In this document: positions 1 to 63,590 of the stretch, one piece after another | How positions within the stretch are numbered: the first letter of the stretch is position 1 | How the letters are laid out: every line of letters begins with the position of its first letter | From: Escherichia phage ECP2304 | Strand: one strand, 5' to 3' | Sequence record: OR880647.1 | Length of the DNA stretch: 63,590 nucleotides | The notes under the pieces: model-generated | The model's input: the letters and a program-made list of their open reading frames with translations, nothing else | Databases searched by the model: none | Told to the model about the DNA's origin: nothing | Made by a program: the position numbers and the translations under genes

Positions 1-441
1 GAATAATTTATTCCTACTTGATAGAATAATGGAATCGGTACTCCAGAGCGCAAAAACCTAAAACTTTCAGTCAACAGACTAAAAACGGATAGAAACTAAA
101 AGTTAATAAGTAATAACATAAATATATATAAAATAAGGATTTATTAGTAATGTATATAGTACCTATTGGTATTATTTGAATGTTTTTGGGTCATTGTTAA
201 AAAGTCCCAAAACTCACAAAAAGTGAAAGAATACAATTCGTGACAGGATTGTTAATGGAATAAGGTGTATGGATATACAGTATTATTCCAGATTCCGGAA
301 TAATTGGAATAATGGAATAAATTATTGAACTATTGTGATCGGAAGGTATATCAAGCTATAATGCGCTTAATCGCGGGATATTGGAGGAGGACTTTATTGC
401 GCGGTTAACCGGACCAGTAGGAGGGCTGGCCCGGAAGTAGT

Positions 442-768
442 TTAGAGCTGTACAGGTGTGAAGTGGGCTAGCGTATCGTCGGACATAATACCCGACAGTT
501 TTTCGTTTACCCAGTCGGACCAAATGCTATCCGGTTCCTGGCGGTGCACAAACCAGATTTCGGATGTGCCTTCTTTGCGCATCGGTTGCACTTCTGCAAG
601 GAACTTGTCCTGCATAAGGCGCGTGAAGCAGACGCTGGTCATTGGAACCGGCTTTTCGTCTTTATTGTAATAAGGGACCAATATTTTATTTCCGAAGTCT
701 GCAACTTCATAAACTGTTCCTTTGCGAAGGCCTCTGATGTCAGTGTAAGAGCGGATGAACTTTTTCAT
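442..768 (-). CDS. hypothetical protein (108 aa)
   Basis: ATG start, clean ORF in minus-strand gene string inside repeat. Confidence 0.5.
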   Translation of the reverse strand: MKKFIRSYTDIRGLRKGTVYEVADFGNKILVPYYNKDEKPVPMTSVCFTRLMQDKFLAEVQPMRKEGTSEIWFVHRQEPDSIWSDWVNEKLSGIMSDDTLAHFTPVQL

Positions 769-770
769 AT

Positions 771-947
771 TTATTTCCTTACGAACACAGAGCCGACGAA
801 TAATGTTGATTGAGTTGCAGCTTGCTCGATTAATTCGCCAACAAGCTGGGACTGCGTCAGAGGTTTAAGGCCTTCTTTGGCGCGAGCTTCATTTACACGA
901 CGTTGAAGGTCTTTTAGGTATTGAGTTGCGAAACTATCTAATTGCAT
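771..947 (-). CDS. small hypothetical protein (58 aa)
   Basis: ATG at 945-947 preceded by AAGGA RBS; stop 771-773; below track size cutoff. Confidence 0.4.
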   Translation of the reverse strand: MQLDSFATQYLKDLQRRVNEARAKEGLKPLTQSQLVGELIEQAATQSTLFVGSVFVRK

Positions 948-996
948 CTTCTTATCCTTAGGGCTCCCGCAGAAGCCCGTTGAATGTGGTTATCGA

Positions 997-1146
997 CTAT
1001 AACGCTGCAAACATAAGCAGACGAATATTAACTGAAGTTTGGCTATTAAAGTCTTGACATTCTTTGATAATCTCTTCTTCACTTTTACCACTAAGTTTAG
1101 AATATTCTGTGATTGCTTGTTTTAATACAGAATCAAAATTGTTCAT
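997..1146 (-). CDS. small hypothetical protein (49 aa)
   Basis: ATG at 1144-1146 preceded by AAGGAGG RBS; translated by hand to TAG at 997-999. Confidence 0.45.
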   Translation of the reverse strand: MNNFDSVLKQAITEYSKLSGKSEEEIIKECQDFNSQTSVNIRLLMFAAL

Positions 1147-1156
1147 TTTATCCTCC

Positions 1157-1771
1157 TTATGCGTCCAGACCGTTGTATTTGCGCCAGGCGTAGAACTGAA
1201 TGGCGACAGTTGTTCCGTTGTAAGAAGGCATTGCAGCTTTCATCTCTTTCAGCGCCGGCGTGCGGCCCAGTTCCTTCAGAAGCTTGTCACCCATTGCCCA
1301 CACTTCGGCAGTTTTTCCTTTAAGGGGCTTGCGAGCGCCATTTTTGAAATCGCAGCGAGCAGCTTTTGCATCCTGTTTTGGAGCGGCAGCTTTTGGCTCT
1401 TCAATTTTGATTTCAGAAACCTGCGTGGCAGCTTTTGCGTGTTTCATATCTTTCTCTTCCTCCTGCTCCAAAGCTTTGAGGCAGCTTTTGACGATTTCCG
1501 GATTTACCATCGGGCGCAGTACCGAGGCGCTAGCAGCTGGAGCGGCGGTCGGTGCTGGGGCTTTCTGCTCCGGCTTTTGAGCTTTTTCGTGATCGCGCAG
1601 CACCTGAAGGACTTCCTTTTCGACGATGTAAAAACCGATATCGTCCTGATGGATAAGCTGTTCGTGTGCGTCGCGTGCAACCTGGCCCCAGCGAGTTTTC
1701 AGAGCGCGGCGTGCATTCGTTTTCATGGTGTAGCGCATTTTGTCCTGTTCGCGGTGAGTTACTTTAGACAT
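1157..1771 (-). CDS. hypothetical protein (204 aa), basic N-terminus and Ala/Pro-rich linker
   Basis: ATG at 1769-1771 preceded by AAAGGAG RBS; in-frame with track ORF 1157..1816. Confidence 0.6.
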   Translation of the reverse strand: MSKVTHREQDKMRYTMKTNARRALKTRWGQVARDAHEQLIHQDDIGFYIVEKEVLQVLRDHEKAQKPEQKAPAPTAAPAASASVLRPMVNPEIVKSCLKALEQEEEKDMKHAKAATQVSEIKIEEPKAAAPKQDAKAARCDFKNGARKPLKGKTAEVWAMGDKLLKELGRTPALKEMKAAMPSYNGTTVAIQFYAWRKYNGLDA

Positions 1772-1844
1772 GGTATAGCTCCTTTCGTTAATGTTAGTTT
1801 GCTTATTACTGCCCACCGTAATGATGAGCAGTGTATAAGAAAAC

Positions 1845-2093
1845 TTACTGCACGATTGCTACGAAATCGGCGGTTGCGATATCCATGCTTGCAAACGCTT
1901 TGACGGTGTAGCTGGTATCTGCCGCGGCGTTGAAGTCGCTCAGGAACTGTTGTACCGCGTGCTCATGGTTGAGCATTACGTCTACATTGCAGTCCCAGCT
2001 ATAAACCTTGCGCTGACCGAAACCTTTAACTGCAATACGCGCGCCTTTGGTGTTGGTTGGTGCCAAAAATTTGGTGACGATAGAAGTAGCCAT
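1845..2093 (-). CDS. hypothetical protein (82 aa)
   Basis: ATG with GAGGA RBS. Confidence 0.55.
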   Translation of the reverse strand: MATSIVTKFLAPTNTKGARIAVKGFGQRKVYSWDCNVDVMLNHEHAVQQFLSDFNAAADTSYTVKAFASMDIATADFVAIVQ

Positions 2094-2166
2094 GATGTAA
2101 TCCTCGTTTTGTTTAAGTTGACTTATTATTGCCCAGTCAGATCAACTAGGCAAGATATAAATCAGC

Positions 2167-2391
2167 TTATTTAACCATCAAGGCCCATCTTTTATAGCCG
2201 TTCAGCTCCATTCTATGACCGTGGTCGTTGCAGTAACGTTGGATATTATTAAAGTCGTTATCGTTCATATCGCTGACGTCAATATTAAAATAGTTGCGCT
2301 TTGCAGGTGTAACGTATTGGGATAACTGCATTGAGTACAGATGTTCAATGTTGTCGATAATAGCTTGCTGAACTTTAGTGATAGTAGCCAT
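2167..2391 (-). CDS. hypothetical protein (74 aa)
   Basis: Internal ATG at 2389-2391 preceded by GGAGGTG RBS; track ORF extends to 2451. Confidence 0.5.
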   Translation of the reverse strand: MATITKVQQAIIDNIEHLYSMQLSQYVTPAKRNYFNIDVSDMNDNDFNNIQRYCNDHGHRMELNGYKRWALMVK

Positions 2392-2781
2392 GATACACCT
2401 CCTAATGTGGTTAAGCAGTATTGCTTTGTTGAAGTAATAATAGCCTTGCATCGTGATATTGAATAGGCCAAACGTGCTATTTTGATATTGTTTTGCATCT
2501 AGTGAAAATCATGCTTGTATCGCATATTTAGCACTAATGGCCTAACTAACATCACACGATCTGGTCTACGCGCGTGCATACATACATATAAGGAGTGCCG
2601 GACAGGATCGGACCGACCAGGGGCGCTCAACCGTCTCTGTCCGTCCTGTAAGCTGGTCCCCGGACTGGTCCAAAATATTTTTATAAAAAGATGCAAAAAG
2701 GTGTAGACATATGATCAATCTAACCCTACTATATACACATACCGCAAGGGTACTACAAATTAACTTAAAGGGGTTTACATC

Positions 2782-2985
2782 ATGTCTATTCGTAGCGTTA
2801 TCTGTGTAATGGTTGCAAACAATAATTTTGGTTTCGTAGAAGGTGCAGAGTATAAAATGGATCTTAAGACTCGTTGCATTATTAAAGGTGAAGAGGAATG
2901 GCGTGCAGTGGTAGAAGATCGCGGCGATATCTACATCTATAGTTCTGATACAATGAAAACTATTGCCGTCTTCGAATTTAACTAA
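2782..2985 (+). CDS. hypothetical protein (67 aa)
   Basis: ATG with AAAGGGG RBS; first plus-strand gene after divergent intergenic region. Confidence 0.55.
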   Translation: MSIRSVICVMVANNNFGFVEGAEYKMDLKTRCIIKGEEEWRAVVEDRGDIYIYSSDTMKTIAVFEFN

Positions 2986-3053
2986 GCTAACTTATACAAT
3001 GGGCATTAGTACAGTGCCCATTAATAAGCTAACTAATTATAACGAGGTGTATT

Positions 3054-3239
3054 ATGTCTACGAACACTGTGAAGTCTGTAAATAATAGCAACAGAACATT
3101 TAAAGTTATCTATTATGGCGAATATATTGGAGACGTTACAGCTCCCAGCCGCATCGCTGCGGAAGACTTCGTCCGTACAGAGATGGAGCTTGGAATCGCC
3201 GATTTTGCAGCCATTATCGAACTGGTAGAGGTATTCTGA
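3054..3239 (+). CDS. hypothetical protein (61 aa)
   Basis: ATG with GAGGTG RBS. Confidence 0.5.
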   Translation: MSTNTVKSVNNSNRTFKVIYYGEYIGDVTAPSRIAAEDFVRTEMELGIADFAAIIELVEVF

Positions 3240-3240
3240 T

Positions 3241-3381
3241 ATGCAACGCAAATACACGCTTACACGCGCACAGCACGCGTTATTGATTGCAGCTATGCGC
3301 GCAGAATATGCAGTACACGGCTGGCATAGCGCCATGATGCGAGGTAAAAGCATATATGCAGACATATGCTCGCAAGAATAA
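3241..3381 (+). CDS. small hypothetical protein (46 aa)
   Basis: TGAtATG coupling to upstream gene; hand-translated to TAA at 3379-3381. Confidence 0.35.
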   Translation: MQRKYTLTRAQHALLIAAMRAEYAVHGWHSAMMRGKSIYADICSQE

Positions 3382-3944
3382 CGCACACAGCAGCACCACA
3401 GCGAGCTAAAGCTCAAAGGTAATGGTAATGCATTACCAACACACAATAAGCACGCTGTACCCAGCAAAGCGGCGCTAATTTCAACACTCACAGGCTGTAC
3501 GTTAACGCGTACGGCCTGCTCTGCTATATGCACGCCATGTATATAGCCAGCTCACAATGCACATCAATATAATTACGAATGAAATGGATTCGTCTGGAAG
3601 AATAACAATTCTTACAGTCACAGACCGGTCCAATGAGCCAACTCATAGACCCCACCTAGGATCATCAGGGTACTAATAATCACCCGAGGGCCCTTATCCA
3701 TCCTGATAGTAAGTGCTTGCCTAAATCTTACCCATCACTTTACTATCCACATACATCCATGACCCCACCTACCTTCTTTTTGAATATATTGCGCTCATCC
3801 TTTCTAAATATATGGATTTTGGTAGTAAATTCTGAGTCGTCAACGTATAATCCGTCTTGTAGCTGCCCCATAGCTACCATCTTTAAGCGGATGCAACCAA
3901 TTTCTATCAATTCTCACCAGTTTTAGAGCATCAAGGAGGTATTT

Positions 3945-4196
3945 ATGTGCGACTCCAGCGCAAGCACCACGACAAACTCCTCCAGCAATGTGGTTACAGA
4001 GGTAAATGCAATGCGATTAGGTCCATATCGCGGCTATTATGGTCGTGCTGCATGGAATGACGCTACTCAACGTTTTGAAGGCTGGATTATCTGCCCGGAA
4101 CGTGTTAAATTTCACTCCGTAAAAGAGAAAAACATCGTTCTTAATTTTCAAAAATGTGTCACTAAATATGTAGAGGAGCAAGAAGAATGCGTGTAG
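3945..4196 (+). CDS. hypothetical protein (83 aa)
   Basis: AAGGAGG RBS, ATG start. Confidence 0.6.
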   Translation: MCDSSASTTTNSSSNVVTEVNAMRLGPYRGYYGRAAWNDATQRFEGWIICPERVKFHSVKEKNIVLNFQKCVTKYVEEQEECV

Positions 4197-4438
4197 GGGA
4201 GGGTGAAAAGGTTGTCAACTATTTCGGGACTCAGGTTATAGTACCTGCCTGGGTTAACTGGCTCGCGGTTGATGAGTGTGAAGAGCTCTATGCTTATGAA
4301 AATGAGCCTTATATAGACGAATGCGACGATTACGACAAATGGTATGAGGATACGGGTAAATCCATCTTTATCGGCAAGTTTCCTTTCGAAGAAGGTTGTT
4401 GGGTAAATTCTTTAGTTAATGTTAGTTCGGAGGCTTAA
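4187..4438 (+). CDS. hypothetical protein, member of 3-copy paralog family
   Basis: Shares VPxWVxWLAxD...YxxExEP motif with 42828..43127(-) and 5013..5309. Confidence 0.6.
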   Translation: MRVGEGEKVVNYFGTQVIVPAWVNWLAVDECEELYAYENEPYIDECDDYDKWYEDTGKSIFIGKFPFEEGCWVNSLVNVSSEA

Positions 4439-4717
4439 ATGCTTGTAGAAGAGATTGTTGAAGGTAAAGAGTATCGTTTACTGACCGATATTGGTGGTGT
4501 TGGGTATGCTCCGGGCGATGGTGTTGAGTTCCGGGAACTGAAAGCTGGTTCTATTGTTACTGTTAATAAGGTGGTGTTTGATCTGCATAGCCTTTTCGGG
4601 CAGTGGAACCATACTGTAATTGTTAGCCAGGGTAGCGATGAATACGATGAAGAAGAGGATGCTTACGAAATCAGTTATACTGGTCTTGTAGGCGCCAATT
4701 TCCTGGAAGAAGTATAA
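4439..4717 (+). CDS. hypothetical protein (92 aa)
   Basis: Start overlaps upstream stop (TAAATG); clean ORF. Confidence 0.55.
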   Translation: MLVEEIVEGKEYRLLTDIGGVGYAPGDGVEFRELKAGSIVTVNKVVFDLHSLFGQWNHTVIVSQGSDEYDEEEDAYEISYTGLVGANFLEEV

Positions 4718-4767
4718 TTATCAATCTATAATGGGCTCTACGGAGCCCTTAATTATCTGGAGGAGAT

Positions 4768-5010
4768 GTGTTTCCGCGGAATGGTTTAAAGTGGACCGCA
4801 AGGGATCTTGCTTTGCTAAAGGTCAACGCTGGCAAGATTTCGGCGGAAGAAATAGCTTACTATCTTAGAAGAGACGTTGAATCTGTACATATCAAAGCAA
4901 GTAGGCTAAAGTTGTCCTTAGTAACAAACAGGTGCAAGCGCGGGCACGAACGGGTATACCGCAAAGGGCGCTGGCGCTGCAATGAATGTCGTAAACTTAA
5001 AGGGTACTGA
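4768..5010 (+). CDS. hypothetical zinc-ribbon protein (CxxGH...CxxC)
   Basis: GTG start after GGAGGAG; C-terminal CKRGH..RCNEC motif resembles N-terminal zinc module of the HNH protein at 38512..39069. Confidence 0.45.
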   Translation: MFPRNGLKWTARDLALLKVNAGKISAEEIAYYLRRDVESVHIKASRLKLSLVTNRCKRGHERVYRKGRWRCNECRKLKGY

Positions 5011-5012
5011 CT

Positions 5013-5309
5013 ATGTTGTATTTAGGAATGGATGAAACTGGACACGAAATTCCTTCTGTTAGCAAAGAGACGCAAGTATTTACCGACCATTATGGGTCTA
5101 CTATCCCTGTTGAGCCTTGGGCTAAATTTGTGGCTGTAGACGCAGATGGTAAAGTTCATTGCTATGACGGAAAACCTTATTCCTATAAAGCTGGTAGGCA
5201 ATGGATGATTGGTTGTGATGGTACAAAAGTTCGTTACTGCGGTGAAGTTGACCTTGAAGGTATGGACTGGCGTGATACTCTAATGGAGATTAAACATGTC
5301 CGCGGCTGA
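5013..5309 (+). CDS. hypothetical protein, member of 3-copy paralog family
   Basis: Shares VPxW..AVD and EVDLEGMDW motifs with 42828..43127(-). Confidence 0.6.
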   Translation: MLYLGMDETGHEIPSVSKETQVFTDHYGSTIPVEPWAKFVAVDADGKVHCYDGKPYSYKAGRQWMIGCDGTKVRYCGEVDLEGMDWRDTLMEIKHVRG

Positions 5310-5385
5310 AGTTACGACATTTATAATAGCTTTTGCGGTTGCTTTATTTCTTCTAGCTAAGTTAGATTTATTTATTTGGTGACTT

Positions 5386-5610
5386 ATGCGGTTACTTATG
5401 GTTATTGGCGTTATAATTGCCGCTTTCGTCATATTTGCAATGGTGGACTCTAAAGAAATGGAGCGGCAAAATTGTCAACGTACTGGTAACAGCCGGGATG
5501 ATATCATTTGGCAATATATTTACGATGCAAAAGGTAATGTTATGTCAATGTATCCTCAGGTTATTACTGAGTATGAATATAAATGCAATGACCGTAACAG
5601 GTGGAGATAA
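5386..5610 (+). CDS. hypothetical membrane protein (74 aa)
   Basis: N-terminal hydrophobic helix. Confidence 0.5.
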   Translation: MRLLMVIGVIIAAFVIFAMVDSKEMERQNCQRTGNSRDDIIWQYIYDAKGNVMSMYPQVITEYEYKCNDRNRWR

Positions 5611-5612
5611 TA

Positions 5613-5885
5613 ATGGAAGTTACTGAAGCTGCTAAACGCATGGTGAAATTCTATGTTGGTTCTGATTCACCTTTAATCCGCGCTTTTGGGCAAGAGCTTT
5701 ATATATTTCAAGGAGAAAGAGAAGAAGCTGAAGATGTTGCTCAGAAGATTCTTGATTTACAAGAAAAAGCTAAACGGGCGGATGCCCTGGAATCTGTAGC
5801 AAAGGACTTCCTGCGTCGTAATAAATATGGTCCTTTGTTCTACCGTGATTTGTATAATCGTTTTAAGGAGATTTTAGGTGATTGA
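5613..5885 (+). CDS. hypothetical protein (90 aa)
   Basis: ATG at 5613 after GGAG; overlaps upstream stop (TAATGG). Confidence 0.55.
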   Translation: MEVTEAAKRMVKFYVGSDSPLIRAFGQELYIFQGEREEAEDVAQKILDLQEKAKRADALESVAKDFLRRNKYGPLFYRDLYNRFKEILGD

Positions 5886-5939
5886 ACAAGAGCTCTTACA
5901 CTGGAAAGATTTCATTAAAGAAATGCTAGGAGACAAATA

Positions 5940-6410
5940 ATGGCTGACGTTAAAACTATTGTTGATGCAATGGACGAATCCAAAGACTGCCAACTGAAGA
6001 AGTCGTTTGAGGTAAAACAGGTTACAGAAACGCAGTTGATAGCCAACTTTGCGCGTTATTGCGGATTGGGTCGCGGGAAGGACTGGAATGGGCTTATTGT
6101 TATGCCCACATCACAGATCCTTGTCTATGTCCGTAATGTTGTAGAAGATCTTTTACGTCTTCAAATAGATATTGGTGACGTAGAAATTAACATGACCGCG
6201 AGCTCCACCATTGTGGTTAAATGGCAGTCGGGCGAGACCCTTCGTTTGGAAGCGTGTCATTGTGCTAAGAGCTTGCACCACCTGCGCGGTTGTCACTACC
6301 AGTTTGTTGGGTTTGTGCATCTACAAGGGTTAAGCGGGCGTACGGCGATGGTAGCGCGTTTGCTGCTGCGTCCTTATAATAACGAGCCGGAAGTCATATA
6401 CGAGGCATAA
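5940..6410 (+). CDS. hypothetical protein (156 aa)
   Basis: Clean ORF with RBS. Confidence 0.6.
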   Translation: MADVKTIVDAMDESKDCQLKKSFEVKQVTETQLIANFARYCGLGRGKDWNGLIVMPTSQILVYVRNVVEDLLRLQIDIGDVEINMTASSTIVVKWQSGETLRLEACHCAKSLHHLRGCHYQFVGFVHLQGLSGRTAMVARLLLRPYNNEPEVIYEA

Positions 6411-6411
6411 G

Positions 6412-6834
6412 ATGATTAAACACGTCAAGCAACCAACATTGAATACATGCGTTTCTGCGTGTCTAGCAATGATTCTTAATAGACCTGTAGAAGAAGTAAT
6501 TGCGGAATTTCATGATCGATATTACAACAATTGGGAAATAACAATTTCCGAATATCTAGTACAAAACAACGTTGACCACATCTGTTCTGTAGGCGGTGGG
6601 CGTGAAACTATATACATGGGTGGTTTGTTTTTGTGCACTGTCCCAAGTCTCAATGTTCCTGGAGCACTGCATCAGGTTGTGATCGATACAACTAATCACA
6701 AGTTTATTGTACATGACCCGATTAAAGGTTGGGAAGGTAAAAAGTTCTACGTTGGCCCGGATCAAGATCCTGAACAGCCAGGAGCATTTATCATTCATAC
6801 TTGGGTTAAAGACGTTGAGATTGTGCTTAATTAA
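6412..6834 (+). CDS. putative papain-like cysteine peptidase (C39-like)
   Basis: N-terminal QPTLNTCVSACLAMIL resembles the Q...C(G)xACLAMI catalytic-Cys motif of peptidase C39; downstream His residues present. Confidence 0.45.
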   Translation: MIKHVKQPTLNTCVSACLAMILNRPVEEVIAEFHDRYYNNWEITISEYLVQNNVDHICSVGGGRETIYMGGLFLCTVPSLNVPGALHQVVIDTTNHKFIVHDPIKGWEGKKFYVGPDQDPEQPGAFIIHTWVKDVEIVLN

Positions 6835-6896
6835 AAACCTTGCTATCAGATAACCCTTCATTGTATTGTGTACCCATCGAATAAGAGGGGTACACA

Positions 6897-7082
6897 ATGA
6901 CCAAACTATACGCCGGATTGTTTTTATTTGCGACGTTAATGTTCGCTGGACTTTATACCTATACAGTAGTCGAACAACCTTCCACGGTTATCCGAATCTT
7001 TGCAAGTACAGGACTGTGCATCTGTCTTATTCTGTTTGTTTTATGTATTGTTATTATCCAAGACCAAAGGAAAATTAAATGA
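6897..7082 (+). CDS. hypothetical membrane protein (61 aa)
   Basis: Two hydrophobic helices; GAGGGG RBS. Confidence 0.5.
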   Translation: MTKLYAGLFLFATLMFAGLYTYTVVEQPSTVIRIFASTGLCICLILFVLCIVIIQDQRKIK

Positions 7083-7543
7083 CAACCATTGCTTACGATG
7101 GAAAAGTATTAGCTGCGGACCGTGGAGTTATGCGCGGGGAAGTTGTGACTGCATATAAGAAAGTTCACAGCGTAAATGGACATCGTGGCCGCTTCTTGCT
7201 GGGCTTGTGCGGTTTGACTGCATTTACTGATCAGGTGTTGCGCTATTTTAATAGTCCTGAGCCTGTTAAGTTCCCAGATATTAAAGTTTACAGCAAAGAT
7301 GACGATTATGGGCAAACTTGCGGTCTTGCTGTTACTCCGGAAGGTACTTGCCATTTTATTTATAATGATGGTACTTTGAGCGAACCCATGCTGGATGGAT
7401 GGGGGTCGGATGGTAGTGGCTGCGTGTTTGCTGCGGGTGCTCTAGCTGCTGGTGCAAGCGCACGCGAAGCTATCGAGCTAGCAATCAAGCATACTACATG
7501 TGCATTTCTTGGCGTTGATACAATATCGTTTGAGGGTTTTTAA
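7079..7543 (+). CDS. putative Ntn-hydrolase, HslV/proteasome-like
   Basis: Starts MTTIAYDG (Thr right after Met as in HslV MTTIV); GSDGSGCVFAAGALAAG resembles HslV GSGGPYAQAAARAL. Confidence 0.45.
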   Translation: MTTIAYDGKVLAADRGVMRGEVVTAYKKVHSVNGHRGRFLLGLCGLTAFTDQVLRYFNSPEPVKFPDIKVYSKDDDYGQTCGLAVTPEGTCHFIYNDGTLSEPMLDGWGSDGSGCVFAAGALAAGASAREAIELAIKHTTCAFLGVDTISFEGF

Positions 7544-7804
7544 ATGACTACATTCAGTCACCTGATCCCACCTGCTTATCACAGCAAGGTAGTTGACCAC
7601 GGGACGCATGTTGTAATTGGTGGCGAAATCTTTATCACAGATAACGAGGAAATCGCCATTGCAATTATTGACAGCACTCAGCATGACTTTATGGTTATCC
7701 TGCAACACGAACCCGATAACTTCACTTTTTACTCCAGCTACGGGGTCGATAAAGGTGGAAAAAGCCTTGTTAGCTGGTACATTAGCGAGTGGTTTGACGG
7801 GTAA
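7544..7804 (+). CDS. hypothetical protein (86 aa)
   Basis: Clean ORF. Confidence 0.5.
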   Translation: MTTFSHLIPPAYHSKVVDHGTHVVIGGEIFITDNEEIAIAIIDSTQHDFMVILQHEPDNFTFYSSYGVDKGGKSLVSWYISEWFDG

Positions 7805-7886
7805 TCTCCTTAGATCAATTCTCCTTGCGCCGTATCAAGTTTCTCTGTTACCCTTCAGTGGTTCATGTCAAGCGGAGGAACTCGAT

Positions 7887-8324
7887 ATGGCGCTTCAACC
7901 TCGTGGTATTCGTAACAACAATCCAGGTAACATTCGCTGGGGTGATAATTGGCAGGGATTGGTCCCTGTTGATAAGCGGACCGACAAATCTTTTGCACAG
8001 TTCACGCAACCGATTTACGGCATCCGTGCTCTAGCTAAAGTCCTGACCAACTACACCAAACGCGAAGGCTTGCCCAATGTGGGTAAGAAAAACATCGACA
8101 CTGTACGTGAAATTATCGCTCGCTGGGCCCCGCCTAATGAAAACGATACGGAAGCGTATATTCGTTCTGTTGCCAAAGCAATTGGTGTTCAACCTAACGA
8201 TCCAATTAATGTCTTCGACAAGACGATAATGTCAGGTTTGGTGAAAGCAATCATTCGTCATGAAAATGGCATGATGCCTTATACTGATGACGTGATCGAC
8301 CGCGCTATTGCAATGGTAATTTAA
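7887..8324 (+). CDS. putative endolysin (soluble 146-aa protein at head of lysis cassette)
   Basis: ATG at 7887 after GGAGGA; lies directly upstream of holin-like and spanin genes; function by context only. Confidence 0.4.
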   Translation: MALQPRGIRNNNPGNIRWGDNWQGLVPVDKRTDKSFAQFTQPIYGIRALAKVLTNYTKREGLPNVGKKNIDTVREIIARWAPPNENDTEAYIRSVAKAIGVQPNDPINVFDKTIMSGLVKAIIRHENGMMPYTDDVIDRAIAMVI

Positions 8325-8360
8325 CTGATGGGGCGTCAGCCCCTTTTTATTGGAGGGAAC

Positions 8361-8705
8361 ATGTTCAACTCATCGAACGAACATTGGGCAGTTCTAGCGG
8401 GGTTTGCTCTGATTTCCCTCATTGGGGGAGCTCTCGGTTACGTCATGCGTACAATTGACGCTGGTAAGAAGGTACGGATAAGCATTGCATGTCTTGAAGG
8501 CTTATCTGCCGCGTTCTTCGGCGTTATAATGTACGCGATCTACAGGGAGTTTAATATCAGCCTTTGGTTCGCTTTTGGCCTTGCTGGCCTATTCGCTTGG
8601 GCGGGTTCACGTGCTACGCTAAAAGCTCTAAAGTCGCTTCTAGCATCGCGGACAGGGATCAAACTCGACTCAGAGGACTGCAAACATGAAAATGATTCTA
8701 AATAA
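8361..8705 (+). CDS. putative holin (multi-TM membrane protein)
   Basis: ATG at 8361 after GGAGGG; about three hydrophobic segments; between endolysin candidate and spanins. Confidence 0.5.
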   Translation: MFNSSNEHWAVLAGFALISLIGGALGYVMRTIDAGKKVRISIACLEGLSAAFFGVIMYAIYREFNISLWFAFGLAGLFAWAGSRATLKALKSLLASRTGIKLDSEDCKHENDSK

Positions 8706-9162
8706 CTTCTTCGGCTTTATAAAAGCTAAACCGCGTCTGTTTATCGAGTATTTGATGATCGGCGCGGTAGTGTTTTTATGCGGGGTAGCTGCCTACCTGT
8801 GGTCACAGAACGAGCTTAACAAATCAAATTTAAGTTTGGCTGAAGAACGTTTAACCGTTGTGGAGAAAGACAATGCAAAGCTGGGCGAGGCTGTTGTATT
8901 TCTTGCTGCACAAAGGGAGAAGGACACGGACTCTTTCAAGAAACTAACTTCTGCAATTCAAGATGAACAACATAACCACAAGTTGCTTCAGGACAAGTTG
9001 CAGACACTGGAGAAAAGCAATGCTGACGTCAAAGCTTATCTTAACGAGCGTATTCCTGATGATTTGCGCAGGTTGCTCGACGCAAACTCAACCTCCTCCA
9101 GCTCCACAGATAGTGAAGGTAAGACTACCCGCACATCTACTGGTGGAATGTCGGGAAGTTGA
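8686..9162 (+). CDS. i-spanin (Rz-like)
   Basis: N-terminal TM helix then coiled-coil; o-spanin embedded in +1 frame. Confidence 0.65.
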   Translation: MKMILNNFFGFIKAKPRLFIEYLMIGAVVFLCGVAAYLWSQNELNKSNLSLAEERLTVVEKDNAKLGEAVVFLAAQREKDTDSFKKLTSAIQDEQHNHKLLQDKLQTLEKSNADVKAYLNERIPDDLRRLLDANSTSSSSTDSEGKTTRTSTGGMSGS

Positions 9163-9325
9163 GAAAATTCCTTTGGTTTACACAAGAGATATTATCCGAC
9201 GTTTACAGGATACAGAAACTGCTCTGACTGAATGTAAGCTAAGGGTTAAGGAAATCATACGCTATGAAGCTGAAAATGTTTCGCTTGATTTTGTAGGATC
9301 AAGCAATTATATTCAGCCTAAATAG
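9020..9325 (+). CDS. o-spanin (Rz1-like outer-membrane lipoprotein)
   Basis: ATG 9020 in alternative frame of i-spanin; signal-like MLTSKLILTSVFLMICAGC with lipobox-like Cys followed by Pro-rich STQTQPPPAPQ. Confidence 0.6.
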   Translation: MLTSKLILTSVFLMICAGCSTQTQPPPAPQIVKVRLPAHLLVECREVEKIPLVYTRDIIRRLQDTETALTECKLRVKEIIRYEAENVSLDFVGSSNYIQPK

Positions 9326-9345
9326 CAATAAGAAGGGGAGCTTCC

Positions 9346-9903
9346 ATGAACGGGGCAAGTCAAGAGCAATATGATCGTGACTGGACGAACTATATCCAGT
9401 ATGCAAATAGCTTGTCCGCTGACGAGATGGCAATACGTGACAAAGTTGTTGCTGAGTATATGTTCGACTACAATTGGACTAACGCTTGCATGAGATGCGG
9501 GTTCAATGCTATGTTTGCACAGGAGCTTGGCCAACGCTTTGCCACGGACTGTTACGTTCGATGGAAGCTCAAGGAGATTGAAAGATCCCGTGTTCAACGT
9601 ACTTCTGAGCAAGCTAACATTGAAGCAGACCTAGAGCGTCAGCATATCATTGAAGCATTAAAACGTGAAGCTCATTATACAGGACCGGGATCTTCTCAAG
9701 CTGCTAGAGTAGCCGCATTGGGCAAGCTTGCACAAATTTATGATTTGGATGCGCCCAAGAAGGCTAAAATTGATGTTACTAACAGAGGCGGCGTAATGAT
9801 AGTCCCTGCTGTAGCAAATATTGACGAATGGGAAAAAAATGCATCCGAGTCTCAACAACGACTAGTTAAAGAGACTGAAGATGGAGCTAAACCGACAACC
9901 TGA
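9346..9903 (+). CDS. putative terminase small subunit
   Basis: 185-aa ORF immediately upstream of and overlapping terminase large subunit. Confidence 0.45.
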   Translation: MNGASQEQYDRDWTNYIQYANSLSADEMAIRDKVVAEYMFDYNWTNACMRCGFNAMFAQELGQRFATDCYVRWKLKEIERSRVQRTSEQANIEADLERQHIIEALKREAHYTGPGSSQAARVAALGKLAQIYDLDAPKKAKIDVTNRGGVMIVPAVANIDEWEKNASESQQRLVKETEDGAKPTT

Positions 9904-11440
9904 TAACATGCCGCGAGTAGTCTGGAAGCCACATCCAGGTTCACAGACGCTCGCTTTATCCTGTCCTGCTGATATCATTTTATACCACGGTACTCGCGGT
10001 CCTGGAAAGACGGACTGCCAGCTTATGCGTTTCCGTAAGAATGTTGGCGTAGGGTACGGTAAATTCTGGAAGGGTATTATATTCGATCGTGAATATAAAA
10101 ACCTTGATGACCTTGTAACCAAATCACAGCGTTGGTTCCCTGAATTTAAAGATGGTGCTAAATTCCTTAGCTCGAAGTCTGATTATAAATGGGTTTGGCC
10201 CACTGGGGAAGAATTGCTGTTCCGTGTTGCTTGCAAAGAAAAGGATTATTGGTCTTATCATGGTCACGAATACCCGTTTATCGGATGGAACGAATTAACA
10301 AAGTATCCGGACGGGCGTTTGTTTGAAGCAATGATGTCCTGTAACCGTTCATCATTCCTACCCGAAGATAATCCAATTATCAATCCGGACGGTACTGTCA
10401 CATATCTACCAGACATTCCTCTGGAAGTATTTGCTACCAGTAACCCGTTTGGTGCGGGGCATAACTGGGTTAAGAAACGCTTCATTGATGCTGCACCGAT
10501 GGGTAAGATACTCAGGAAAACTACGCGAGTGTTTAACCCGCGGACGCAGAAAGAGGAAGATGTGGTTACGACGCAATGTCATATCTTCGGATCTTACCGC
10601 GAGAACAAAAACCTGAGCCCGAAATATATTGCAGAGCTTATGTCCATCACAGACCCGAACAAACGAGCTGCATGGTTAGGCGGTAGCTGGGATATCACCT
10701 CCGGCGGTATGTTCGATGATCTGTGGCGTAGCACTGTTCATAAAATACGCCCATTCCCAATCCCATCAAGCTGGAAGATTACACGCTCTTTCGACTGGGG
10801 TTCTTCAAAACCATTCTCCGTTGGCTGGTGGGCTATTAGTGACGGTTCGGATGTTGTACGTGAGGATGGTACTACATTCTCTACTGTTCGCGGTGACTTA
10901 TTCCGTATTAACGAGTGGTACGGCACTAACGGTAAAACAAACGAAGGCCTACATTTGCTGGACTCAGAGATTGCAAGCGGTATACTGGAGCGGGAATTGG
11001 CCTGGGCTATACACGACCGTGTAGTTCCTGGACCTGCGGATAACTCTATTTGGGATCTGGAGAACAATAACTCTACCGCCGCAACAATGGCGAAGAAAAT
11101 CCGTCTTAACGGCAAGCTGTATAACGGCATCCATTGGAAGAGAAGTGATAAATCCGCTGGGTCGCGTAAACGCGGATGGCAGAAAATGCGTGAGTTTCTT
11201 AAAGCTGCATTGCGGGAAGATGCAAACGGTAAACCTTTGCCGGGGCCACGTGAAAATCCAGCAATGTATGTTTTCGATAACTGCAATTATTTCTTTGAAC
11301 TGGTTCCAAGTCTTCCGCGTGATGAAGTAGATCAGGACGACGTTGATACGGAATGTGAAGACCATATGGGCGATGAAGTACGTTATATGGTTCTGGATCA
11401 AGCTGTTTATACTGGTGTCGGTAGAACTATCGGTATTTAA
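9881..11440 (+). CDS. terminase large subunit
   Basis: Walker A-like GTRGPGKTD; about 519 aa; upstream of portal; alternative ATG at 9908. Confidence 0.8.
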   Translation: MELNRQPDNMPRVVWKPHPGSQTLALSCPADIILYHGTRGPGKTDCQLMRFRKNVGVGYGKFWKGIIFDREYKNLDDLVTKSQRWFPEFKDGAKFLSSKSDYKWVWPTGEELLFRVACKEKDYWSYHGHEYPFIGWNELTKYPDGRLFEAMMSCNRSSFLPEDNPIINPDGTVTYLPDIPLEVFATSNPFGAGHNWVKKRFIDAAPMGKILRKTTRVFNPRTQKEEDVVTTQCHIFGSYRENKNLSPKYIAELMSITDPNKRAAWLGGSWDITSGGMFDDLWRSTVHKIRPFPIPSSWKITRSFDWGSSKPFSVGWWAISDGSDVVREDGTTFSTVRGDLFRINEWYGTNGKTNEGLHLLDSEIASGILERELAWAIHDRVVPGPADNSIWDLENNNSTAATMAKKIRLNGKLYNGIHWKRSDKSAGSRKRGWQKMREFLKAALREDANGKPLPGPRENPAMYVFDNCNYFFELVPSLPRDEVDQDDVDTECEDHMGDEVRYMVLDQAVYTGVGRTIGI

Positions 11441-11451
11441 CTGGAGGGTAT

Positions 11452-12948
11452 ATGGGTATTGATGCAACTCACCCGCTATATGACAAGTGGAAGGATGCAT
11501 GGGTTAAGTGCAACGACTGCTATGAGGGTGAAGATAAAATTAAGGAAGAAGGTGTTAAATATCTGCCACCTTTAGCTTCTATGATTATTGATGGGATGAA
11601 TAATCCTAATGATTTGGGCTTTCAACGTTGGCTCGCTTATCGTCTGCGTGCCAACTTCCCTGACGATTATTCAAGTGCTGTTACAAACAATTTAGGTCTG
11701 CTGCACCAGAAGCCGCCTACTATCCAGCTTCCTCCTGAAATGGAGTACATGCGGGGGCGGTGTACTGCGGATGGTGAAGACATTATTGCTCTGCTACGTC
11801 GCATCAACGAAATGCAGTTAAAAAATGGACGTTTGGGCCTGCTGCTGGACTTACCAAAAGGTGAGGATGTAAATAACAGACCTTATATTAGCGTTTATGA
11901 TGCTTTATCCATTATCAACTGGGATGACGGTAAAGATGAATTAGGCAATATCAACTTGAACATGGTTGTTCTGGATGAAAGCGGTCCTGTACGTGTCAAT
12001 CAGTTTGACTGGAAAGAAGAGAAGCGTTATCGCGTCCTGCAATTAGGTCCGATGGACACAGATGAAGTTGCAGGTGGGGCGGTCTACTCCCAGCATTTAT
12101 TTATCAACAATACCAATTATGATGAAGGGCAAATGATTGCTCCTTATTATAAAGGTAAGACGCTGGACGAAATACCTTTCCAGTTTGTTAATACAACAGA
12201 TATTACCCCAGCACCGGAAGCGCCTCCATTGTTGGGGCTAGCTAACATCTGCTTAAGCATGTACCGAAGTGACGCTGATTACCGTCAAAGTCTGCATATG
12301 CAAGGTCAGGACACGTTAGTTGTTGTTGGTGGCTCGGGCGAGAATGGGGATAAAGCCCCTCAACGTATTGGTCCTGGTGCGGTGATTAACGTTGCTCTTG
12401 GGGGTGACGCTAAATATGTAGGCGTTAGCGGCGATGGTTTGTCCGAGCAACGCCTTGCATTGGCAGCGGATAAGCAGGAAGCTCAGATTAAAGCTGGGCA
12501 GATGGTAAACAACACCAAGAGCACGCAGGAATCAGGCGAAGCTATGAAAACGCGTATTGCTGCGCGTACCGCTAGCCTGATTCGAATTGCATATACTGGT
12601 GCGGCAGGTTTGGAAAACTTGCTGAAGGTCTGCGCTAAATGGATGGGTGCTGATCCAGAGAAAGTTGTGGTTAAGCCTAATCTTGAATTTACCAAGAGTA
12701 TGTTCAATGGTCAGGACTTTGTTCAAATTATTACTGCACGCAACCTTAAGGCTCCGATCAGCTTGCAGTCTATTCATGGCTGGCTTGTTGATCAGGGCTT
12801 AACCACATTAAGCTTTGAAGAAGAAATGGCAATTCTTGAAGAAGAGCTTAAGAAGTGGCCTCTGCCCGATGATGCTAAAGCTGATTTAAACGCAGAGCAG
12901 CAAGTAAACAAAGATCCTAAGGAAGACAACGCTTCCGATAAAGAATAG
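11452..12948 (+). CDS. portal protein
   Basis: 498-aa ORF directly after terminase, before scaffold and capsid. Confidence 0.6.
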   Translation: MGIDATHPLYDKWKDAWVKCNDCYEGEDKIKEEGVKYLPPLASMIIDGMNNPNDLGFQRWLAYRLRANFPDDYSSAVTNNLGLLHQKPPTIQLPPEMEYMRGRCTADGEDIIALLRRINEMQLKNGRLGLLLDLPKGEDVNNRPYISVYDALSIINWDDGKDELGNINLNMVVLDESGPVRVNQFDWKEEKRYRVLQLGPMDTDEVAGGAVYSQHLFINNTNYDEGQMIAPYYKGKTLDEIPFQFVNTTDITPAPEAPPLLGLANICLSMYRSDADYRQSLHMQGQDTLVVVGGSGENGDKAPQRIGPGAVINVALGGDAKYVGVSGDGLSEQRLALAADKQEAQIKAGQMVNNTKSTQESGEAMKTRIAARTASLIRIAYTGAAGLENLLKVCAKWMGADPEKVVVKPNLEFTKSMFNGQDFVQIITARNLKAPISLQSIHGWLVDQGLTTLSFEEEMAILEEELKKWPLPDDAKADLNAEQQVNKDPKEDNASDKE

Positions 12949-13043
12949 TTGCAACTTCCAAATTGATTGGTCTATATTAACGAACACGGGGCTGGAACGG
13001 CTCAGCCCCAAAAACGTCACACGGGTGACAACGGAGATAAGAA

Positions 13044-13916
13044 ATGAAAAAGAGTTCTGTAGCTATTAGTGTTGGTTTTGCTCTAATTAATCCACGCGCT
13101 CGCGGTGAAGGTGATGTGGAATTGCAATACGAGTATGCATCTGCGGAAGAGATCCCGGCAGAGTTTGCTGCTCTTTACGCAGAGCAGGGTGGTAAATACG
13201 TTCTTGCAAAAGTTAAAGGTGTAGCCCCTGCTGATAGCGTTCGTCGTCTGGAAAGTGCATTAGCAAAAGAACGTAACGATCATCGTCAGGTGAAACAACA
13301 AATTAGCGCACTTGGGCGTCCGGTTGAAGAAGTTCTTGCAGACCTTGATCGTATCCCTCAACTGGAAGCTGCCGCTAACGGTAAGGGTACTCCGGAAGAC
13401 ATTGAGAAGATGATTAAAGCCCGTCTTGCGCCGCTCGAGCGTCAATTGCAAACTGTAGCAGCCGAACGCGATTCCGTTAAACAGGAAATTGAAGGCTACC
13501 GCACTCGCGAAACTAAAGCGAAGATTAAAGATGCAGTTATTGCCGCTGCTTCTGGTGCTAAATTGCGTCCATCTGCTATCGAAGACGCTGTAACTTATGC
13601 ACAGTTGCAGATGACCGTCGACGAGAACGGCAATGTGGTTACGAAAGATGGTGCTGGTGTTACCCCGTATCTAACTCCGGCGGATTGGCTTAACGAAATC
13701 CTTCCGAAGCGTCCGCACTGGGTTGAAGGATCTGCTGGTGGCGGTGCATCTGGTCCGGGCGCTGGCGGCCATCACGGTGAAGACCCATACAGTCACGACG
13801 GTTGGAACATCTCTAAGCAGATGAATCTATGGAAAACTAATCAATCTTTAGCTAAACGCTTAGCTGAAAAGAATGGCGTAGATCCGTTGAAGCCTGTACG
13901 TCCTGCTAAGAAATAA
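13044..13916 (+). CDS. putative scaffolding protein
   Basis: Coiled-coil-rich, charged 290-aa protein between portal and major capsid. Confidence 0.5.
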   Translation: MKKSSVAISVGFALINPRARGEGDVELQYEYASAEEIPAEFAALYAEQGGKYVLAKVKGVAPADSVRRLESALAKERNDHRQVKQQISALGRPVEEVLADLDRIPQLEAAANGKGTPEDIEKMIKARLAPLERQLQTVAAERDSVKQEIEGYRTRETKAKIKDAVIAAASGAKLRPSAIEDAVTYAQLQMTVDENGNVVTKDGAGVTPYLTPADWLNEILPKRPHWVEGSAGGGASGPGAGGHHGEDPYSHDGWNISKQMNLWKTNQSLAKRLAEKNGVDPLKPVRPAKK

Positions 13917-13917
13917 G

Positions 13918-13946
13918 TTGACATCCCGACGTCCCTGATGTTAAGT
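13918..13946 (+). promoter_or_regulatory. sigma70-like promoter upstream of major capsid gene
   Basis: TTGACA (13918-13923), 17-nt spacer, TTAAGT (13941-13946); inverted repeat CCCTGATG/CATCAGGG (13933-13961) overlaps -10. Confidence 0.4.
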
Positions 13947-14038
13947 TTCAACACATCAGGGACACGGGTTCCTAAACAGCCTTCCACGGGGAAAGGCTAC
14001 CAACAGTAAACAAATCAATCCTTTTCCTGGAGACAAGT

Positions 14039-15100
14039 ATGTCTAAATCGAAAATTATTCTACCATTTGGTCGTGGTGACAGTGACCTGACTCGTTTGGC
14101 TGACGTGATCGTCCCTGAAATCTTTACAGGATATGTTCAAACTCAGACTGCTGAACTGTCTGCGCTGATCCAGTCAGGTGCGGTTGTGATGGATGAACGT
14201 CTGTCTGCCAACCTTGCTGGTGCTGGTTTGACTTTTAACGAGCCGTTCTACAATGACCTGAAAGACGAAGACGAAGATATTGCGATCGATAAAGGTGCTC
14301 CGTCCAAACCGTCAAACATCACTACCGGATCTGAAGTTCAGGTTCGTATGAGTCGTTCGAAATCCTGGGGTTCTGCGGATCTGGTATCAGCTTTGATCGG
14401 TAACGACCCAATGACCGCTATTGGCAACCGCGTTTCTGCATGGTGGGTTCGCCGTCTTCAGGCTGCTTATATTGCAACATGGAAAGGTGTGTTTGCTAAT
14501 GCCAAGAAATCCCATTCGGACGATCTGACGTTCGATATTTCCGGTTCTTCATTTGTAAACAACCAGACCAACTTTACCGCGTCTAACTTCATCAACGCAA
14601 CTGCAACGATGGGTGATGCTGCTCGCGGCCTGACCATGATTATGGTACACTCTACCGTTCGTAACCGTATGCGTCAGTTGAACCTGATCGACTTCATTCC
14701 GGATGCTCGCGGTGAAACTCAGTTTGAGTATTATCAGGGTCTGCGTATTATTGAAGACGACTCCATGCCACATGATCCGGCTACTGGTGTCTTCGAAAGC
14801 TGGCTGTTCGGTCCGGGCGCCACTGCAATGGGTGCTGGTTCACCGAAAGTTCCGACCGCTGTGGTTCGTGACGAAGCTGCTAACAATGGCGCTGGTGAAG
14901 AAGTTCTTCACAACCGTGTTGAATGGATTCTGCATCCGGTCGGTCATGCTTGGGCTGCTGCTCAAACTGCTAAAGGTGGTCCGTCTAATGCTGCTACCAC
15001 CAACAACCTGGCCCATGAAGATTCCTGGCGTCGTGCGTTCCCTGAGCGCAAGCAGCTTAAAGTTGCTCGCCTGATCACTCGTGAGTATCAGGGTTCCTAA
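14039..15100 (+). CDS. major capsid protein
   Basis: 353-aa ORF after scaffold; biased codon usage; followed by strong terminator. Confidence 0.7.
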   Translation: MSKSKIILPFGRGDSDLTRLADVIVPEIFTGYVQTQTAELSALIQSGAVVMDERLSANLAGAGLTFNEPFYNDLKDEDEDIAIDKGAPSKPSNITTGSEVQVRMSRSKSWGSADLVSALIGNDPMTAIGNRVSAWWVRRLQAAYIATWKGVFANAKKSHSDDLTFDISGSSFVNNQTNFTASNFINATATMGDAARGLTMIMVHSTVRNRMRQLNLIDFIPDARGETQFEYYQGLRIIEDDSMPHDPATGVFESWLFGPGATAMGAGSPKVPTAVVRDEAANNGAGEEVLHNRVEWILHPVGHAWAAAQTAKGGPSNAATTNNLAHEDSWRRAFPERKQLKVARLITREYQGS

Positions 15101-15131
15101 GGCTTCACTCAACGCCGCGCTGTAGTATTTT

Positions 15132-15157
15132 GGGGACATTTATGTCCCCTCTTTTTT
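15132..15157 (+). terminator. rho-independent terminator after capsid gene
   Basis: GGGGAC-ATTTAT-GTCCCC hairpin followed by TCTTTTTT. Confidence 0.7.
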
Positions 15158-15169
15158 AGGAGAACAACC

Positions 15170-15493
15170 ATGCGTTATCAACGTTATGAACGACATGACT
15201 TGATGGAAAAATCGTTGCAGGTGGAGCCAATTTCGATTACTCTTGATCCTGCTAAGATTGACACCACAACTTCAGAAGTAAAGACGGTTACTGTTAAAAT
15301 AAACTTTGTCCCAGGCGGAACTACAAACAAAGCGTATAGCGCGTCAGTTGACGGTTCCTCTGCTACAATTAAAGACAACGGGGACGGTACAATTACCGTG
15401 ACCACAACCGAAAGCAGTGGTACTTCAAACTTGACAGTAACGTCCAAGGCAAAGGATAGTGTTACTGGTAAATGTGTTATTAATGTGACCTAA
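15170..15493 (+). CDS. Ig-like domain protein (possible head decoration protein)
   Basis: Thr/Ser/Val-rich beta pattern typical of bacterial Ig-like domains; directly after capsid gene. Confidence 0.45.
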   Translation: MRYQRYERHDLMEKSLQVEPISITLDPAKIDTTTSEVKTVTVKINFVPGGTTNKAYSASVDGSSATIKDNGDGTITVTTTESSGTSNLTVTSKAKDSVTGKCVINVT

Positions 15494-15509
15494 AAATAAG
15501 GATTAAACA

Positions 15510-16163
15510 ATGAAGACATTAATTGAAGCATTGTTAGAACTTGATCCGGATAACCCGAATCATTGGACTAGCGACGGTCTACCTAAAGTTGACGCTCTGC
15601 GTTTCGCTACCGCTAACCCGTCTTTAACCCGCGACGATATTACAACTGCTGCTCCGATGTTTACCCGCGATAACCGCGTGCTGGAAGAGCCAGAGCCAGC
15701 GGAACCTGTTAAATCTGCTGATCCAGTTTTACATGAAGCTGTCAAACAGGAGAAAGCTCATGAAGAACAAAAGAAAGTCGCGGTTGCAACGATGCAAATC
15801 GAAGTTAAGATTAGCGAAGCACTGCGTGCTCTTCTGGAGCCGGAAAAAATCGGTGACACTTCCAGCTTAACCGATGAAGAACTGAAAGCAAAGCGTGAAA
15901 AGCTTAGCAATGTGGTTAAAGAGATTGCTGACACTAAGCACGCGCTGGAGCTTGCTATTGCCGACGTTCAAGCGGATCTGGATAAGATTATCGTTGAGCA
16001 GGAAAGTCGTCGTCCTAAGTCCGGTCTTACTGCAACTCAGATGTATCTTGAGGCGCAGAAAAAACGTAAACCGGAAGACATGCTTTCTGACCATCGCTTC
16101 CAGAACCCTATTGACGATCCGGTCGCCCGTATGGTTGCACGTAATATGATGCGTCGAGGTTAA
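15510..16163 (+). CDS. hypothetical structural-module protein (217 aa)
   Basis: Position in head module. Confidence 0.5.
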   Translation: MKTLIEALLELDPDNPNHWTSDGLPKVDALRFATANPSLTRDDITTAAPMFTRDNRVLEEPEPAEPVKSADPVLHEAVKQEKAHEEQKKVAVATMQIEVKISEALRALLEPEKIGDTSSLTDEELKAKREKLSNVVKEIADTKHALELAIADVQADLDKIIVEQESRRPKSGLTATQMYLEAQKKRKPEDMLSDHRFQNPIDDPVARMVARNMMRRG

Positions 16164-16165
16164 TT

Positions 16166-16324
16166 ATGGAAATGAGCCATAGACAATATGTGTTGTGGCT
16201 CCTCCGACGTAATAGAAAACGGCGTCAAGAAGACGCCGTTTCTGTTCCTGAAGAAGAGCTCCCGCCACTTATCCCTACAACCATCGCAATGAGGAAGAAA
16301 GATGGAGATTCCACTGATAGTTGA
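16166..16324 (+). CDS. small basic hypothetical protein (52 aa)
   Basis: ATG after GAGG; overlaps next gene start by 23 nt; weak. Confidence 0.25.
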   Translation: MEMSHRQYVLWLLRRNRKRRQEDAVSVPEEELPPLIPTTIAMRKKDGDSTDS

Positions 16325-16808
16325 AGATGGTACTGGTGTACCGGATGCCAATAGCTATATTACCATTGAACAAGCTCGAACGTATGCAGCAATGCGAGGT
16401 ATTGTTCTTCCAAGTGATGATGAAGATTTAAAGACAAAGATCTTCGACGCTATGGATTTTGTGGAAGGATACGGTCAACGGTTTAAGGGTTACAAAATGG
16501 ACCCACAGCAACCGCTAAATTGGCCACGCTACGGGGTGTTTGTGGATGGGTTCGAGCTACCCCAAAGCCCTTTACCAAAGGCGCTTATAAACGCGGTTTG
16601 CCAGCTTACAGCGGACTCTGCATCTGGCGGTCCTCTTAACGGTAAAACTACAGCATATGCAGTCAAAAGAACTAAAGTGGAAGGGCTTGAGATTGAATAT
16701 GCAACTGGTAGTACCGCGCAATCCGGACCAGCAAAGACTTACGATAAAGCAATGACGTTTTTATCACCTTTGCTGGGTTATCAAATGGGTAACAGATTAA
16801 TACGGTGA
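16302..16808 (+). CDS. putative head-tail connector/adaptor protein
   Basis: Position between head and tail modules; 168 aa. Confidence 0.4.
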   Translation: MEIPLIVEDGTGVPDANSYITIEQARTYAAMRGIVLPSDDEDLKTKIFDAMDFVEGYGQRFKGYKMDPQQPLNWPRYGVFVDGFELPQSPLPKALINAVCQLTADSASGGPLNGKTTAYAVKRTKVEGLEIEYATGSTAQSGPAKTYDKAMTFLSPLLGYQMGNRLIR

Positions 16809-16811
16809 TTT

Positions 16812-17192
16812 ATGAGCTTTCCTTATGAGCAGTTAGTTGAAGCTGCAAAGCAAATGATTAACGACGCTGGCGTGAACTGTACCCTTGTGGTTATGGAACA
16901 AGGGGAAGGCCAAGACGAGTGGGACGATCCTAGTGTTGAAAGACGCTACCCATTCATCGGAGCTTTTCTTTCTCCGAAGGAAAAAATGATCGGTGGGAGC
17001 CTTGTTGCTACTGGCGAATTGAAAGTCTTAACCTATCCAATGACTCCGCCGCTGACACGTGATAAAGCAATGACTGCACGCATTGAGCGCATGTCTCCCG
17101 ACGGTGAGTTGGAAGTATGGACAATTAACGAGTTCGTTGATACAAGACCTGCTAATGTTTCTGTTCTTTATACTTTCAAGGTGACGCGATAA
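16812..17192 (+). CDS. putative head closure protein
   Basis: Gene order only. Confidence 0.35.
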   Translation: MSFPYEQLVEAAKQMINDAGVNCTLVVMEQGEGQDEWDDPSVERRYPFIGAFLSPKEKMIGGSLVATGELKVLTYPMTPPLTRDKAMTARIERMSPDGELEVWTINEFVDTRPANVSVLYTFKVTR

Positions 17193-17599
17193 TGGGATTC
17201 GGGGCGGATATACGGCGTGCAAGTCAAAAGGTGCTTGTCCAGACTGGGGAGCAAGCCAAAAAGGTTGTTGTCAAGTTTACGGAGAACGTGATTCAGGATA
17301 CCCCTGTTAAGACAGGACGCACAAAAGGCGGTTGGCGTTCATCCATTGGTGCGCCATATGCGACGGAAACTATCCGCCTCGATCCTACTGGGGAATTAGC
17401 TAAAGCGGAAGCTAGGGTTATCGTAAGACAGTTGCCAGATGATAAAGACTGGACTTTCTACTTTAGCAACTTAACCCCGTATGCTCCGAAACTTGAATAT
17501 CTTGGTTGGTCGCAGCAAGCGCCAAATGGCATGGTGCGTATTAACGTAGCGAAGCTCCCAATGTTGATACGCCAAGCTATTGTAGAAGGAAAACTATAA
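17192..17599 (+). CDS. neck/tail completion protein (HK97 gp10-like)
   Basis: DTPVKTGRTKGGW resembles the conserved PVDTGxLR motif of HK97 gp10-like proteins. Confidence 0.45.
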   Translation: MGFGADIRRASQKVLVQTGEQAKKVVVKFTENVIQDTPVKTGRTKGGWRSSIGAPYATETIRLDPTGELAKAEARVIVRQLPDDKDWTFYFSNLTPYAPKLEYLGWSQQAPNGMVRINVAKLPMLIRQAIVEGKL

Positions 17600-18048
17600 T
17601 GCTGGGATACGATTTTATCAATGACGCATTTAATAAGATGCTACGCGAAGCCGTTGGACCGGATATAGGTATAGCGTGGAAGAACAAGAAGTTTACACCT
17701 AAAGCGAATCAGATGTGGTTAAAGGCAATCAATGCACCTGCATCCACATACGCGGCAACGTTAGGTGACAACGGTCTGAATGAAATTCCAGGATTCTATC
17801 AAGTCACAGTGTACAGTCCGTTAAACACTGGAACATCTAAACAGAATCAAATCTTGGATTCCATTCGGAAAAAGTTTAAACTGGGCTTGCGTATCCCGTG
17901 CCCGGATGACCACACGATACGAATTGTCAGCTTAGACTTTTCGCAGGGTGGACAAACTTCGCTGAATGATTTTACCAAAGGCGGGGTTGAAGACAACTGG
18001 GACGTTAACTTTATTACAATCTATTGGTCGGCTCGTGAGCCGAGGTAA
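17599..18048 (+). CDS. putative tail terminator protein
   Basis: Gene order, directly upstream of major tail protein. Confidence 0.35.
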   Translation: MLGYDFINDAFNKMLREAVGPDIGIAWKNKKFTPKANQMWLKAINAPASTYAATLGDNGLNEIPGFYQVTVYSPLNTGTSKQNQILDSIRKKFKLGLRIPCPDDHTIRIVSLDFSQGGQTSLNDFTKGGVEDNWDVNFITIYWSAREPR

Positions 18049-18062
18049 GAGAGGATCTAAAT

Positions 18063-18986
18063 ATGGCTACAGGTTCACGTTATTCGTGTTACTACGTCAA
18101 AGAAGATGTAAGCAACACAACTCCAGCGAACGCAAAGTTTACCCCGTTTCGTGTAACGAGCTCCGGTCTGGATATTAACATTGCGACGCTGGAGTCTGAA
18201 GAGTTGCGCGATGACGCAGAAACCGCAGACTTCCGTCTTGGCGCTCGAAGCGTTGAAGGTACGGTAACAGGCGAAATGTCCTTCGGTACATTTGACGACC
18301 TCATTGCGGCAGCACTGCGCGGTGAATGGCAGGACAACGTTCTTAAAGGTGGTATTGTTCGCCAGTCATTTACTTTTGTAGACTATAACGCAGATTTGCC
18401 ATCGGGTAAATACACAATCTATCGCGGTTGTGAAGTTAACAGCATGACTTTCTCATTGTCTGCTGAAAACATGACCACAGTAGAGTTCGGCATTGTTGGT
18501 CGCTCGATGGAAATTGCGGAATCGCTTCCTGCTGGTGCTACCATCAAAGCGCGTACAACTACTTCTCCGATGGACGGCTTCTCTGGTCGCTTGCTGGAAA
18601 ACAACGAAGAGATCAGCGTTATTACGGAAATCGGTCTTACCGTTGAAAACGATATCGCCCCACGCTTCGTTGTTGGCTCGAAGTTCTCCATTGAACCGTC
18701 TGCTGGTCGCCGTGCTGTAACTGGTACAGCTAACGTTTACTTCCTGGATAACAAACTGCGTATGAAGTATCTGGATGAAGTGGAAACATCAATCAAGTTT
18801 GACCTGATTGACCCGACCAATCCGGAACAGAAATACACAGTGGAAATCCCTCGCGTGAAATTCACTGAGGCTCCGCGTCCTATTGACGGTGAAGGTGATA
18901 TCATGCTTAATATGGGCTACCGCGGATTGCTGGACCCAACAACCGCAAGTTCCATCAAAATTACCCGCGTTTTAGCGGCAGAATAA
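18063..18986 (+). CDS. major tail (tube) protein
   Basis: 307-aa ORF directly upstream of G/GT chaperone and tape measure. Confidence 0.55.
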   Translation: MATGSRYSCYYVKEDVSNTTPANAKFTPFRVTSSGLDINIATLESEELRDDAETADFRLGARSVEGTVTGEMSFGTFDDLIAAALRGEWQDNVLKGGIVRQSFTFVDYNADLPSGKYTIYRGCEVNSMTFSLSAENMTTVEFGIVGRSMEIAESLPAGATIKARTTTSPMDGFSGRLLENNEEISVITEIGLTVENDIAPRFVVGSKFSIEPSAGRRAVTGTANVYFLDNKLRMKYLDEVETSIKFDLIDPTNPEQKYTVEIPRVKFTEAPRPIDGEGDIMLNMGYRGLLDPTTASSIKITRVLAAE

Positions 18987-18995
18987 GGATAAGAA

Positions 18996-19403
18996 ATGAC
19001 CGACACCAAAAAAGGCAAAGTTGCAGTAGCTAAAAGCTTCCGTGATTTTAAAACTGTGAGCCGGGCAAATGATCCGGCAAACACTAAGCCTATGAATGTG
19101 GTTATTCCTGGTGTAGGCGACACTGGCGAAAAACTCTACATTCGTAGTCGCTACTGCACAGAGTATCGTGACGCAGAATTGAAAGCACAACGTCAACTGT
19201 TGGCACTTATGCAGGGTAAAGACGGGGAAGTAACGGATGCTATGAAGGAAGATATCCTTACCCGTTCACTGTGTAATCTTGTAGCAGGTTGGACGTTTGA
19301 CGAGCCACCAACTGTTGACAACGTGTTTGAGTTCTTAACGGAGAACCCAACTGTCCGAGAAGACCTTAACGTATTTGCCGCTAAAGATAGTAATTTTTTC
19401 TAA
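18996..19403 (+). CDS. tail assembly chaperone (G-like)
   Basis: Precedes tape measure; ends AAT TTT TTC TAA with slippery heptamer. Confidence 0.65.
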   Translation: MTDTKKGKVAVAKSFRDFKTVSRANDPANTKPMNVVIPGVGDTGEKLYIRSRYCTEYRDAELKAQRQLLALMQGKDGEVTDAMKEDILTRSLCNLVAGWTFDEPPTVDNVFEFLTENPTVREDLNVFAAKDSNFF

Positions 19404-19801
19404 AAGCGCGCAGACAGTTAATTGATAAGAAGATCCTCCAATGGGAACTAAATAGTAAAGTCCCCGGCGGGGGATCTTCTTTATTATCGCAACTGCAAAA
19501 GGTTGAGGAACAGTCTGGTAAGACGCCACCTAAGCTTAAAGAATATCGGGAAAAGGAAATACCGCTTTGCTTCGAATATCTATCTACTTTATTTGATGAT
19601 ATCTACACTGGAGGAGATTTTAGTTATACAGAATTGCACAGCTATCAAGTGACAATGGGCTTACATCTTCAACCGTACGAATGCGAAATACTGCGGCAGC
19701 TATGGCTTGAAAAGCGCGTGTCAGAAGCTGAACAAAATGCTAAACTCATGGAAAGTCAAATGCAAAATCAAAATAAAGGTAGAAGAAAAAGGAGAAGATA
19801 A
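18996..19801 (+). CDS. tail assembly chaperone GT fusion via programmed -1 frameshift
   Basis: Slippery T_TTT_TTC at 19394-19400; -1 frame is open from 19394 to TAA at 19799-19801 with no start codon of its own. Confidence 0.55.
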
Positions 19802-22800
19802 TGGCCGAAACCGCTTCGCTAGTAATCAGAGTTGACGCGAGAGGGATTAGTACCGCGGACTCTATGTTGCGGAACTTAGCGCGTACAGGTGACACAGCGG
19901 AGCGGTCTGCTCAACGTGTTACCTCCAGCTATAAAACATTGTCTAACACATCTAACGAACTTGCAACTGTCACAAGTCGTTTGGATGCTGCAATTGTAGG
20001 AATGATTAGCGTTGACACTATTAGCCGTGTTATTTCGCTATCGGACTCCTGGACTATCCTCACCAACAAACTTGAACTGGCTCGTACGGGTAATGAAACC
20101 GTTGCAGATGCGCAGCAACGCGTGTTTGATATTGCCCAGCGTTCTCGTACAAGCTTAGAAGCGACTGCAACTCTGTACTCCCGTCTCCAGCGTGCGATGA
20201 AGAATACTGGTATGACAGGGATGGAGCTTGGACGCATTACCGAAACAATTAACAAAGCAATGATTGTTTCCGGTGCAACATCCCATGAAGCAAGTGCTGC
20301 CCTTATTCAGTTTTCGCAAGCAATGGCATCCGGTGTTCTGCGTGGGGATGAATTCCGCTCTGTTGCAGAACAAGCTCCGCGCTTAACTCAAATCATGTCC
20401 GATTCTTTAGGTGTTACCATTGGACAATTGCGTGAACTGGCCTACAGCGGCAAGTTAACAGCTGATGTGGTTATCAAATCGTTGTCTGGTGCTGCGGATA
20501 CAATTGATAAAGAATTTAGCCGCACTATGCCAACGTTCAACCAGCAATGGACAGTTGCAACAAACAACCTGACTAAGTTTATGGGTGAATCCCAAAAGAC
20601 TCAAGGTGCGGTCGCTGCATTGGGACAGACGTTTGTTGCATTATCCGAAAACTTAGGAACGGTTGTAACGGTTGGTTCAGCTTTAGCCACAGTAATCACC
20701 GCCCGTATCATTACGGCAATGCTTGCTAAGACTAAAGCGTCTATAGCTGCTGCAAAAGCATCTCAGATGGAAGCTGCACAAACTGCGGCAACTACGGCGG
20801 TGATGCAAAGCTCCATTGGCGTTACTGCACAAAAAGCGGCTGCGGACCGTGCTGCTTCCCTTGCATCTTTGCAGGTTGCACGCGGTGCGTTAGCGGTTGC
20901 TAAGGGTACGGCAGCGGAAGCGGGTGCTCGCCTTGCGCTCATCAATGCTACCCGTGCTCACTCTGCGGCAATTATGGCGGACGTACAAGCGCGGCAAGCG
21001 CTCAATGCTGCTCTTAATGCAACTGTACCAGCCGCAAGCCGGGCAGCTACAGCAATGAGCGTGCTGCGCGGTGCTATGGGGTTAATTGGCGGTCCTGTTG
21101 GTGTAGCAATGCTGGCAGCGGGTGCAATTTACTCCTATAAAGCGTCGCTGGAAGCTGGTCGTGCGGAAAACAATCAGTTTGCAGATAGTGTTGATAGTGT
21201 ACGCGAAAAACTGATGCAAATGACGGAAGCTCAGCTTGCAGCTAATGCTGTTAAAGCTAGAGCAATACTTCCGGAACTTGAAGAGCAAATGAAGCGCGAG
21301 CAGACCGCTCTTAAATCTGCAACGGAAACGCAGAAGTTCTATGAAGCACAATTGAAGCGTCGAGCTGCATCCGGTCGAGATACTGCTAGTGCTGAGAAGA
21401 ACTTACAAATTGCTACGGATAATGTCAAGCTTGCTGCTGAGCGTGCGGAAGAAGCGCAACGTCGTTACAATAACGTATTGGAAATGACAAGCCCCGCTAT
21501 CGAGAAGATAATCCCTCTAGCGCGTCAGCTTGCTGCGGATATGAAGGCTGTCCTTAACATTAAATCCGGTCCGTTAATTGACGAAAAAGTATTGGATCGC
21601 TTTAAAGGTCAGCTCGGGGACGTTAACCGTGAGATTGATGTTAACACGGTTAAGGGTGCTGGCAATGCTCGCCAAGCTGCAATCCTTAGTGGGCTGTATC
21701 AGACGCTGGGCAAGGATGCGGATACATACGGAAGTCTTATTCGCAAAGTAGCTATGGGTCAGGACGTTAGCTCAGAGGCAACAAGCGAATCCGCTAAAGA
21801 GCTTGTTAAATATGCTCAAGAATTAGCAGAAGCTTACGGCAAGAATTATGATCTCGAGGAAGCGGAGAGGAACCGAACTAAAGCGACAAAAGACGGTATT
21901 AAAGCAGAACAACAGAACGCCAAAGTTATTGACGATTTACGCAACAAGCTTAACGAAGTAACCACAGGGGTTAAGGAAAACGCCAAAGCTAAAGCTCAAG
22001 CTGTGGCGCTTAATAAGCTCAATGCGTCTGCAACGGCTGCGGAAAAAGCAGAAGTTGTTAGTCTTGCTGCTGCAATTTACGATGCAGAAGAAGCTCAAAA
22101 GAAACTGGACGAGCGTAAGAAGAATCGTAAGTTTGCTCAGGGTCTGTTAGATGAAGGTATGACAGACTATGAAAAAATCGCGTACGAGCAAAATACAAAG
22201 ATTGCAGAGCTTAATGCAAAACAGCGAGCGGATGATTTAGCTTACTATCAGCTTTACGAAGATGCTAAAACCCAAGTGCTGAAAAAAGCAAGCATGGAAA
22301 GGGAAAACCTGGATAAAGTTCTTATGAACCGAATGATATCCTTTTCTCAGGAATCGTTGGGTATTATACTGTCTGGCCTGGAAGAAGGTGTTAGTAAGCA
22401 AAACTTTATTTATAAAGCGATGTTTGCTGCACAGAAAGCAATGCAAATCCCATCAATCCTTGCTAACACGGAAACCGCAGCATCCGCCGCGCTTGCGTGG
22501 GGTACACAGCAGGGCGGTGCTACAATGGGCGCAGCTATGGCTGGTATAGTGAAAGCTATGGGTTACGCTTCCGCTGCCACTGTGGGTGGCTTAGCGATTG
22601 CTGGTATGGCTCACGACGGTATCGATAACGTTCCGCGCGAAGGTACATGGTTGCTGGATAAGGGTGAACGTGTACTTAATGCTCCGTCTAATGACAAGTT
22701 AAATCGCTTCCTGGATAGCCAATCTTCACAACAAGGTGGCGTGAATATGTCAGGCGGTGTTACCATTATTCAGAATATTACTGTACAAGGGAACGGCGAT

Positions 22801-22917
22801 GCAGCGCTCAAGCAAGCAATGCAGCAAGCCGCTCGTGATGGTGCGGAGCAGGGATATAATAAAGTTCTTACAGACTTTGCATCCCGAGGAACAATTCGTA
22901 GAACTGCAATGGGGTAA
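19801..22917 (+). CDS. tape measure protein
   Basis: 1038 aa, Ala-rich coiled-coil, follows chaperone. Confidence 0.85.
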   Translation: MAETASLVIRVDARGISTADSMLRNLARTGDTAERSAQRVTSSYKTLSNTSNELATVTSRLDAAIVGMISVDTISRVISLSDSWTILTNKLELARTGNETVADAQQRVFDIAQRSRTSLEATATLYSRLQRAMKNTGMTGMELGRITETINKAMIVSGATSHEASAALIQFSQAMASGVLRGDEFRSVAEQAPRLTQIMSDSLGVTIGQLRELAYSGKLTADVVIKSLSGAADTIDKEFSRTMPTFNQQWTVATNNLTKFMGESQKTQGAVAALGQTFVALSENLGTVVTVGSALATVITARIITAMLAKTKASIAAAKASQMEAAQTAATTAVMQSSIGVTAQKAAADRAASLASLQVARGALAVAKGTAAEAGARLALINATRAHSAAIMADVQARQALNAALNATVPAASRAATAMSVLRGAMGLIGGPVGVAMLAAGAIYSYKASLEAGRAENNQFADSVDSVREKLMQMTEAQLAANAVKARAILPELEEQMKREQTALKSATETQKFYEAQLKRRAASGRDTASAEKNLQIATDNVKLAAERAEEAQRRYNNVLEMTSPAIEKIIPLARQLAADMKAVLNIKSGPLIDEKVLDRFKGQLGDVNREIDVNTVKGAGNARQAAILSGLYQTLGKDADTYGSLIRKVAMGQDVSSEATSESAKELVKYAQELAEAYGKNYDLEEAERNRTKATKDGIKAEQQNAKVIDDLRNKLNEVTTGVKENAKAKAQAVALNKLNASATAAEKAEVVSLAAAIYDAEEAQKKLDERKKNRKFAQGLLDEGMTDYEKIAYEQNTKIAELNAKQRADDLAYYQLYEDAKTQVLKKASMERENLDKVLMNRMISFSQESLGIILSGLEEGVSKQNFIYKAMFAAQKAMQIPSILANTETAASAALAWGTQQGGATMGAAMAGIVKAMGYASAATVGGLAIAGMAHDGIDNVPREGTWLLDKGERVLNAPSNDKLNRFLDSQSSQQGGVNMSGGVTIIQNITVQGNGDAALKQAMQQAARDGAEQGYNKVLTDFASRGTIRRTAMG

Positions 22918-22920
22918 TAT

Positions 22921-23505
22921 ATGCTCACTTGGCCCGAAGAGCTTAGACCATCGGAAATGGAATGGTATCTAGTCTCAAACGCTGTAGAATTTACAAGCCC
23001 CTTCAATGGGGCTTCCCAAACTGTGTCATATCCCGGATCTCGTTGGGAAGCGACGCTGACATTTAGCAACTTAAATGACTGGCAATCCAGAAAGCTTGAG
23101 TCAACGTTAGCTAAACTTGATGGTAAAGCTGGTCGCATTATGCTTCAGGATTTTGGTCGCTGGGGGCGACCTCCAATGGGATCACCTGTGGTTAATGGGG
23201 CAAATAACACTGGGACAACTTTGTCAACTAAGGGCTGGACTCCTGACCGTAAGGTATTATGGGAAGGGGACTACATCGCAGTGAACAATGAATTAAAATT
23301 AATAACAGAAGATGCTTGGAGTGATTCTTCTGGTAACGTGATTTTAAATATTGCCCCGATGTTAAGAAGCATCCCTCCAAACGGTGCAAAGATTGAAACT
23401 CAGAAACCACAAGGATTTTTCCGTTTAGCCGAAAACACAAATGGAGTTAAACGTCAGCCTGCTTTTAATAACTCCTTTACTTTAAAATTCTCGGAGGCAT
23501 TTTAA
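22921..23505 (+). CDS. minor tail protein (distal tail, M-like position)
   Basis: Gene order after tape measure. Confidence 0.45.
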   Translation: MLTWPEELRPSEMEWYLVSNAVEFTSPFNGASQTVSYPGSRWEATLTFSNLNDWQSRKLESTLAKLDGKAGRIMLQDFGRWGRPPMGSPVVNGANNTGTTLSTKGWTPDRKVLWEGDYIAVNNELKLITEDAWSDSSGNVILNIAPMLRSIPPNGAKIETQKPQGFFRLAENTNGVKRQPAFNNSFTLKFSEAF

Positions 23506-24089
23506 TGTTATTCAGTCCGTTTAGCGACAGCCTTCTTAGCGCAATGGAGCGACCAAACGTTGCGCTAGTGTTGGCAGCGGAAATAGACTTCCCTTCCGGT
23601 ATAACCCGCGTTCATACTGGAACAGGAACTGTTATTATCAATGGTCAGACTTTTCTTGGTGTAGGCACTCTAGGGGATGTTGGATCGGTTACAGAAGAAA
23701 ACAGCACAAGCTCAAGCACTATGTCCATGGCACTTAGCGGTCTGGATATGAGTCTTGTAGGAGAAACGTTAAACGAAGAAGTTATTGGCCGCAATGTTAT
23801 TTGCTATCTTGCGGTTATGAACGATCAAGGCGTTGTCACTGGTGCAAACGTATTATTTGAAGGGTTTATCACAGACACTGCTTTACAAGCAGGCCAACAG
23901 AATGCGTTGAGTTATGTTATTGCCAATGTCTTTGAGCGTTGGTCGCAGGGTTTACCGGATCGCTATACGGATGAAAGTCAGCAACGTTTACATCCGGGTG
24001 ATCGGTTCTTTAGATATGTTGCGCAAATGGCTGAACGTTCAATCTTTTGGGGGAGTAAAAAAGATGCGCCAGGATTCACGTATGAGTAA
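23505..24089 (+). CDS. minor tail protein (L-like position)
   Basis: Gene order. Confidence 0.45.
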   Translation: MLFSPFSDSLLSAMERPNVALVLAAEIDFPSGITRVHTGTGTVIINGQTFLGVGTLGDVGSVTEENSTSSSTMSMALSGLDMSLVGETLNEEVIGRNVICYLAVMNDQGVVTGANVLFEGFITDTALQAGQQNALSYVIANVFERWSQGLPDRYTDESQQRLHPGDRFFRYVAQMAERSIFWGSKKDAPGFTYE

Positions 24090-24498
24090 AATGCCAGGAT
24101 GGCAGACACGTTTATTAACCACAGTAAAGGAGTTAGCATCGACTCCTTTTTCTTGGGGCGAAAACGATTGCTGTACGTTTGCCGCTAAATGTGTTGATGC
24201 ACAATACAACACAAATATTTATAATCAGATAGCAGGTAAATATAGCACAGAGATTGGAAGCAAGCGGTTTTCAATTGAAAAAGTCGGAACAGCTTATCTT
24301 CCAACCTTGCTGGATGCTTACCTGAGTGAGCGTGTTGATAAGAACTTTGCACAAAGAGGAGATGTGGTTACATTTGAGGGAGCATTGGGCTTAACTGCTG
24401 GCATATTATGGACGGGATATGTATGGGCTATGGGTCCGAACGGTGTGGAAACATTCCCGCTTAATAAGATCAAAATCACGGATATTTGGAGGGTCTAA
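24064..24498 (+). CDS. tail assembly protein (K-like, possible NlpC/P60-type Cys peptidase)
   Basis: ATG 24064 after GGGGGAG; ENDCCTFAAKC Cys motif; gene order. Confidence 0.4.
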   Translation: MRQDSRMSKMPGWQTRLLTTVKELASTPFSWGENDCCTFAAKCVDAQYNTNIYNQIAGKYSTEIGSKRFSIEKVGTAYLPTLLDAYLSERVDKNFAQRGDVVTFEGALGLTAGILWTGYVWAMGPNGVETFPLNKIKITDIWRV

Positions 24499-27137
24499 TG
24501 CCACCAGCAATAATTGGAGCAGCAATAGCTTTAGGTGCTTCCGCTGCCGCTGCGGCGGGGTGGATTGCTACGGGCGTAGCTTTGGCTATTGGTATGGCTG
24601 CAACTGCGGCAGGTGCTCTTTTAACTAAGACACCTAATATGAACTTTAATGCTTATAAAGGTCAACAAGAGCGTAAGCAGGTTTTACGAGCGGCCGCAGC
24701 GTCCCGAACAGTGGTATACGGGACAACGGTTGCTTCCGGTGTTATGACGTTTGCCGAGGAGCAGCCTGGTGATCAAGACGAAGACGAACTCCTGCATATG
24801 GCGCTTGTTGTAGCTTCACATCCATTGGAGGGGATTGGTGATATTTGGCTTGGGGATGATCTTGTACAGACTTTCGAACAGTATGTTACTTGGGAATTTC
24901 ATAACGACCGTCAGACTGTAGATCCATTCATGTTAAGTAATTGCCCTTCCTGGAAAGAGGATATGATTGGGAAAGGGATTGCATGGCTTCGCATTAGCTT
25001 TAAATTTAATGCGGAAAAATTCCCGTCCGGCTTGCCAAACATTAAGCTCCTTAAAAGAGGTCGCCGTGTATATGATCCTCGTTCTGGTTATACCATATTT
25101 AGCGATAATGCAGCTTTAGTAATACTTGATTACTTCCGCACGTATTTAAAGCGAAAAGATGAAGATATTAACTGGGACCAGTTCAAAGAAGCTGCTAACA
25201 TCTGTGATGAATACGTCAATAACGCTGATGGTTCTACAGAGCGCCGTTATAAAATTAACGGTGAATTTGAAGTAGATGAGGCCCCCTCCAAAATTCTGGA
25301 TGCTATGTTGCAAGCTTGCGGTGGCGAGCTAACGTATGTGGCTGGTAAACACGGTCTTCTGGTTGGCGCATATTACGGTCCAGCAACAATGACGCTGGAC
25401 GAAAGTTGTATTGCTGGGGATATTAAGATTGTTCCAGAGACTTCTTATAAGGAGCGCACAAACACCATCACAGGGACATTTATTGATCCGAAGCAGAACT
25501 ACGTTGAAGCAGACTTCCCTCCAGTTGTGGTTAAGGAATGGGTGGAAAAGGATGGCGGGGAAATAACTCAGGACATGGATTTTCGTTTTGTAACTAGTGA
25601 ATATCAGGCACAACGTTTGTCTAATATTATTCTACGTCGTAAACGTGTTGGACGTACAATTGAAATCCCTTGTAATATGAAGGGTTATAAGTTCCGTCCA
25701 GGAATGTATGTAAAAGTTACCATCACGCAGATTGGCATGAAGAATGTTGAAATGCGCGTTACCAAATGGTCTTTTAATCCTAAAGGTGGTGTTAACCTTA
25801 CATTACGTCAAGATTTCCTGGAAATGTGGGACGATGCAATTGGTAAGCCTATGGACCGACCGGATCTTGTAGACTTGCCCAGTGGTGGTGTTGCTCAGCC
25901 TCAAAATCTTCAATACCAGATATTGCAGATTAGTGATGTGGTACAAGGGGTATTATCCTGGACCAACATGGGGCAAGTTGCATATAACCGCGTAGCCGTG
26001 CGACAGGGTGGCGTTACTATTTGGACCGCACAAGTCCCTGGCCAAAGCGTTCGTGTTACTGGGTTGCTGCGGGGAGCGTATACTGCGCACGTTCAAGCTG
26101 TATCGCACAGTGGCGCAATATCACCGGAAGCGTATCTGGAGTTTAATATTCAAGCCCCGCCGCCACCTTCATCTGTCGAAATACAGAACGGTTATTTTTC
26201 TTTAACTCTTATACCAAAGATTGCAGAGCTGACTAGTGTTAGCACACAATTTGATTTCTGGACGTCTGGTGAAACAAAACTGCCATCTGCTAATACAGAT
26301 GTTGTCGAGCGCGATGCTACCCGTGAAGGTATGGGTACTATATGGCAGAAAAATAACTTACTCAATGACCACACTTATTACTGGTATATAAGAACCATCA
26401 ACGCCTTTGGCTCGTCCGCGTTTGTGGAAGTTGAAGCTCGTGTATGGGCAGAAACTGCACAAATCATAGAAATTATGGATAAAGAGTTTCAAGAAACTGA
26501 GACTTTCAAAAACCTCATGGAGACTGTACAAAAGGTTGATGACGGTGTAACAGAATTGTCCAAAGTGGTAGAAGGTCAAGCTTCCAAGATAGATTCTGTT
26601 CAGACAAGTGTGGGTAATGTTGTTGTCACCGTGCAAGAACAGTCACAAGCACTAGCAGACCTTAACGGCAAACTTTCCGCTCAATGGGGTCAAAAAGTTC
26701 AGATTGACAATAATGGTAATAAATATGTTGCAGGTATGCAGCTAGGTATTGAAGGTAGCGGAGGACAATTCCAGTCTTACTTCATGGTAAGTGCGGACAA
26801 CTTCGCTATTTATAATCCTGTAGCGGGAGCAGCACAGCTTGCTTTTGCTATTAAAAACGGTCAAAGTTTCTTACAAGAAGCCTTTATTGAGAATGGCTCA
26901 ATCACCAACGCCAAGATTGGTAATGTTATTCAGTCCAATAACTGGAATGGTAACGATCAAGGTTGGGCAATTACAAAAGACGGTTATTGCGTATTTAATA
27001 ACGTTACCGTCAGAGGAACGGTCGTCGCTAACGCTGGTCAATTTGGTTTCAACGGAAATGGAGGTATTACAATTGATAGTAACGGTATTCGCGTTCCGTT
27101 ATCCGGCGGTGGTGTTGTCATAGTAGGACGCTGGTAA
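24498..27137 (+). CDS. tail tip / host specificity protein (J-like)
   Basis: 879 aa; ATG 24498 after GGAGGG; Gly/Ala-rich hydrophobic N-terminus; position after K-like gene. Confidence 0.6.
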   Translation: MPPAIIGAAIALGASAAAAAGWIATGVALAIGMAATAAGALLTKTPNMNFNAYKGQQERKQVLRAAAASRTVVYGTTVASGVMTFAEEQPGDQDEDELLHMALVVASHPLEGIGDIWLGDDLVQTFEQYVTWEFHNDRQTVDPFMLSNCPSWKEDMIGKGIAWLRISFKFNAEKFPSGLPNIKLLKRGRRVYDPRSGYTIFSDNAALVILDYFRTYLKRKDEDINWDQFKEAANICDEYVNNADGSTERRYKINGEFEVDEAPSKILDAMLQACGGELTYVAGKHGLLVGAYYGPATMTLDESCIAGDIKIVPETSYKERTNTITGTFIDPKQNYVEADFPPVVVKEWVEKDGGEITQDMDFRFVTSEYQAQRLSNIILRRKRVGRTIEIPCNMKGYKFRPGMYVKVTITQIGMKNVEMRVTKWSFNPKGGVNLTLRQDFLEMWDDAIGKPMDRPDLVDLPSGGVAQPQNLQYQILQISDVVQGVLSWTNMGQVAYNRVAVRQGGVTIWTAQVPGQSVRVTGLLRGAYTAHVQAVSHSGAISPEAYLEFNIQAPPPPSSVEIQNGYFSLTLIPKIAELTSVSTQFDFWTSGETKLPSANTDVVERDATREGMGTIWQKNNLLNDHTYYWYIRTINAFGSSAFVEVEARVWAETAQIIEIMDKEFQETETFKNLMETVQKVDDGVTELSKVVEGQASKIDSVQTSVGNVVVTVQEQSQALADLNGKLSAQWGQKVQIDNNGNKYVAGMQLGIEGSGGQFQSYFMVSADNFAIYNPVAGAAQLAFAIKNGQSFLQEAFIENGSITNAKIGNVIQSNNWNGNDQGWAITKDGYCVFNNVTVRGTVVANAGQFGFNGNGGITIDSNGIRVPLSGGGVVIVGRW

Positions 27138-27147
27138 TTAAACATTC

Positions 27148-27169
27148 AAACGGGGCCCATGCCCCGTTT
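27148..27169. terminator. bidirectional terminator between convergent genes
   Basis: AAA-CGGGGC-CCAT-GCCCCG-TTT, flanked by A and T runs. Confidence 0.65.
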
Positions 27170-27170
27170 A

Positions 27171-28136
27171 TTAATACATATTTGGTATAGCTATGAGCGG
27201 TGTCGAGATTACCACGTTACGACCGGGCAGTTGGAATTGTTGTCGCGAGTAGTTGCCTACCACGCGGTTTCTTGCAGCACCTACCACATTATCTGCCATG
27301 CGAATCCCGTTCATGCGAATATGATTATAACCTCCGTTGTTCTCAATAAGCGTGCCTGTGTATGCAAGTTGTATTAAGCTGTTACCAATATTTTGCCATC
27401 CTGCGCTAAGATCTACTGTTCCGTTGAATACAAAAGGCTTCTTAACCGTGGAGAACGTAACCTGCCCCGCGCTGTTCGTCATGGTAATACCATCACCAGG
27501 CTGTGGGGGAGTATTGTTAAATATTACTAATTCCATTCCAACAGAAGCCGCTACGTCATCAATTCCACCATATGCTGCGTTACGAACGATAATATTCGAA
27601 CCATCAAAACCTACTGACACGTTAGGGTCGTTCCAGCGAGCAAACGGAACACCACCGACAGGTAATGGCATACTGCCGTTAACCCATACGTACTGGGAAT
27701 ACTGACAAGTCATGAGAAAGGCTGCGTTGGATATTGCTGTGAAGTCCGTGGAGTTAGCCACAAATAGACCCTCGTTTCGCGTTCCTACAGGTAGCAGTTC
27801 CATAATCACCCCTGCCCATTGCGGCAGTCCCCTATAGGCACCCAGTCCGTCCGCACCTCGCAACGTAACTCCACTGTCCCCGTTTCGGGTTACGGACGTT
27901 ACATACATTGGATCGGGGATAACTAGCGTCTGATCAAATACTTCCAGTACTTCAACTGGGTTAGTCATAATAACGACAAGCTGCGATCCTGGCGTCAGAG
28001 GTGTATTGATGGTTAGCGTCTTATCGGATTGACAGCGTTGATTGAAGTTGGCGCAGAAAGACGGAGCGCGTAATCCTGCTGTTATCTGCATTGCAGGTCT
28101 GCCGTCATTGTAGTTTATATAAATACCCTCTGGCAT
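27171..28136 (-). CDS. hypothetical beta-rich protein on opposite strand within tail module
   Basis: ATG 28134-28136 after GGAG; track ORF extends to TTG at 28172; no signal peptide seen. Confidence 0.55.
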   Translation of the reverse strand: MPEGIYINYNDGRPAMQITAGLRAPSFCANFNQRCQSDKTLTINTPLTPGSQLVVIMTNPVEVLEVFDQTLVIPDPMYVTSVTRNGDSGVTLRGADGLGAYRGLPQWAGVIMELLPVGTRNEGLFVANSTDFTAISNAAFLMTCQYSQYVWVNGSMPLPVGGVPFARWNDPNVSVGFDGSNIIVRNAAYGGIDDVAASVGMELVIFNNTPPQPGDGITMTNSAGQVTFSTVKKPFVFNGTVDLSAGWQNIGNSLIQLAYTGTLIENNGGYNHIRMNGIRMADNVVGAARNRVVGNYSRQQFQLPGRNVVISTPLIAIPNMY

Positions 28137-28260
28137 AATTACTCCAACAATGTGGTTAAAGATGGTAGACAATATTGTTTTATATTCTAATTTAATTTAC
28201 CATATTTGTATGCCATAGTGCATCCATTAATTGATCAACTCTGCGAAACAAGAGGTAAAA

Positions 28261-37592: not shown

Positions 37593-38512
37593 CAGAACAA
37601 CTCCATTACACGATCACGGAATGTGCCGTCATGGGTAGCGTTAATGTTTGCAGCAATTACACCATACGCCCATAAGTTGAAGGCGGCACGTGATTCATAG
37701 ATTGTTGATAAACGTTCGTAAGTGAAACCGTTTTGCTCAAGGTATTTAAGGACAGCGTCTTGTTCAATTTCAGTTAATGTTGAAACATGCTTACCAAAAT
37801 GATGGCGGTCCGGTGACTTATCTGATACGCGCATTGGTCCCCACGGAGGGGTAACCACACTTCCAAACGCTGCCGCTTGAATCCAGGAGGATGAGTCACA
37901 GCTATACCACGGATAACGCTCCATAATGGTTGTGGACGTAATACCAAACGCATGAAGTTTAATTTTAGCACGTCCGCTACCGTCGCAAATATATTTGTCC
38001 CACATGCGGTCCAGCCAAGTTTTAAGCGTGTCCGTTGAACGTCCTACCATGCCCCCAATGGTGATATATTCGTAGTTCTTCATGTAGTATTCAAGATAGC
38101 GGAAGTCCTCCCCAAAGTGAAAGCAAGGTAACGGTTTAGCACCGCGTGCTTCCATTTCAAGCTGGTTACGGTAGGTTTGCAACGGGTCACCAATACCGTC
38201 GAGCACCGACGCCATTACAGCACCATCTTCTACGCGAAGGATGTCTTTGTTACGCTTGATGTATTCGCAGTATTCAACAATATCAATGTGAGCACCCAAA
38301 GAGTGCGCGGAGAATGCACCTGAGTCGAGAAACACTTTAGCCCCATCCGCACGCATTTGATCAACATACTTCTGACGTCCAACGTAGTGGTATGATTCCA
38401 AAATATTTGGAAGGCTATTAACAATGTCTTTTTCCCGATCGTTTAACTTTTCATATCGTTGTTGACCAGCTTTATAGCCGTTGGTATATACCGCAGCGAC
38501 AAACAGATGCAT
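37592..38512 (-). CDS. dpdA: DpdA-like DNA-guanine transglycosylase
   Basis: TGT-superfamily-like FLDSGAFS motif; 306 aa; inside queuosine-precursor gene cluster. Confidence 0.6.
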   Translation of the reverse strand: MHLFVAAVYTNGYKAGQQRYEKLNDREKDIVNSLPNILESYHYVGRQKYVDQMRADGAKVFLDSGAFSAHSLGAHIDIVEYCEYIKRNKDILRVEDGAVMASVLDGIGDPLQTYRNQLEMEARGAKPLPCFHFGEDFRYLEYYMKNYEYITIGGMVGRSTDTLKTWLDRMWDKYICDGSGRAKIKLHAFGITSTTIMERYPWYSCDSSSWIQAAAFGSVVTPPWGPMRVSDKSPDRHHFGKHVSTLTEIEQDAVLKYLEQNGFTYERLSTIYESRAAFNLWAYGVIAANINATHDGTFRDRVMELF

Positions 38513-39069
38513 TATTCCACCTCAAATTTATTACGCTTAGATCTGTTTTCTTCAATAGATAAGTATTGTAGGTTACTAAGGACGTGAAGTCCACTGACTC
38601 TTTTACCGCAAAGGGGTATAATATGATCAACCTCCATCCCATCCGGGCAGTTAGCGTAGAACAATTCAATTTGTTCTTTTTCAGACCACGCAGGGATTCT
38701 TAAAGACCTTTTCTTATGCACTTCAAGGGAATGTAACCTTGATCTAGCTTTACCGTAATCTGTCTTAGCCCAGCGTTTCAGCCTTTCTTTATTTTGTTCT
38801 TTACCTTTCTCAGTAGAATCATAAGCAGCTTTTGAACGTTGAAGGGCTTCTTTTCCTTTCTGTGACTTATGGTATCTCTTAACAGCATTCCTTGCAGCTT
38901 CTGTTTTATTGTAAATACGCATTCTTTTCTTTCGTGCTTCTCTGTCACAAGTAATACAATAGCCATCTACAGTCTTTCTTTCAGAAACATGACCTTTCGC
39001 ACAAGGCTTACCAGTAAAATAATATTTCAAACCTCTTTCTTTTGCTTCAGCTCTTGTGATAATTTCCAT
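38512..39069 (-). CDS. HNH homing endonuclease
   Basis: EVDHIIP...N...N HNH motif; N-terminal zinc module; very basic. Confidence 0.7.
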   Translation of the reverse strand: MEIITRAEAKERGLKYYFTGKPCAKGHVSERKTVDGYCITCDREARKKRMRIYNKTEAARNAVKRYHKSQKGKEALQRSKAAYDSTEKGKEQNKERLKRWAKTDYGKARSRLHSLEVHKKRSLRIPAWSEKEQIELFYANCPDGMEVDHIIPLCGKRVSGLHVLSNLQYLSIEENRSKRNKFEVE

Positions 39070-39139
39070 TGTCTTATACCAACTAAAAAGCCCATACCAG
39101 TATTATGACCGATATGGGCTTGATCTGTAAAGCTATCTA

Positions 39140-39736
39140 TTATTTACAAGCTTCTAGGAACTCACGGCGCCAAATATAACCATTCTCCGTCTCAATACCA
39201 AATTCACCAGTGGCTGTCGCACCGCGAAATGCTTTAGTGATAGTAGAGCTTCCGCATACCTGCTTAACACCGCGCGACTCCATGCACATATGCTTGGCGT
39301 CAATATAAACACATACAGCTTTCGGGTTTAAATGCTCTTGAATAGCGTCTGCAATCTGGTTAGTAAGACGTTCCTGAACTTGCAGTCGACGACTAAAAGC
39401 ATCCACAACGCGAGACAGCTTACTAAGCCCAACGATCTTCCCATTGGGGACATAACCCACAACAGCATGACCGATGATAGGAGCCATATGGTGTTCACAA
39501 TGGCTGTATACAGGAATATCACGGACAATGACCATTTCATTGGTGTTTTCCGCCCCGTCTTCAAAGGTCTTAAACAGACCAGCAATATCTACATCGTAAC
39601 CGCCGAACCATGTAGCATAGGCTTTGGCTACACGTGATGGAGTTTCTTGTAGACCTTGACGTAGAGTAGGTGAAGCATGGTCTTCAATATTAAACAACAG
39701 GGACATCACAGCGTTTTCAACAGCTTTAATATTCAT
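39140..39736 (-). CDS. folE: GTP cyclohydrolase I
   Basis: CEHHM and GLSKL motifs; 198 aa. Confidence 0.8.
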   Translation of the reverse strand: MNIKAVENAVMSLLFNIEDHASPTLRQGLQETPSRVAKAYATWFGGYDVDIAGLFKTFEDGAENTNEMVIVRDIPVYSHCEHHMAPIIGHAVVGYVPNGKIVGLSKLSRVVDAFSRRLQVQERLTNQIADAIQEHLNPKAVCVYIDAKHMCMESRGVKQVCGSSTITKAFRGATATGEFGIETENGYIWRREFLEACK

Positions 39737-39771
39737 GGTTTGCAGTTTCCTTGTTTGTTAATGTGGTCATA

Positions 39772-40308
39772 TTACAGGCTATAGTTTACGTGACATTTCG
39801 AAGTTTCTTCGATGGTGCATTCTACAAGTTGAACACCATGTTCGTCAAGCAGTTGGGGGCCAATCACGTTAACCATATATGCAGCTAAGTTTTCCGCAGT
39901 TGGGTTGAATGGTAAGGACACTAACGAATTAAAGAAGTGGTTTTCATCTTCTTTATCTATAGCATCGTCATCAAAATTGTTTCGATCGAAGATAATTAAT
40001 GTCTTCAAACCATCGATAAGATTATCCTTTTCCCAATGCAGGAATTTATGATCCCAGTTATCTTCCAGCCATTGGCAGAGCGTAGTTTTAACCACACTAA
40101 AATCAATAACGCGCCCAACATCGTCCAGTTTACCTTCAACGGAGAAACCTTTCGCGCCCGGGATGTAGTTTTCGCTTTCTACGCGCTTCGGCGCAACCTT
40201 AAAATGAAACTTATAGTTGTGACCGTGAAGATGACGACACTTGCTTTCATGTCCTACAACACGATGTCCAGCACAAATTTCATGTGAACGAATTACTGTA
40301 TAGCTCAT
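39772..40308 (-). CDS. queD: 6-carboxy-5,6,7,8-tetrahydropterin synthase
   Basis: CxGH...HGHNY motif. Confidence 0.75.
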   Translation of the reverse strand: MSYTVIRSHEICAGHRVVGHESKCRHLHGHNYKFHFKVAPKRVESENYIPGAKGFSVEGKLDDVGRVIDFSVVKTTLCQWLEDNWDHKFLHWEKDNLIDGLKTLIIFDRNNFDDDAIDKEDENHFFNSLVSLPFNPTAENLAAYMVNVIGPQLLDEHGVQLVECTIEETSKCHVNYSL

Positions 40309-40309
40309 T

Positions 40310-40579
40310 TTAATCCTCTTCTACTCTATTCATAAATTCCAAATAACGACGCATAGTTTCTTCTTTTGTGGAAGAATTAAAATGCGACCAACCGTTATCT
40401 AACGAATAACCCCAGTAATACTCACCATACTTCTTCCGCATAGCTGGGATGGGGCATTTCCTTCTTTCAAGCTTAGGATTCTGCGATCTTATATACGCTT
40501 GTTTTTCTTTAAGGCTTAATGCTTCAAACCAATCAGCTTGCTCGTGTGGCTTTAAATGACTTGGAGGTACAGGAATCAT
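40310..40579 (-). CDS. hypothetical protein (89 aa)
   Basis: Clean ORF inside modification cluster. Confidence 0.5.
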   Translation of the reverse strand: MIPVPPSHLKPHEQADWFEALSLKEKQAYIRSQNPKLERRKCPIPAMRKKYGEYYWGYSLDNGWSHFNSSTKEETMRRYLEFMNRVEED

Positions 40580-41154
40580 TTTAACACCTCTTTAGATTGT
40601 TCGATTTCTAACGCACGCTGTGCAGACGCAATAATGTCTTTCAAATCTTCTACCAGACTTTTATGACCGCGTTCGCCAGGCTGCAACGCCTTTTTAATCA
40701 AATGTTGTAAAGCTGGGTTAGTCGTTTTCCAAGCTTCCAAGACATCATACACGTCCACGATGCATTTTACAACATTGCCGTTTTGATCTTTACCATAAAT
40801 AACTTTCTGGTATTTGTTTAGATTGTCGTCTTTATTCATAACAGATCGTATATCCCAATCCTTTCCGTATACGCCCAGTCCATCAATAGCGAAACTTTCA
40901 GAAGTCACTTTAAATCCATTTTCACCGGCTTGTCTAACGTAATCTTCTGCGACAATATAACGCCAAGATATAACCGAATCCCTTTCTAACGGTATTACGT
41001 TATCACAGGATTTTTTATACCAGTCCCATCCTTGCCTATGATTTTTCTTAAGAGAACCGTCAGCTAATTGAACTTCAAACTGTTCGTTTTGAAGAAAAAT
41101 GGGCATTCCTTTCCCATCATGCTTGTGCCAAATTTTATTAAGATTATCTTTCAT
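40576..41154 (-). CDS. hypothetical protein (192 aa)
   Basis: Clean ORF inside modification cluster. Confidence 0.5.
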   Translation of the reverse strand: MKDNLNKIWHKHDGKGMPIFLQNEQFEVQLADGSLKKNHRQGWDWYKKSCDNVIPLERDSVISWRYIVAEDYVRQAGENGFKVTSESFAIDGLGVYGKDWDIRSVMNKDDNLNKYQKVIYGKDQNGNVVKCIVDVYDVLEAWKTTNPALQHLIKKALQPGERGHKSLVEDLKDIIASAQRALEIEQSKEVLK

Positions 41155-41156
41155 TT

Positions 41157-41636
41157 TTACGCTCTCGCTGTACGTGAATGAACTTCATAAACAACCCAAA
41201 GGATGGCAGATGCTGTGAACTTACTTAAGCTCATTGCTACCATTGATCCCGGATTAACAATACCTATAATACTTAAGAACACAATGGAGTCAATCGGTAC
41301 AGCTACCAAAGAGCTAATAAATACACGTTGATGAAACGGCTTCTTAGTAATCGTGTATACCGCATAGTCCGCAAACTCGCTAAGAGCAAAGGATGCAACG
41401 GATGCAACTACAACAGCAGGATCCCCGAATACCCAGCTAAGGACACAACCAATAATCATTGCAGGGATAACACCTTTGCCAGCATTACGCTGTGCGTAGT
41501 CGCGCAACACAAAGATAATACCTACAAAGAAAGCCATCATGGGGACTACGCCAAGAGGCGTGTTAAGCATTGGAAGGTAGGAAAAGCCCAGGTTCACGAA
41601 TGTAATTGCAGCCAGATAAGCAACGATAAATTTCAT
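41157..41636 (-). CDS. putative queuosine-precursor transporter (YhhQ-like)
   Basis: ATG 41634-41636 after GGAG; multi-TM protein resembling E. coli YhhQ segments by eye. Confidence 0.45.
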   Translation of the reverse strand: MKFIVAYLAAITFVNLGFSYLPMLNTPLGVVPMMAFFVGIIFVLRDYAQRNAGKGVIPAMIIGCVLSWVFGDPAVVVASVASFALSEFADYAVYTITKKPFHQRVFISSLVAVPIDSIVFLSIIGIVNPGSMVAMSLSKFTASAILWVVYEVHSRTARA

Positions 41637-41756
41637 ACTTTTGTTCTCCAGTTTTAACAGCGTTATTCGCTGGTTGTTGGGTTTAAAAGCTTTAGTAGTA
41701 TAGTTGGGTTCCCGCACCCTAAACAATGCGCTAGCGGTGCGGTTTTCGCGGTAAGA

Positions 41757-42479
41757 TCAAACGTGTTTGCTGTAAGCGTTATCCATAAATTCGCTGTACC
41801 CTTTAGCACGTAGTTTGCACGCAGGACATTCACCGCAACCATATCCCCAGTCATGCAGAGTGCGACGGACGCCGTTATAGCAAGTATGGGACTGTTCAAT
41901 TACTGTGGTTAAGAAACCAACCTTATCCGCTAGCTCAAACGTTTCTGCTTTATTTAAACGCATAAGCGGGGTAACGAAATGAATATCTGTTTCATATCCA
42001 ACGTTTAACGTAGCTTCAAGCAAGTCTACAAACTGCTGGCGGCAATCTGGATAACCGCTATAGTCTGTTTCACAAACGCCCGTAACCACATATCGGGCGC
42101 CAACTTTCTGTGCGTAGGCGTGCGCGGTAGTCAGGAAAAGAGCATTACGGTTTGGCACAAAGCTTGCCGGAAGGTTGTTGTGCTGTTCGTGATGTTCGTT
42201 AACATCACCTTCGTCCCCGATTAAAGCGCTATTCCCAATCTGTTTCAAAGCAGGTAATTCAAAGACAACAAATGGGACATCGTGCTCTTTACAAATTTGA
42301 TTAGCACAAGCCAGCTCAATGTTATGACGTTGACCGTATGCAAAACCAATAGCGTAAACCTTATCATAGTTATTAAGTGCAAGACCTAAACAGGTCACGC
42401 TGTCCTGGCCGCCAGACAGGACGACAACGGCGGAGTTATGATTTTTTACAGGGAACACCAGTTTATCTAATTTATTCAT
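41757..42479 (-). CDS. queC: 7-cyano-7-deazaguanine synthase
   Basis: PP-loop SGGQDS; C-terminal zinc Cys cluster CGECPAC; ATG at 42477-42479. Confidence 0.8.
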   Translation of the reverse strand: MNKLDKLVFPVKNHNSAVVVLSGGQDSVTCLGLALNNYDKVYAIGFAYGQRHNIELACANQICKEHDVPFVVFELPALKQIGNSALIGDEGDVNEHHEQHNNLPASFVPNRNALFLTTAHAYAQKVGARYVVTGVCETDYSGYPDCRQQFVDLLEATLNVGYETDIHFVTPLMRLNKAETFELADKVGFLTTVIEQSHTCYNGVRRTLHDWGYGCGECPACKLRAKGYSEFMDNAYSKHV

Positions 42480-42480
42480 C

Positions 42481-42669
42481 TTAGAACCCTTTAAGGCTAA
42501 TATTAAGATTAACGACCACTTGTTCAACTACATCATCAGATGTCATCTGACGCTTATGAATTTCAAGCTCCGAATGTATGTTCTTTGATGCAGCACGACA
42601 GATAGCGTCATTCAGCTCGTCTTGTAAACGTTGCATCTTCTGCATAAGAATCACAGTTTCTTCATTCAT
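42481..42669 (-). CDS. hypothetical protein, tandem paralog A (62 aa)
   Basis: Similar to adjacent 42662..42874 product. Confidence 0.5.
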   Translation of the reverse strand: MNEETVILMQKMQRLQDELNDAICRAASKNIHSELEIHKRQMTSDDVVEQVVVNLNISLKGF

Positions 42670-42874
42670 CTTCTACACCTTTAATATCACAAGGATTAAT
42701 TGTTACATTTGACATCACAATTGGATGATTGCGTGCCCCGATTGTGCTAACGTGATTAATATCTAATTCTACATGCACGCCCTGCATGGTAGCGTGAGCA
42801 ATTGCAGAATTAAGTTTTTCTACCAGCTCAGTGATCATTTCCTGATGCTGTTTCGCTTCTTCCAAAGTGATCAT
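42662..42874 (-). CDS. hypothetical protein, tandem paralog B (70 aa)
   Basis: GAAGGTGA RBS; similar to 42481..42669 product. Confidence 0.5.
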   Translation of the reverse strand: MITLEEAKQHQEMITELVEKLNSAIAHATMQGVHVELDINHVSTIGARNHPIVMSNVTINPCDIKGVEDE

Positions 42875-43127
42875 TTCTTTTCACCTTCACTAATGTTTGT
42901 TTATAATCCATACCTTCAAGGTCAACTTCTGCCATTTCACAAAAGTTATTATCCTCCCAGTATGGTGTCCATTTAGTTTGACCATCCCTCAATGTTGGCT
43001 CATACTCGAATCCATAAATTGTACCGTCTTGATCCGTAGCTAGCCACCATACCCATTCAGGGACATCAAGCTTATTGCCAAAATATTCAACTTCTTTAGT
43101 ATGCACAACCTGACTTAACACACGCAT
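42828..43127 (-). CDS. hypothetical protein, third member of paralog family
   Basis: Shares motifs with 4187..4438 and 5013..5309. Confidence 0.55.
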   Translation of the reverse strand: MRVLSQVVHTKEVEYFGNKLDVPEWVWWLATDQDGTIYGFEYEPTLRDGQTKWTPYWEDNNFCEMAEVDLEGMDYKQTLVKVKRNDHFGRSETASGNDH

Positions 43128-43834
43128 TATTCCACCCCGATATATTTGTGAACCTGAAGCTGCAATGTGTACCCGTGTTTCATACAGCTTTGGACAACCG
43201 CTTGAATGTTACTGTGGTTAAGATCTTCATCCTGCTCGTCCATTGGCTGTAAATATATCTTACCCTTGAACCCCTTCGGAGGTCTAGCGATAAATGGCGT
43301 AGCCTGATGATCTAATGCTTGAAGAGGTAAACCATCTTCCACGTTTACACAGCACGCTTTAAGTACATATTTAAATGCATTAGCGCGGTACAGCACAGAA
43401 GGATGAATCTTTGAGGTCTTAGGACTACATACAATCACAGGCAACTGGGAAAAGTTCTTAGGTAAAGGCATAGACCCATTAGTTTCAATTTGCACCAAAT
43501 AGCCGCGCGATAACAGTTGTTGAATAAACGGGTTAATTTGCTGACGGAACGGTTCACCCCCAGTAATAACCACAAGTGAGGTGCTATTGCCTGATTCCAG
43601 CTTACGGCTTTCAATTAAACGCATGATATCAACAATGTGATATTTGGTGCGACCGTTGGTATAGTCAGTATCACAGCCCGGACATTGCAGGTTACACCCA
43701 GCAAGACGCACAAATACAGCAGGCTGGCCGCAGAATGGCCCTTCACCTTGAATGGTAGAGAATACCGAATGCACGTCTAAATACATATCGTTTTCTTTAG
43801 AACGAGACTCGGGAGCTTGTTGATTAATATTCAT
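43127..43834 (-). CDS. queE: 7-carboxy-7-deazaguanine synthase (radical SAM)
   Basis: TIQGEG, CNLQCPGCDT cluster, ITGGEP, ETNG; AGAGGA RBS. Confidence 0.8.
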   Translation of the reverse strand: MNINQQAPESRSKENDMYLDVHSVFSTIQGEGPFCGQPAVFVRLAGCNLQCPGCDTDYTNGRTKYHIVDIMRLIESRKLESGNSTSLVVITGGEPFRQQINPFIQQLLSRGYLVQIETNGSMPLPKNFSQLPVIVCSPKTSKIHPSVLYRANAFKYVLKACCVNVEDGLPLQALDHQATPFIARPPKGFKGKIYLQPMDEQDEDLNHSNIQAVVQSCMKHGYTLQLQVHKYIGVE

Positions 43835-43903
43835 CTTAAATCCTCTAGTGAAAAAGAAAGCGCCTCATTGGGCGCCTTCATTATAACGTGATATGTTTTA
43901 ATA

Positions 43904-44704
43904 TTACAAGCCGTTCAGGGCTTCCGGTACTGGTACAGGTACGCAACCAGTCACACCATTAAATTTCTTCCAGCGTGCATACTGGGTTTTAACAGTATCT
44001 TCGTTCAGCCCGTGGCGACCAGCCAGGTTCAGAACATAAGAGATCGGAGCAGGCTGACCCAGCGTAGCGCTAATCTGGTCCATCAGAGCCCAAGCACGAC
44101 CGCAGGAAGTTTCCGGTTGCGGACGGCGAACACCGTTCTGTTCCGGCATACGATTAGCTTCTTTTTCTTTCTCACGGAGCTCTTTAGCGCGTGCTTTTTC
44201 CGCTTCTTTTTCTGCCTGTTTTGCAGCACGGATCTTGTCTTTGAAGCCTTTAATAGTAGCTTCCAGTTCGTCGACCATGCTCTGAGCAGCAGTCACTGCA
44301 CCGGACAGATCTTCACCTTTGGATTTTTTAACAACTGCTTTCAGATCTTTCAGAGCATTCTTTAAATGCTTCAGCTGTTCAGAACCCTTAGATTCTGCTT
44401 CCGTAATCTGTTCAACAGTGCTTTCATCGGTAATACCGGATAAAGCAAACTTCACGGTTTCAACTGCCTGGGAAAGAGCGGTAAATTTGTTTTCCGCTTC
44501 AATGCGGATTTCAGCTTGTTTCTTTTCAGCGGCAGCTTTTTTCTCTGCTTCTTTTTTCTCTTTTGCTACGCGTGCAGCTTCAGCAGCAGCGGCTTTCTTA
44601 GCTTCTGCGTCATTCACAGTAGCTTCTTTCTTTGCAGGTTTAGCAGATTTTGCAGCGGCAGCGGCGGCTGCGGCAGCAGCTTTTTTGTCTTCAATGTTGC
44701 TCAT
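43904..44704 (-). CDS. hypothetical Ala/Lys-rich coiled-coil protein
   Basis: ATG 44702-44704 after GGAG; poly-Ala run and KKAAAE repeats; C-terminal 70-aa globular region. Confidence 0.55.
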   Translation of the reverse strand: MSNIEDKKAAAAAAAAAAKSAKPAKKEATVNDAEAKKAAAAEAARVAKEKKEAEKKAAAEKKQAEIRIEAENKFTALSQAVETVKFALSGITDESTVEQITEAESKGSEQLKHLKNALKDLKAVVKKSKGEDLSGAVTAAQSMVDELEATIKGFKDKIRAAKQAEKEAEKARAKELREKEKEANRMPEQNGVRRPQPETSCGRAWALMDQISATLGQPAPISYVLNLAGRHGLNEDTVKTQYARWKKFNGVTGCVPVPVPEALNGL

Positions 44705-44831
44705 TCTCTTCACTCCGAATTGTTATGGGTTCGTTTGTTACCAACGGGGTTAAATGTACCAAAGGATTTTGTGACACGCAACCCCTTATCTGAACATTTT
44801 TAAAAATATTTTTGATCAAGCTTAGAACTTA

Positions 44832-45326
44832 CTAGCTCTTTGCCCCTCTGCCCGGCGTCCATGCAGCTTGCAATGCGGGTTGCTCACAAACGACCCTGGC
44901 ACCGGAAATAATACCACCCTCCCGTTCAGCATCGTATTTGACACGGGCAGGTTTCCAAAGTCCTTCATCCATTGACGGAACGTATTGCCCAATTTGAGGT
45001 GAGCAAAAGCCTTGGATATCGTATTCCACACAGAATTCGGCTTGTGCGCTGATTTGGGCGTGATCCAGGATTGTTTCTGGAAGTTGCGTAAAGTAATCAA
45101 ACAAAATGCGCTCAACGATTTCCCGTTCATAAGGTGCAGTTCCTAAATTTTCTGTCAAGTTAATATAAAGCATTTGAAGATCAACATCTTCAAGATCGTG
45201 TAAATCGTCTACTGGTGTTACCAGTGTTGACTCAGGGCAACAAATAATTCCAAGTTGGTGTAGTGTCAGCCAATTGGGATGCTTTGCCAAGAGTTCAAAT
45301 TTATCTGTATCAATCAGGACGTACAT
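44832..45326 (-). CDS. hypothetical protein (164 aa)
   Basis: Clean ORF. Confidence 0.5.
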   Translation of the reverse strand: MYVLIDTDKFELLAKHPNWLTLHQLGIICCPESTLVTPVDDLHDLEDVDLQMLYINLTENLGTAPYEREIVERILFDYFTQLPETILDHAQISAQAEFCVEYDIQGFCSPQIGQYVPSMDEGLWKPARVKYDAEREGGIISGARVVCEQPALQAAWTPGRGAKS

Positions 45327-45385
45327 TGCAATCCCCTATAAATAAGTAATGCCCCAATAGTAGGGGCATTAGATGTTGAAGTCAA

Positions 45386-47368
45386 TTAGAACGGAACGTA
45401 ATCCGGATCATCTACTTGTACAGGATTAACCACATTGTTCACCGTTATACCTTGCGTATTCTGTGAAACAATATCATCCCAGCTCACATCATCATTATAG
45501 CTTGGACCTTCGGTTGTTCCATCCTGCCCGTATACTTTAACCTGAATAGCTTCGTCGTCCTGTGGTGCTTCAAACTTACCGAAACACGTACCATCATAAT
45601 CATAGTTCAATATCTCAGGCCATTTCTTATTGGTATGAACTTTGATGTATTTTGGTGTTTTAAGCATTGCAGCAACATCAAGAGCTTCTTCAATAGTTTG
45701 TGGTAAAGGTAGATGCGTCCTTTTCTTCCACCATGCGACCGCTTTACGACCTGCCCAGTCACCATGAAGTAGAGCTACCCATTCGCTGAATATTTTACTA
45801 CCGCAATAATAAGTCACCTTCATTGTTGGAGGTTTAGAGCTGTCATTGCGTTTAGTGTGCTTCGCATAAGTAACATGCGTAACTTTAAAGTCTTCAACTA
45901 CCGGAATGTCCTGCTTGATCAATGCTTCGGTACTTGCTGCCTTTTTAAGTTTGGTTTGGAACTTAAACTCATGACCGCAAAATCCTTCTTTAACATAATC
46001 CGTTCCACGTAGTCTAAATCCCTTCAAATATAATTGTTGAACTTGTTCCTGTGTAACGCTGTTCATAGGGATTGGTGCAAAGCCACCGCAATAGCGAGCA
46101 GATGCATGATTATACGACCCGCACACATCGCATTCTTTAACCGGAGCAGTACCAGCACCTTTTTCGCCCGGGCGCTTGGGTTTAACAGGGTCGTTAATGG
46201 GGCCCAAACGGCGCGTATTACCGCTGAAATCCAGTACAAGGCAGTTCTGCTTAGGGCTTGCCGCAATAGCTTGCAAGCGGCCTTCCTGCGTGGAAAGATC
46301 AAATCCTTCCGCGTATACCGGACGCGTACCGCGACCCAACATCTGAACCCATAGCACAGCCGACGCAGTTGGGCGGAGCATGATAATTAAGTCCAGCATT
46401 GGATGATCAAAACCTGTGGTTAAGACGTTATTGTTAGTTAATGCTCGAAATTCACCGCGCTTGAATTTTTCAATAATCTCGTCACGTTCTTTTGCATCAA
46501 GCTTAGAGTGAATACATCCACAGCTAATACCCATATCGTTCAGCATATCGCACGCGTCTTTAGCGTGTTCAATACCAGAACAAAATATAAGCCAGCTTTG
46601 ACGGTCTTCACCACATTCAATTGCTTCCTCAAGTGCGCGGAGTGTTGCGTCATCGCGGTTTACCGCACTTTGCAGCTCACTCTGAATAAACTCACCGCCG
46701 CGTTTCCCTACACCATTGAGGTCCAGTTCCATCTTTGTACGCTTTGGCACAACCGGAAGCAAATAGCCTTGCTCCAGGAACCAGTTAAACGCTTCAGGGG
46801 TAGTTGCATCAAACGTTACTTTATCAAATAAAGCATCATCGTCTTTGTTTTCCTTAACAATTGAGCCGTAACCCAGTCGGTAAGGTGTAGCGGTAAGACC
46901 GATAATTTTTAAATACGGGTTAACTTCACGCAATGCTGCAAAGAACTTCTTATACATTGTTGCATCACGCGGACTAATAAGGTGCGCTTCATCCACAAAG
47001 ATTAGATCAACCTTGCCGAACTTTTTAGGATGCTTAGCAACAGATGCAATCCCCGCAAATGTGATAAGATTATAAACTTCTTTACGCTTCAAACCTGCGC
47101 TGTAAATACCTGCTGGCGCTTCAGGCCAGACTTTCATTAATTTATCATAGTTTTGCGCGATCAACTCTTTGACGTGAGTTAACATCATTACGCGCTGGTT
47201 TGGATACCATTTATAAAGCAGATCGAGGAACCCCGCGATAACGAGCGATTTTCCTGTCCCTGTTGGTAACAGGATCAAAGGGTTCCCCGCGTTACCCTTT
47301 TCAGCATCAAAATAGCGGAATACGCTATAAACTGCTTCCTGTTGATAATCGCGGAGCTGCATAATCAA
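45386..47368 (-). CDS. SF2 DEAH-box DNA helicase
   Basis: Walker A LPTGTGKS; FVDEAH; C-terminal Cys cluster; 660 aa. Confidence 0.7.
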   Translation of the reverse strand: MIMQLRDYQQEAVYSVFRYFDAEKGNAGNPLILLPTGTGKSLVIAGFLDLLYKWYPNQRVMMLTHVKELIAQNYDKLMKVWPEAPAGIYSAGLKRKEVYNLITFAGIASVAKHPKKFGKVDLIFVDEAHLISPRDATMYKKFFAALREVNPYLKIIGLTATPYRLGYGSIVKENKDDDALFDKVTFDATTPEAFNWFLEQGYLLPVVPKRTKMELDLNGVGKRGGEFIQSELQSAVNRDDATLRALEEAIECGEDRQSWLIFCSGIEHAKDACDMLNDMGISCGCIHSKLDAKERDEIIEKFKRGEFRALTNNNVLTTGFDHPMLDLIIMLRPTASAVLWVQMLGRGTRPVYAEGFDLSTQEGRLQAIAASPKQNCLVLDFSGNTRRLGPINDPVKPKRPGEKGAGTAPVKECDVCGSYNHASARYCGGFAPIPMNSVTQEQVQQLYLKGFRLRGTDYVKEGFCGHEFKFQTKLKKAASTEALIKQDIPVVEDFKVTHVTYAKHTKRNDSSKPPTMKVTYYCGSKIFSEWVALLHGDWAGRKAVAWWKKRTHLPLPQTIEEALDVAAMLKTPKYIKVHTNKKWPEILNYDYDGTCFGKFEAPQDDEAIQVKVYGQDGTTEGPSYNDDVSWDDIVSQNTQGITVNNVVNPVQVDDPDYVPF

Positions 47369-48273
47369 TCTTTCCCGTAATAGTTAGCTACTTGATAGTT
47401 TTGACAACCAACTTTTTGACCCTGCGTATCTACTGCAATGGAATGAAAATTGCAATACCATGTTCCATCATCTTTTGGCTCAAGAAATTGACATGTACGA
47501 CAGTTTACTTCCGGCATAGTTTTACGCCAGCACAATGAGGAATGGTCGCACCATTTGCATTCGAAGAAGGTAGAGTCTTTGAATGCACGGTCAGGAATAT
47601 CCGTAGCAATAGCAATCTGCACACCACGATCAATATACATGTCCGCAGTGACCGGATCAAATGGAATAATTTCTGCGTAAACTTCATCATCGTTCTTGTT
47701 TACAGCAAGATATAACGCTGCACCAAGTCCAAGCTTTCGCATATACACGTTCATCTGCACATAGTGCTCAGGTTTAGCTTCTTTGACACCTTTAGCTTTC
47801 AGCTTCTTGAAAGACTTATCATTATGGGTCTTCATTTCAGTAAGCACGGGCATTCCAGGCTGAACGTCCGGACAACCTATAACCACACCATCGCATGAAC
47901 CGCCAAAGTGTCCGCCAGCTTCGCTAATACGGAACTGGTGTCCGTTTTCATCCTGCTGGTAAACCTGCATACCTGCCGCAAGAAGCATAGCAATAAAGCG
48001 CGCTTCTTCCAGATGTCCGCGGTTAAATAAGCGGAGCTGGCGTCCATCAAACTCTTTACGCGTAGCCCAGCGATACCCATAGAACAGTTTGCGAGCACAT
48101 TGCTGTCCAATAAGGGAAGCGCCTAAGTGACTGCGATTTCCGCTTTCAGGACGATATGCGTCTTCAATTGTGGGAATAACTACGCCGAGATATTTACGGT
48201 AAGTCCCACCCTGATCTTTTTGCACACCGTCATTGATCGCTTGAAGTGTTTTTTCTGCAATATAAATAGCCAT
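47365..48273 (-). CDS. PD-(D/E)xK nuclease (Cas4/RecB-like exonuclease)
   Basis: D...EMK motif and C-terminal multi-Cys cluster. Confidence 0.5.
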   Translation of the reverse strand: MAIYIAEKTLQAINDGVQKDQGGTYRKYLGVVIPTIEDAYRPESGNRSHLGASLIGQQCARKLFYGYRWATRKEFDGRQLRLFNRGHLEEARFIAMLLAAGMQVYQQDENGHQFRISEAGGHFGGSCDGVVIGCPDVQPGMPVLTEMKTHNDKSFKKLKAKGVKEAKPEHYVQMNVYMRKLGLGAALYLAVNKNDDEVYAEIIPFDPVTADMYIDRGVQIAIATDIPDRAFKDSTFFECKWCDHSSLCWRKTMPEVNCRTCQFLEPKDDGTWYCNFHSIAVDTQGQKVGCQNYQVANYYGKD

Positions 48274-48338
48274 TGGAATACCTTAGAAAAATAAGCCGTC
48301 TTTCGACGGCTTATGGACACTACAGAGGGAGGGTTAAC

Positions 48339-48760
48339 TTACTGCTGCCACGGCGGGACTGCTGCTTGTGCCGGATGGGGTTCAGCTTGCTGCTGTGGCT
48401 GCGCTTGCTGCTGTGGTGCTGCTGCCTGGCCCGGCTGTGCTACCTGCTGCGCCCACGGCTGCTGAGCTGCTTCCGGTGCTACTGGCTGTTGTACCGGAGC
48501 TTGCTGAACTGGCTGCTGCGGCGCTGCGTTTTGAGCAGGATTATCCCACGGCTGCGGTGCTGCGTTCTGCCACGGTTGAGCTGCTGCTGCGCCCTGCTGC
48601 GGTGCTGGTTGCTGCTGCACAGGCGGCTGAACTGGCTGCTGTTGCTGTACCGGAGCTTGCTGCTGTACAGGTGCTTGCTGTTGCTGAGCAAACGGGTTAG
48701 CTGCTGGCTGCTGTGGCGCTGCGCCCGGGAAAGTTGGCTGCTGTGCTGGCGCACCTGCAC
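48339..48760. repeat. CAG/CTG-rich low-complexity repeat tract
   Basis: Reiterated GCTGCTG/CTGGCTG units; creates spurious plus-strand ORFs. Confidence 0.7.
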
Positions 48761-49226
48761 CAAACGGGTTAGCTACTGCTGGAGCACCCATTGATGGAGC
48801 CTCTGCTGCTTTTTCTGCATATTTAACCGGATCGTTGATGTTAGCGTAACCGTTAGGCTCGTTGCTGTCTTCATAACCTTCCTGAGAACGAACTTTCAGA
48901 CGCAGGTTCAGCGGAATGTTATGCAGCTGAGCAGGGGTATCCCAGCGAATTACACCAACCGCATGGGACAGAGCACCCAGTTGCTCGTAAGCGATGCGTA
49001 CAGTATCTTCGTTGTCGTTAATGACGTTATAACGAGCAAAGATTTTACGCCCTTTAGCAAAACCGTCAATGATGCTAAACGTTACCTGGATCGCCATACC
49101 GCCATTTTTGGTCGGTTTAAATTCAGATGCTTCAATTACTGCTTTATACCAACCTTTCGGCAATGCGCCGTAAGAAGGTGCTTGATAGCTGCTCGCGTCA
49201 AAGTGGAAATTAGTTGGCATAGTCAT
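48339..49226 (-). CDS. putative ssDNA-binding protein with long Q/P-rich C-terminal tail
   Basis: Globular N-terminal 130 aa then about 160 aa of PQQ/AQQ repeats; sits between Sak4-like ATPase and nuclease. Confidence 0.45.
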   Translation of the reverse strand: MTMPTNFHFDASSYQAPSYGALPKGWYKAVIEASEFKPTKNGGMAIQVTFSIIDGFAKGRKIFARYNVINDNEDTVRIAYEQLGALSHAVGVIRWDTPAQLHNIPLNLRLKVRSQEGYEDSNEPNGYANINDPVKYAEKAAEAPSMGAPAVANPFGAGAPAQQPTFPGAAPQQPAANPFAQQQQAPVQQQAPVQQQQPVQPPVQQQPAPQQGAAAAQPWQNAAPQPWDNPAQNAAPQQPVQQAPVQQPVAPEAAQQPWAQQVAQPGQAAAPQQQAQPQQQAEPHPAQAAVPPWQQ

Positions 49227-49954
49227 TAGTTGATACCTTTCATTTTGTTGATAACAGAACCTAAGTGTGGGACTTCAACCGCATCTAAACGTCCCGAACG
49301 ATCCTTAGCGATTGTATTAAAGTCCGGTTGAGTTTGCAAGTAACGATATGAGTTACCTTGCTGATCCTTATTTACATTCAGACGAAACACTTCGTCGAAG
49401 AAGTAAGGGAGCATTTGCCCCAATTTGGACCCAGGCATAGATGGAGCATACGCGGTAACACCGGAGACTTCATCTTTGTCTTTGCCCATTTTAGCAGACA
49501 TATAAACATGTTTGCCAGGAATATCGCGAAATTTACGGATCAGATCTTGCATCTTTTCAAGCAAAGTACCATAAGCTTGACGAGGATCTTTTGTTCCTTT
49601 TTTCGCATTGTTTAAACATTGTTCAGCAATTTCGCTCAAGCTGTCAAGCGCAATAGAATCGAAATACTGCTGGTTAGCTGGAGTTACACACCACTGATAA
49701 GCAGCTTCAACGTCCTCCAGACATTTAACTTCAATAACTGGGATATCATAAACGATCGGCAATCCCATGTTACCATAAACGCGATTAAGGTTTTCCGCTG
49801 CAATAGATAACAGACCGGACTCTGCGCTGATCAAAATTGGTTTAGGTAGTGTGGCTACAAGGCTGGTTTTACCCATACCCGCTTCACCGTAAACCAGAAT
49901 TTTAACACCTGTGTCCTGCACAACTTGTGAAGACATTTTAATTTCAATGGCCAT
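49226..49954 (-). CDS. Sak4-like recombination ATPase (RecA-fold)
   Basis: Walker A GEAGMGKTS; about 240 aa; adjacent to SSB-like gene. Confidence 0.5.
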   Translation of the reverse strand: MAIEIKMSSQVVQDTGVKILVYGEAGMGKTSLVATLPKPILISAESGLLSIAAENLNRVYGNMGLPIVYDIPVIEVKCLEDVEAAYQWCVTPANQQYFDSIALDSLSEIAEQCLNNAKKGTKDPRQAYGTLLEKMQDLIRKFRDIPGKHVYMSAKMGKDKDEVSGVTAYAPSMPGSKLGQMLPYFFDEVFRLNVNKDQQGNSYRYLQTQPDFNTIAKDRSGRLDAVEVPHLGSVINKMKGIN

Positions 49955-50019
49955 TTAACGCCTCTCTTTTAAGTTCGCGCTCATTGTAACGTAATATACT
50001 TTGAACCCTCAATTACTTT

Positions 50020-50934
50020 TTAATCTAAAGCCTGATCACTTTCATCGCGGAAATGCATAAAGTTTGCAAAACGCGGTTTATCTTTCACGCCATGAGGGAA
50101 GTGTTTATATGAAATAGTCCGACCTTTAATTTTGTCAGGGTTATTCCAATAATAAATCTTATCCTCTTGCGTTAGTTTACCAGGACTAACGTTGATTGTA
50201 TTGCCCGTCTTAACGTCTTTACAAACCAACGTCCCGATCATACCGTTAGGAACTTTATTTTCCTGATGCGAAGATCGTGTAGTCCTGCCCAGCTCGTTAA
50301 CAGTAGCCTCATTAAGGTTAGTTTCACCCTCAATAATATCAAGGACAATAGCATCTTCCTGAATAAAGCGTTTAATACGAAGATATCCACCTTCACGAAC
50401 TGTGCCGCGCCCATGTTTATAAGGCTTGTCAGGATCACGGATAATAATACCTTCATACCCCATATCAAGCCAGATGTTTTCCCAGTAGAGCAACTCTTCT
50501 AAAGACTTAACCACATACATTGGCACAACTTGCAGATCGAGCAGTTCACCTTTCGCGTGCTGTGTGGTTATAAAATCTTTCATCATGTTGTAGCGTGCTT
50601 CATAGCCCATCTCTGCAACACTTTCAGCGCACAGATCAAAGATGTGCCATTTCAGGAACGGTTCACCTTCAATTGTGTTTACCGCACTGGTTGTTTTACG
50701 ACACAGGTCTGGATCTGTTTCCACACCTGCCGCAAGTTCACCGTCATAGCCCATGTACTGGGGACCGCTGAAAATTGCGCTGGTATGGCGGTTTTTAAAC
50801 AGCTTTAAGCTTCGCCCTACTATCTGCCCGTCCGGATTTAAACCGCGTACACCGTCGATTTTAGGCAGTATACAGCACGGAAACTTAATCTTTTCTTCAA
50901 CCGCGTCAGTCGCTAAATGTGGTTTAAATGCCAT
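50020..50934 (-). CDS. ATP-dependent DNA ligase
   Basis: Adenylation motif I KIDGVRG; ATG 50932-50934 after GAGG. Confidence 0.65.
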   Translation of the reverse strand: MAFKPHLATDAVEEKIKFPCCILPKIDGVRGLNPDGQIVGRSLKLFKNRHTSAIFSGPQYMGYDGELAAGVETDPDLCRKTTSAVNTIEGEPFLKWHIFDLCAESVAEMGYEARYNMMKDFITTQHAKGELLDLQVVPMYVVKSLEELLYWENIWLDMGYEGIIIRDPDKPYKHGRGTVREGGYLRIKRFIQEDAIVLDIIEGETNLNEATVNELGRTTRSSHQENKVPNGMIGTLVCKDVKTGNTINVSPGKLTQEDKIYYWNNPDKIKGRTISYKHFPHGVKDKPRFANFMHFRDESDQALD

Positions 50935-50942
50935 TGTTAACC

Positions 50943-51566
50943 TCATTCATAATAATCATGTTGATGAGAACTGCCACGTATACCGCAACGTTCTAAAAGT
51001 ATTGCAGCTTTTTGAGCTTTCTCTTTCATACGGGTATTACGGCGTAAATGTCCGCTACCCTTTTTAGGTCTATTTTCCTTTTTCTTTGCTTCGGAAATAA
51101 GCTCTTTGCATTCCTGCAAACGGATCTTGCTTCTTTCCAATCGCATAGCAGAACGCGCACGTTCATCGCAAAATCTTTGGGCTTTACTACGCTGGTCCTG
51201 ATTAGCTGTATGACCTTTAACGTGGCGAAACTCAATAGTAAGATTATATTTACGAAGTTGATCGTTCAACCATTTGAAAGCTACACCTTCCTGTTCACTT
51301 TTCCAGCTTGCCTCTTTATACACTTTAATAGCGGTTGAACAATCTGTTTGCACAATTAAATGATCGCCTGGATGGATTAATTTAGCCTTCATTCCCTCCC
51401 AAATAACATTACAGATTGCCATTGTTTCAGCTGCATTATTATCAGGAGCTCCACGTAACGGTCCACCGTTAGCGTTATTTCCACGGTTGCACACTACCCA
51501 TCCACCGTATCCCGCAGCTTTTGTATTTGGACAAAAACTTGCATCAGATATAATTGTTACTCTCAT
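50943..51566 (-). CDS. ribonuclease H
   Basis: RNase H-like D/E/D/H pattern (IISDAS, AAET, VQTDCS, HVKGHTAN). Confidence 0.55.
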   Translation of the reverse strand: MRVTIISDASFCPNTKAAGYGGWVVCNRGNNANGGPLRGAPDNNAAETMAICNVIWEGMKAKLIHPGDHLIVQTDCSTAIKVYKEASWKSEQEGVAFKWLNDQLRKYNLTIEFRHVKGHTANQDQRSKAQRFCDERARSAMRLERSKIRLQECKELISEAKKKENRPKKGSGHLRRNTRMKEKAQKAAILLERCGIRGSSHQHDYYE

Positions 51567-51575
51567 TATTTATCC

Positions 51576-51603
51576 TTAATAAAAAGGGGTCTGTTGACCC
51601 CTT
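51576..51603 (-). terminator. rho-independent terminator (minus strand)
   Basis: AAGGGGTC-AACA-GACCCCTT followed by TTTTTATT on minus strand. Confidence 0.65.
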
Positions 51604-51607
51604 ATAG

Positions 51608-51838
51608 TTATGCAGGAATGGATTCTTCCGGTGCTTCCGGAATAACAATCTCGATCTCTTCCTCATTCTGGAAGGTTAGTCGAAACCCGTCTCCTGGACG
51701 CCCGAAAGCAAAGGTAAGGGCTATCGTATTATCCTGCTCGTAATGACAGATACTTTCTACTTTCATTTCGTTACCGTAGAAGTCACGGTAAATCATTCCA
51801 GGTAGCGCATCGGTCGCTTTGATCTTTCTTACAGCCAT
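51608..51838 (-). CDS. hypothetical protein (76 aa)
   Basis: Clean ORF. Confidence 0.45.
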   Translation of the reverse strand: MAVRKIKATDALPGMIYRDFYGNEMKVESICHYEQDNTIALTFAFGRPGDGFRLTFQNEEEIEIVIPEAPEESIPA

Positions 51839-51849
51839 TATTCCCCCGT

Positions 51850-52662
51850 TTACAGTTTGTCTTTGAACTCTTCGATATATTGCTCAATCGGATACTGCTT
51901 ACGCTTGAAACGATCAAACAAGATTTTAGCGTTGCGAACTGCTTCAACATCCAATTGCACATCTTTGGCAACTTCTTCGGCGTTAGGTTTAACCATAAAA
52001 TCACGCCATGTAAAACCGTTCAGATTATGCATCTTAGCGATGTGCTTGTTGTAACGGCTTTCCCAGTCCACACGCGGATCTTCCATCTTGCGTAAACCGC
52101 GCCCAAGCACCTGTACATATAGATCTTTCTGACGTTGTACAGCTTCGCCATTATAAGGTCCGGTTTTAAACTCAACAACACTACCGTTAAGATCTACACC
52201 ATCTGCAAAGTTGTGTAGCATAGTTTCAATGACGTCATTCAATGTTGGAACCGTCACTTTACCCTGAGCAATACCTGCTAAATAACCGACGTTTTCTTCA
52301 CCGTACAACTCGATCAGTTCTTTCTTGGTTGCTTCTGCTTCTTTGTTTGCGGACAAAGCCAACATCTGTTGTTCGAACATGTGTTCCTGTTCCAGGAAGT
52401 GAGCATAGCGCTCTTCGTCTACTTTGCACACAATCCATTTATATTCAACATCCTTGCTGAAGTCCGGATACTGATCTACTTCTACTACTTCCGTAGTAAA
52501 GAACTTGCCGTTATATTGAATAACAACTGTATCGCCCGGCTGCAATTCGTCACTTTCCAGAGCACGGTAGGTATAAAGGCGACCACCTGCTTCAAACTTA
52601 ACTTTGACAGTTACAACGCCTTTTAACAGAGCATGATAAGCTTTCTGATATTCTTTACGCAT
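51850..52662 (-). CDS. hypothetical protein (270 aa)
   Basis: Clean ORF in replication module. Confidence 0.55.
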   Translation of the reverse strand: MRKEYQKAYHALLKGVVTVKVKFEAGGRLYTYRALESDELQPGDTVVIQYNGKFFTTEVVEVDQYPDFSKDVEYKWIVCKVDEERYAHFLEQEHMFEQQMLALSANKEAEATKKELIELYGEENVGYLAGIAQGKVTVPTLNDVIETMLHNFADGVDLNGSVVEFKTGPYNGEAVQRQKDLYVQVLGRGLRKMEDPRVDWESRYNKHIAKMHNLNGFTWRDFMVKPNAEEVAKDVQLDVEAVRNAKILFDRFKRKQYPIEQYIEEFKDKL

Positions 52663-52703
52663 TTTAGTTTCCTCTCGGGCGGATTGACCGCCCGTTAATG
52701 TGG

Positions 52704-53114
52704 TTAGGCTTTATTCGGCACAATTTCCAGAGACGCGGAACCAACTTTCGATTCAACGCACTGGTTAAAGACTGCGGCTTGCTCCGCTGTAAGTTTACGC
52801 CAAGCCGCAACTTTCAACACAGGTTTATTTTCCACAAGCTGATCAACGTTAACACCAACTTTAATCAGATCTCCCAGGATTCCGTTAAGGCTTGGAAGAT
52901 CAATCTTGCGATCAATCTTGTGTGTCATTTTCATAACCCCGCCAGTAATTTCAACTTTATTAGTCCCTTCTGATGGAGCAGGGAAATAGGACTTAATAAT
53001 CTTTTCGCGTAGTGCTCGCTCGCGAGCTTGAAGCTTTTGTAATTCTGCTTTGGTTTTATACCACTCAATAACATCTGCTTCGGTTGCTTGTACTGCTTTA
53101 TCTGCGTCGAACAT
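52704..53114 (-). CDS. hypothetical protein (136 aa)
   Basis: ATG 53112-53114 after GAGGA. Confidence 0.5.
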   Translation of the reverse strand: MFDADKAVQATEADVIEWYKTKAELQKLQARERALREKIIKSYFPAPSEGTNKVEITGGVMKMTHKIDRKIDLPSLNGILGDLIKVGVNVDQLVENKPVLKVAAWRKLTAEQAAVFNQCVESKVGSASLEIVPNKA

Positions 53115-53355
53115 TTTTCTATCCTCTGTTGTGTTTCGATGTATGTATAATAGCACATCCATGTGACAGGGCAAGACTCAATCTGTATCAATTAATCTTT
53201 TTAAACGGATTAGTAATCTAGCAACCTTCCTCCATTCGGCATCCTCCATTAATGGTGAAGGCTTATACGCTTCAGGTATCGGACAAGGTATATAGGGTTC
53301 CATGTCAGATATTACTTGCTTTGATAACTTTTTCTTCCGTTTACCCATAAATAGC

Positions 53356-54012
53356 CTATTTCAAATAGCGGGAAGTCATAATTGGATGCAAAGACACTTC
53401 TTCCTCAGATGTAACCACATCAGTGGCAGGTACAAAGTTGTTGGACTGCTCGTCTCCAAGTTTCCACCCTTTGCCGTTACCCTTTTTAAGTTCGCCCGTA
53501 CCAGTGGACCCAAAGCCATTGGCACCGCGCTCAGTGGTCTTAAGCTCTTCCACTTCTACCAGTTGCACGCCGGGCAGCTTAATAAGCATAGCTTGCGCAA
53601 TGCGATCACCATGACTGACTATAAAACTACCATCATTATCAATAGTAAGCTTAACCTTAACTTCCCCAGTGTAATCGCTGTCAATAACACCCACGCAATT
53701 TGCCAAACGCATGTCATTTTTGAATCCGTGTCCGCTACGGGAATAGACCATAAGCGCGTAACCTTCGGGAATATCAAACGCTAACCCTGTGCGGAATATG
53801 TGTTCATAAGAGAAAATGATTTGTTCACAACCTTCTTCACTCTTAAGGTCCGCGTGCAGGTCAAAGCAAGCTGCCCCAGCACTGGCAAACGATGGCAGGA
53901 TTGCGGTGTCCGTTAAGCGTTTTACCCCGAGAAGAGTTGGCGCAAAGGATGTAGCAGTTATGCTAGAATTAGTCATAGAAATAGTGTGCATGTTATTTAA
54001 TACGTCAGTCAT
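53356..54012 (-). CDS. dut: dUTP diphosphatase
   Basis: Motifs AGxDL (AACFDL), RSG, GVIDSDYTGEV, RIAQ, ERGANGFGSTG; AAGGTGA RBS. Confidence 0.85.
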   Translation of the reverse strand: MTDVLNNMHTISMTNSSITATSFAPTLLGVKRLTDTAILPSFASAGAACFDLHADLKSEEGCEQIIFSYEHIFRTGLAFDIPEGYALMVYSRSGHGFKNDMRLANCVGVIDSDYTGEVKVKLTIDNDGSFIVSHGDRIAQAMLIKLPGVQLVEVEELKTTERGANGFGSTGTGELKKGNGKGWKLGDEQSNNFVPATDVVTSEEEVSLHPIMTSRYLK

Positions 54013-54021
54013 AATTTCACC

Positions 54022-54489
54022 TTATTGAATTGAACCGCGATCAATTAACCATTGTTTCGCGTGCGCTTTAAAAATAATGCGATAGTCATCAAGACTAATC
54101 TCCGCGCGGATGGAATCTTTAACTTCGTACCACTGCCACTCGCCATTGCTAAAGACAACTGGATTGAGTGGTAGAACAACCTTCCATCCTTTACGTTCTA
54201 TTTTATACATTAGAACTGGATATCTGCCAAGCTCTTTAGCGGATTGAACAGTCTGCTTCCACCATGTGTTCACCTGTGGCGTAGCATGGTTTTTTACTTC
54301 AACTGCATGGTGGCATGTATTGCTAATGTCGCAACCACCGACCGCACTTTGATTCTGGTTACGCTGAGCAATAGGTTTTTCCGGTAACTGCATCCCCAGC
54401 TCTGCGTAAATTTCGGCATAAATTGCATTAAAGAAATCACATACTTCCCGCTCACCGCGTTGACCTTTAGCGCGAATATTTACTGCCAT
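54022..54489 (-). CDS. putative PD-(D/E)xK Holliday-junction resolvase-like nuclease
   Basis: GQRGERE...GGCDI...EVKN pattern (Hjc-like); ATG 54487-54489 after GGAG. Confidence 0.4.
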   Translation of the reverse strand: MAVNIRAKGQRGEREVCDFFNAIYAEIYAELGMQLPEKPIAQRNQNQSAVGGCDISNTCHHAVEVKNHATPQVNTWWKQTVQSAKELGRYPVLMYKIERKGWKVVLPLNPVVFSNGEWQWYEVKDSIRAEISLDDYRIIFKAHAKQWLIDRGSIQ

Positions 54490-54529
54490 GTTTGTCTCCA
54501 TAACTTTAATGTAAAACACTTCATAAAGA

Positions 54530-54558
54530 ATTTTATATTGAAGTTATGTTGATTGCAA
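54530..54558 (-). promoter_or_regulatory. sigma70-like promoter for gene 54022..54489
   Basis: Minus strand TTGCAA, 17-nt spacer, TAAAAT. Confidence 0.35.
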
Positions 54559-54560
54559 GG

Positions 54561-54594
54561 AACAAAAAAGCCCAGGCATAAGGATTCCTGGGCT
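54561..54594 (-). terminator. rho-independent terminator (minus strand)
   Basis: Minus strand AGCCCAGG-AATCCTTATG-CCTGGGCT followed by TTTTTTGTT. Confidence 0.65.
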
Positions 54595-54868
54595 CTCTTG
54601 ATTGTCAGATAGCTTACTTTGACTGCCGTCTTCGTCTATCCTGGCCTACTTGTACAGCCTCGCCAAAGGCTGGTGACGGTTTGGTACATCTGGCGCCGTC
54701 TCGTTAAACATCGTTTACATCGTTCAGTAAGTTGCGGGTTTATCCTGTCCGCTCCAGGAAGCCCAGCGAAAGTAGTTGCTGTAAGGAGGTACAGCTACCG
54801 CTTTCAAGGGCTTGAGTTAAGCATCGTTCACTAAGTTAATGTTGTTAAATTGTTAAACCTCGTTAACT
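54595..54868 (-). ncRNA. candidate small non-coding RNA
   Basis: About 270 nt without credible ORF, bracketed by minus-strand promoter and terminator. Confidence 0.3.
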
Positions 54869-54874
54869 GTGGTT

Positions 54875-54903
54875 ATCTTAAAGGATGCAATCCTGAACGT
54901 CAA
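54875..54903 (-). promoter_or_regulatory. sigma70-like promoter (minus strand) with palindromic spacer
   Basis: Minus strand TTGACG, 17-nt spacer containing AGGATtgcATCCT, TAAGAT. Confidence 0.4.
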
Positions 54904-54906
54904 GCT

Positions 54907-55224
54907 TCAATTTTGCGCGGTTCCCTTTGCCGCTTTTGGTGCTAAAGTACCATCATTTAACATCAACTCAAAACCTGTTACTTGATCGGTTGGAACAATA
55001 GGGTAATTCATGATAGCTATGTGGATACAACACCCTCCATCACATTCGTCGATGTATTCACTACCCCAATAGTATAAATGACCATCTCTTCGAATATCCA
55101 TTGCTGTAGGGAAATCTACAAGAATTCTTTTGATTTCTTTTCGTCCTTCTTTATGCAGATTAGTTTCAATACGGATAAGCTCCGCATAAATTGCTTCACA
55201 GATAGTATTTACAATTCCCATCAT
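54907..55224 (-). CDS. hypothetical protein (105 aa)
   Basis: Clean ORF. Confidence 0.5.
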   Translation of the reverse strand: MMGIVNTICEAIYAELIRIETNLHKEGRKEIKRILVDFPTAMDIRRDGHLYYWGSEYIDECDGGCCIHIAIMNYPIVPTDQVTGFELMLNDGTLAPKAAKGTAQN

Positions 55225-55418
55225 TTACCCCTTAAGTTTTGAATCATTCTATCACAGGCAGCTTTTACAGAAGAGTTCTGCCAGTCTTCCTCAATTTGTG
55301 AAGGTTCTTCAGGCGAATAAGCAGCACTAATCAAGCACTGATTATAACCTTCAATATAAGCTTGCTTTGCGGTATCTATTATTGCTTGTAAAGCAACATT
55401 AAATAATTGTTGATCCAT
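55221..55418 (-). CDS. hypothetical protein (65 aa)
   Basis: ATG 55416-55418 after GAGGTG; track ORF extends further upstream. Confidence 0.45.
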   Translation of the reverse strand: MDQQLFNVALQAIIDTAKQAYIEGYNQCLISAAYSPEEPSQIEEDWQNSSVKAACDRMIQNLRGK

Positions 55419-55527
55419 CTCACACCTCACAGAATATACATAAACCAAAAATAACCAGCTACGAAAATAGCACCCGCAAATAATTTTAAAAGCTCGAACA
55501 TTGTTCCCTCCGTTAACTTTATGCTGT

Positions 55528-55555
55528 AAGTATAGCAGGACTTGCGATGTATGCA
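55528..55555 (-). promoter_or_regulatory. sigma70-like promoter (minus strand)
   Basis: Minus strand TTGCAT, 16-nt spacer, TATACT. Confidence 0.3.
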
Positions 55556-55600
55556 ACAACTTTAGACTTGAAATACATCTATAAAATAGCACGATTTGCC

Positions 55601-55629
55601 TTTACATCTGATCAGTCTAACTGTACTAT
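55601..55629 (+). promoter_or_regulatory. sigma70-like promoter for plus-strand island gene
   Basis: TTTACA, 17-nt spacer, TACTAT; GGAGGA RBS and ATG follow. Confidence 0.35.
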
Positions 55630-55659
55630 TAACCCATAAACAGAGCGGAGGATTACAAA

Positions 55660-55884
55660 ATGGTCATGCTGAATAAAGTATATAGCACAATGGGCGCGGA
55701 TTATAAAGTTGTACGTCACCCGCGTACTGGTAAATTTGAAGCATACATCCGTCCAATGGGTGAAGGTTGGATGTATTACGGTACTTATGATGACGCTGAG
55801 AAAGCTTATGAAGAAGCGGAAAGTGCGGCGGAAGCATCCGAAATTATGGCAAGGTACGACGTCGACGATTACTATTTCAACTAA
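55660..55884 (+). CDS. hypothetical acidic protein (74 aa), plus-strand island
   Basis: GGAGGA RBS; own promoter and terminator; sole plus-strand gene in minus-strand arm. Confidence 0.6.
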   Translation: MVMLNKVYSTMGADYKVVRHPRTGKFEAYIRPMGEGWMYYGTYDDAEKAYEEAESAAEASEIMARYDVDDYYFN

Positions 55885-55888
55885 CAAT

Positions 55889-55910
55889 AAAGGGCCGAAA
55901 GGCCCTTTAT
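55889..55910. terminator. bidirectional terminator
   Basis: AAAGGGCC-GAAA-GGCCCTTT flanked by A and T runs. Confidence 0.65.
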
Positions 55911-58247
55911 TTATTTGCTTAAGTCCTTGAAAACACTCTCAATTGACTCGTCTATATACCATCCCAATCCCCTGAAATTACGCTTCAACGCATCTTCACG
56001 CGTGACTGGAACGAGCGCACCCATGTCTACAAGTTGCTTGATGGTAAGGTCTGTTGCAGTACCTGCTCCCATCCTGTGATTCTTGAATGCTGCTAGACCG
56101 TAGGTTCTGCGTGTGATAGTTGCCTTTGGAATAATACCGTCAACGCGCAGCTCCTTACGATCACATGCAATCTTACCGCCAAGATAGTCTTTGCAGACCT
56201 GACAGATAGCCTTCACACGTGTTTCGTCATCACCGCCAATAGTACCTTTTTCCCATGCGTTGATCATAATGTCCTGACCGTGCGTAACAAAATCTACCGC
56301 CCATTGCATGTGGTTTGGTTGCACCACAGGATTGATCCAGTTTTCCCCCACCGCTAACAGAGAAGCAAGACGCAAAGCTTTAAGGTGTGCACGGTTCCAA
56401 GGCTGACGGATTGCTTCGTCTTTGGTTGCGTTAATGTGTTCGTCACATAACAGGTTAAACTCCCGTTCAATCCTTTCAGCTTCAGGACTTAACTGGACTG
56501 TGACAGTTTGAAACTTCGCCATTGTTACTAAGGTGTGGTTAACAAGATGGCACACCATGTCCTTTAACTGCTGGGGCATTATAATCTCAGGGTTTTCGTT
56601 TGCAGGAACTCGATCTCCTTCATATTGCACAATGTGGAAACGGGACAAGAAACCGTCTTCCATCATTTCACGGGTTAATGCTTCAAAGAAAGTGTCCGGT
56701 GTTGTTTCTCCCAGCACGCTGAACGCTACCCCTTCCATCGTTTTGGTATTATTAGCCTTATCAGAATATCCAATACCGCCAACAACATCCATTGCGCCAG
56801 ATTTTTGATATACATCTGTGATAGTTTGCTTCAGAGTATAGTTTGCAGTACCGGGCTGAGCTGTTGCCATACCTTTGATGGTTTTGCCAAACTCTCCGTT
56901 AATGTTCACAAACGAACTATGATCCGCAAAACTTTTACGCAATGCAGGACCGGACGCATAGTTAGTCATGTCTACAAATTCATGAACTTGCGGTAATTGC
57001 TCCCCTACTTGCTTGCAAATATAGCTGGGTCCGGCGTGAAGCATCTCTTTACCCACACCTGAGCGAGCGATAAGCACAAAGTAACCGTTCAGCCCTGTGT
57101 TGGTGATAGTATTCCATACCTTACCGCACACACCAGACAGAAATGCTAACGATGCGGTGATTGCAATTTCTTTCACGGGACGTTGCGATGCTTTGTAGAT
57201 GTACTTCGCAAGCTCCCCAGCAAGCCCCGGCGGCCACTCAATAGCGGTTGCATCAATAGACGTACTTTCTGCAACTACTATTTGACCGGAAGGACTAACT
57301 GTGGTTACAGGCATCTCTGTTACTTGCTGCATTGTGCTGTGTGCGGCTTGCATACGGGCAGCATAATCTCGCGCCAGCGCCGCTACGTTTTCCTGGGCAA
57401 TGCGCTCACGCTCCATGCGACCGCGGCACATCCGCAAACAACGGTCAATATGAACATTGTTCTTATTAGCCTTCTCACGTTTGCCCAGTGCACTGTAACG
57501 GAACAGACGGCGACATTGCTCATTACTTTCTGTATAGAATGCATACATAGAAATAAGAGCAAGGTCTGCTTCAGACTGGGAAGGGAATCCCATTTCAACC
57601 CATTCACCATTGAATAGGCGTGCATACTTATCCCCGTTGTCCGCTTCAAGCGCGCGCTGGTGAATAGTTGCATCGTCTTCTACCGGATCTTTTTCTACCA
57701 GTTCAATTTCATATGTCTTGCGCTGAAGATCAATTTCATTCACAAGCATAGTAAGATAATGATCGCGTTCGGCAACTGGTTTGTTATAGACAGGATTACC
57801 CGTGCAGATAATAAAACGCTCCTGACTATAAACTTCGACACCATCACGTCGACGACCTTTGCCGATGTTTCCTCTTAACCACAGGTGAACACCCAAGCCT
57901 GAGCGACTTACTTCGGTGTAAGTATCGAACGCGGTCATGATCTGTTCGAAGCGGCGCAACTGTTCCGGCGTCGTGTGCTTCTTGGGATCTGGTTCATTGG
58001 TTGCGTTCTTTACATCCAGGTCGATGCAGGTGAACGGGTCTTGTGCAGTAAGCACGAAGCCTATATAAGGTTTGTTGAAATGAGCAGCACAACCTTTGGC
58101 AGCTTCAAACGTCATAAGCATATCCGGATCGGTAACGTCCGCTGCCATCAAACGTCCGATATCGTTGTCCCATATTAATGGGCGTTTATCTTCACCAGCA
58201 ATAGCCCACTGATTGTATTGTTTAATTTCATCAGGAAATAATTTCAT
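55911..58247 (-). CDS. DNA primase-helicase (PrimPol-like N-terminus, SF3/D5-like helicase C-terminus)
   Basis: 778 aa; acidic DxD-type motif TCIDLDV, GVHLW; Walker A ARSGVGKE; ATG at 58245-58247. Confidence 0.6.
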   Translation of the reverse strand: MKLFPDEIKQYNQWAIAGEDKRPLIWDNDIGRLMAADVTDPDMLMTFEAAKGCAAHFNKPYIGFVLTAQDPFTCIDLDVKNATNEPDPKKHTTPEQLRRFEQIMTAFDTYTEVSRSGLGVHLWLRGNIGKGRRRDGVEVYSQERFIICTGNPVYNKPVAERDHYLTMLVNEIDLQRKTYEIELVEKDPVEDDATIHQRALEADNGDKYARLFNGEWVEMGFPSQSEADLALISMYAFYTESNEQCRRLFRYSALGKREKANKNNVHIDRCLRMCRGRMERERIAQENVAALARDYAARMQAAHSTMQQVTEMPVTTVSPSGQIVVAESTSIDATAIEWPPGLAGELAKYIYKASQRPVKEIAITASLAFLSGVCGKVWNTITNTGLNGYFVLIARSGVGKEMLHAGPSYICKQVGEQLPQVHEFVDMTNYASGPALRKSFADHSSFVNINGEFGKTIKGMATAQPGTANYTLKQTITDVYQKSGAMDVVGGIGYSDKANNTKTMEGVAFSVLGETTPDTFFEALTREMMEDGFLSRFHIVQYEGDRVPANENPEIIMPQQLKDMVCHLVNHTLVTMAKFQTVTVQLSPEAERIEREFNLLCDEHINATKDEAIRQPWNRAHLKALRLASLLAVGENWINPVVQPNHMQWAVDFVTHGQDIMINAWEKGTIGGDDETRVKAICQVCKDYLGGKIACDRKELRVDGIIPKATITRRTYGLAAFKNHRMGAGTATDLTIKQLVDMGALVPVTREDALKRNFRGLGWYIDESIESVFKDLSK

Positions 58248-58248
58248 C

Positions 58249-58773
58249 TTATACACCCAATTTGTTACAACCGTGGTTCTTGTGAAAATTGTAATCGGTT
58301 AATGCTTTACTTACAGCCATTTGTGCATCTTCAAAAGTATCGTATACTCCAAGATATTTTGAAGTCCCGTCGACGCCTATACGAGCTTGCCATTTATTAG
58401 TACCTTTGTGAAATGTAACTCCATTTACTCCAGAGGTATTATTGCGTTTCTTACTTTGATTTCGTCCATTTTCTTTGTGAGTAACAAGACGCAAGTTTTC
58501 AATGCGGTCGTCGTAACGAATGTGATTAATATGGTCTATTTCCATACCTTCCGGTATTGGACCATTATGCATTTCCCATACTATGCGTGAACGGCGATAT
58601 AGTTTGCCTTTAAGAGCAATACGAACATATCCTTTATCCGTAAGCGTACCTGCAACGCAACCTTCTTTCGCTCTTGCGCCCATATCTTTCTTCCAATACA
58701 ACACTCCTTCATTATATTGGAATATTACCGCCCATTGTGGGAAAGCTTTAATTTCAGCGGGAAACAGTTCCAT
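58249..58773 (-). CDS. HNH homing endonuclease with AP2 DNA-binding domain
   Basis: HNH motif EIDHINHIRYDDRIENLRLVTHKEN; AP2-like SGVNGVTFHKGTNKWQARI. Confidence 0.7.
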   Translation of the reverse strand: MELFPAEIKAFPQWAVIFQYNEGVLYWKKDMGARAKEGCVAGTLTDKGYVRIALKGKLYRRSRIVWEMHNGPIPEGMEIDHINHIRYDDRIENLRLVTHKENGRNQSKKRNNTSGVNGVTFHKGTNKWQARIGVDGTSKYLGVYDTFEDAQMAVSKALTDYNFHKNHGCNKLGV

Positions 58774-58782
58774 TGCAAATCC

Positions 58783-59028
58783 TTACTTAGAAGCTAGTTT
58801 TAACATGGATATAATTGCCGCCTTAATATTATCAACTGTGTCCCGAGCTTCTCGCTTGGACGCAAATGTGTTAACATATTCCACGCTATCCAAAACTTTA
58901 ACGTATAAGCGATAGCCTTCACCTTCCACATGTTCAACAACATAACCGTTGATGTCTAAAGACTTGCCAAAATAGCAACATGAAGATTTTGAATTAACCT
59001 GTTTCATGAAAGGATCAATTGTAGCCAT
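58783..59028 (-). CDS. hypothetical protein (81 aa)
   Basis: ATG 59026-59028 after GGAGGA; track ORF extends to 59076. Confidence 0.45.
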   Translation of the reverse strand: MATIDPFMKQVNSKSSCCYFGKSLDINGYVVEHVEGEGYRLYVKVLDSVEYVNTFASKREARDTVDNIKAAIISMLKLASK

Positions 59029-59302
59029 AAATCTGTTTCCTCCGCCATTCTTCATATGCTGAATTATTTGCATCATATACTTCGCAAGCGTCTTTCATGC
59101 TGTCATACAGTCCAAGGAAAGTTCGCCTTGTTTCCCCGCCTGCGTCTACCCATGTTAATCGGGCGAGCCATTTACCAGTTTTGTGATCGAAAGTAACACC
59201 CTCACGCCCGCTTACATTCTCCCGAGGCACTCGAGGTTTCCGGCGTGCAAGCCCGCGACCTTTGAAATTACTGCCCGGGACAGTCCTGCACTTACGACCC
59301 AC
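59015..59302 (-). CDS. AP2-domain DNA-binding protein
   Basis: AP2-like SGREGVTFDHKTGKWLARL; non-ATG start (GTG near 59302 after GGAGG, or TTG at 59320); start uncertain. Confidence 0.4.
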   Translation of the reverse strand: MGRKCRTVPGSNFKGRGLARRKPRVPRENVSGREGVTFDHKTGKWLARLTWVDAGGETRRTFLGLYDSMKDACEVYDANNSAYEEWRRKQIYGYN

Positions 59303-59507
59303 GACCAACCTCCGACACAATCCGACCAGCGTGCAACATTAAGACAGGCTCTGCAACTTCGCGCACGTAAACGTAAACGTTAGCAATTTTAACTTCGCCC
59401 GGCAGCTTGCCGCGCAGCGAACACAACTTGCGACGGCTAAGACCGAAGCGCTTTTCAATTTCTGATGTGGTTATGTATTTAAGATCAAATTCTTTTTGAC
59501 AGTCCAT
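59292..59507 (-). CDS. hypothetical DNA-binding protein (71 aa), first gene of minus-strand arm
   Basis: Strong RBS TAGGAGGTAGGT then ATG; putative HTH segment. Confidence 0.5.
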   Translation of the reverse strand: MDCQKEFDLKYITTSEIEKRFGLSRRKLCSLRGKLPGEVKIANVYVYVREVAEPVLMLHAGRIVSEVGRGS

Positions 59508-59613
59508 ACCTACCTCCTAACAGCACTATACACAATCCATAGTAATGCATCCACAATTATTCCACCTGAAGTTATGATGTGAGAGGATTGTTAATATATA
59601 ACCACATGTGATG

Positions 59614-59704
59614 GAAAGTTTTGGGTAGGAATAGTTGGTGCTCCACAGTTTGCGCAATGTGACCGAAAGTTTTGTGAGTTTTGCGAAGTTTTGCGAAGTT
59701 TTGT
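59614..59704. repeat. Array of GA(A)AGTTTTG direct repeats in right-end non-coding region
   Basis: Five copies including tandem GCGAAGTTTTGCGAAGTTTTG at 59681-59701. Confidence 0.7.
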
Positions 59705-59761
59705 GGTGCCACTGTTGCTAAAAACTTTAATAAAAACAATAAGTTGGTGCAGTAAGTTTTT

Positions 59762-59787
59762 GCGTTTTGGGGTAAAACGCATTTTTT
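59762..59787 (+). terminator. terminator-like hairpin in right-end non-coding region
   Basis: GCGTTTT-GGGGT-AAAACGC followed by ATTTTTT. Confidence 0.4.
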
Positions 59788-60336
59788 ACCCTAACACCCA
59801 AATCCCGACTGTTAGTAAAAAACGTATATAAATCAATAGCATAGATACTAAATGAATAGTGATTGGAATGGGTAGAAATCCAAATGATGGAAGTGGAATA
59901 ATTTATTCCTACTTGATAGAATAATGGAATCGGTACTCCAGAGCGCAAAAACCTAAAACTTTCAGTCAACAGACTAAAAACGGATAGAAACTAAAAGTTA
60001 ATAAGTAATAACATAAATATATATAAAATAAGGATTTATTAGTAATGTATATAGTACCTATTGGTATTATTTGAATGTTTTTGGGTCATTGTTAAAAAGT
60101 CCCAAAACTCACAAAAAGTGAAAGAATACAATTCGTGACAGGATTGTTAATGGAATAAGGTGTATGGATATACAGTATTATTCCAGATTCCGGAATAATT
60201 GGAATAATGGAATAAATTATTGAACTATTGTGATCGGAAGGTATATCAAGCTATAATGCGCTTAATCGCGGGATATTGGAGGAGGACTTTATTGCGCGGT
60301 TAACCGGACCAGTAGGAGGGCTGGCCCGGAAGTAGT

Positions 60337-60663
60337 TTAGAGCTGTACAGGTGTGAAGTGGGCTAGCGTATCGTCGGACATAATACCCGACAGTTTTTCG
60401 TTTACCCAGTCGGACCAAATGCTATCCGGTTCCTGGCGGTGCACAAACCAGATTTCGGATGTGCCTTCTTTGCGCATCGGTTGCACTTCTGCAAGGAACT
60501 TGTCCTGCATAAGGCGCGTGAAGCAGACGCTGGTCATTGGAACCGGCTTTTCGTCTTTATTGTAATAAGGGACCAATATTTTATTTCCGAAGTCTGCAAC
60601 TTCATAAACTGTTCCTTTGCGAAGGCCTCTGATGTCAGTGTAAGAGCGGATGAACTTTTTCAT
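60337..60663 (-). CDS. hypothetical protein (repeat copy of 442..768)
   Basis: Identical duplicate in right repeat. Confidence 0.5.
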   Translation of the reverse strand: MKKFIRSYTDIRGLRKGTVYEVADFGNKILVPYYNKDEKPVPMTSVCFTRLMQDKFLAEVQPMRKEGTSEIWFVHRQEPDSIWSDWVNEKLSGIMSDDTLAHFTPVQL

Positions 60664-60665
60664 AT

Positions 60666-60842
60666 TTATTTCCTTACGAACACAGAGCCGACGAATAATG
60701 TTGATTGAGTTGCAGCTTGCTCGATTAATTCGCCAACAAGCTGGGACTGCGTCAGAGGTTTAAGGCCTTCTTTGGCGCGAGCTTCATTTACACGACGTTG
60801 AAGGTCTTTTAGGTATTGAGTTGCGAAACTATCTAATTGCAT
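60666..60842 (-). CDS. small hypothetical protein (repeat copy of 771..947)
   Basis: Identical duplicate. Confidence 0.4.
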   Translation of the reverse strand: MQLDSFATQYLKDLQRRVNEARAKEGLKPLTQSQLVGELIEQAATQSTLFVGSVFVRK

Positions 60843-60891
60843 CTTCTTATCCTTAGGGCTCCCGCAGAAGCCCGTTGAATGTGGTTATCGA

Positions 60892-61041
60892 CTATAACGC
60901 TGCAAACATAAGCAGACGAATATTAACTGAAGTTTGGCTATTAAAGTCTTGACATTCTTTGATAATCTCTTCTTCACTTTTACCACTAAGTTTAGAATAT
61001 TCTGTGATTGCTTGTTTTAATACAGAATCAAAATTGTTCAT
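60892..61041 (-). CDS. small hypothetical protein (repeat copy of 997..1146)
   Basis: Identical duplicate. Confidence 0.45.
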   Translation of the reverse strand: MNNFDSVLKQAITEYSKLSGKSEEEIIKECQDFNSQTSVNIRLLMFAAL

Positions 61042-61051
61042 TTTATCCTCC

Positions 61052-61666
61052 TTATGCGTCCAGACCGTTGTATTTGCGCCAGGCGTAGAACTGAATGGCG
61101 ACAGTTGTTCCGTTGTAAGAAGGCATTGCAGCTTTCATCTCTTTCAGCGCCGGCGTGCGGCCCAGTTCCTTCAGAAGCTTGTCACCCATTGCCCACACTT
61201 CGGCAGTTTTTCCTTTAAGGGGCTTGCGAGCGCCATTTTTGAAATCGCAGCGAGCAGCTTTTGCATCCTGTTTTGGAGCGGCAGCTTTTGGCTCTTCAAT
61301 TTTGATTTCAGAAACCTGCGTGGCAGCTTTTGCGTGTTTCATATCTTTCTCTTCCTCCTGCTCCAAAGCTTTGAGGCAGCTTTTGACGATTTCCGGATTT
61401 ACCATCGGGCGCAGTACCGAGGCGCTAGCAGCTGGAGCGGCGGTCGGTGCTGGGGCTTTCTGCTCCGGCTTTTGAGCTTTTTCGTGATCGCGCAGCACCT
61501 GAAGGACTTCCTTTTCGACGATGTAAAAACCGATATCGTCCTGATGGATAAGCTGTTCGTGTGCGTCGCGTGCAACCTGGCCCCAGCGAGTTTTCAGAGC
61601 GCGGCGTGCATTCGTTTTCATGGTGTAGCGCATTTTGTCCTGTTCGCGGTGAGTTACTTTAGACAT
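61052..61666 (-). CDS. hypothetical protein (repeat copy of 1157..1771)
   Basis: Identical duplicate. Confidence 0.6.
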   Translation of the reverse strand: MSKVTHREQDKMRYTMKTNARRALKTRWGQVARDAHEQLIHQDDIGFYIVEKEVLQVLRDHEKAQKPEQKAPAPTAAPAASASVLRPMVNPEIVKSCLKALEQEEEKDMKHAKAATQVSEIKIEEPKAAAPKQDAKAARCDFKNGARKPLKGKTAEVWAMGDKLLKELGRTPALKEMKAAMPSYNGTTVAIQFYAWRKYNGLDA

Positions 61667-61739
61667 GGTATAGCTCCTTTCGTTAATGTTAGTTTGCTTA
61701 TTACTGCCCACCGTAATGATGAGCAGTGTATAAGAAAAC

Positions 61740-61988
61740 TTACTGCACGATTGCTACGAAATCGGCGGTTGCGATATCCATGCTTGCAAACGCTTTGACG
61801 GTGTAGCTGGTATCTGCCGCGGCGTTGAAGTCGCTCAGGAACTGTTGTACCGCGTGCTCATGGTTGAGCATTACGTCTACATTGCAGTCCCAGCTATAAA
61901 CCTTGCGCTGACCGAAACCTTTAACTGCAATACGCGCGCCTTTGGTGTTGGTTGGTGCCAAAAATTTGGTGACGATAGAAGTAGCCAT
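61740..61988 (-). CDS. hypothetical protein (repeat copy of 1845..2093)
   Basis: Identical duplicate. Confidence 0.55.
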   Translation of the reverse strand: MATSIVTKFLAPTNTKGARIAVKGFGQRKVYSWDCNVDVMLNHEHAVQQFLSDFNAAADTSYTVKAFASMDIATADFVAIVQ

Positions 61989-62061
61989 GATGTAATCCTC
62001 GTTTTGTTTAAGTTGACTTATTATTGCCCAGTCAGATCAACTAGGCAAGATATAAATCAGC

Positions 62062-62286
62062 TTATTTAACCATCAAGGCCCATCTTTTATAGCCGTTCAG
62101 CTCCATTCTATGACCGTGGTCGTTGCAGTAACGTTGGATATTATTAAAGTCGTTATCGTTCATATCGCTGACGTCAATATTAAAATAGTTGCGCTTTGCA
62201 GGTGTAACGTATTGGGATAACTGCATTGAGTACAGATGTTCAATGTTGTCGATAATAGCTTGCTGAACTTTAGTGATAGTAGCCAT
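62062..62286 (-). CDS. hypothetical protein (repeat copy of 2167..2391)
   Basis: Identical duplicate. Confidence 0.5.
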   Translation of the reverse strand: MATITKVQQAIIDNIEHLYSMQLSQYVTPAKRNYFNIDVSDMNDNDFNNIQRYCNDHGHRMELNGYKRWALMVK

Positions 62287-62676
62287 GATACACCTCCTAA
62301 TGTGGTTAAGCAGTATTGCTTTGTTGAAGTAATAATAGCCTTGCATCGTGATATTGAATAGGCCAAACGTGCTATTTTGATATTGTTTTGCATCTAGTGA
62401 AAATCATGCTTGTATCGCATATTTAGCACTAATGGCCTAACTAACATCACACGATCTGGTCTACGCGCGTGCATACATACATATAAGGAGTGCCGGACAG
62501 GATCGGACCGACCAGGGGCGCTCAACCGTCTCTGTCCGTCCTGTAAGCTGGTCCCCGGACTGGTCCAAAATATTTTTATAAAAAGATGCAAAAAGGTGTA
62601 GACATATGATCAATCTAACCCTACTATATACACATACCGCAAGGGTACTACAAATTAACTTAAAGGGGTTTACATC

Positions 62677-62880
62677 ATGTCTATTCGTAGCGTTATCTGT
62701 GTAATGGTTGCAAACAATAATTTTGGTTTCGTAGAAGGTGCAGAGTATAAAATGGATCTTAAGACTCGTTGCATTATTAAAGGTGAAGAGGAATGGCGTG
62801 CAGTGGTAGAAGATCGCGGCGATATCTACATCTATAGTTCTGATACAATGAAAACTATTGCCGTCTTCGAATTTAACTAA
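62677..62880 (+). CDS. hypothetical protein (repeat copy of 2782..2985)
   Basis: Identical duplicate. Confidence 0.55.
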   Translation: MSIRSVICVMVANNNFGFVEGAEYKMDLKTRCIIKGEEEWRAVVEDRGDIYIYSSDTMKTIAVFEFN

Positions 62881-62948
62881 GCTAACTTATACAATGGGCA
62901 TTAGTACAGTGCCCATTAATAAGCTAACTAATTATAACGAGGTGTATT

Positions 62949-63134
62949 ATGTCTACGAACACTGTGAAGTCTGTAAATAATAGCAACAGAACATTTAAAG
63001 TTATCTATTATGGCGAATATATTGGAGACGTTACAGCTCCCAGCCGCATCGCTGCGGAAGACTTCGTCCGTACAGAGATGGAGCTTGGAATCGCCGATTT
63101 TGCAGCCATTATCGAACTGGTAGAGGTATTCTGA
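62949..63134 (+). CDS. hypothetical protein (repeat copy of 3054..3239)
   Basis: Identical duplicate. Confidence 0.5.
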   Translation: MSTNTVKSVNNSNRTFKVIYYGEYIGDVTAPSRIAAEDFVRTEMELGIADFAAIIELVEVF

Positions 63135-63135
63135 T

Positions 63136-63276
63136 ATGCAACGCAAATACACGCTTACACGCGCACAGCACGCGTTATTGATTGCAGCTATGCGCGCAGA
63201 ATATGCAGTACACGGCTGGCATAGCGCCATGATGCGAGGTAAAAGCATATATGCAGACATATGCTCGCAAGAATAA
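63136..63276 (+). CDS. small hypothetical protein (repeat copy of 3241..3381)
   Basis: Identical duplicate. Confidence 0.35.
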   Translation: MQRKYTLTRAQHALLIAAMRAEYAVHGWHSAMMRGKSIYADICSQE

Positions 63277-63590
63277 CGCACACAGCAGCACCACAGCGAG
63301 CTAAAGCTCAAAGGTAATGGTAATGCATTACCAACACACAATAAGCACGCTGTACCCAGCAAAGCGGCGCTAATTTCAACACTCACAGGCTGTACGTTAA
63401 CGCGTACGGCCTGCTCTGCTATATGCACGCCATGTATATAGCCAGCTCACAATGCACATCAATATAATTACGAATGAAATGGATTCGTCTGGAAGAATAA
63501 CAATTCTTACAGTCACAGACCGGTCCAATGAGCCAACTCATAGACCCCACCTAGGATCATCAGGGTACTAATAATCACCCGAGGGCCCTT

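Follow-up and report, generated by a model that had tools for sequence, protein, structure and literature searches.

The window analysed here is a stretch of 63,590 nucleotides, the genome of the Seuratvirus coliphage ECP2304, and the minus strand of its positions 48339-49226 holds an open reading frame with an ATG start, encoding 295 amino acids followed by a stop codon (ORF list and sequence). The locus is common to 33 Seuratvirus-like phages in GenBank, at 93-98% nucleotide identity. Most Seuratvirus records call the gene a "hypothetical protein", and it is sometimes listed as FtsK, a chemotaxis protein or a transpeptidase, occasional mislabels that we attribute to its Q/A/P-rich tail. The gene and its surroundings comprise the following features:

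49226..49954, minus strand: upstream Sak4-like AAA_24 ATPase gene (Pfam 1.2e-27; phrog_124, 1.7e-59)
48339..49226, minus strand: complete coding sequence of a DUF669-type SSB-like protein (full-length match to phrog_13350, 2e-137)
48807..49226, minus strand: N-terminal globular domain, residues 1-140, DUF669, with a predicted OB fold
48342..48806, minus strand: C-terminal intrinsically disordered, Q/A/P-rich tail, residues 141-295 (about 155 residues; AF2 and composition)
48291..48314, minus strand: hairpin resembling an intrinsic terminator, a 10-bp stem followed by TTTTT, 25 nt past the stop codon (consensus scan)
47365..48273, minus strand: downstream Cas4-domain exonuclease gene (phrog_1990, 1.7e-117)

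The globular domain and the gene neighbourhood

The encoded protein belongs to Pfam family DUF669 (PF05037), which matches residues 8-131 with E = 6.9e-14 and 52.6 bits, above the gathering cut-off of 21, over positions 2-126 of the 138 in the profile. Two further PHROG families that match the product, phrog_6015 and phrog_378, are both labelled "single strand DNA binding protein". A match to the bacterial SSB family PF00436 was absent, DUF669 being the only family returned by Pfam at E <= 0.01, and a phmmer search of PDB sequences found no true homologue; the sole profile match among PDB sequences, to the P/Q-rich linker of ZipA, is compositional and was rejected as evidence of homology. The AlphaFold (AF2) model gives the N-terminal 140 residues an OB topology with a pLDDT of about 97, including the five-stranded barrel with a helix between strands 3 and 4 that characterises bacterial-type SSBs. 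[quoted passage not shown] Residues 1-135 are of ordinary amino acid composition. The original prediction of an SSB-like protein with a globular N-terminus, expected to adopt an OB fold, is therefore upheld by the DUF669 match and the predicted structure.

The TAA stop codon of sak4 overlaps the ATG of the SSB-like gene (TAATG, 49224-49228), which thus lies directly downstream of sak4, as does the SSB gene of phage HK620. A helicase gene (45386-47368) is also found downstream, and the annotation of phage SA126VB places a rho-independent terminator at the 48291-48314 site. The order sak4, DUF669 gene, nuclease, helicase is kept in distant phages. AAA_24 is encoded directly 5' of the DUF669 gene in all four metagenomic/NCBI loci, and a gene annotated as Sak4, AAA or RecA-like takes this position in Kakheti25, KE25 and Halfdan, so that one or other adjoins the DUF669 gene upstream in 7 of the 8 other DUF669 loci examined; in the remaining one, JenP2, the upstream gene is annotated as hypothetical only. 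Sak4 genes also precede the SSB genes of HK620 and N4, and BLASTP of the ECP2304 Sak4 against the Sak4 proteins of these two phages aligned the P-loop alone or nothing. The placement first suggested, between a Sak4-like ATPase and a Cas4-like nuclease, is confirmed by Pfam and PHROG for both neighbours, and the proposed recombination role fits the TAATG overlap, the Cas4-like nuclease and helicase downstream, and the gene order shared with distant phages.

Given these observations, the product of the gene at 48339-49226 is most likely the phage's own single-stranded-DNA-binding protein. An alternative is that it is not a classical SSB, and instead forms a PrgE-like OB filament coating both ssDNA and dsDNA, or serves the Sak4/Cas4-nuclease/helicase module by protecting or organising the ends of phage DNA in some other way. 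PrgE of plasmid pCF10 (PDB 8S4S/8S4T), the best structural match, binds both dsDNA and ssDNA and is not a typical SSB (PMC11137577); it shares 11-14% identity with the phage protein, lacks a long Q/P tail and is encoded on a conjugative plasmid. Against this alternative, a tblastn search with E. coli SSB over the whole window returned nothing better than E = 6, outside the SSB-like gene, and in the close relative KS_A3 the annotation of the first 50 kb lists a polymerase, primase, helicase and ligase but no further SSB. The HK620 SSB, a bona fide ssDNA binder, was placed in Pfam DUF669 by Hutinet et al. through profile analyses (PMC5928155), an assignment not reproduced here: the HK620 protein (HkaK/Abc1) had no Pfam match at E <= 0.01, DUF669 included, and hhalign of our 51-sequence alignment A1 against the single HK620 SSB sequence gave a probability of 1% over 36 columns, homology not being detected. 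On balance, we consider a PrgE-like role unlikely.

Composition, motifs and length variation of the tail

Residues 136-295 consist of 29% Q, 26% A and 21% P (76% Q/A/P), ending in HPAQAAVPPWQQ. Among all open reading frames of at least 100 residues in the window, a single stretch (48345-48848) attains a Q+P+A content of at least 60% per 60-residue window, and the bias of the tail is therefore far beyond chance. The AF2 model has pLDDT < 50 through most of residues 143-281, and the tail is predicted to be disordered, which together with its composition corresponds to the disordered linker of bacterial-type SSBs. A long Q/P-rich tail following the globular N-terminus had been correctly anticipated, with disorder prediction proposed as a check; the tail is additionally A-rich. 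PPWQQ had then been seen merely as the end of the sequence, and the conserved Trp/Phe motifs and PPW tip overlooked. The elements of the tail are as follows:

48762..48773, minus strand: first ANPF motif, residues 152-155 (invariant in 18 close isolates; NPF lost in Salmonella phage STP-SP5)
48690..48701, minus strand: second ANPF motif, residues 176-179 (invariant in 18 close isolates; NPF kept in STP-SP5)
48576..48680, minus strand: indel hotspot of PVQQ-type imperfect repeats and a (GCA)n run, residues 183-217 (at least 9 distinct in-frame indels in 19 sequences)
48546..48578, minus strand: two internal QPW motifs, QPWQN (W219) and QPWDN (W227)
48453..48461, minus strand: third internal QPW, residues 256-258 (QQPWAQQ)
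48342..48377, minus strand: C-terminal tip HPAQAAVPPWQQ, residues 284-295, with PPW at 48348-48356

All four PW and both NPF motifs are invariant in the 18 close isolates. W219 and W227 are invariant in 19/19 sequences, among which the full QPWQN and QPWDN motifs differ only in STP-SP5 (QPWA-G) and L002 (PPWQN). In alignment A1, whose MAFFT columns in the low-complexity tail are unreliable except at Trp anchors, W293 and P257 are invariant, and conservation is 90% or higher at Q256 and W258. Isolates hardly differ over the last 45 residues, and the tip is identical in 18 of 19, L003 having one A-to-S change. None of the last 12 positions holds an acidic residue, and the Trp of the tip is followed by QQ; the protein thus lacks a DDDIPF-like acidic tip.

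Glutamine makes up 29% of these 160 residues, and the SSB linker of Campylobacter hominis is reportedly a prion-forming domain, which raises the question of whether the tail might be prion-like or amyloid-forming. However, the longest proline-free stretch of the tail is 8 residues, leaving no proline-poor Q/N stretch, and frequent proline is incompatible with the extended beta-sheet stacking of amyloid. AF2, moreover, gives the tail no structure, and we regard amyloid formation as highly improbable.

At the DNA level, the tract contains 13 of the window's 27 GCTGCTG heptamers, CAG accounts for 35 of the 160 tail codons, and GC content is 63%, compared to 44% for the window. The original prediction referred to a CAG/CTG repeat tract, a description that does not hold, since a true triplet microsatellite is not present: the longest perfect trinucleotide run is 11 nt (GCAGCAGCAGC), and Tandem Repeats Finder (TRF) reports weak short arrays, the best being an 18-nt unit in 2.1 copies (48643-48680, score 62), with a period-3 array of 71% matches and score 32. 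The tract is codon-biased low-complexity coding DNA with short imperfect repeats. The plus-strand open reading frames that cross it (48273-48794 and 48368-48700) and an alternative minus-strand frame (48479-48763) were rejected as stop-free by-products of CAG, GCA and CCG codons, selection acting on the SSB frame. A recombination-hotspot reading was likewise rejected, because Chi is absent from the tract (GCTGGTGG lies at 10824 and 13734, with a complementary copy at 24501).

The expectation that such a tract would be slippage-prone and variable in length is supported by the comparison of isolates that had been suggested. Nineteen Seuratvirus sequences carry 11 length alleles of 277-302 residues, all indels are multiples of 3, and every sequence keeps its reading frame, with no frame-shifting on/off switching of the contingency-locus kind among them. 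Most indels lie in the PVQQ hotspot and at short repeats, and several fall exactly at such repeats (the 18-nt unit, the (GCA)n run and the CAGCAGCC direct repeats). For example, the 48643-48680 array is shorter in phage SA126VB by exactly one 18-nt unit, and the longest perfect triplet run contains an additional GCA in ECP2304 alone. Phage Greed has an 18-residue deletion. The tail has a pN/pS of 0.16, against 0.08 for the N-terminal domain, a value which indicates purifying selection rather than a free-running repeat.

The tip in diverged homologues and in known SSB systems

An exhaustive representative search with the N-terminal domain alone, the tail being unused, yielded 130 representatives at <= 50% identity, superseding an earlier word-index search with the N-terminal 140 residues, which had returned one protein among four candidates. 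The surrounding clade extends to hundreds of phage genomes and thousands of metagenomic clusters. All 130 of these diverged long homologues have a PW tip, with the last Trp 1-11 residues from the C-terminus, and in 118 the tip is PPW. Trp constitutes 2.6% of family tails, and 57% of these Trp residues are preceded by Pro, as against a Pro content of 22%. In 82% of 118 tails, the spacing of aromatics is more even than expected at random (sign test 7e-13, which is indicative only, the sequences being related). Even spacing could stem from motif duplication and shared ancestry. Spacer composition differs by lineage, with Q/P/A in ECP2304, G/Q in Kakheti25, N/G/Q in Halfdan and Q/G/F in JenP2. The tail ends of the family members P0154 (...DDVPPFE), P0201 (...DDDSDLPF), P0170 (...DSDLPPWMQ) and KE25 (...EEDDADAPWNQ) form a graded series between the classical acidic tip and PPW. 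In the literature, searches returned nothing relevant on an SSB tip of the PPW type or on this type of tail, nor on this gene in Seuratvirus or Queuovirinae papers; a preprint on DRT10 concerns a different protein, the two-OB SSB-like protein of phage Bas52, which has an FDDDIPF tip.

These patterns bear on whether the tail could be a neutral low-complexity by-product of slippage in CAG/GCA-rich DNA, an inert spacer at most, with the OB domain alone mattering. Eleven length alleles in 19 near-identical phages, the deletion in Greed among them, and the complete change of spacer composition across lineages (Kakheti25, Halfdan, JenP2) are what such a model would predict. However, the low pN/pS, the confinement of indels to in-frame changes situated mostly in the spacer hotspot, the near-invariance of the W/NPF motifs and last 45 residues, the retention of a long tail with a PW tip in every diverged representative, and a Trp content that is unusually high for disordered low-complexity sequence all argue against it, and we consider neutrality distinctly unlikely. 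With spacer length drifting in frame while the Trp/Phe motifs and PPW tip are conserved, the tail is most likely functional.

Phage DUF669 proteins have previously been proposed as SSBs, with acidic tails (Kazlauskas et al. 2016, PMC4889955). The ECP2304 protein resembles these in its N-terminal match, its predicted OB fold and its presence in a phage apparently without a canonical SSB, but it and a large surrounding clade have long, near-uncharged tails, rich in Q/P/A (or G/Q, N/G/Q), that carry Trp motifs and have PPW at the tip. [quoted passage not shown] 2018, PMC5928155), and Sak4 and its cognate Ssb act as a unit in staphylococcal phages (PMC5499656). The HK620 and ECP2304 proteins share an OB-type domain, predicted in the latter, followed by a tail, and a Pro-Pro-aromatic sequence that closes the protein in HK620 (NDYPPF) and lies close to the C-terminus in ECP2304 (VPPWQQ). 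However, the HK620 tail is short (about 40 residues) and acidic, and its aromatic residue is terminal, whereas the ECP2304 tail of about 155 residues is neutral, has two residues after the Trp and carries three extra internal PW motifs. The PPW of ECP2304 is highly conserved, but neither terminal nor acidic.

It is also conceivable that the tail is a transcription-activation or host-RNA-polymerase contact region, the protein doubling as a late-gene activator in the way that N4 SSB does via its C-terminus. Work from the Rothman-Denes laboratory reportedly showed that N4SSB acts at late promoters as an activator of E. coli RNA polymerase. The N4 SSB (gp45) is encoded directly downstream of the Sak4-like gp44, an order shared with ECP2304, and profile methods link DUF669 to N4 SSB as a remote relative (PMC4889955; PMC5928155). 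However, hhalign of the family alignment against the single N4 SSB sequence found no significant similarity (probability 9%, 24 columns), and the tail in N4, a short basic stretch rich in G and A that ends in SLFGKK, has no PW motifs. We therefore see only a slim prospect of an activator role.

A further architectural parallel is E. coli SSB, which has the same three-part organisation and a linker rich in Q, P and small residues. The ECP2304 tail differs in being 2.5 times longer, A-rich rather than G-rich and without an acidic tip, with 7 aromatics against 2 in the E. coli linker, and the protein has no PF00436 match. The Kakheti25 tail contains a repeated GGAWGGQPQQ, closely similar to QGGWGQPQQ in E. 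coli SSB. Condensation of E. coli SSB depends on linker aromatic residues (PMC12143593; PMC7584906), W136 and F148 in particular (PMC12143593). The ECP2304 protein is of an ordinary kind, but its tail is neutral and aromatic-studded, with a near-terminal PPW in place of the acidic tip.

A potential role for the PPW tail

On ssDNA, the tails of SSBs act as hubs around which the proteins of replication, repair and recombination are organised, and to our knowledge all that is known of these tails rests on an acidic tip of the DDDIPF type. The explanation that we favour, as a somewhat better than even prospect, is that the protein is the phage's own SSB, working with the Sak4 annealase and probably the replisome, and that its tail serves as a linker plus a PPW tip that recruits partners. 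The OB domain would coat ssDNA, and the tail would be the counterpart of the intrinsically disordered linker and tip of bacterial SSBs, with the tip [T/V/L]-P-P-W-[A/M/Q]-[Q/R/K] standing in for the acidic D-D-D-I-P-F and N-D-Y-P-P-F tips. By analogy with HK620, Sak4 is the candidate partner of the PPW tip, which may bring it, and perhaps the helicase, nuclease or polymerase, to SSB-coated ssDNA. Since the tip Trp is not terminal and acidic residues are lacking, the SSB-Ct mode of binding, which involves the terminal carboxylate and acidic residues, cannot apply unchanged. The evenly spaced QPW/NPF aromatics could add weak, multivalent contacts and thereby promote cooperative binding or condensates, like the W/F-containing Q/G/P linker of E. 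coli. Because the PVQQ/(GCA)n spacer would tolerate changes in length, slippage during replication and deletions that join short direct repeats would give rise to the length polymorphism.

A bolder and more tentative hypothesis, which we think less probable than not, is that a large clade of phage DUF669 SSBs shares an undescribed tail grammar, consisting of evenly spaced Trp/Phe "stickers", an uncharged free spacer and a non-acidic, non-terminal PPW tip, which would drive ssDNA-SSB condensation in phage replication and recombination compartments and recruit Sak4 in a manner unlike that of the SSB-Ct and its carboxylate pocket. Such a grammar might also keep the phage SSB apart from the interaction partners of the host SSB.

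A widespread phage lineage seems to have exchanged the acidic tip for PPW and multiplied its linker aromatics, with linker length drifting between isolates. If this is true, these phages would offer a natural series for testing the effects of linker length, aromatic valence and tip chemistry on Sak4 recruitment and SSB condensation, and a gene now listed as a hypothetical protein, or mislabelled, in Seuratvirus records could be better annotated. Sak4/SSB pairs would additionally become candidate recombineering tools, for which the cognate tip would matter.

Genome context and the predicted OB domain

The window is the genome of a Seuratvirus (Queuovirinae) coliphage, and a 1.3-kb query around the gene under study finds 33 phages in GenBank at 93-98% nucleotide identity, among them Seurat, CAjan, KS_A3 and BASEL Bas21-25. 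Aeromonas phage SD04 (MH230177) and Cronobacter phage CSP1 (KY982929) are 95.5-96.5% identical to the window over this locus, so either their host range is broad or the host records are questionable. Positions 59896-63590 repeat positions 1-3695 (3,695 bases, with each 25-mer compared identical), so that the unique genome is 59,895 bp and the window wraps around a circularly permuted or terminally redundant assembly.

The ORF at 48339-49226 (-) is real and encodes 295 aa, and Pfam and PHROGs matches bear out the original prediction of an SSB-like gene between genes for a Sak4-like ATPase and a Cas4-like nuclease. Its ATG overlaps the TAA of the upstream Sak4-like gene by one base (TAATG). The surrounding features are as follows.

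Upstream genes: RNase H, ATP-dependent ligase, Sak4 (AAA_24) (Pfam/PHROGs)
Downstream genes: Cas4-domain exonuclease, 660-aa DEAD/ResIII helicase (Pfam/PHROGs)
48314-48291 (-): terminator-like hairpin, 10-bp stem and T-run, 25 nt past the stop of the DUF669 gene
51584-51603 (-): second terminator-like hairpin, 8-bp stem and T-run, just upstream of the RNase H gene
51850-52662 (-): 270-aa ORF, PriA 3' DNA-binding domain, sub-threshold in Pfam (E 0.0074, 16.6 bits vs a cut-off of 22.7)
52704-53174 (-): DUF7173 protein (Pfam 4.6e-31)

The two hairpins, of which that at 48291-48314 coincides with an annotated terminator in phage SA126VB, could mark the two ends of a transcription unit comprising the RNase H, ligase, Sak4 and SSB genes. 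The DUF7173 gene is conserved in the same replication/recombination block of Pseudomonas phage MiCath and metagenomic contigs, where the order DUF7173 - RNase H - ligase - Sak4 - DUF669 - ~300-aa gene - helicase recurs; the ~300-aa gene in the nuclease position there has no Pfam match.

Pfam assigns aa 8-131 to DUF669 (E 6.9e-14; 52.6 bits vs a cut-off of 21), and phrog_13350 matches the full-length protein at 2e-137, with weaker matches to three PHROGs families labelled 'single strand DNA binding protein'. AlphaFold2, run on a 51-sequence family alignment, models aa 21-140 at pLDDT 93-98 with a strand-strand-strand-helix-strand-strand order, i.e. an OB topology. The top Foldseek match of this predicted domain is PrgE (E 1.7e-6, TM 0.6 normalised by target), followed by ~40 bacterial SSB chains (E 4e-3 to 4e-2), while matching predicted viral structures are DUF669 proteins and SSB-named proteins (E 6e-20 to 1e-7). 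The protein is thus a DUF669 member with a predicted OB fold. A tblastn search of the window with E. coli SSB, the sole canonical SSB query, gave no match (E 6), and Pharokka annotated no other SSB in the first 50 kb of the relative KS_A3, a region containing polymerase, primase, helicase, ligase, RNase H, Sak4, Cas4 nuclease and RusA genes.

Constraint and length variation in the tail

The Q/A/P-rich tail (aa 141-295) is predicted by AlphaFold2 to be disordered. Its sequence does not drift without constraint, with a pN/pS, pooled over sequence pairs, of 0.16 against 0.08 for the domain. Across 18 close isolates, two NPF motifs (F155, F179) and the C-terminal 45 residues show virtually no variation; four Trp (in QPWQN, QPWDN, QQPWAQQ and VPPWQQ) are invariant in 19/19 sequences, i.e. 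the window and its relatives. To avoid bias from the low-complexity tail, the N-terminal 140 aa alone served as query in a homologue search of 1.84 billion representative proteins. At E <= 1e-3 it retrieved 5,142 clusters, of which 1,435 reach E <= 1e-10. Tails of 81-213 aa (median 147) occur in 130 of the best 150 homologues. Each of these 130 has its final Trp 1-11 residues from the C-terminus, Pro-Pro precedes it in 118, and the tip consensus is [T/V/L]-P-P-W-[A/M/Q]-[Q/R/K]. Homologue tails carry 1-8 Trp, 57% of them preceded by Pro. Among the 118 tails that have four or more aromatics, 82% space these residues more evenly than random placement would (mean z -0.9, sign test 7e-13), a statistic that is indicative only, given that the sequences are related and the motifs may be duplicates. 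A proline occurs at least every 8 residues of the tail, which argues against amyloid/prion behaviour. Among PDB sequences, the tail profile from the family alignment matches only E. coli ZipA, in its P/Q-rich flexible tether (E 3e-4), a compositional similarity showing that the tail resembles a known entropic-spring linker.

At the DNA level, the tract, first described as a CAG/CTG repeat, is not a true microsatellite, its longest perfect triplet run being 11 nt and its Tandem Repeats Finder arrays short and weak (the best, at 48643-48680, is an 18-nt unit x 2.1 copies). Of the 160 tail codons, 35 are CAG; the tract holds 13 of the 27 GCTGCTG heptamers in the window, and its GC content is 63% vs 44% for the window. 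Three long ORFs across the tail in other frames or on the other strand, at 48273-48794 (+), 48368-48700 (+) and 48479-48763 (-), are not genes but the stop-free by-products to be expected of CAG/GCA/CCG codons, whose complements CTG/TGC/CGG give Leu/Cys/Arg-rich strings.

The predicted length polymorphism is present on a modest scale. The gene was taken from 15 GenBank relatives and 3 metagenomic viral contigs and aligned with that of the window, and the 19 sequences show 11 different lengths (277-302 aa), with all indels multiples of three. The PVQQ-type repeats at aa 183-217 (window 48576-48680) contain at least nine distinct indel events. In SA126VB precisely one 18-nt unit of the best array is missing, the window has one unique extra GCA inside the longest perfect triplet run, and in phage Greed CAGCAGCC direct repeats flank a deletion of 54 nt; these are signatures of slippage or short-repeat deletion.

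Tip variation across the DUF669 family

By tblastn, 330 phage records match the domain, including those of Pseudomonas (94), Escherichia (55), Salmonella (48) and Vibrio (27) phages. Four examples show the same tail grammar with different spacers, and the tips of three further family members are listed after them.

Pseudomonas phage Kakheti25: G/Q/P-rich; five GAAWGGQ-type motifs; end APWGQR
Coliphage Halfdan: N/G/Q-rich; GGSWGNQ-type motifs; end PAWGQPR
Nonagvirus JenP2 (1486-2415 of locus L033): Q/G-rich; GFPGAFGQQ repeats; end TPPWKRSTEGDDAAQ
Rosemountvirus KE25: short; end EEDDADAPWNQ
Further members: P0201, ...DDDSDLPF; P0154, ...DDVPPFE; P0170, ...DSDLPPWMQ

In JenP2 the repeated QGFPGAFGQQPQQQ units are FG-type repeats set in Q-rich spacer sequence; they recall the cohesive FG domains of nucleoporins and are followed by two W motifs and the PPWKR...DDAAQ end. 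Together the seven tails grade from the classical acidic [I/L/P]-P-F tip to the neutral PPW tip, and we regard this series as the best evidence for PPW as the putative counterpart of the C-terminal tip of SSBs. Four metagenomic/NCBI loci (including one with an acidic tip), Kakheti25, KE25 and Halfdan have, directly upstream, a gene for an AAA_24 protein or one annotated as Sak4/AAA/RecA-like; the JenP2 record labels its upstream gene just as hypothetical.

Most relatives list the gene as 'hypothetical protein', and 'DUF669 domain-containing NTP-binding protein' is also used; some records give spurious product names at this locus. The homologue is named 'multimodular transpeptidase-transglycosylase' in Vibrio phage BA3 and in the MiCath UniRef entry, and at least this name seems to stem from a spurious low-complexity match to the Q/P/A tail. 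The Sak4 gene of Greed is called 'methyl-accepting chemotaxis protein'; in CSP1C, both this name and 'cell division protein FtsK' occur within the three genes that the match covers.

Relation to characterised SSBs and a proposed role for the tail

DUF669 is already known as a Sak4-linked SSB: the family has been proposed to consist of strongly diverged SSBs with an OB fold and a relationship to N4 SSB (PMC4889955), and the HK620 protein adjoining sak4 is a tetrameric SSB that its authors assign to Pfam DUF669 (PMC5928155). HK620 and N4 share the gene order Sak4 -> SSB with the window. Using hhalign, we found no direct link between our family alignment and HK620 SSB (probability 1%) or N4 SSB (9%), and HK620 SSB gave no DUF669 match in Pfam at E <= 0.01. 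Homology to these characterised proteins rests solely on published profile analyses. DUF669 tails have been described as acidic by Kazlauskas et al. (PMC4889955), and our literature search found no paper on a neutral aromatic-patterned tail or PPW tip.

The explanation that we favour for the conserved tail is that it serves as a functional equivalent of the bacterial SSB linker and tip. The OB domain would bind ssDNA, and the PPW tip may recruit Sak4, by analogy with HK620 SSB, whose last six residues (NDYPPF) are needed for Sak4 binding to SSB-coated ssDNA and to stimulate annealing and recombineering (PMC5928155); other members of the module may be recruited too. Classical tip recognition, through a basic pocket engaging the terminal carboxylate and acidic residues, cannot apply unchanged, since the tip carries no charge and does not end on its Trp. 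The distributed aromatics could provide multivalent weak contacts, as in E. coli SSB, which has a Q/G/P-rich linker with W136 and F148 and whose condensation is sensitive to aromatic residues (PMC12143593; PMC7584906), and the PVQQ/(GCA)n segment would act as a length-tolerant spacer.

Follow-up and report, generated by a model that had tools for sequence, protein, structure and literature searches.

The window analysed here, that is, the whole stretch of 63,590 nucleotides, represents the genome of a phage of the genus Seuratvirus (Queuovirinae), which BLAST of the locus groups with CAjan, Seurat, the SLUR phages and the BASEL phages KurtStettler, WildeMaa and VogelGryff. It exceeds one genome length, the ORFs 1064..1903 and 3033..3533 reappearing 59,895 bases further on. 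In the minus-strand early/replication arm, the gene of an NrS-1-like primase-polymerase/helicase is followed by two small unknown genes and then by a 340-base gap, which the preliminary description had read as a candidate locus for a small RNA, framed by a promoter and a terminator. Beyond the gap lie a gene annotated as "RusA-like", whose Pfam match is PDDEXK_15, and a dUTPase gene. Among the relatives, the gene downstream of the gap varies, and a PDDEXK nuclease, a 100-aa ORF or an HNH endonuclease is found there. The surroundings form an accessory stretch that is hypervariable and contains small ORFs and HNH genes; in several relatives, an HNH gene adjoins the locus. The features of the region are listed below (positions are those of the window; the transcript and its hairpins are predicted).

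55911..58256: gene of the NrS-1-like primase-polymerase/helicase
54907..55224, minus strand: upstream gene, with its stop codon TGA at 54909-54907
54898..54903, minus strand: -35 hexamer TTGACG
54875..54880, minus strand: -10 hexamer TAAGAT, after a 17-nt spacer
54564..54868, minus strand: predicted noncoding transcript of about 305 nt
54814..54868, minus strand: A/U-rich 5' leader carrying UUAAC repeats
54731..54838, minus strand: module 1 (AACUUAGUGAACGAUG linker, long hairpin, small hairpin with the loop ACAGGAUAAAC)
54759..54813, minus strand: long 21-bp hairpin, six covarying pairs
54734..54752, minus strand: small hairpin GCGG/CCGC with an 11-nt loop, ACAGGAUAAAC
54709..54726, minus strand: tandem 9-nt units TGAACGATG and TAAACGATG, with a further exact copy at 54822-54830
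54618..54734, minus strand: module 2 (diverged tandem repeat of module 1)
54675..54700, minus strand: hairpin GACGG/CCGUC with a 16-nt loop, CGCCAGAUGUACCAAA
54655..54672, minus strand: hairpin CAGCCUU-UGGC-GAGGCUG
54607..54641, minus strand: 3' hairpin GGAUAG...CUAUCU with the inner stem GAC/GUC, five covarying pairs
54564..54600, minus strand: intrinsic terminator
54530..54558, minus strand: separate downstream promoter TTGCAA-17-TAAAAT
54022..54492: downstream gene (PDDEXK nuclease, annotated "RusA-like")
54619..54834, plus strand: antisense ORF of 71 aa, the longest ORF

The promoter TTGACG-17-TAAGAT, reported to follow directly on the stop of the gene 54907..55224, was found again on the minus strand at 54903-54875. 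It had been called near-consensus. Taken alone, its 9/12 match to the consensus is no better than chance (10 promoter-like sites in a scan of 6 kb, 12.3 expected); the element is, however, conserved, most relatives (about 20) reading TTGCCA-17-TAAGAT and the divergent Salmonella phage STP-SP5 TTGACA-17-TAATAT, an 11/12 match. It is because of this conservation, and not from the consensus match alone, that the promoter is considered credible. The palindrome described in its spacer, AGGATtgcATCCT, is present, but in this window alone; since the relatives have AAGACTGCATCC at this place, a conserved operator was ruled out.

The strong minus-strand terminator announced about 270 nt further on was also recovered, as a hairpin followed by U6 at 54594-54564, some 280 nt after the promoter (about 281 nt separate the -10 hexamer from the terminator stem). 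It consists of AGCCCAGG (54594-54587), a 10-nt loop, CCTGGGCT (54576-54569) and a T run ending at 54564, the 8-bp G+C-rich stem being lengthened by A/U pairs. Its folding energy is -21.8 kcal/mol (z = -5.05), and none of 200 shuffled sequences was equally stable. The terminator was absent from the hairpin scan because its loop exceeds the scan maximum of 8 nt. As no polymerase gene of a Seuratvirus came to light here, transcription by the host sigma-70 RNA polymerase is assumed; the enzyme would start about 7 nt past TAAGAT and stop at the U-run of the intrinsic terminator, giving an RNA of about 305 nt, the first ~55 nt of which are A+T-rich.

The next gene had been credited with a candidate promoter of its own, and TTGCAA-17-TAAAAT (54558-54530) is indeed kept in all relatives. 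The PDDEXK nuclease gene would be served from there, apart from the RNA, and the latter therefore seems to form its own transcription unit. In the lineage of OddieOddie, VogelGryff, Dru_SM1 and L019, the 3' third of the interval has diverged and an HNH gene comes after it; a different strong hairpin with a U-run (-17.9 kcal/mol) and a new promoter nevertheless occupy the same places. Since these signals are kept despite the replacement of the sequence, selection appears to preserve the order of start, stop and restart. A literature search for transcriptomes or small RNAs of Seuratvirus or Queuovirinae turned up nothing relevant.

The interval was also said to hold no credible ORF on the minus strand. 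The longest sense ORFs found there encode 27 aa (TTG start) and 21 aa, and the second one switches frame mid-way in STP-SP5. The antisense ORF, 53 to 71 aa long, is annotated as a hypothetical protein in KS_A3, KurtStettler, WildeMaa and VogelGryff; in L007 no more than 35 aa of it remain, in slur01 it is interrupted by a frameshift, and in STP-SP5 it is found in a different frame. Indels of 1, 2, 3 and 8 nt occur in STP-SP5 within blocks whose nucleotide sequence is otherwise invariant, and no reading frame on either strand survives the indels across the relatives. On the plus strand, a start codon at the proper spacing from TAAGGAGGT is absent. A small protein, either the antisense product of 53-71 aa or a sense peptide of 21-27 aa, has in its favour that such ORFs exist in the window and are annotated in several GenBank records; in view of the broken frames, it is extremely improbable.

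At the nucleotide level, the interval is present in about 34 phage records, practically all of those that have a primase of the Seuratvirus type. For most homologues, the identity is 95-99% (about 30 relatives at 97-99%). In slur01, it amounts to 98% for the RNA and has fallen to 68% in the adjacent upstream gene (57% for the protein); the drop occurs exactly at the boundary of this gene. In STP-SP5, the corresponding values are 80% for the RNA, 58% for the upstream gene (43% for the protein) and 84% for the PDDEXK gene. The interval is thus conserved as well as the best neighbouring coding gene and far better than the upstream gene, and it ranks among the best-conserved stretches of the Seuratvirus early/replication region. 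Moreover, the primases split into two groups, of at least 97% and of 76% amino-acid identity, and the RNA stays at about 97% in both.

Outside the genus, BLAST of the RNA against E. coli genomes gave no match. A scan of GTDB genomes with a two-loop pattern returned chance matches only: two fell within coding sequence of the rmlA type and a third within a Nitrospirota contig, in a stretch resembling an ORF; there was one more. Pattern scans of IMG/VR and metagenomes yielded near-identical Seuratvirus contigs, besides three chance matches in IMG/VR (L009-L011), which were rejected as homologues as they did not match model R1. With nhmmer and a covariance model of the 3' half, nothing was found in PSTCR7, Nonagvirus, Nipunavirus, Kpn2-P2 or the IMG/VR loci L031-L042. 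As far as can be detected, the putative RNA family is confined to Seuratvirus.

Folding of the minus-strand RNA gave a minimum free energy of -94.3 kcal/mol with z = -3.6, as against z = -2.6 for the plus strand. Covariation was examined with RNAalifold and by explicit pair counting on 12 distinct sequences. In the consensus fold, 98.6% of the alignment cells are paired, and 12 pairs, spread over four hairpins, have changed on both sides. Column shuffles gave 3.8 ± 1.4 such pairs, and slid controls 1-3. The count draws on few independent lineages (PLYYY01, L007, STP-SP5 and the OddieOddie group). Of the eight helices, three are constant throughout, and compensatory change is also missing from the 5' leader hairpin and from the hairpin of the 9-nt repeats. 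The hairpin predicted in the A/U-rich leader is lost in STP-SP5, and the leader is therefore probably single-stranded.

Most of the covarying pairs lie in the long hairpin of module 1 and in the 3' hairpin. In the latter, they come from the OddieOddie/VogelGryff/Dru_SM1 lineage and from PLYYY01, where the inner stem has independently undergone a swap from GAC/GUC to GUC/GAC. The small hairpin of module 1 contributes one compensatory pair, as GCGG/CCGC becomes GUGG/CCAC in STP-SP5. The GACGG/CCGUC hairpin is invariant in all homologues and for this reason uninformative; a CCA-ended minihelix placed after it was dropped, being lost in STP-SP5. The changes in the CAGCCUU-UGGC-GAGGCUG hairpin are one-sided only and give G.U pairs. 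Over the mostly Watson-Crick pairs, one-sided changes produced G.U 11 times and A.C four times, a bias that would favour a transcript of the minus strand, on which the structure itself was predicted. Judged by this comparison of sequences, the RNA secondary structure can be called well supported but not proven.

The predicted RNA is modular. Diverged direct repeats with a period of 104-105 nt (repeat families D4, D6 and D7) divide it into the A/U-rich 5' leader, two diverged modules of about 105 nt and the terminator hairpin. Each module is made up of a linker containing UGAACGAUG, a hairpin domain and a motif of the CAGGAUA type. Module 2 has kept the end motifs (AACUUACUGAACGAUG ... GGCCAGGAUAGAC), and the two aligned modules have in common a 5' AACUUAnUGAACGAUG and a 3' G-N-M-C-W-GGAUA-R-AC; the hairpins between them differ. 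The number of modules and units is variable. In L022, a 61-kb metagenomic Seuratvirus contig, an extra module of about 100 nt, with its own long hairpin and a CUGU-ACUGGAUAAAC-ACAG hairpin, is inserted between modules 1 and 2; BLAST of this module against phages gave no match. Similarly, Dru_SM1 has three tandem UGAACGAUG 9-nt units where the window has two.

Short motifs are strongly over-represented in the interval: TTAAC (UUAAC in the RNA) occurs in 6 copies (0.65 expected), AACGATG in 3 (0.03 expected) and CAGGA in 3 (0.47 expected), and exact copies of the 9-mer TGAACGATG and of the 10-mer GTTTAACGAG exist nowhere else in the genome. The repeated UUAAC, AACGAUG and CAGGAUA motifs are invariant, as is the apical CCUCCU loop of the long hairpin. 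A UGUAC motif in three copies was dropped, as it is not conserved in STP-SP5.

The CCUCCU loop (54784-54789) lies within ACCUCCUUA (54782-54790) and remains invariant while its stem covaries; when folded alone, the long hairpins of the window and of STP-SP5 adopt the same shape, each with a CCUCC(U) loop. CCUCCU corresponds to the anti-Shine-Dalgarno (anti-SD) core of 16S rRNA, and ACCUCCUUA to the nine bases with which E. coli 16S rRNA ends. As an alignment score, this identity of 9 nt does not exceed chance, 83 of 300 shuffles doing equally well. Local alignment in both senses with 16S, 23S and 5S rRNA, and with the last 150 nt of 16S rRNA, gave similarity and complementarity within the range of the shuffles. 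The RNA as a mimic of the 16S 3' end was accordingly set aside, as nothing exceeds shuffled sequences, the anti-SD nonamer included. The anti-SD loop is present in module 1 only. Among the possible loop targets within the phage genome, nothing stood out past one ordinary strong SD at 32587.

The covariance-model search proposed in the preliminary description was run with Rfam 15, and no family matched anywhere in the window at the gathering threshold. At the locus, four weak matches appeared at E<=10, the best being Thr_leader, whose 18 bits compare with a cut-off of 55 and cover the terminator only. ARAGORN detected no tRNA or tmRNA in the window, nor in L004, L022 and L025. Judged in this way, the predicted RNA belongs to no described family; it is new and unannotated, of a familiar kind, the phage-encoded noncoding RNA.

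Several known systems nonetheless invite comparison. The modular hairpin array and its variable copy number recall CsrB and RsmZ, and the CAGGAUA in the 11-nt hairpin loop resembles the CsrB repeat CAGGAUG. CsrB carries about 18-22 GGA, whereas the phage RNA has only 5 in 305 nt (4.3-5.0 expected, hence no enrichment) and matches no CsrB or Rsm model of Rfam; a CsrA sponge of this type was rejected. S. aureus RNAIII and RsaE/RoxS are regulatory RNAs of several hairpins, in which C-rich loops pair with Shine-Dalgarno sequences. Like them, the phage RNA would be long, with several independent hairpins, its own promoter and an intrinsic terminator, and its apical C/U-rich CCUCCU loop is fully complementary to AGGAGG. 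It differs in having one such loop only, no relation in sequence or in Rfam, and a lytic coliphage as its carrier; its pairing with SD sequences is predicted only, and the match is statistically unremarkable. The stable RNAs C and D (species 1 and 2) of T4 are small phage RNAs of unknown function from a tRNA region. They share with the present RNA the aspect of a stable, structured RNA from a lytic phage, and the related contig L041 has a tRNA gene in the same slot. The window, in contrast, is without tRNA genes, and its RNA would be an independent promoter-to-terminator unit, not processed from a tRNA precursor; we know of no sequence similarity between the two.

The same slot was inspected in more distant phages. 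In the Providencia phages PSTCR7 and PSTCR4, whose primase is 49% identical to that of the window, an unannotated gap of 640 bp separates a small reverse ORF from the PDDEXK gene. It contains TTGCGT-17-TATATT, then about 360 nt with z = -5.9 and no ORF above 39 aa, then a hairpin with a U8 terminator, and finally a promoter. The PSTCR7 unit and the Seuratvirus RNA have AACUUAGUGAAC and a CUCC hairpin loop in common; the rest is not alignable. In the IMG/VR contig L041, a tRNA-Ser(GCU) lies within 750 nt of noncoding DNA at the same position. An "AAGAC...AUAGU" hairpin seems, by eye, to be common to Seurat, PSTCR7 and L041. As it has no statistical support, the RNAs of PSTCR7 and L041 are regarded as positional analogues only. 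No equivalent unit occupies the slot in Nonagvirus HdK1, Nipunavirus NP1 or Klebsiella phage Kpn2-P2.

Taken together, these results make it quite probable that the 340-base gap is a gene, so far missing from the annotation, whose product is a folded RNA of about 305 nt. A conserved promoter and terminator, a structure with compensatory changes and no conserved frame are what is generically expected of a stand-alone small RNA, and, with the conservation of the interval itself, they uphold the earlier reading of the locus. The term "small RNA" must be qualified: an RNA gene is supported, but a length of about 305 nt and a modular build exceed those of a typical small RNA, and its transcription is deduced from the signals.

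The main rival to the RNA-gene reading is a replication origin or another site acting at the DNA level, such as a cluster of protein-binding sites formed by the iteron-like TGAACGATG and TTAAC copies, the ~105-bp repeats and the A+T-rich stretch; the role of the promoter would then lie in transcriptional activation or in the supply of an RNA primer, as known from the origins of T4 or T7. The ori/crr of P4 has 120-bp direct repeats bearing short iterons, and the direct repeats of the locus, with their short motifs and the primase-helicase gene nearby, are reminiscent of an iteron-type origin. The position, about 1 kb downstream of that gene and within the replication/recombination module, suits such a site, as do the over-represented motifs, the restriction of the 9-mer and the 10-mer to the locus, the change of repeat copy number in Dru_SM1 and L022, and the A+T-richness of the first ~55 nt. 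It is nevertheless unlikely: compensatory changes maintain the hairpins, the excess of G.U over A.C favours one transcribed strand, the predicted terminator is retained even where the sequence was replaced, the iteron-like repeats are few (three copies of the 9-mer) and irregularly spaced, and the GC skew tracks the direction of transcription and marks no origin at the locus. Some of the same observations bear on a non-functional spacer whose identity would stem from recent ancestry or from gene conversion driven by homing endonucleases. The adjoining HNH genes and the 95-99% identity of most homologues agree with it; the long invariant blocks, the signals and the compensated stems retained in STP-SP5, together with the fall of identity in slur01 exactly at the boundary of the upstream gene, make it very unlikely.

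Promoter, long structured RNA, terminator and same-strand genes also follow one another in the order expected of a cis-acting leader, which would act in antitermination in the manner of put or nut, or attenuate read-through into the PDDEXK nuclease, dUTPase and replication genes; alternative pairings around CGCCA, CCAAA and UUUGGCG can be seen by eye. As in HK022 put and lambda nut, a structured RNA directly follows a host-type phage promoter and precedes a terminator, but the present one is about four times longer, has its own downstream promoter and a variable number of modules, hard to fit with a precise polymerase-modifying fold. No rrn or lambda boxA was found at the locus within 3 mismatches, and no Rfam leader or riboswitch matched. 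With a conserved promoter directly after the terminator in every lineage, and a downstream gene that differs between relatives, a leader is improbable. We attach a similarly low probability to an anti-defence RNA, that is, a decoy of an immune nuclease, a CRISPR-repeat mimic or a pseudo-antitoxin with modules turning over in an arms race. The hypervariable accessory setting, with its small ORFs and HNH genes, and the variation of module number and 3' third between close relatives would suit it, and Racr and Cracr RNAs, which are RNA anti-CRISPRs or viral CRISPR-like RNAs, offer a precedent (PMC10651486, bioRxiv 10.1101/2024.10.29.618823). Like these, the locus is a small phage noncoding unit with a rho-independent terminator at its end, and a local 17-nt match to the E. 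coli I-E CRISPR repeat, AGCGG..GGAUAAACC, includes 9-nt identity with the 5' handle (GGAUAAACC); 6 of 1000 shuffles score as high (p ~0.006), and a second resembling block lies 60 nt downstream of the first. However, full-length similarity is at the level of the genome background (the semiglobal score of 7 is equalled or beaten at >=~15 other separate genome sites), the repeat hairpin with the Cas6e stem CCCCGC/GCGGGG is absent, half of the relatives read GGGUAAAC, the module period is about 105 nt and not 61 nt, and neither module 2 nor module X resembles the I-E repeat significantly; on these grounds, an I-E repeat mimic was rejected. The I-F repeat showed no similarity to the RNA. A ToxI-like type III antitoxin was likewise discarded, there being no 34-45-nt tandem repeats (TRF detected an 8-nt x2 repeat only) and no ToxN or other toxin gene nearby, the flanking proteins being the PDDEXK nuclease and unknowns.

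Returning to the RNA gene, its repeated motifs, invariant loops and varying number of modules suggest an RNA that acts as a decoy or binds multivalently. From this we infer action in trans on a partner: the RNA would serve as a multivalent platform, decoy or sponge, on which a factor of the host or the phage would find invariant loops and short single-stranded motifs in several copies. The whole reading, a stand-alone structured modular RNA gene with such a role, is one towards which we lean with limited confidence. The mechanism, decoy or SD pairing, is put forward tentatively, as a possibility; the CCUCCU loop of module 1 may pair with Shine-Dalgarno sequences, in competition with 30S subunits. 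A more elaborate version, rather unlikely in all its parts, would be an abundant modular decoy RNA in which the CCUCCU loop copies the anti-SD and either titrates strong-SD mRNAs or acts as bait for a defence nuclease or host factor with specificity for the 3' end of 16S rRNA, in which the other modules bind further host factors, and in which modules are swapped, duplicated and added in the course of co-evolution.

None of the Seuratvirus records examined has an annotated noncoding RNA; the locus either carries no annotation in them or appears, wrongly, as an antisense hypothetical protein. The RNA-gene reading would correct these annotations. The occurrence of other RNA genes, including a tRNA, at the same position in related lineages further suggests a conserved RNA-gene slot that annotation has missed. 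Seuratviruses (CAjan, Seurat and the BASEL phages KurtStettler, GottfriedDienst, SeppeHuegi, WildeMaa and VogelGryff) are model phages in wide use, and the natural two- and three-module variants of the promoter-to-terminator RNA make it a clean experimental target, directly testable in the BASEL phages. The locus could thereby show by what means a structured RNA serves a lytic phage against the translation, the RNA-binding proteins or the defence systems of its host.

The slot between the small gene downstream of the primase gene and the PDDEXK gene is occupied in relatives outside the genus as well. In Providencia phages PSTCR7 and PSTCR4, an unannotated promoter-to-terminator unit of about 360 nt was observed upstream of the PDDEXK gene, in a position syntenic with that of the RNA. 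This unit contains no ORF longer than 39 aa and its folding z-score is -5.9; only AACUUAGUGAAC and a CUCC loop are common to it and to the Seurat RNA. In a more distant phage (IMG/VR contig L041), the same slot holds a tRNA-Ser(GCU) gene at 2197-2284. Ahead of this gene lie a TTGCAA-17-TATATT promoter and, after the promoter, about 470 nt that carry no annotation; Rfam STnc100 matched the region weakly and below threshold (E = 0.036). Furthermore, in the metagenomic Seuratvirus L022, modules 1 and 2 are separated by an additional RNA module of about 100 nt. This module has a long hairpin of its own as well as a hairpin displaying a ACUGGAUAAAC loop, and BLAST against the phage collection returned no match for it.

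Features in the relatives
L025, 10655..11055: promoter-to-terminator unit of PSTCR7
IMGVR_UViG_2974607408_000001, 1700..2495: slot region in L041
L022 (contig ERZ1026901 NODE-154), 1138..1245: extra RNA module

An antisense ORF of 53-71 aa overlaps the RNA (window 54619..54834, plus strand) and is listed as a hypothetical protein in the GenBank records of KS_A3, KurtStettler, WildeMaa and VogelGryff. Since its reading frame is disrupted in L007 (a relative's locus), slur01 and STP-SP5, this annotation is probably spurious.

Downstream, the gene at 54022..54492 (minus strand) matches Pfam PDDEXK_15 (phage putative PDDEXK endonuclease) and not RusA; its counterparts are labelled as RusA-like Holliday junction resolvases in the relatives' records. 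A 23-nt imperfect inverted repeat at window 54499..54548, which covers the ribosome-binding site of this nuclease gene as well as the -10 element of the promoter downstream of the RNA, could be a regulatory hairpin. Elsewhere in the genome, the only other exact copy of TAAGGAGGT belongs to the final gene of the plus-strand arm, a 67-aa cysteine-rich ORF, and is its ribosome-binding site.

Features in the window
32587..32804, plus strand: 67-aa cysteine-rich ORF
58249..58773, minus strand: HNH homing-endonuclease gene, after the primase gene

The window is longer than one genome length. The same ORFs are found at 1064..3533 and again at 60959..63428, 59,895 bases apart, so that about 3.7 kb is present twice, reflecting either a terminally redundant genome or an assembly that is circularly permuted.

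A perfect 11-bp hairpin, AATAAAGGGCC-GAAA-GGCCCTTTATT, is located at window 55886..55911, where the primase gene and a small plus-strand ORF (55660..55884) converge. This hairpin has the appearance of a bidirectional terminator; its counterpart is annotated as such in the Seurat record.

Finally, HNH homing-endonuclease genes are dispersed in the region of the RNA, at positions which differ among the relatives (window and loci L001, L012 and L013): in KS_A3 such a gene follows the PDDEXK gene, whereas in VogelGryff and Dru_SM1 one comes immediately after the RNA. They may be what generates the mosaicism in the surroundings of the RNA.

Follow-up and report, generated by a model that had tools for sequence, protein, structure and literature searches.

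Why does the HNH-AP2 endonuclease gene of ECP2304, a Seuratvirus (Queuovirinae) coliphage, begin like the primase-helicase gene that follows it? We analysed a 63,590-nt stretch of this phage (hereafter the window), in which both genes lie on the minus strand. The endonuclease ORF (58773..58249, 174 amino acids) begins MELFPAEIKAFPQWAV, and the primase-helicase, with its ATG at 58247, begins MKLFPDEIKQYNQWAI. Reading 5' to 3', the endonuclease stop codon TAA is followed by a single nucleotide and then by the primase ATG (Table 1). This one-nucleotide spacing had been given in the original prediction, which took the likeness of the two N-termini for the footprint of a homing-endonuclease insertion that duplicated the primase start. 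The DNA motifs quoted there, TTTCCnGnTGAAATTAAA and CAnTGGGC, are also correct; the number of identical residues is 10 of 16 rather than the 11 of 16 claimed.

The likeness itself is real. When the 48-nt start of the endonuclease ORF was scanned against ~127,000 positions on both strands of the window, the best other ungapped match reached 26/48 nt, compared with 32/48 for the primase start. In a six-frame control with the 16-residue peptide, the next best match was 6/16, compared with 10/16. The repeat is short (16 residues, 10 identical), and a chance or convergent likeness of two N-termini without common origin could be proposed for it. Such a coincidence is extremely improbable in view of this control and of HNH homologues elsewhere, which lack these residues. 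The decisive evidence for common origin is comparative: the primase of endonuclease-free relatives starts with exactly the first 47 nt of the endonuclease ORF.

We read the primase start directly in 15 endonuclease-free relatives, comprising KS_W4, SLUR25, Skure, SA126VB, Seurat, CAjan, Greed, STP-SP5 and seven metagenomic or IMG/VR contigs. All 15 open with the same 44–47 nt as the endonuclease ORF and re-join the window primase from codon 26 onward. The comparison with HNH-free relatives suggested alongside the original prediction gave a sharp common boundary, which fixes the empty site to the nucleotide: the resident primase ORF is interrupted after its nt 47 (codon 16). The match is 47/47 nt for SLUR25 and Skure and 45/47 for KS_W4, and this resident start, termed type A, is identical in every other carrier of the endonuclease. 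In STP-SP5, the single comparator diverged enough near the 5' end for this purpose, the type A start shows 1 difference in 44 nt, compared with ~8 expected. Because the endonuclease ORF opens with the primase start of endonuclease-free relatives, the endonuclease is, judging from this identity, translated from the resident primase ribosome-binding site and ATG and fused in frame to primase residues 1–16. No start earlier than 58773 is possible, owing to an in-frame TAA four codons upstream. The AAGGA Shine–Dalgarno sequence of the resident primase gene, which overlaps the stop codon of the upstream ORF (58783–58785), now serves the endonuclease ORF, and the same upstream sequence lies immediately 5' of the primase ATG in the endonuclease-free KS_W4.

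Table 1 Features of the endonuclease–primase locus in the ECP2304 window.
Feature	Coordinates	Strand	Basis or remark
AAGGA Shine–Dalgarno of resident primase gene	58780..58784	-	Sequence; 6 nt 5' of ATG
Resident ('type A') primase start, ATG + 44 nt, codons 1–16	58727..58773	-	Equals the first 16 HNH-AP2 codons
HNH-AP2 endonuclease body, residues 17–174	58252..58726	-	Pfam, phrog_99 and PDB matches
HNH_3 domain	~58462–58593	-	Pfam
Putative AP2 DNA-binding domain	~58315–58431	-	Pfam, below cut-off
HNH stop TAA (58251–58249) + spacer nucleotide (58248)	58248..58251	-	Sequence
GGGTG, weak Shine–Dalgarno-like element within HNH ORF 3' end	58254..58258	-	Sequence; 6 nt 5' of primase ATG
Replacement ('type B') primase codons 1–25	58173..58247	-	Comparison with relatives
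Rest of primase-helicase, codons 26–778 + stop	55911..58172	-	Resident-type sequence

The remainder of the fusion is an HNH endonuclease. Pfam HNH_3 (PF13392) is matched at residues 61–104 (E = 3.2e-21; 75 bits against a cut-off of 24.8), and the intact HNH motif, EIDHINH...DDRIENLRLVTHKENGRNQ, aligns with family members. Pfam AP2 (PF00847) scores 19.4 bits (E = 1.3e-3), below its cut-off of 33.3; a phmmer search of the PDB matched the AP2 domain of WRI1 (E = 1.2e-4), and several close HNH homologues carry a precomputed PF00847 match. A further PDB match by sequence, to I-HmuI (1u3e), was weak (E = 0.19). The phrog_99 profile 'HNH endonuclease' (E = 1e-65) covers residues 16–170 only, and family matches begin at residue 16–17, homologues elsewhere being without the primase-derived leader. 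Family members begin MNWxxIFxY, aligned to ECP2304 residues 12–20. In an alignment of 13 homologues, the family Met falls on residue 12, which is Pro here, and the conserved Trp on Trp14; primase Pro-Gln-Trp occupies the family's Met-Asn-Trp position in the fusion. The ECP2304 ORF has neither the start codon of its own nor the intergenic position that characterize the HNH-AP2 family. Another Seuratvirus HNH gene, that of slur01 at 19.6 kb, was considered as a similar fusion and rejected: it is annotated as an ordinary protein of 163 residues, and the extension given by tblastn enters the preceding ORF.

The first 25 codons of the primase itself, termed type B, are only 61–65% identical to type A of endonuclease-free relatives. 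In the adjoining nt 76–150, identity is 94–96% to the E. coli phage relatives and 84% to the Salmonella phage STP-SP5. Against SLUR25, the first 75 nt hold 27 differences and any other 75-nt stretch of the gene at most 10 (P ~1e-22); across comparisons, this divergence step at the primase 5' end has P values of 1e-12 to 1e-22. Beyond codon 25, the primase is 93–97% identical to the closer endonuclease-free relatives. Over codons 26–778 it is 97.1% identical to endonuclease-free SLUR25, its nearest relative, compared with 93.8% and 96.1% to the carriers L057 and Dru_SM1; on these identities, the primase background of the carriers is not clade-like. The type B start is 97–100% identical among all carriers, with the open frame kept. 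Within GenBank phages, the two HNH carriers are the only ones with type B DNA; all remaining Seuratvirus records reach 72.7–78.5% identity, and Nonagvirus 84% (over 44 nt). Of the original interpretation, the insertion stands; the simple duplication does not, the downstream copy being a strongly diverged replacement.

A replacement start is required, because the primase N-terminus is a conserved part of the prim-pol domain. The protein matches the DNA primase family phrog_3022 over residues 2–757 (E = 3e-245) and contains the Pfam domains NrS-1 polymerase HBD and DUF3987. Its N-terminal motif, ...FP.EIK...QW[AC][IV]A..DK.P, recurs in 40–53% identical prim-pol homologues and in Nonagvirus.

We interpret the locus, at a probability of roughly 80%, as a free-standing HNH-AP2 homing-endonuclease gene that settled within the essential primase-helicase gene, at its 5' end, captured its start and supplied a diverged rescue copy in exchange. 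Among free-standing homing endonucleases, start capture combined with a rescue copy is a new insertion architecture. During mixed infection, endonuclease-free primase alleles would be cut or nicked by the enzyme around codons 14–25, and the carrier genome would serve as the repair template for the break. The left homology arm would consist of the 47-nt resident start plus any upstream homology, and the right arm of the primase from codon 26. As these arms flank the endonuclease together with the replacement start, both would always be copied together. Divergence of the replacement start may have three effects: removing the target site from the carrier, preventing recombination between the two copies and hence deletion of the element, and keeping the invading left end from pairing 3' of the endonuclease.

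The junction between the two genes has features of its own. The TAA–1 nt–ATG arrangement resembles the stop/start arrangement of T4 nrdA/mobE (PMC2988022), which by analogy suggests translational coupling of endonuclease and primase. The GGGTG element preceding the primase ATG comes from the cassette. A promoter and terminator scan of 57900–59900 gave nothing in excess of shuffled sequence.

The ORF is in frame with its upstream 'exon', as is common for intron ORFs, and one could picture a group I intron or intein-like element, with splicing that joins codon 16 to the downstream gene and a second start copy that is a mere relic. This is very improbable. A search of 57800–59400 against Rfam, including group I and II introns (E ≤ 1), gave nothing but a chance sRNA match, and Pfam found HNH_3 and AP2 only, with no intein or Hint domain. 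The endonuclease stop lies 1 nt from an intact ATG with a Shine–Dalgarno sequence, so that a ribozyme core could not be accommodated outside the ORF. The supposed relic is, moreover, 97–100% conserved among carriers with an open frame. A transposable element with target-site duplication was likewise rejected: the two copies are identical at 32/48 nt, the downstream copy differs over 75 nt, and the sole encoded protein is the HNH-AP2 endonuclease, with no transposase.

Among related GenBank phages, 2 of 35 carry the HNH gene; the other carriers are three metagenomic contigs (L057–L059) with identical cassettes, and a further contig, L065. The cassette was found in three unrelated upstream contexts, each of which also occurs without it. 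Its presence in different contexts could equally reflect ordinary mosaic recombination around an old insertion. A recent sweep, which should have left the cassette more alike among carriers than its flanks, is not supported, since the HNH body (93–98% nucleotide identity among carriers) is about as diverged as the flanking primase. The HNH alleles are under purifying selection, with dN/dS values of 0.09–0.45 for the body across five intact alleles without frameshifts.

This constraint, maintained across alleles that are 2–7% diverged, would also fit an endonuclease that is no longer, or not only, selfish and instead acts as a phage weapon or exclusion factor, cutting the primase of co-infecting relatives while the carrier is protected. 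The presumed target is an essential replication gene, and a phage intron endonuclease has been reported to mediate interference competition between co-infecting viruses (PMC11620839). We regard this account as rather improbable: most close relatives are without the gene, and homology arms with a linked resistant site are the anatomy predicted by homing. Homing and a role as a weapon are mutually compatible, and sequence alone cannot tell them apart.

A second cassette occupies the same site in the metagenomic Seuratvirus contig L056, in which a different HNH-AP2 gene is fused to the primase start after Trp14. Beyond the leader, its product is 52.9% identical to the ECP2304 endonuclease, no closer than other family members, and it has a strong Shine–Dalgarno sequence, AAGGAGG, where ECP2304 has GGGTG. 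In the Seuratvirus primase, the two cassette junctions are no more than 5 nt apart. In the L056 replacement start, termed type C, 14 of 15 consecutive codons are changed, 11 of them synonymously. The total comes to 14 synonymous and 3 non-synonymous codon changes, and type C encodes nearly the resident protein. Its synonymous excess over full saturation is marginal (P ~0.03, by a hand calculation on a region delimited post hoc). The type C cassette is absent from GenBank phages.

The two replacement starts bear differently on the question of where such copies come from. The probable source of the type B copy is the primase of a Queuovirinae lineage not yet sampled, with the endonuclease located immediately upstream of that gene. 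Over codons 4–16, type B matches Nonagvirus JenP1 at 33/39 nt, compared with 26/39 for the resident type A; at the 18 A/B differences, the outgroup Nonagvirus state is found in type B 10 times and in type A 6 times. Type B also shares the Ile-Ala-Gly (IAG) motif with distant prim-pol proteins; in type A these residues are Val-Ala-Asp. All three observations argue against an in-place origin, namely a tandem duplication of ~50–75 resident nt at the insertion (for example, by repair of a staggered break), after which the downstream copy diverged under selection to escape self-cleavage and repeat-mediated deletion, with nothing imported. Such a history would also demand 5–10 times the rate of the adjacent sequence, and we consider it unlikely. 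It does agree with type C, which nearly encodes the resident protein, lies at a greater distance than type A from the Nonagvirus outgroup and resembles a recoded type A; type C therefore fits in-place recoding as well as import. It agrees, too, with the outcome of our donor searches. A degenerate-pattern search of IMG/VR for a type B donor gave 0 matches, and protein searches for B- or C-type starts gave no candidates with a 40-residue query and, with a 200-residue query, only short fragments and distant prim-pol proteins, none with such a start. Across GenBank phages, IMG/VR and the protein searches, no donor combining a type B or C primase start with a free-standing upstream endonuclease was found.

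The pair of cassettes raises the possibility of a recurrent, natural 'home-and-rescue' strategy, in which two HNH-AP2 endonucleases independently captured the primase start and recoding of the rescue copy was itself selected. We hold this tentatively, at slightly less than even odds. On such an account, members of the family would enter an essential gene within its 5' coding sequence and take over its start codon and ribosome-binding site. The coincidence of primase Gln-Trp with the family's Asn-Trp may have aided both insertions, and codon-by-codon recoding would block self-cleavage as well as repeat-mediated loss of the element.

With its HNH_3 domain and putative C-terminal AP2-type domain, the ECP2304 enzyme resembles the T4 Mob proteins, the relatives of I-HmuI and the HNH + AP2 family (PMC2988022; PMC10448857). 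It also shares with this group of free-standing phage HNH enzymes a small ORF, a sporadic occurrence in close relatives and a position at an essential DNA-metabolism gene. Phage genes known for free-standing endonucleases possess a start of their own; they are intergenic or overlap the end of the ORF before them (PMC2988022; PMC10448857). By contrast, the ECP2304 gene lies within a coding sequence, has lost its start, encodes a fusion to residues 1–16 of its presumed target and brings along a new 5' end to replace that of the target. Phage genes split by an endonuclease insertion are known from Aeh1 nrdA/mobE, T4 gene 39/60 with mobA and gene 43 of Aeromonas phage 25 (PMC2988022). There, as in ECP2304, a free-standing endonuclease gene interrupts the coding sequence of a gene essential for replication or nucleotide metabolism, and the phage stays viable. 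In the split genes, however, the host protein becomes two polypeptides that reassemble, whereas the ECP2304 primase stays whole: a 16-residue N-terminal piece is given to the endonuclease and the primase receives a second copy.

Mitochondrial elements are known that carry a foreign or duplicated end of the host gene, as in Allomyces macrogynus atp6, Phlebia radiata cox2 and atp6, and Ophiostoma rps3 (PMC4019555). In these, as in ECP2304, the mobile endonuclease ORF brings along a homologue of one end of the gene that it enters; this copy is fused in frame, the gene is functional and the displaced resident end adjoins. The mitochondrial cases involve 3' (C-terminal) ends of organellar genes and LAGLIDADG or GIY-YIG enzymes, often in introns. 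ECP2304 is their mirror image, with a 5' end, a phage and an HNH enzyme, and differs further in that the endonuclease reuses the resident piece to start its own translation. Fractured genes, in which split inteins flank a free-standing endonuclease (PMC2677866), likewise place the enzyme inside an essential, often replication, gene without destroying it, but they need protein trans-splicing, whereas ECP2304 has no intein motifs and needs no splicing. The engineered home-and-rescue (HomeR) and Cleave-and-Rescue (ClvR) gene drives (PMC7968924, PMC6442612) follow the same logic, tightly linking a nuclease directed against an essential gene to a recoded, cleavage-resistant segment of it, which keeps carriers protected and functional. 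They are synthetic, Cas9-based and built for diploid animals; ECP2304 would be a natural phage element, its presumed logic being read from sequence.

The ECP2304 locus would thus represent a third route into an essential phage gene, which involves neither splicing, as with introns and inteins, nor splitting of the protein: the start is taken and a substitute is brought. It would also be a natural counterpart to the recoded-rescue design of synthetic gene drives. The presumed target is narrowed to nt 30–75 of the type A primase, with types B and C as predicted resistant alleles.

There are consequences for annotation and phylogeny as well. Residues 1–16 of this 'HNH endonuclease' belong to the primase, and in carriers the first 75 nt of the primase gene differ in history from the rest. 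A GTG start for the primase at 58256, given in the ORF list and in the Dru_SM1 annotation, was ruled out, since the alignment of every relative begins at the 58247 ATG. The primase start is annotated inconsistently across GenBank records, Dru_SM1 using the overlapping upstream start. The predicted junction peptide of the HNH fusion is AFPQWAVIFQYNEGVLYWK.

The window phage is a Seuratvirus (Queuovirinae) that infects E. coli, and a megablast of 55911-59100 returned 35 related phage records with best matches of 78–97% identity. The open reading frame of an HNH-AP2 endonuclease (HNH ORF) lies directly upstream of the primase-helicase gene. As the original prediction had stated, the two genes are one nucleotide apart, the TAA stop of the first being followed by a single nucleotide and the primase ATG. 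This TAA-G-ATG order suggests that translation of the primase may be coupled to that of the endonuclease, in the way put forward for nrdA/mobE (PMC2988022). The HNH protein begins MELFPAEIKAFPQWAV and the primase MKLFPDEIKQYNQWAI, with 10 of 16 residues identical on recount, rather than 11, and 32 of 48 nucleotides.

Features at the primase locus and upstream of it
Feature	Position	Strand	Description
HNH ORF	58773-58249	minus	174 codons; HNH_3 domain strong, AP2 domain weak
Primase (prim-pol/helicase)	ATG at 58247	minus	778 codons
AP2-only ORF	59018-59320	minus	101 codons; two genes upstream of primase; tblastn match 59087-59242

To define the empty site, we compared the locus with endonuclease-free relatives (KS_W4, SLUR25, Skure, SA126VB, Seurat, CAjan, Greed, STP-SP5 and seven metagenomic or IMG/VR contigs). 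In all of them the primase opens with ATGGAACTGTTTCCCGCTGAAATTAAAGCTTTCCCACAATGGGCGGT, or a few substitutions from it (type A). The opening DNA of the window's HNH ORF matches type A for 45–47 nt; identity with the resident gene stops after nt 47 (58727), from where the sequence is that of the endonuclease. Because the same DNA opens the primase in endonuclease-free relatives, the upstream copy is the resident primase start. Chance similarity of the two N-termini is excluded by this match and by the runner-up to the HNH 48-mer in the entire window, which reaches just 26/48. The similarity first noted is thus confirmed, and the proposed homing-endonuclease insertion at the 5' end of the primase gene is supported with refinements: a plain duplication of the start does not hold, since the downstream copy is strongly diverged.

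Over its first 44 nt (window 58730-58773), the type A gene hardly varies, even at synonymous sites. STP-SP5, the sole comparator diverged enough to be informative, shows 1 difference (L062 1512-1555) where ~8 are expected, its primase being otherwise ~80% identical. Constraint on translation initiation or homogenization by gene conversion at the cassette's left arm are possible causes.

The replacement start (type B) comprises primase codons 1–25. Its nt 1–75 are 61–65% identical to every endonuclease-free relative, while from nt 76 identity is 94–96% to E. coli phage relatives and 84% to the Salmonella phage STP-SP5; the whole gene is 93–97% identical to the closer endonuclease-free relatives. 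Against SLUR25, the first 75 nt hold 27 differences, and other 75-nt stretches of the gene at most 10 (median 2). Across codons 4–16, type B is closer to the primase start of JenP1, from the sister genus Nonagvirus (33/39 nt), than to type A (26/39). Of the 18 differences between types A and B, the Nonagvirus outgroup shares the type B state in 10 and the type A state in 6. Type B also retains Ile-Ala-Gly, found in prim-pol proteins of just 40–53% identity, where type A has Val-Ala-Asp. Its closeness to Nonagvirus and the retained Ile-Ala-Gly favour import from an unsampled lineage over duplication in place. No donor was found in IMG/VR, GenBank phages or protein searches.

The endonuclease has taken over the displaced start in frame. 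An in-frame TAA four codons upstream of 58773 means that the HNH ORF can open only at the primase ATG. Homologues among phages, IMG/VR and a 5.8-billion-protein collection mostly align from residue 13–17 on, and the phrog_99 match spans residues 16–170. An alignment with 13 homologues gives the family start as M-N-W-x-x-I-F-x-Y-x-x-G-x-L-Y-W-K, with the Met at window residue 12 and the conserved Trp at Trp14; primase Pro-Gln-Trp therefore stands in for the family Met-Asn-Trp. All five HNH alleles (window, Dru_SM1, SA80RD, L057 and L065) are intact, with pairwise dN/dS of 0.09–0.45 beyond the primase-derived leader, so the fused protein is maintained by selection. Among carriers, codon 16 is GTA or GTG, and codon 17 (58725), the first past the junction, is ATA in the window and Dru_SM1 and GTA in SA80RD; elsewhere in the N-terminal region the encoded residues are mostly invariant. 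This variation possibly reflects relaxed constraint at the fusion joint.

The protein search identified a second such fusion, P0002, on a 60-kb Logan contig (L056). It opens MELFPAEIKAFPQW, like the window protein, then diverges into a different HNH-AP2 sequence, the junction lying after nt 42 (Trp14). Past residue 17 its identity to the window protein is 52.9%, within the 49–53.5% of the other 12 homologues, which places it no nearer than the rest of the family. GGAGGAACT comes after its HNH stop and completes, with the stop codon, the strong Shine-Dalgarno sequence TAAGGAGG; next is another replacement start (type C). The type C protein is nearly that of the resident, and codons 3–17 all differ from type A save the non-degenerate Trp (14 synonymous and 3 non-synonymous changes in the first 25 codons); type A-like sequence resumes from codon 18. 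For type C, the outgroup comparison points the opposite way from that for type B. The longest in-register run common to both copies is 8 nt in L056 and 10 nt in the window. A 17-mer common to types B and C, AATCAGTGGGCTATTGC, corresponds to CCACAATGGGCGGTCGC in type A.

Window-type cassettes are sporadic, occurring in 2 of 35 GenBank relatives (Dru_SM1 and SA80RD), three ENA/Logan contigs whose cassettes are identical, and one JGI-collection contig. Three unrelated upstream sequences precede the cassette, each adjoining the ATG exactly and each also preceding an endonuclease-free primase. The window primase is nearest to that of endonuclease-free SLUR25 (97.1%; other carriers, 93.8–96.1%). Among carriers, identity is 100% in the left arm, 97–100% in type B and 93–98% in the HNH body, indicating that the element is not a very recent arrival. 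Repeated homing and ordinary recombination around an old insertion fit this distribution equally well.

At least five unrelated upstream sequences adjoin the primase ATG to the nucleotide (window 58774-58803; L001–L007 and L056–L072), for example ...taaggatttgca, ...ggaggtcttaattaaat, ...gaaggtaaata, ...gcgaggctgata and ...aaaaggataaatc. Mosaic boundaries thus recur at the primase start, consistent with the view that nuclease genes mark the limits of genetic exchange (PMC10448857). The C-terminal, helicase half of the primase (approximately 55911-57050, nt 1200–2337) is ~64% identical to Seurat, CAjan and slur01, against 93–98% at nt 76–600, placing a second mosaic break between nt 600 and 1200. 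GenBank primase starts conflict among carriers: that of Dru_SM1 (L002 2000-4363) lies upstream, with a 26-nt overlap with the HNH ORF, and that of SA80RD (L006 3016-5352) is the ATG 1 nt past the HNH stop. When aligned, all the relatives support the SA80RD choice (window 58247).

By analogy with free-standing phage endonucleases (PMC2988022), we infer cleavage, repair-copying and co-conversion. During mixed infection, the enzyme would cut or nick type A alleles close to the insertion point, and the cassette would be copied during repair, with the 47-nt resident start as left arm and codons 26 onward of the primase as right arm. Because homology downstream of the endonuclease resumes only beyond type B, this tract would always be co-converted. 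Its divergence would remove the target site from carriers, block repeat recombination that would delete the element, and deny the invading left end a pairing site downstream of the endonuclease. The anatomy is also compatible with a role as a competition weapon (PMC11620839); sequence alone does not separate this from homing. There is no support for an intron or intein, given the intact start 1 nt past the HNH stop; Rfam found no intron and Pfam no intein domains at the locus. A transposon-type target duplication fits neither the 67% repeat identity nor the gene content.

The window protein belongs to the HNH-AP2 family, but lacks the family's own start and free-standing position. Known intragenic endonuclease insertions in phages (Aeh1 nrdA/mobE, T4 39/60) split the host protein (PMC2988022). 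The nearest parallel is in mitochondrial endonuclease elements carrying C-terminal segments of atp6, cox2 or rps3 that are foreign or duplicated and joined in frame to the host gene (PMC4019555); the phage arrangement is their 5' mirror image and, unlike those elements, re-uses the displaced resident piece as the endonuclease start. The proposed logic matches that of engineered home-and-rescue and Cleave-and-Rescue drives (PMC7968924, PMC6442612). The full-text literature searched, of incomplete journal coverage, does not describe the arrangement for Seuratvirus or other phages. The kind of element is known; its insertion architecture is new and was seen at this site twice. Target, resistant alleles and homing arms are predicted precisely enough for direct testing.

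The AP2-only ORF, which overlaps a neighbouring ORF (58783-59076), matches Pfam AP2 (E = 9e-5, below the curated cut-off) and positions 208–258 of phrog_99 'HNH endonuclease' (E = 2.5e-6); it appears to be either the DNA-binding part left over from an older HNH-AP2 endonuclease or an AP2 protein in its own right. Upstream of its primase, endonuclease-free KS_W4 has an annotated ORF that is comparable in size and position. P0106, a 298-aa homologue in the HNH-AP2 family (PF13392 and PF05866) encoded on a 57-kb Logan/ENA contig, has no stop codon between its N-terminal HNH part and a RusA-type Holliday-junction resolvase, whose Met is internal. It may be another in-frame link of this endonuclease family to a neighbouring phage gene, or may reflect a lost stop codon.

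Follow-up and report, generated by a model that had tools for sequence, protein, structure and literature searches.

Gene content and setting of the gap

The window, that is, the whole 63,590-nt stretch of Escherichia phage ECP2304 DNA that was analysed (OR880647.1), is the genome of a Seuratvirus-type coliphage and has an exact terminal direct repeat of 3,695 bp (1-3695 = 59896-63590, 0 mismatches). The ORF lists leave in it a gene-free gap of 829 bp (59508-60336; 35% G+C), flanked by two minus-strand genes encoding proteins of 108 aa (60337-60663) and 71 aa (59292-59507). The first-pass annotation had described about 830 bp of non-coding DNA across the repeat junction, and this extent is borne out. 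Indeed, the gap spans the left boundary of the terminal repeat at 59896, and its part from 59896 on recurs at 1-441. Its neighbours on both sides belong to one series of leftward genes: the small genes of the terminal repeat on one side and the replication block on the other. The divergent start region is found elsewhere, near 2,450-2,780.

Each of the 34 related phage records has the gap, as do the metagenomic relatives that were compared, and in each of them its place is immediately upstream of the replication block; in Vid5 (L250), a comparable gap directly upstream of the primase block was not found. Most relatives have no annotated gene at this place, and the ORFs within the gap show no conservation at the protein level. 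Some records carry the region 60214-60400 in two places, and a search of the window for a second internal copy gave none. The first gene downstream of the gap codes for the small conserved 71-aa protein (59292-59507, minus strand; phrog_11967), which is HTH-like by eye and has no Pfam match. Likewise, a Pfam search of the 97-aa, 108-aa and 250-aa small neighbouring proteins returned no match and that of a 101-aa ORF only a weak AP2 match, while the PHROGs matches of the small neighbouring proteins are families without assigned function.

Short repeats are clustered in the gap and bracket an AT-rich core

The gap contains numerous copies of a short repeat, termed S here, with the consensus (A)AGTTTT(T)G; between 59618 and 60118, strict matching gives 10 sites and relaxed matching about 19. 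Five plus-strand copies of the form GA(A)AGTTTTG, already reported by the first-pass annotation upstream of the first minus-strand gene, constitute a direct array at 59614-59703: GAAAGTTTTG at 59614-59623 and 59665-59674, GAGTTTTG at 59676-59683, and GAAGTTTTG at 59685-59693 and 59695-59703, the last four with a period of 9-10 bp. All features listed by that annotation do exist in the sequence, though with coordinates displaced by 1-3 nt. For instance, the tandem GCGAAGTTTTGCGAAGTTTTG, which it had put at 59681-59701, occupies 59683-59703, and the inverse motif CAAAACTCACAAAA, put at 211-224, occupies 208-221 (= 60103-60116). Tandem Repeats Finder describes the tandem with a period of 10, 3.8 copies and a score of 60, the second-highest of the window. 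The inverse motif is an exact 14-nt inverted match to 59670-59683, which extends to 23 nt at 87%.

The gap holds 10 G-T4/5-G sites within 520 bp, against 0.99 +/- 0.98 in dinucleotide shuffles (2,000 shuffles, none with more than 7). No 520-bp window elsewhere in the genome holds more than three, and the gap cluster is thus unique. AAGTTTTG alone is not enriched genome-wide (9 copies vs 4.8 expected), the signal of the S repeats being their clustering and not genome-wide enrichment; the motif, a short run of T in AT-rich DNA, carries little information. STP-SP5, 79% identical overall, retains the five-copy array at shifted positions. The 388 bp of 59508-59895 are not conserved genus-wide, and other lineages possess different cassettes with 2-4 S sites. 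Since these lineages carry other cassettes, the five-copy array cannot be essential in general. Scans of IMG/VR with the short exact patterns GGAATAAWTTATTCC and AACTTTCAGTCAAC gave mostly random matches and one relevant contig.

Genus-wide homology starts at three minus-oriented S sites, CAAAAAC, TAAAAC and TAAAAAC (59946-59981), which form the left flank of an AT-rich core (59982-60076; 80-90% A+T), a candidate DNA-unwinding element. In phages with a class-B primase tail (classes A to D are defined below), these left-flank sites are replaced by TATAAAC-TTATAAAC, and over the 76-bp centre of the core the two classes A and B share about 98% identity. The right flank is a block of putative iterons (60077-60118) composed of one plus site, GTTTTTG at 60077, a GTCA centre and three minus sites, AAAAAGTC, CCAAAACTC and ACAAAAAG (60093-60118), with a period of about 9 bp. 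Its layout is the same in relatives, with GTTTAT in class B or TTTTAT in classes C and D. The S sites hence bracket the core in opposing orientations, and the plus sites at 59618-59769 also face the minus sites at 59946-59981. A second copy of this putative core origin, comprising the flanking iterons and the AT-rich core, is located in the left terminal repeat (51-223), 50 bp from the left end of the window.

Other elements of the gap

The AGGATTGTTAAT box was correctly noted as occurring twice; its positions are 1 nt away from those first given, at 59584-59595 and 245-256 (= 60140-60151). Three matches are present vs 0.58 expected, and one of 100 shuffles reaches three. This box extends to 17 nt, GTGA[G/C]AGGATTGTTAAT, and the resulting GTGAGAGGATTGTTAAT box (59579-59595, plus strand; second copy at 60135-60151) adjoins a weak leftward promoter-like element, 59583->59556. 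In KS_A8 and phiG7, a related AAGGATTGTTTTAATATAGTG stands beside TTGCAA-17-TATAGT. A second repeat family, GGAATAA, was missed by the first reading and counts 8 copies in the gap vs 0.27 expected. The perfect 15-nt palindrome GGAATAA-T-TTATTCC (59895-59909) is exact in STP-SP5, L247 and L266 and differs only at the centre base in RCIP0359; Seurat and SA80RD do not have it. Further to the right, a lineage-specific patch (60135-60226) unites the second AGGATTGTTAAT box and a GGAATAAT cluster (60177-60215), the latter an inverted repeat resembling divergent extended -10 elements; the patch also occurs in Dru_SM1, whose left cassette differs. It is followed by TTGTGA-18-TATAAT (60228-60257, plus strand), the sole promoter-like site conserved genus-wide, and then by a structured element of about 80 nt with GGAGG motifs (plus strand; 60228-60330 for the two together).

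The hairpin region (59752-59787, plus strand) includes S sites at 59756-59762 and 59764-59769 and an inverted S-like arm at 59773-59778. The stem GCGTTTT/AAAACGC (59761-59781) is followed by T6, with a folding energy of -12.5 kcal/mol (z = -2.9), and the minimum-energy fold pairs differently. A hairpin exists as proposed previously and, with T6, has the pattern of a terminator on the plus strand, but a terminator role is not favoured, there being no plus-strand gene upstream. The hairpin is not kept in STP-SP5 or in other cassettes; at this place relatives show two S sites and a G/C-rich island, with no conserved terminator. Terminator-like sites are not enriched (2 vs 1.0 +/- 1.1 expected), and two inverted iterons are a better reading of the hairpin than a terminator.

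The repeat variant follows the C-terminal tail of the primase-helicase

The replication block encodes a 781-aa protein (55911-58256, minus strand), which we propose as the reader of the S repeats. Its predicted domain order is a prim-pol, an MCM-like AAA+ helicase and a C-terminal winged helix. The N-terminal part is an archaeo-eukaryotic prim-pol with a helix-bundle domain (Pfam PF22763), and its profile matches include PriRep5 of SaPI5 (7OLA; E = 2.5e-31) and the NrS-1 prim-pol (E = 5e-19). The helicase core corresponds to Pfam DUF3987, and the best Foldseek matches of its model (pLDDT 90) are archaeal and eukaryotic MCMs (E 6e-7 to 1e-5, probability 1.0). Neither profile nor Foldseek comparison of this core gave a match to SaPI Rep, to the helicase part of 7OLA or to other SF3 helicases; for the helicase domain, therefore, the closest functional model is one by analogy and not by descent. 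P4 alpha is absent from the sequence and fold matches of the 781-aa protein. A homologue search with the C-terminal 182 aa alone found nothing, and the full-length query found about 1,600 homologues.

Comparison of 21 related loci, representing about seven independent lineages, revealed that the S variant follows the class of the primase tail, defined by its last ~120 residues: GTTTTG in class A, GTTTAT in class B, and TTTTAT in classes C and D. Thus, the nine class-A loci contain 5-10 GT4-5G and 0-1 GTTTAT, and the ten class-B loci 0-2 GT4-5G and 6-9 GTTTAT, with the variants at homologous positions around the 98%-conserved core. The last 120 residues are 42% identical between classes A and B, 37% between A and C as well as between A and D, and 95% between C and D. 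The helicase core is 84% identical between A and D, so that the S variant follows the tail and not the helicase core. A tblastn search of 31 Seuratvirus records assigned 18 of them to class A (17 at at least 99% and STP-SP5 at 91%) and 13 to class B (55%), the class to which CAjan belongs, and the start of blastn homology to the gap matches this A/B split exactly. Across the loci, the S variant is not tied to the variant of the other repeat family, the combinations seen being A with GGAATAAT or CACTAT, B with CACTAT or ACCCTAT, C with ACCCTAT and D with GGAATAAT. The other replication genes do not follow the S variant. The S sites are 1.3-3.6 kb apart from the primase C-terminus, and part of the association could come from linkage within a mosaic block.

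Several other candidate binders of the S repeats were considered and rejected. The terminase subunits TerS and TerL show 99% identity between the two classes and throughout the lineages. The classes of the 71-aa HTH-like protein follow neither repeat family cleanly; these proteins are 52-56% identical among classes with the same S motif and 67-71% identical to the class with a different one. The 250-aa neighbour is absent from the window, and an 89-aa ORF (40310-40579) was discarded because class-B phages have it and most class-A phages lack it.

The gap as a candidate replication origin

The suggestion that the region possibly holds an origin is supported by the density of the cluster, which has no equal in the genome, by the opposing orientations of the sites about the AT core and by the co-variation with the winged-helix class. 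To judge from these sequence features, the gap is probably an iteron-type replication origin working like those of SaPI Rep or P4 alpha. The clustering and layout of the repeats and their co-variation with the primase tail were observed directly and the folds were predicted; from these we infer S-repeat binding, core melting and a start of replication at the gap. The S repeats would be iterons, to which the 781-aa protein encoded by the phage itself would bind through its C-terminal winged-helix domain. The opposing iterons would bracket the core at 59982-60076, which would melt and let the helicase load itself and the prim-pol prime synthesis. The five GA(A)AGTTTTG copies would be a lineage-specific auxiliary iteron array with class-A specificity. 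More broadly, 59508-59895 would present a further lineage-specific array of seven iterons in the same orientation, facing the minus iterons at 59946-59981; a second AT-rich spacer, in which the terminal-repeat boundary lies, would separate the two. GC skew was discarded as an origin marker, since it follows gene orientation and cannot locate an origin.

The first-pass annotation also placed early promoters here, which was not borne out as stated: with six sigma-70-like matches in the gap vs 3.6 +/- 1.6 in shuffles, promoter-like matches are no commoner than in shuffled sequence, and the best leftward candidates are weak (8-9 of 12 positions). This lack of enrichment also speaks against a gap devoted mainly to transcription control, in which it would carry promoters of the replication (middle) genes and the repeats would be operators, for instance for the 71-aa protein. 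We regard such a main function as unlikely, although the gap lies directly upstream of the replication gene block, displays weak leftward promoter-like sites at 59583->59556 (extended -10) and 59553->59525, and has TTGCAA-17-TATAGT at the homologous place in KS_A8 and phiG7. In the same direction point the pattern-predicted promoter that the annotations of relatives place at the gap, the resemblance of GGAATAAT copies to extended -10 elements and the two promoters predicted in the equivalent untranslated region of phage 9g (PMC4276943). On the other hand, it is the primase tail that the S repeats track, and not the 71-aa protein; nor are operators typically laid out as some 13 sites distributed over 500 bp to either side of an AT-rich core. 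Transcription control and an origin can coexist, and a promoter for the replication genes is probably located in the left 80 bp of the gap. A plus-strand non-coding RNA of about 200 nt, running from a weak promoter at 59550-59578 to the hairpin and T6 at 59761-59787 with the repeats inside it, would account for the promoter-like match there (9/12) and for a plus-strand hairpin with T6 that has no plus-strand gene upstream. Such an RNA is very unlikely, as STP-SP5 and all other cassettes lack the hairpin or have a different one, the minimum-energy fold differs from the terminator fold, the repeats are also found inverted and outside the putative transcript, and Rfam has no match. Indeed, the Rfam 15 covariance-model search of the window gave no match at the gathering score, with a sole weak match at E = 3.1, and a tRNA search of the window gave none. 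Finally, the shortness and T-richness of the motif and the absence of genome-wide enrichment of AAGTTTTG could evoke functionless low-complexity sequence, arisen by chance in an AT-rich spacer. This is scarcely credible given the ten-fold local enrichment over dinucleotide shuffles in a cluster unique in the genome, the replacement of all copies in concert by another variant in other lineages, and the retention of the motif in STP-SP5 despite its shifted positions.

The position of the repeat boundary raises another alternative, namely that the gap is the genome-end (packaging) site, whose repeats and palindrome are read by the terminase or another nuclease that makes the left end of the repeat. 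The boundary at 59896 is the second base of the palindrome, inside the gap, and the palindrome is kept in relatives otherwise 79% identical. T7-type phages also have short-repeat arrays beside their terminal repeats, and a mapped physical end of phage 9g DNA lies in an untranslated region heading the early/replication genes. We nonetheless consider this alternative improbable: the S repeats follow the primase and not the terminase, TerS and TerL are 99% identical in phages with an entirely different sequence at 59896, and the palindrome and GGAATAAT family may serve end-making without the S repeats. Because the boundary would be inside the origin, if the origin reading is right, the question arises of how long terminal repeats are formed. 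Indeed, 59896 falls in the AT-rich spacer that separates the opposing arrays of putative iterons, and the first core iteron is 50 bp away. Origin firing might set both the left end of the 3.7-kb repeat, which would then be made inside the origin, and the duplication of the repeat, a scheme to which we give little credence. Either synthesis by the prim-pol/helicase would begin at the palindrome or a nick would be introduced there, with no need for the terminase to cut at a specific sequence, and each mature genome would have the core origin at both ends.

Comparison with known replication systems

SaPI origins have a central AT-rich region flanked by 6-12 short iterons, which are divided equally between its two sides and point in opposite directions; the origins are located directly downstream of the initiator gene, and the iterons are read by the C-terminal winged helix of a self-loading helicase, with element-specific pairs of iterons and C-terminal domains (PMC9371898). 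The gap resembles them in its short (5-7 nt) putative iterons flanking an AT-rich region in opposing orientation, and the 781-aa protein resembles SaPI Rep and PriRep in joining a helicase to a prim-pol, as PriRep does or as Rep does by pairing, with a predicted C-terminal winged helix. The likeness to PriRep (790-797 aa) extends to size, domain order and a homologous prim-pol. Unlike in SaPIs, the helicase core here is MCM-like (AAA+, pre-sensor-II-insert clade) and not SF3. The gap belongs to the same gene block as the primase-helicase gene but is about 1.25-1.3 kb upstream of its start, with 3-4 small genes between, and includes extra repeat families and the terminal-repeat boundary; moreover, the element is a virulent 60-kb siphophage and not a satellite.

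P4 alpha is likewise a single protein of about 780 aa with primase, helicase and a C-terminal winged helix that reads short repeated octamers, though its primase and helicase classes differ from those of the 781-aa protein. In P4, ori and crr are two separate site clusters flanking the gene, and two clusters are seen here too. The BcMCM protein of a Bacillus cereus prophage and Cch of SCCmec have, as here, an AEP prim-pol fused to or paired with an MCM-like AAA+ helicase. To our knowledge, the literature describes no cognate iteron origin whose specificity co-varies with these prim-pol-MCM fusions or with Cch, and we know of no cellular MCM whose C-terminal winged helix acts as a sequence-specific origin reader. 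The Cch helicases of SCCmec are mentioned in the SaPI study (PMC9371898).

The searchable literature describes no origin, termini or initiator specificity for Seuratvirus, Nonagvirus or other Queuovirinae. The origin type is thus most likely one already known and, within that literature, undescribed for Seurat-like phages. If the origin reading is true, it would provide a mapped origin for a Seurat-like phage and an example of a bacterial-virus MCM-like helicase with an origin-reading C-terminal winged helix. The pairing of GTTTTG, GTTTAT and TTTTAT with winged-helix classes would then aid engineering and explain the mosaic of the replication module, in a subfamily whose phages serve as models and therapy candidates, for example in the BASEL collection. 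In phage 9g (Nonagvirus, the sister genus), an untranslated region of 473-603 bp heads the replication genes, with a mapped physical end and an inferred terminal repeat; it was interpreted as a divergent promoter region only, with no iterons or origin described (PMC4276943). We liken this region to the gap by its description, the public record of 9g being re-linearised at the DNA polymerase gene.

Location and conservation of the gene-free gap

The first 3,695 nt of the 63,590-bp window are repeated at its end (1-3695 = 59896-63590, 0 mismatches), which gives a unit genome of 59,895 bp with 44% G+C, placed in the genus Seuratvirus (Queuovirinae) by megablast of the window. Genes run rightward between ~2,780 and 32,800. 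Those pointing left occupy 59,507 to 32,834 and, within the repeat, ~2,700 (right copy 62,590) to 442 (right copy 60,337). The gap at 59508-60336 therefore sits within the leftward gene series, between a 108-aa gene on its upstream side and, on its downstream side, the 71-aa gene with which the replication block begins; the left boundary of the terminal repeat lies in mid-gap. By megablast, the E. coli phages RCIP0359, OddieOddie, KS_W4, PLYYY01, GottfriedDienst and others are 95-99% identical over the region; it is internal in the records of these and like phages because they were opened at the terminase gene. The terminal repeat also holds about ten small genes of unknown function and a divergent start region near 2,450-2,780.

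A gap of 630-830 bp with ~35% G+C is found at the same place in 34 of 34 related phage records. Its right ~390 bp (from 59946) are kept genus-wide; the left part, 59508-59895, is a mosaic cassette, present only in nine near-identical phages, Salmonella phage STP-SP5 (79%) and two metagenomic contigs. Other lineages carry different left cassettes, each with its own many-copy repeat, here called P: ATAGTG/CACTAT in SA80RD, SA126VB, WildeMaa, CSP1, Dru_SM1, phiG7, KS_A8 and the related loci L249 and L253, and ATAGGGT/ACCCTAT in Seurat, CAjan, SLUR76, slur01 and the loci L251, L252 and L265. Where the window has its left cassette, such lineages carry CACTAT/ATAGTG or ACCCTAT/ATAGGGT 7-10 times, pointing both ways (L005:1709-2010, L002:2880-3130, L264:1490-1790).

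Repeats of the gap and their variants

All features listed by the first-pass annotation are present in the sequence, at coordinates that differ by 1-3 nt. GA(A)AGTTTTG has five copies, starting at 59614, 59665, 59676, 59685 and 59695, the last of which form a tandem array of period 10 (59667-59703, score 60). The inverse motif at 208-221 (right copy 60103-60116) repeats 59670-59683 exactly, in inverted orientation, over 14 nt, and the AGGATTGTTAAT box lies at 59584 and 60140 (3 matches versus 0.58 expected). Over the whole window, AAGTTTTG is not enriched (9 versus 4.8 expected). The underlying GTTTTG-type motif, hereafter S, is short and T-rich; as G-T4/5-G it occurs 10 times in the 829-bp gap, versus 0.99 +/- 0.98 in dinucleotide shuffles, and at most 3 times in any other 520-bp window of the genome. 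A second family that had escaped the annotation, GGAATAA(T), has 8 copies in the gap versus 0.27 expected.

Outside the gap, copies of GGAATAAT are mostly located at gene junctions, where they read as a ribosome-binding site plus ATG. In the GGAATAAT cluster at 60177-60215, ATTATTCCAGA and TCCGGAATAAT form an inverted repeat, readable as a divergent pair of extended -10-like elements; since Dru_SM1 shares this patch despite its CACTAT-type left cassette, the patch is a separate module. Close to its left end (59549-59557) the gap has a single DnaA-box-like sequence, GCATCCACA, matching at 7/9 positions; it is not conserved, since RCIP0359 carries GCAGCCACA in its place. Searches of the window matched no Rfam family and found no tRNA.

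The S sites are ordered along the gap. Seven plus-oriented sites (59618, 59669, 59678, 59688, 59698, 59756 and 59764) are followed by a spacer of 70-78% AT (59800-59880), the palindrome GGAATAATTTATTCC (59895-59909), within which the terminal repeat begins at 59896, and minus-oriented sites at 59946-59981. Then come the AT-richest stretch of the region (59982-60076, 80-90% AT) and a right flank with one plus site at 60077 and three minus sites at 60093-60118. Lying inside the terminal repeat, the core 59946-60118 is found at both window ends; the seven-site plus array is found in the right copy only.

Every gap carries S at homologous positions, in variant forms. The S blocks read CAAAAACCTAAAACTTTCAG and GTTTTTGG-GTCA-TTGTT-AAAAAGTC-CCAAAACTC-ACAAAAAG in the window, CTATAAACTTATAAACTTTCAG and GAGTTTATG-GTCA-TTATA-TAAACTC-TATAAATTT-TCATAAACC in Seurat-type phages, and GATTTTATA-GTCA-...TATAAAATT-CATAAAATT and GGTTTTATA-GTCA-...TAAAACAAA-ATAAAATTA-TAAAAC in two further contigs, and the 76-bp AT-rich core between the blocks is ~98% identical across all of these. 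Nine loci have 5-10 GT4-5G and 0-1 GTTTAT copies per gap, ten have 0-2 GT4-5G and 6-9 GTTTAT, and L265 and L266 have TTTTAT in place of either. The S+P pairs GTTTTG+GGAATAAT, GTTTTG+CACTAT, GTTTAT+CACTAT, GTTTAT+ACCCTAT, TTTTAT+ACCCTAT and TTTTAT+GGAATAAT were all seen; since the combinations assort independently, S and P are separate specificities. In other lineages, P tracks the phylogeny of an adjoining 248-260-aa protein of unknown function (phrog_27223), whose ACCCTAT clade takes in one member only 59% identical and whose CACTAT clade shows 57-68% identity among members. This suggests a second DNA-binding protein, absent from the window's lineage.

The S variant follows the C-terminal domain of the primase-helicase

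The comparison took each ORF of the window against the partial loci and two complete genomes, SA80RD (S = GTTTTG) and CAjan (S = GTTTAT). Both phages match most structural and replication genes at 95-100% identity, those of the two terminase subunits among them, whereas the 781-aa primase-helicase (55911-58256, minus strand) is 90-100% identical in all GTTTTG phages versus 76% in all GTTTAT phages. We distinguished classes of its last ~120 residues, A being that of the window and the GTTTTG phages and B that of the GTTTAT phages. Residues 1 to ~290 are virtually identical between classes A and B, and divergence begins abruptly near residue 300 to become maximal in the last ~120 residues, indicating recombination inside the gene that swapped the helicase and winged-helix half. 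A tblastn query with the last 179 residues splits the 31 Seuratvirus records into 18 of class A (17 at >=99%, STP-SP5 at 91%) and 13 of class B (55%). The start of blastn homology to the gap splits them in the same way (query position 439 in class A, 442 in class B), and S variant and primase class agree in 10/10 records whose gaps were read. Metagenomes supplied two further alleles, C and D. Identity over the last 120 residues is 42% for A/B, 37% for A/C and A/D and 95% for C/D, and that of the helicase core is 84% for A/D; TTTTAT being common to C and D, it is the C-terminal domain that S follows, not the helicase core.

Three other candidates were discarded as followers of S. The 71-aa protein (phrog_11967), conserved beside the primase in all relatives, falls into classes that agree with neither S nor P; the window's lineage has no 250-aa neighbour (phrog_27223); and an 89-aa ORF that differs between SA80RD and CAjan is present in class-B phages. 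In the window's lineage, the stretch from the 71-aa gene to the primase (58249-59320, minus strand) holds a gene for an HNH endonuclease that also carries an AP2 domain (58249-58773), an ORF of 97 aa, and one of 101 aa in which AP2 matches weakly (59015-59320). They look like homing-endonuclease insertions or remnants, and which of them are present differs among relatives.

The 21 loci amount to about seven independent lineages with three C-terminal-domain classes. Only 1.3-3.6 kb separate the S sites from the primase tail, so linkage is contributing to the association. A single inherited block nevertheless fits poorly with the identical N-terminal half of the primase and with the intervening genes, which assort differently.

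A putative iteron-type origin

On sequence and predicted folds, the gap is probably best explained as an iteron-type replication origin, whose S repeats would be iterons recognised by the predicted winged helix at the C-terminal end of the phage's prim-pol/MCM-like helicase. No prior description of such an origin for Seuratvirus-type phages was found in the searchable literature. In SaPI origins, 6-12 iterons, each 5-6 nt long, are split evenly between the two flanks of an AT-rich centre and point in opposite directions. They are recognised by the C-terminal winged helix of a helicase that loads itself; this helicase is either paired with a prim-pol primase or fused to one, and iterons and winged helices form element-specific pairs (PMC9371898). 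The window's gap shows this layout. P4 alpha, with its ori and crr, offers another parallel. On the other hand, the helicase core is predicted to be MCM-like here and not SF3, and the origin would lie upstream of the gene instead of directly downstream as in SaPI-type systems. Because of these two differences, the proposed origin may work like SaPI/P4 systems but is not filed in the SaPI Rep family.

The terminal-repeat boundary

The repeat boundary coincides with the perfect palindrome at 59895-59909, which is kept in STP-SP5 and the loci L247 and L266 and has its centre base alone changed in RCIP0359. At the other side, homology to Greed and KurtStettler starts at window 3697, <=2 bases from the right end of the repeat (3695/3696). 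In phage 9g, of the sister genus, a physical end was mapped in an untranslated region heading the early/replication genes and a terminal repeat was inferred (PMC4276943), and the terminal repeat of phage iggy, from a related lineage, measures 1,091 bp (PMC10484667). The palindrome, the homology start and these two analogies argue that the boundary is real. The terminase is 99% identical in phages with unrelated sequence at the boundary position, which indicates that the end is set either from the conserved core 50 bp away or not by terminase sequence recognition. Since the terminase is almost invariant while the local sequence differs, origin firing or a nick at the palindrome might set the genome end and the repeat duplication without sequence-specific terminase cutting, but we regard this as unlikely. 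An 11-nt direct repeat, GACCCCACCTA, flanks the repeat's right end (3648-3658 and 3761-3771).

Hairpin, promoters and a plus-strand element

The hairpin reported as terminator-like is present on the + strand (59761-59781, then T6), and consists of an S site together with an S-like arm in inverted orientation (GCGTTTT...AAAACGC). It reads better as such an inverted pair than as a terminator: no gene lies upstream on that strand, its minimum-energy fold is an alternative pairing, and relatives have two S sites and a G/C-rich island at this spot without a conserved terminator. The annotation had also expected early promoters and possibly an origin; the origin gains support and the early promoters do not, as promoter-like matches in the gap are not enriched (6 versus 3.6 +/- 1.6). 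Near the first gene, the two leading leftward matches read CTCACA-16-TG-n-AATAAT (59583->59556) and TGGATG-17-TATAGT (59553->59525). The AGGATTGTTAAT box adjoins the former, and in KS_A8 and phiG7 a related box adjoins a better match, TTGCAA-17-TATAGT, making a promoter for the replication genes plausible.

At 60228-60336, a + strand promoter-like TTGTGA-18-TATAAT is kept across the genus. It is followed by a ~80-nt element that has two hairpins; of its 2-3 GGAGG motifs, one sits in a hairpin loop. Its variants (L253, L265, L266, SLUR76 and STP-SP5) keep the hairpins via compensatory changes, RNAalifold giving 22 pairs, 7 of them changed on both sides. A + strand HNH gene follows the element in some relatives; in the window it runs antisense into the 108-aa gene, and it could be an antisense/small RNA or a 3' structure of the leftward operon.
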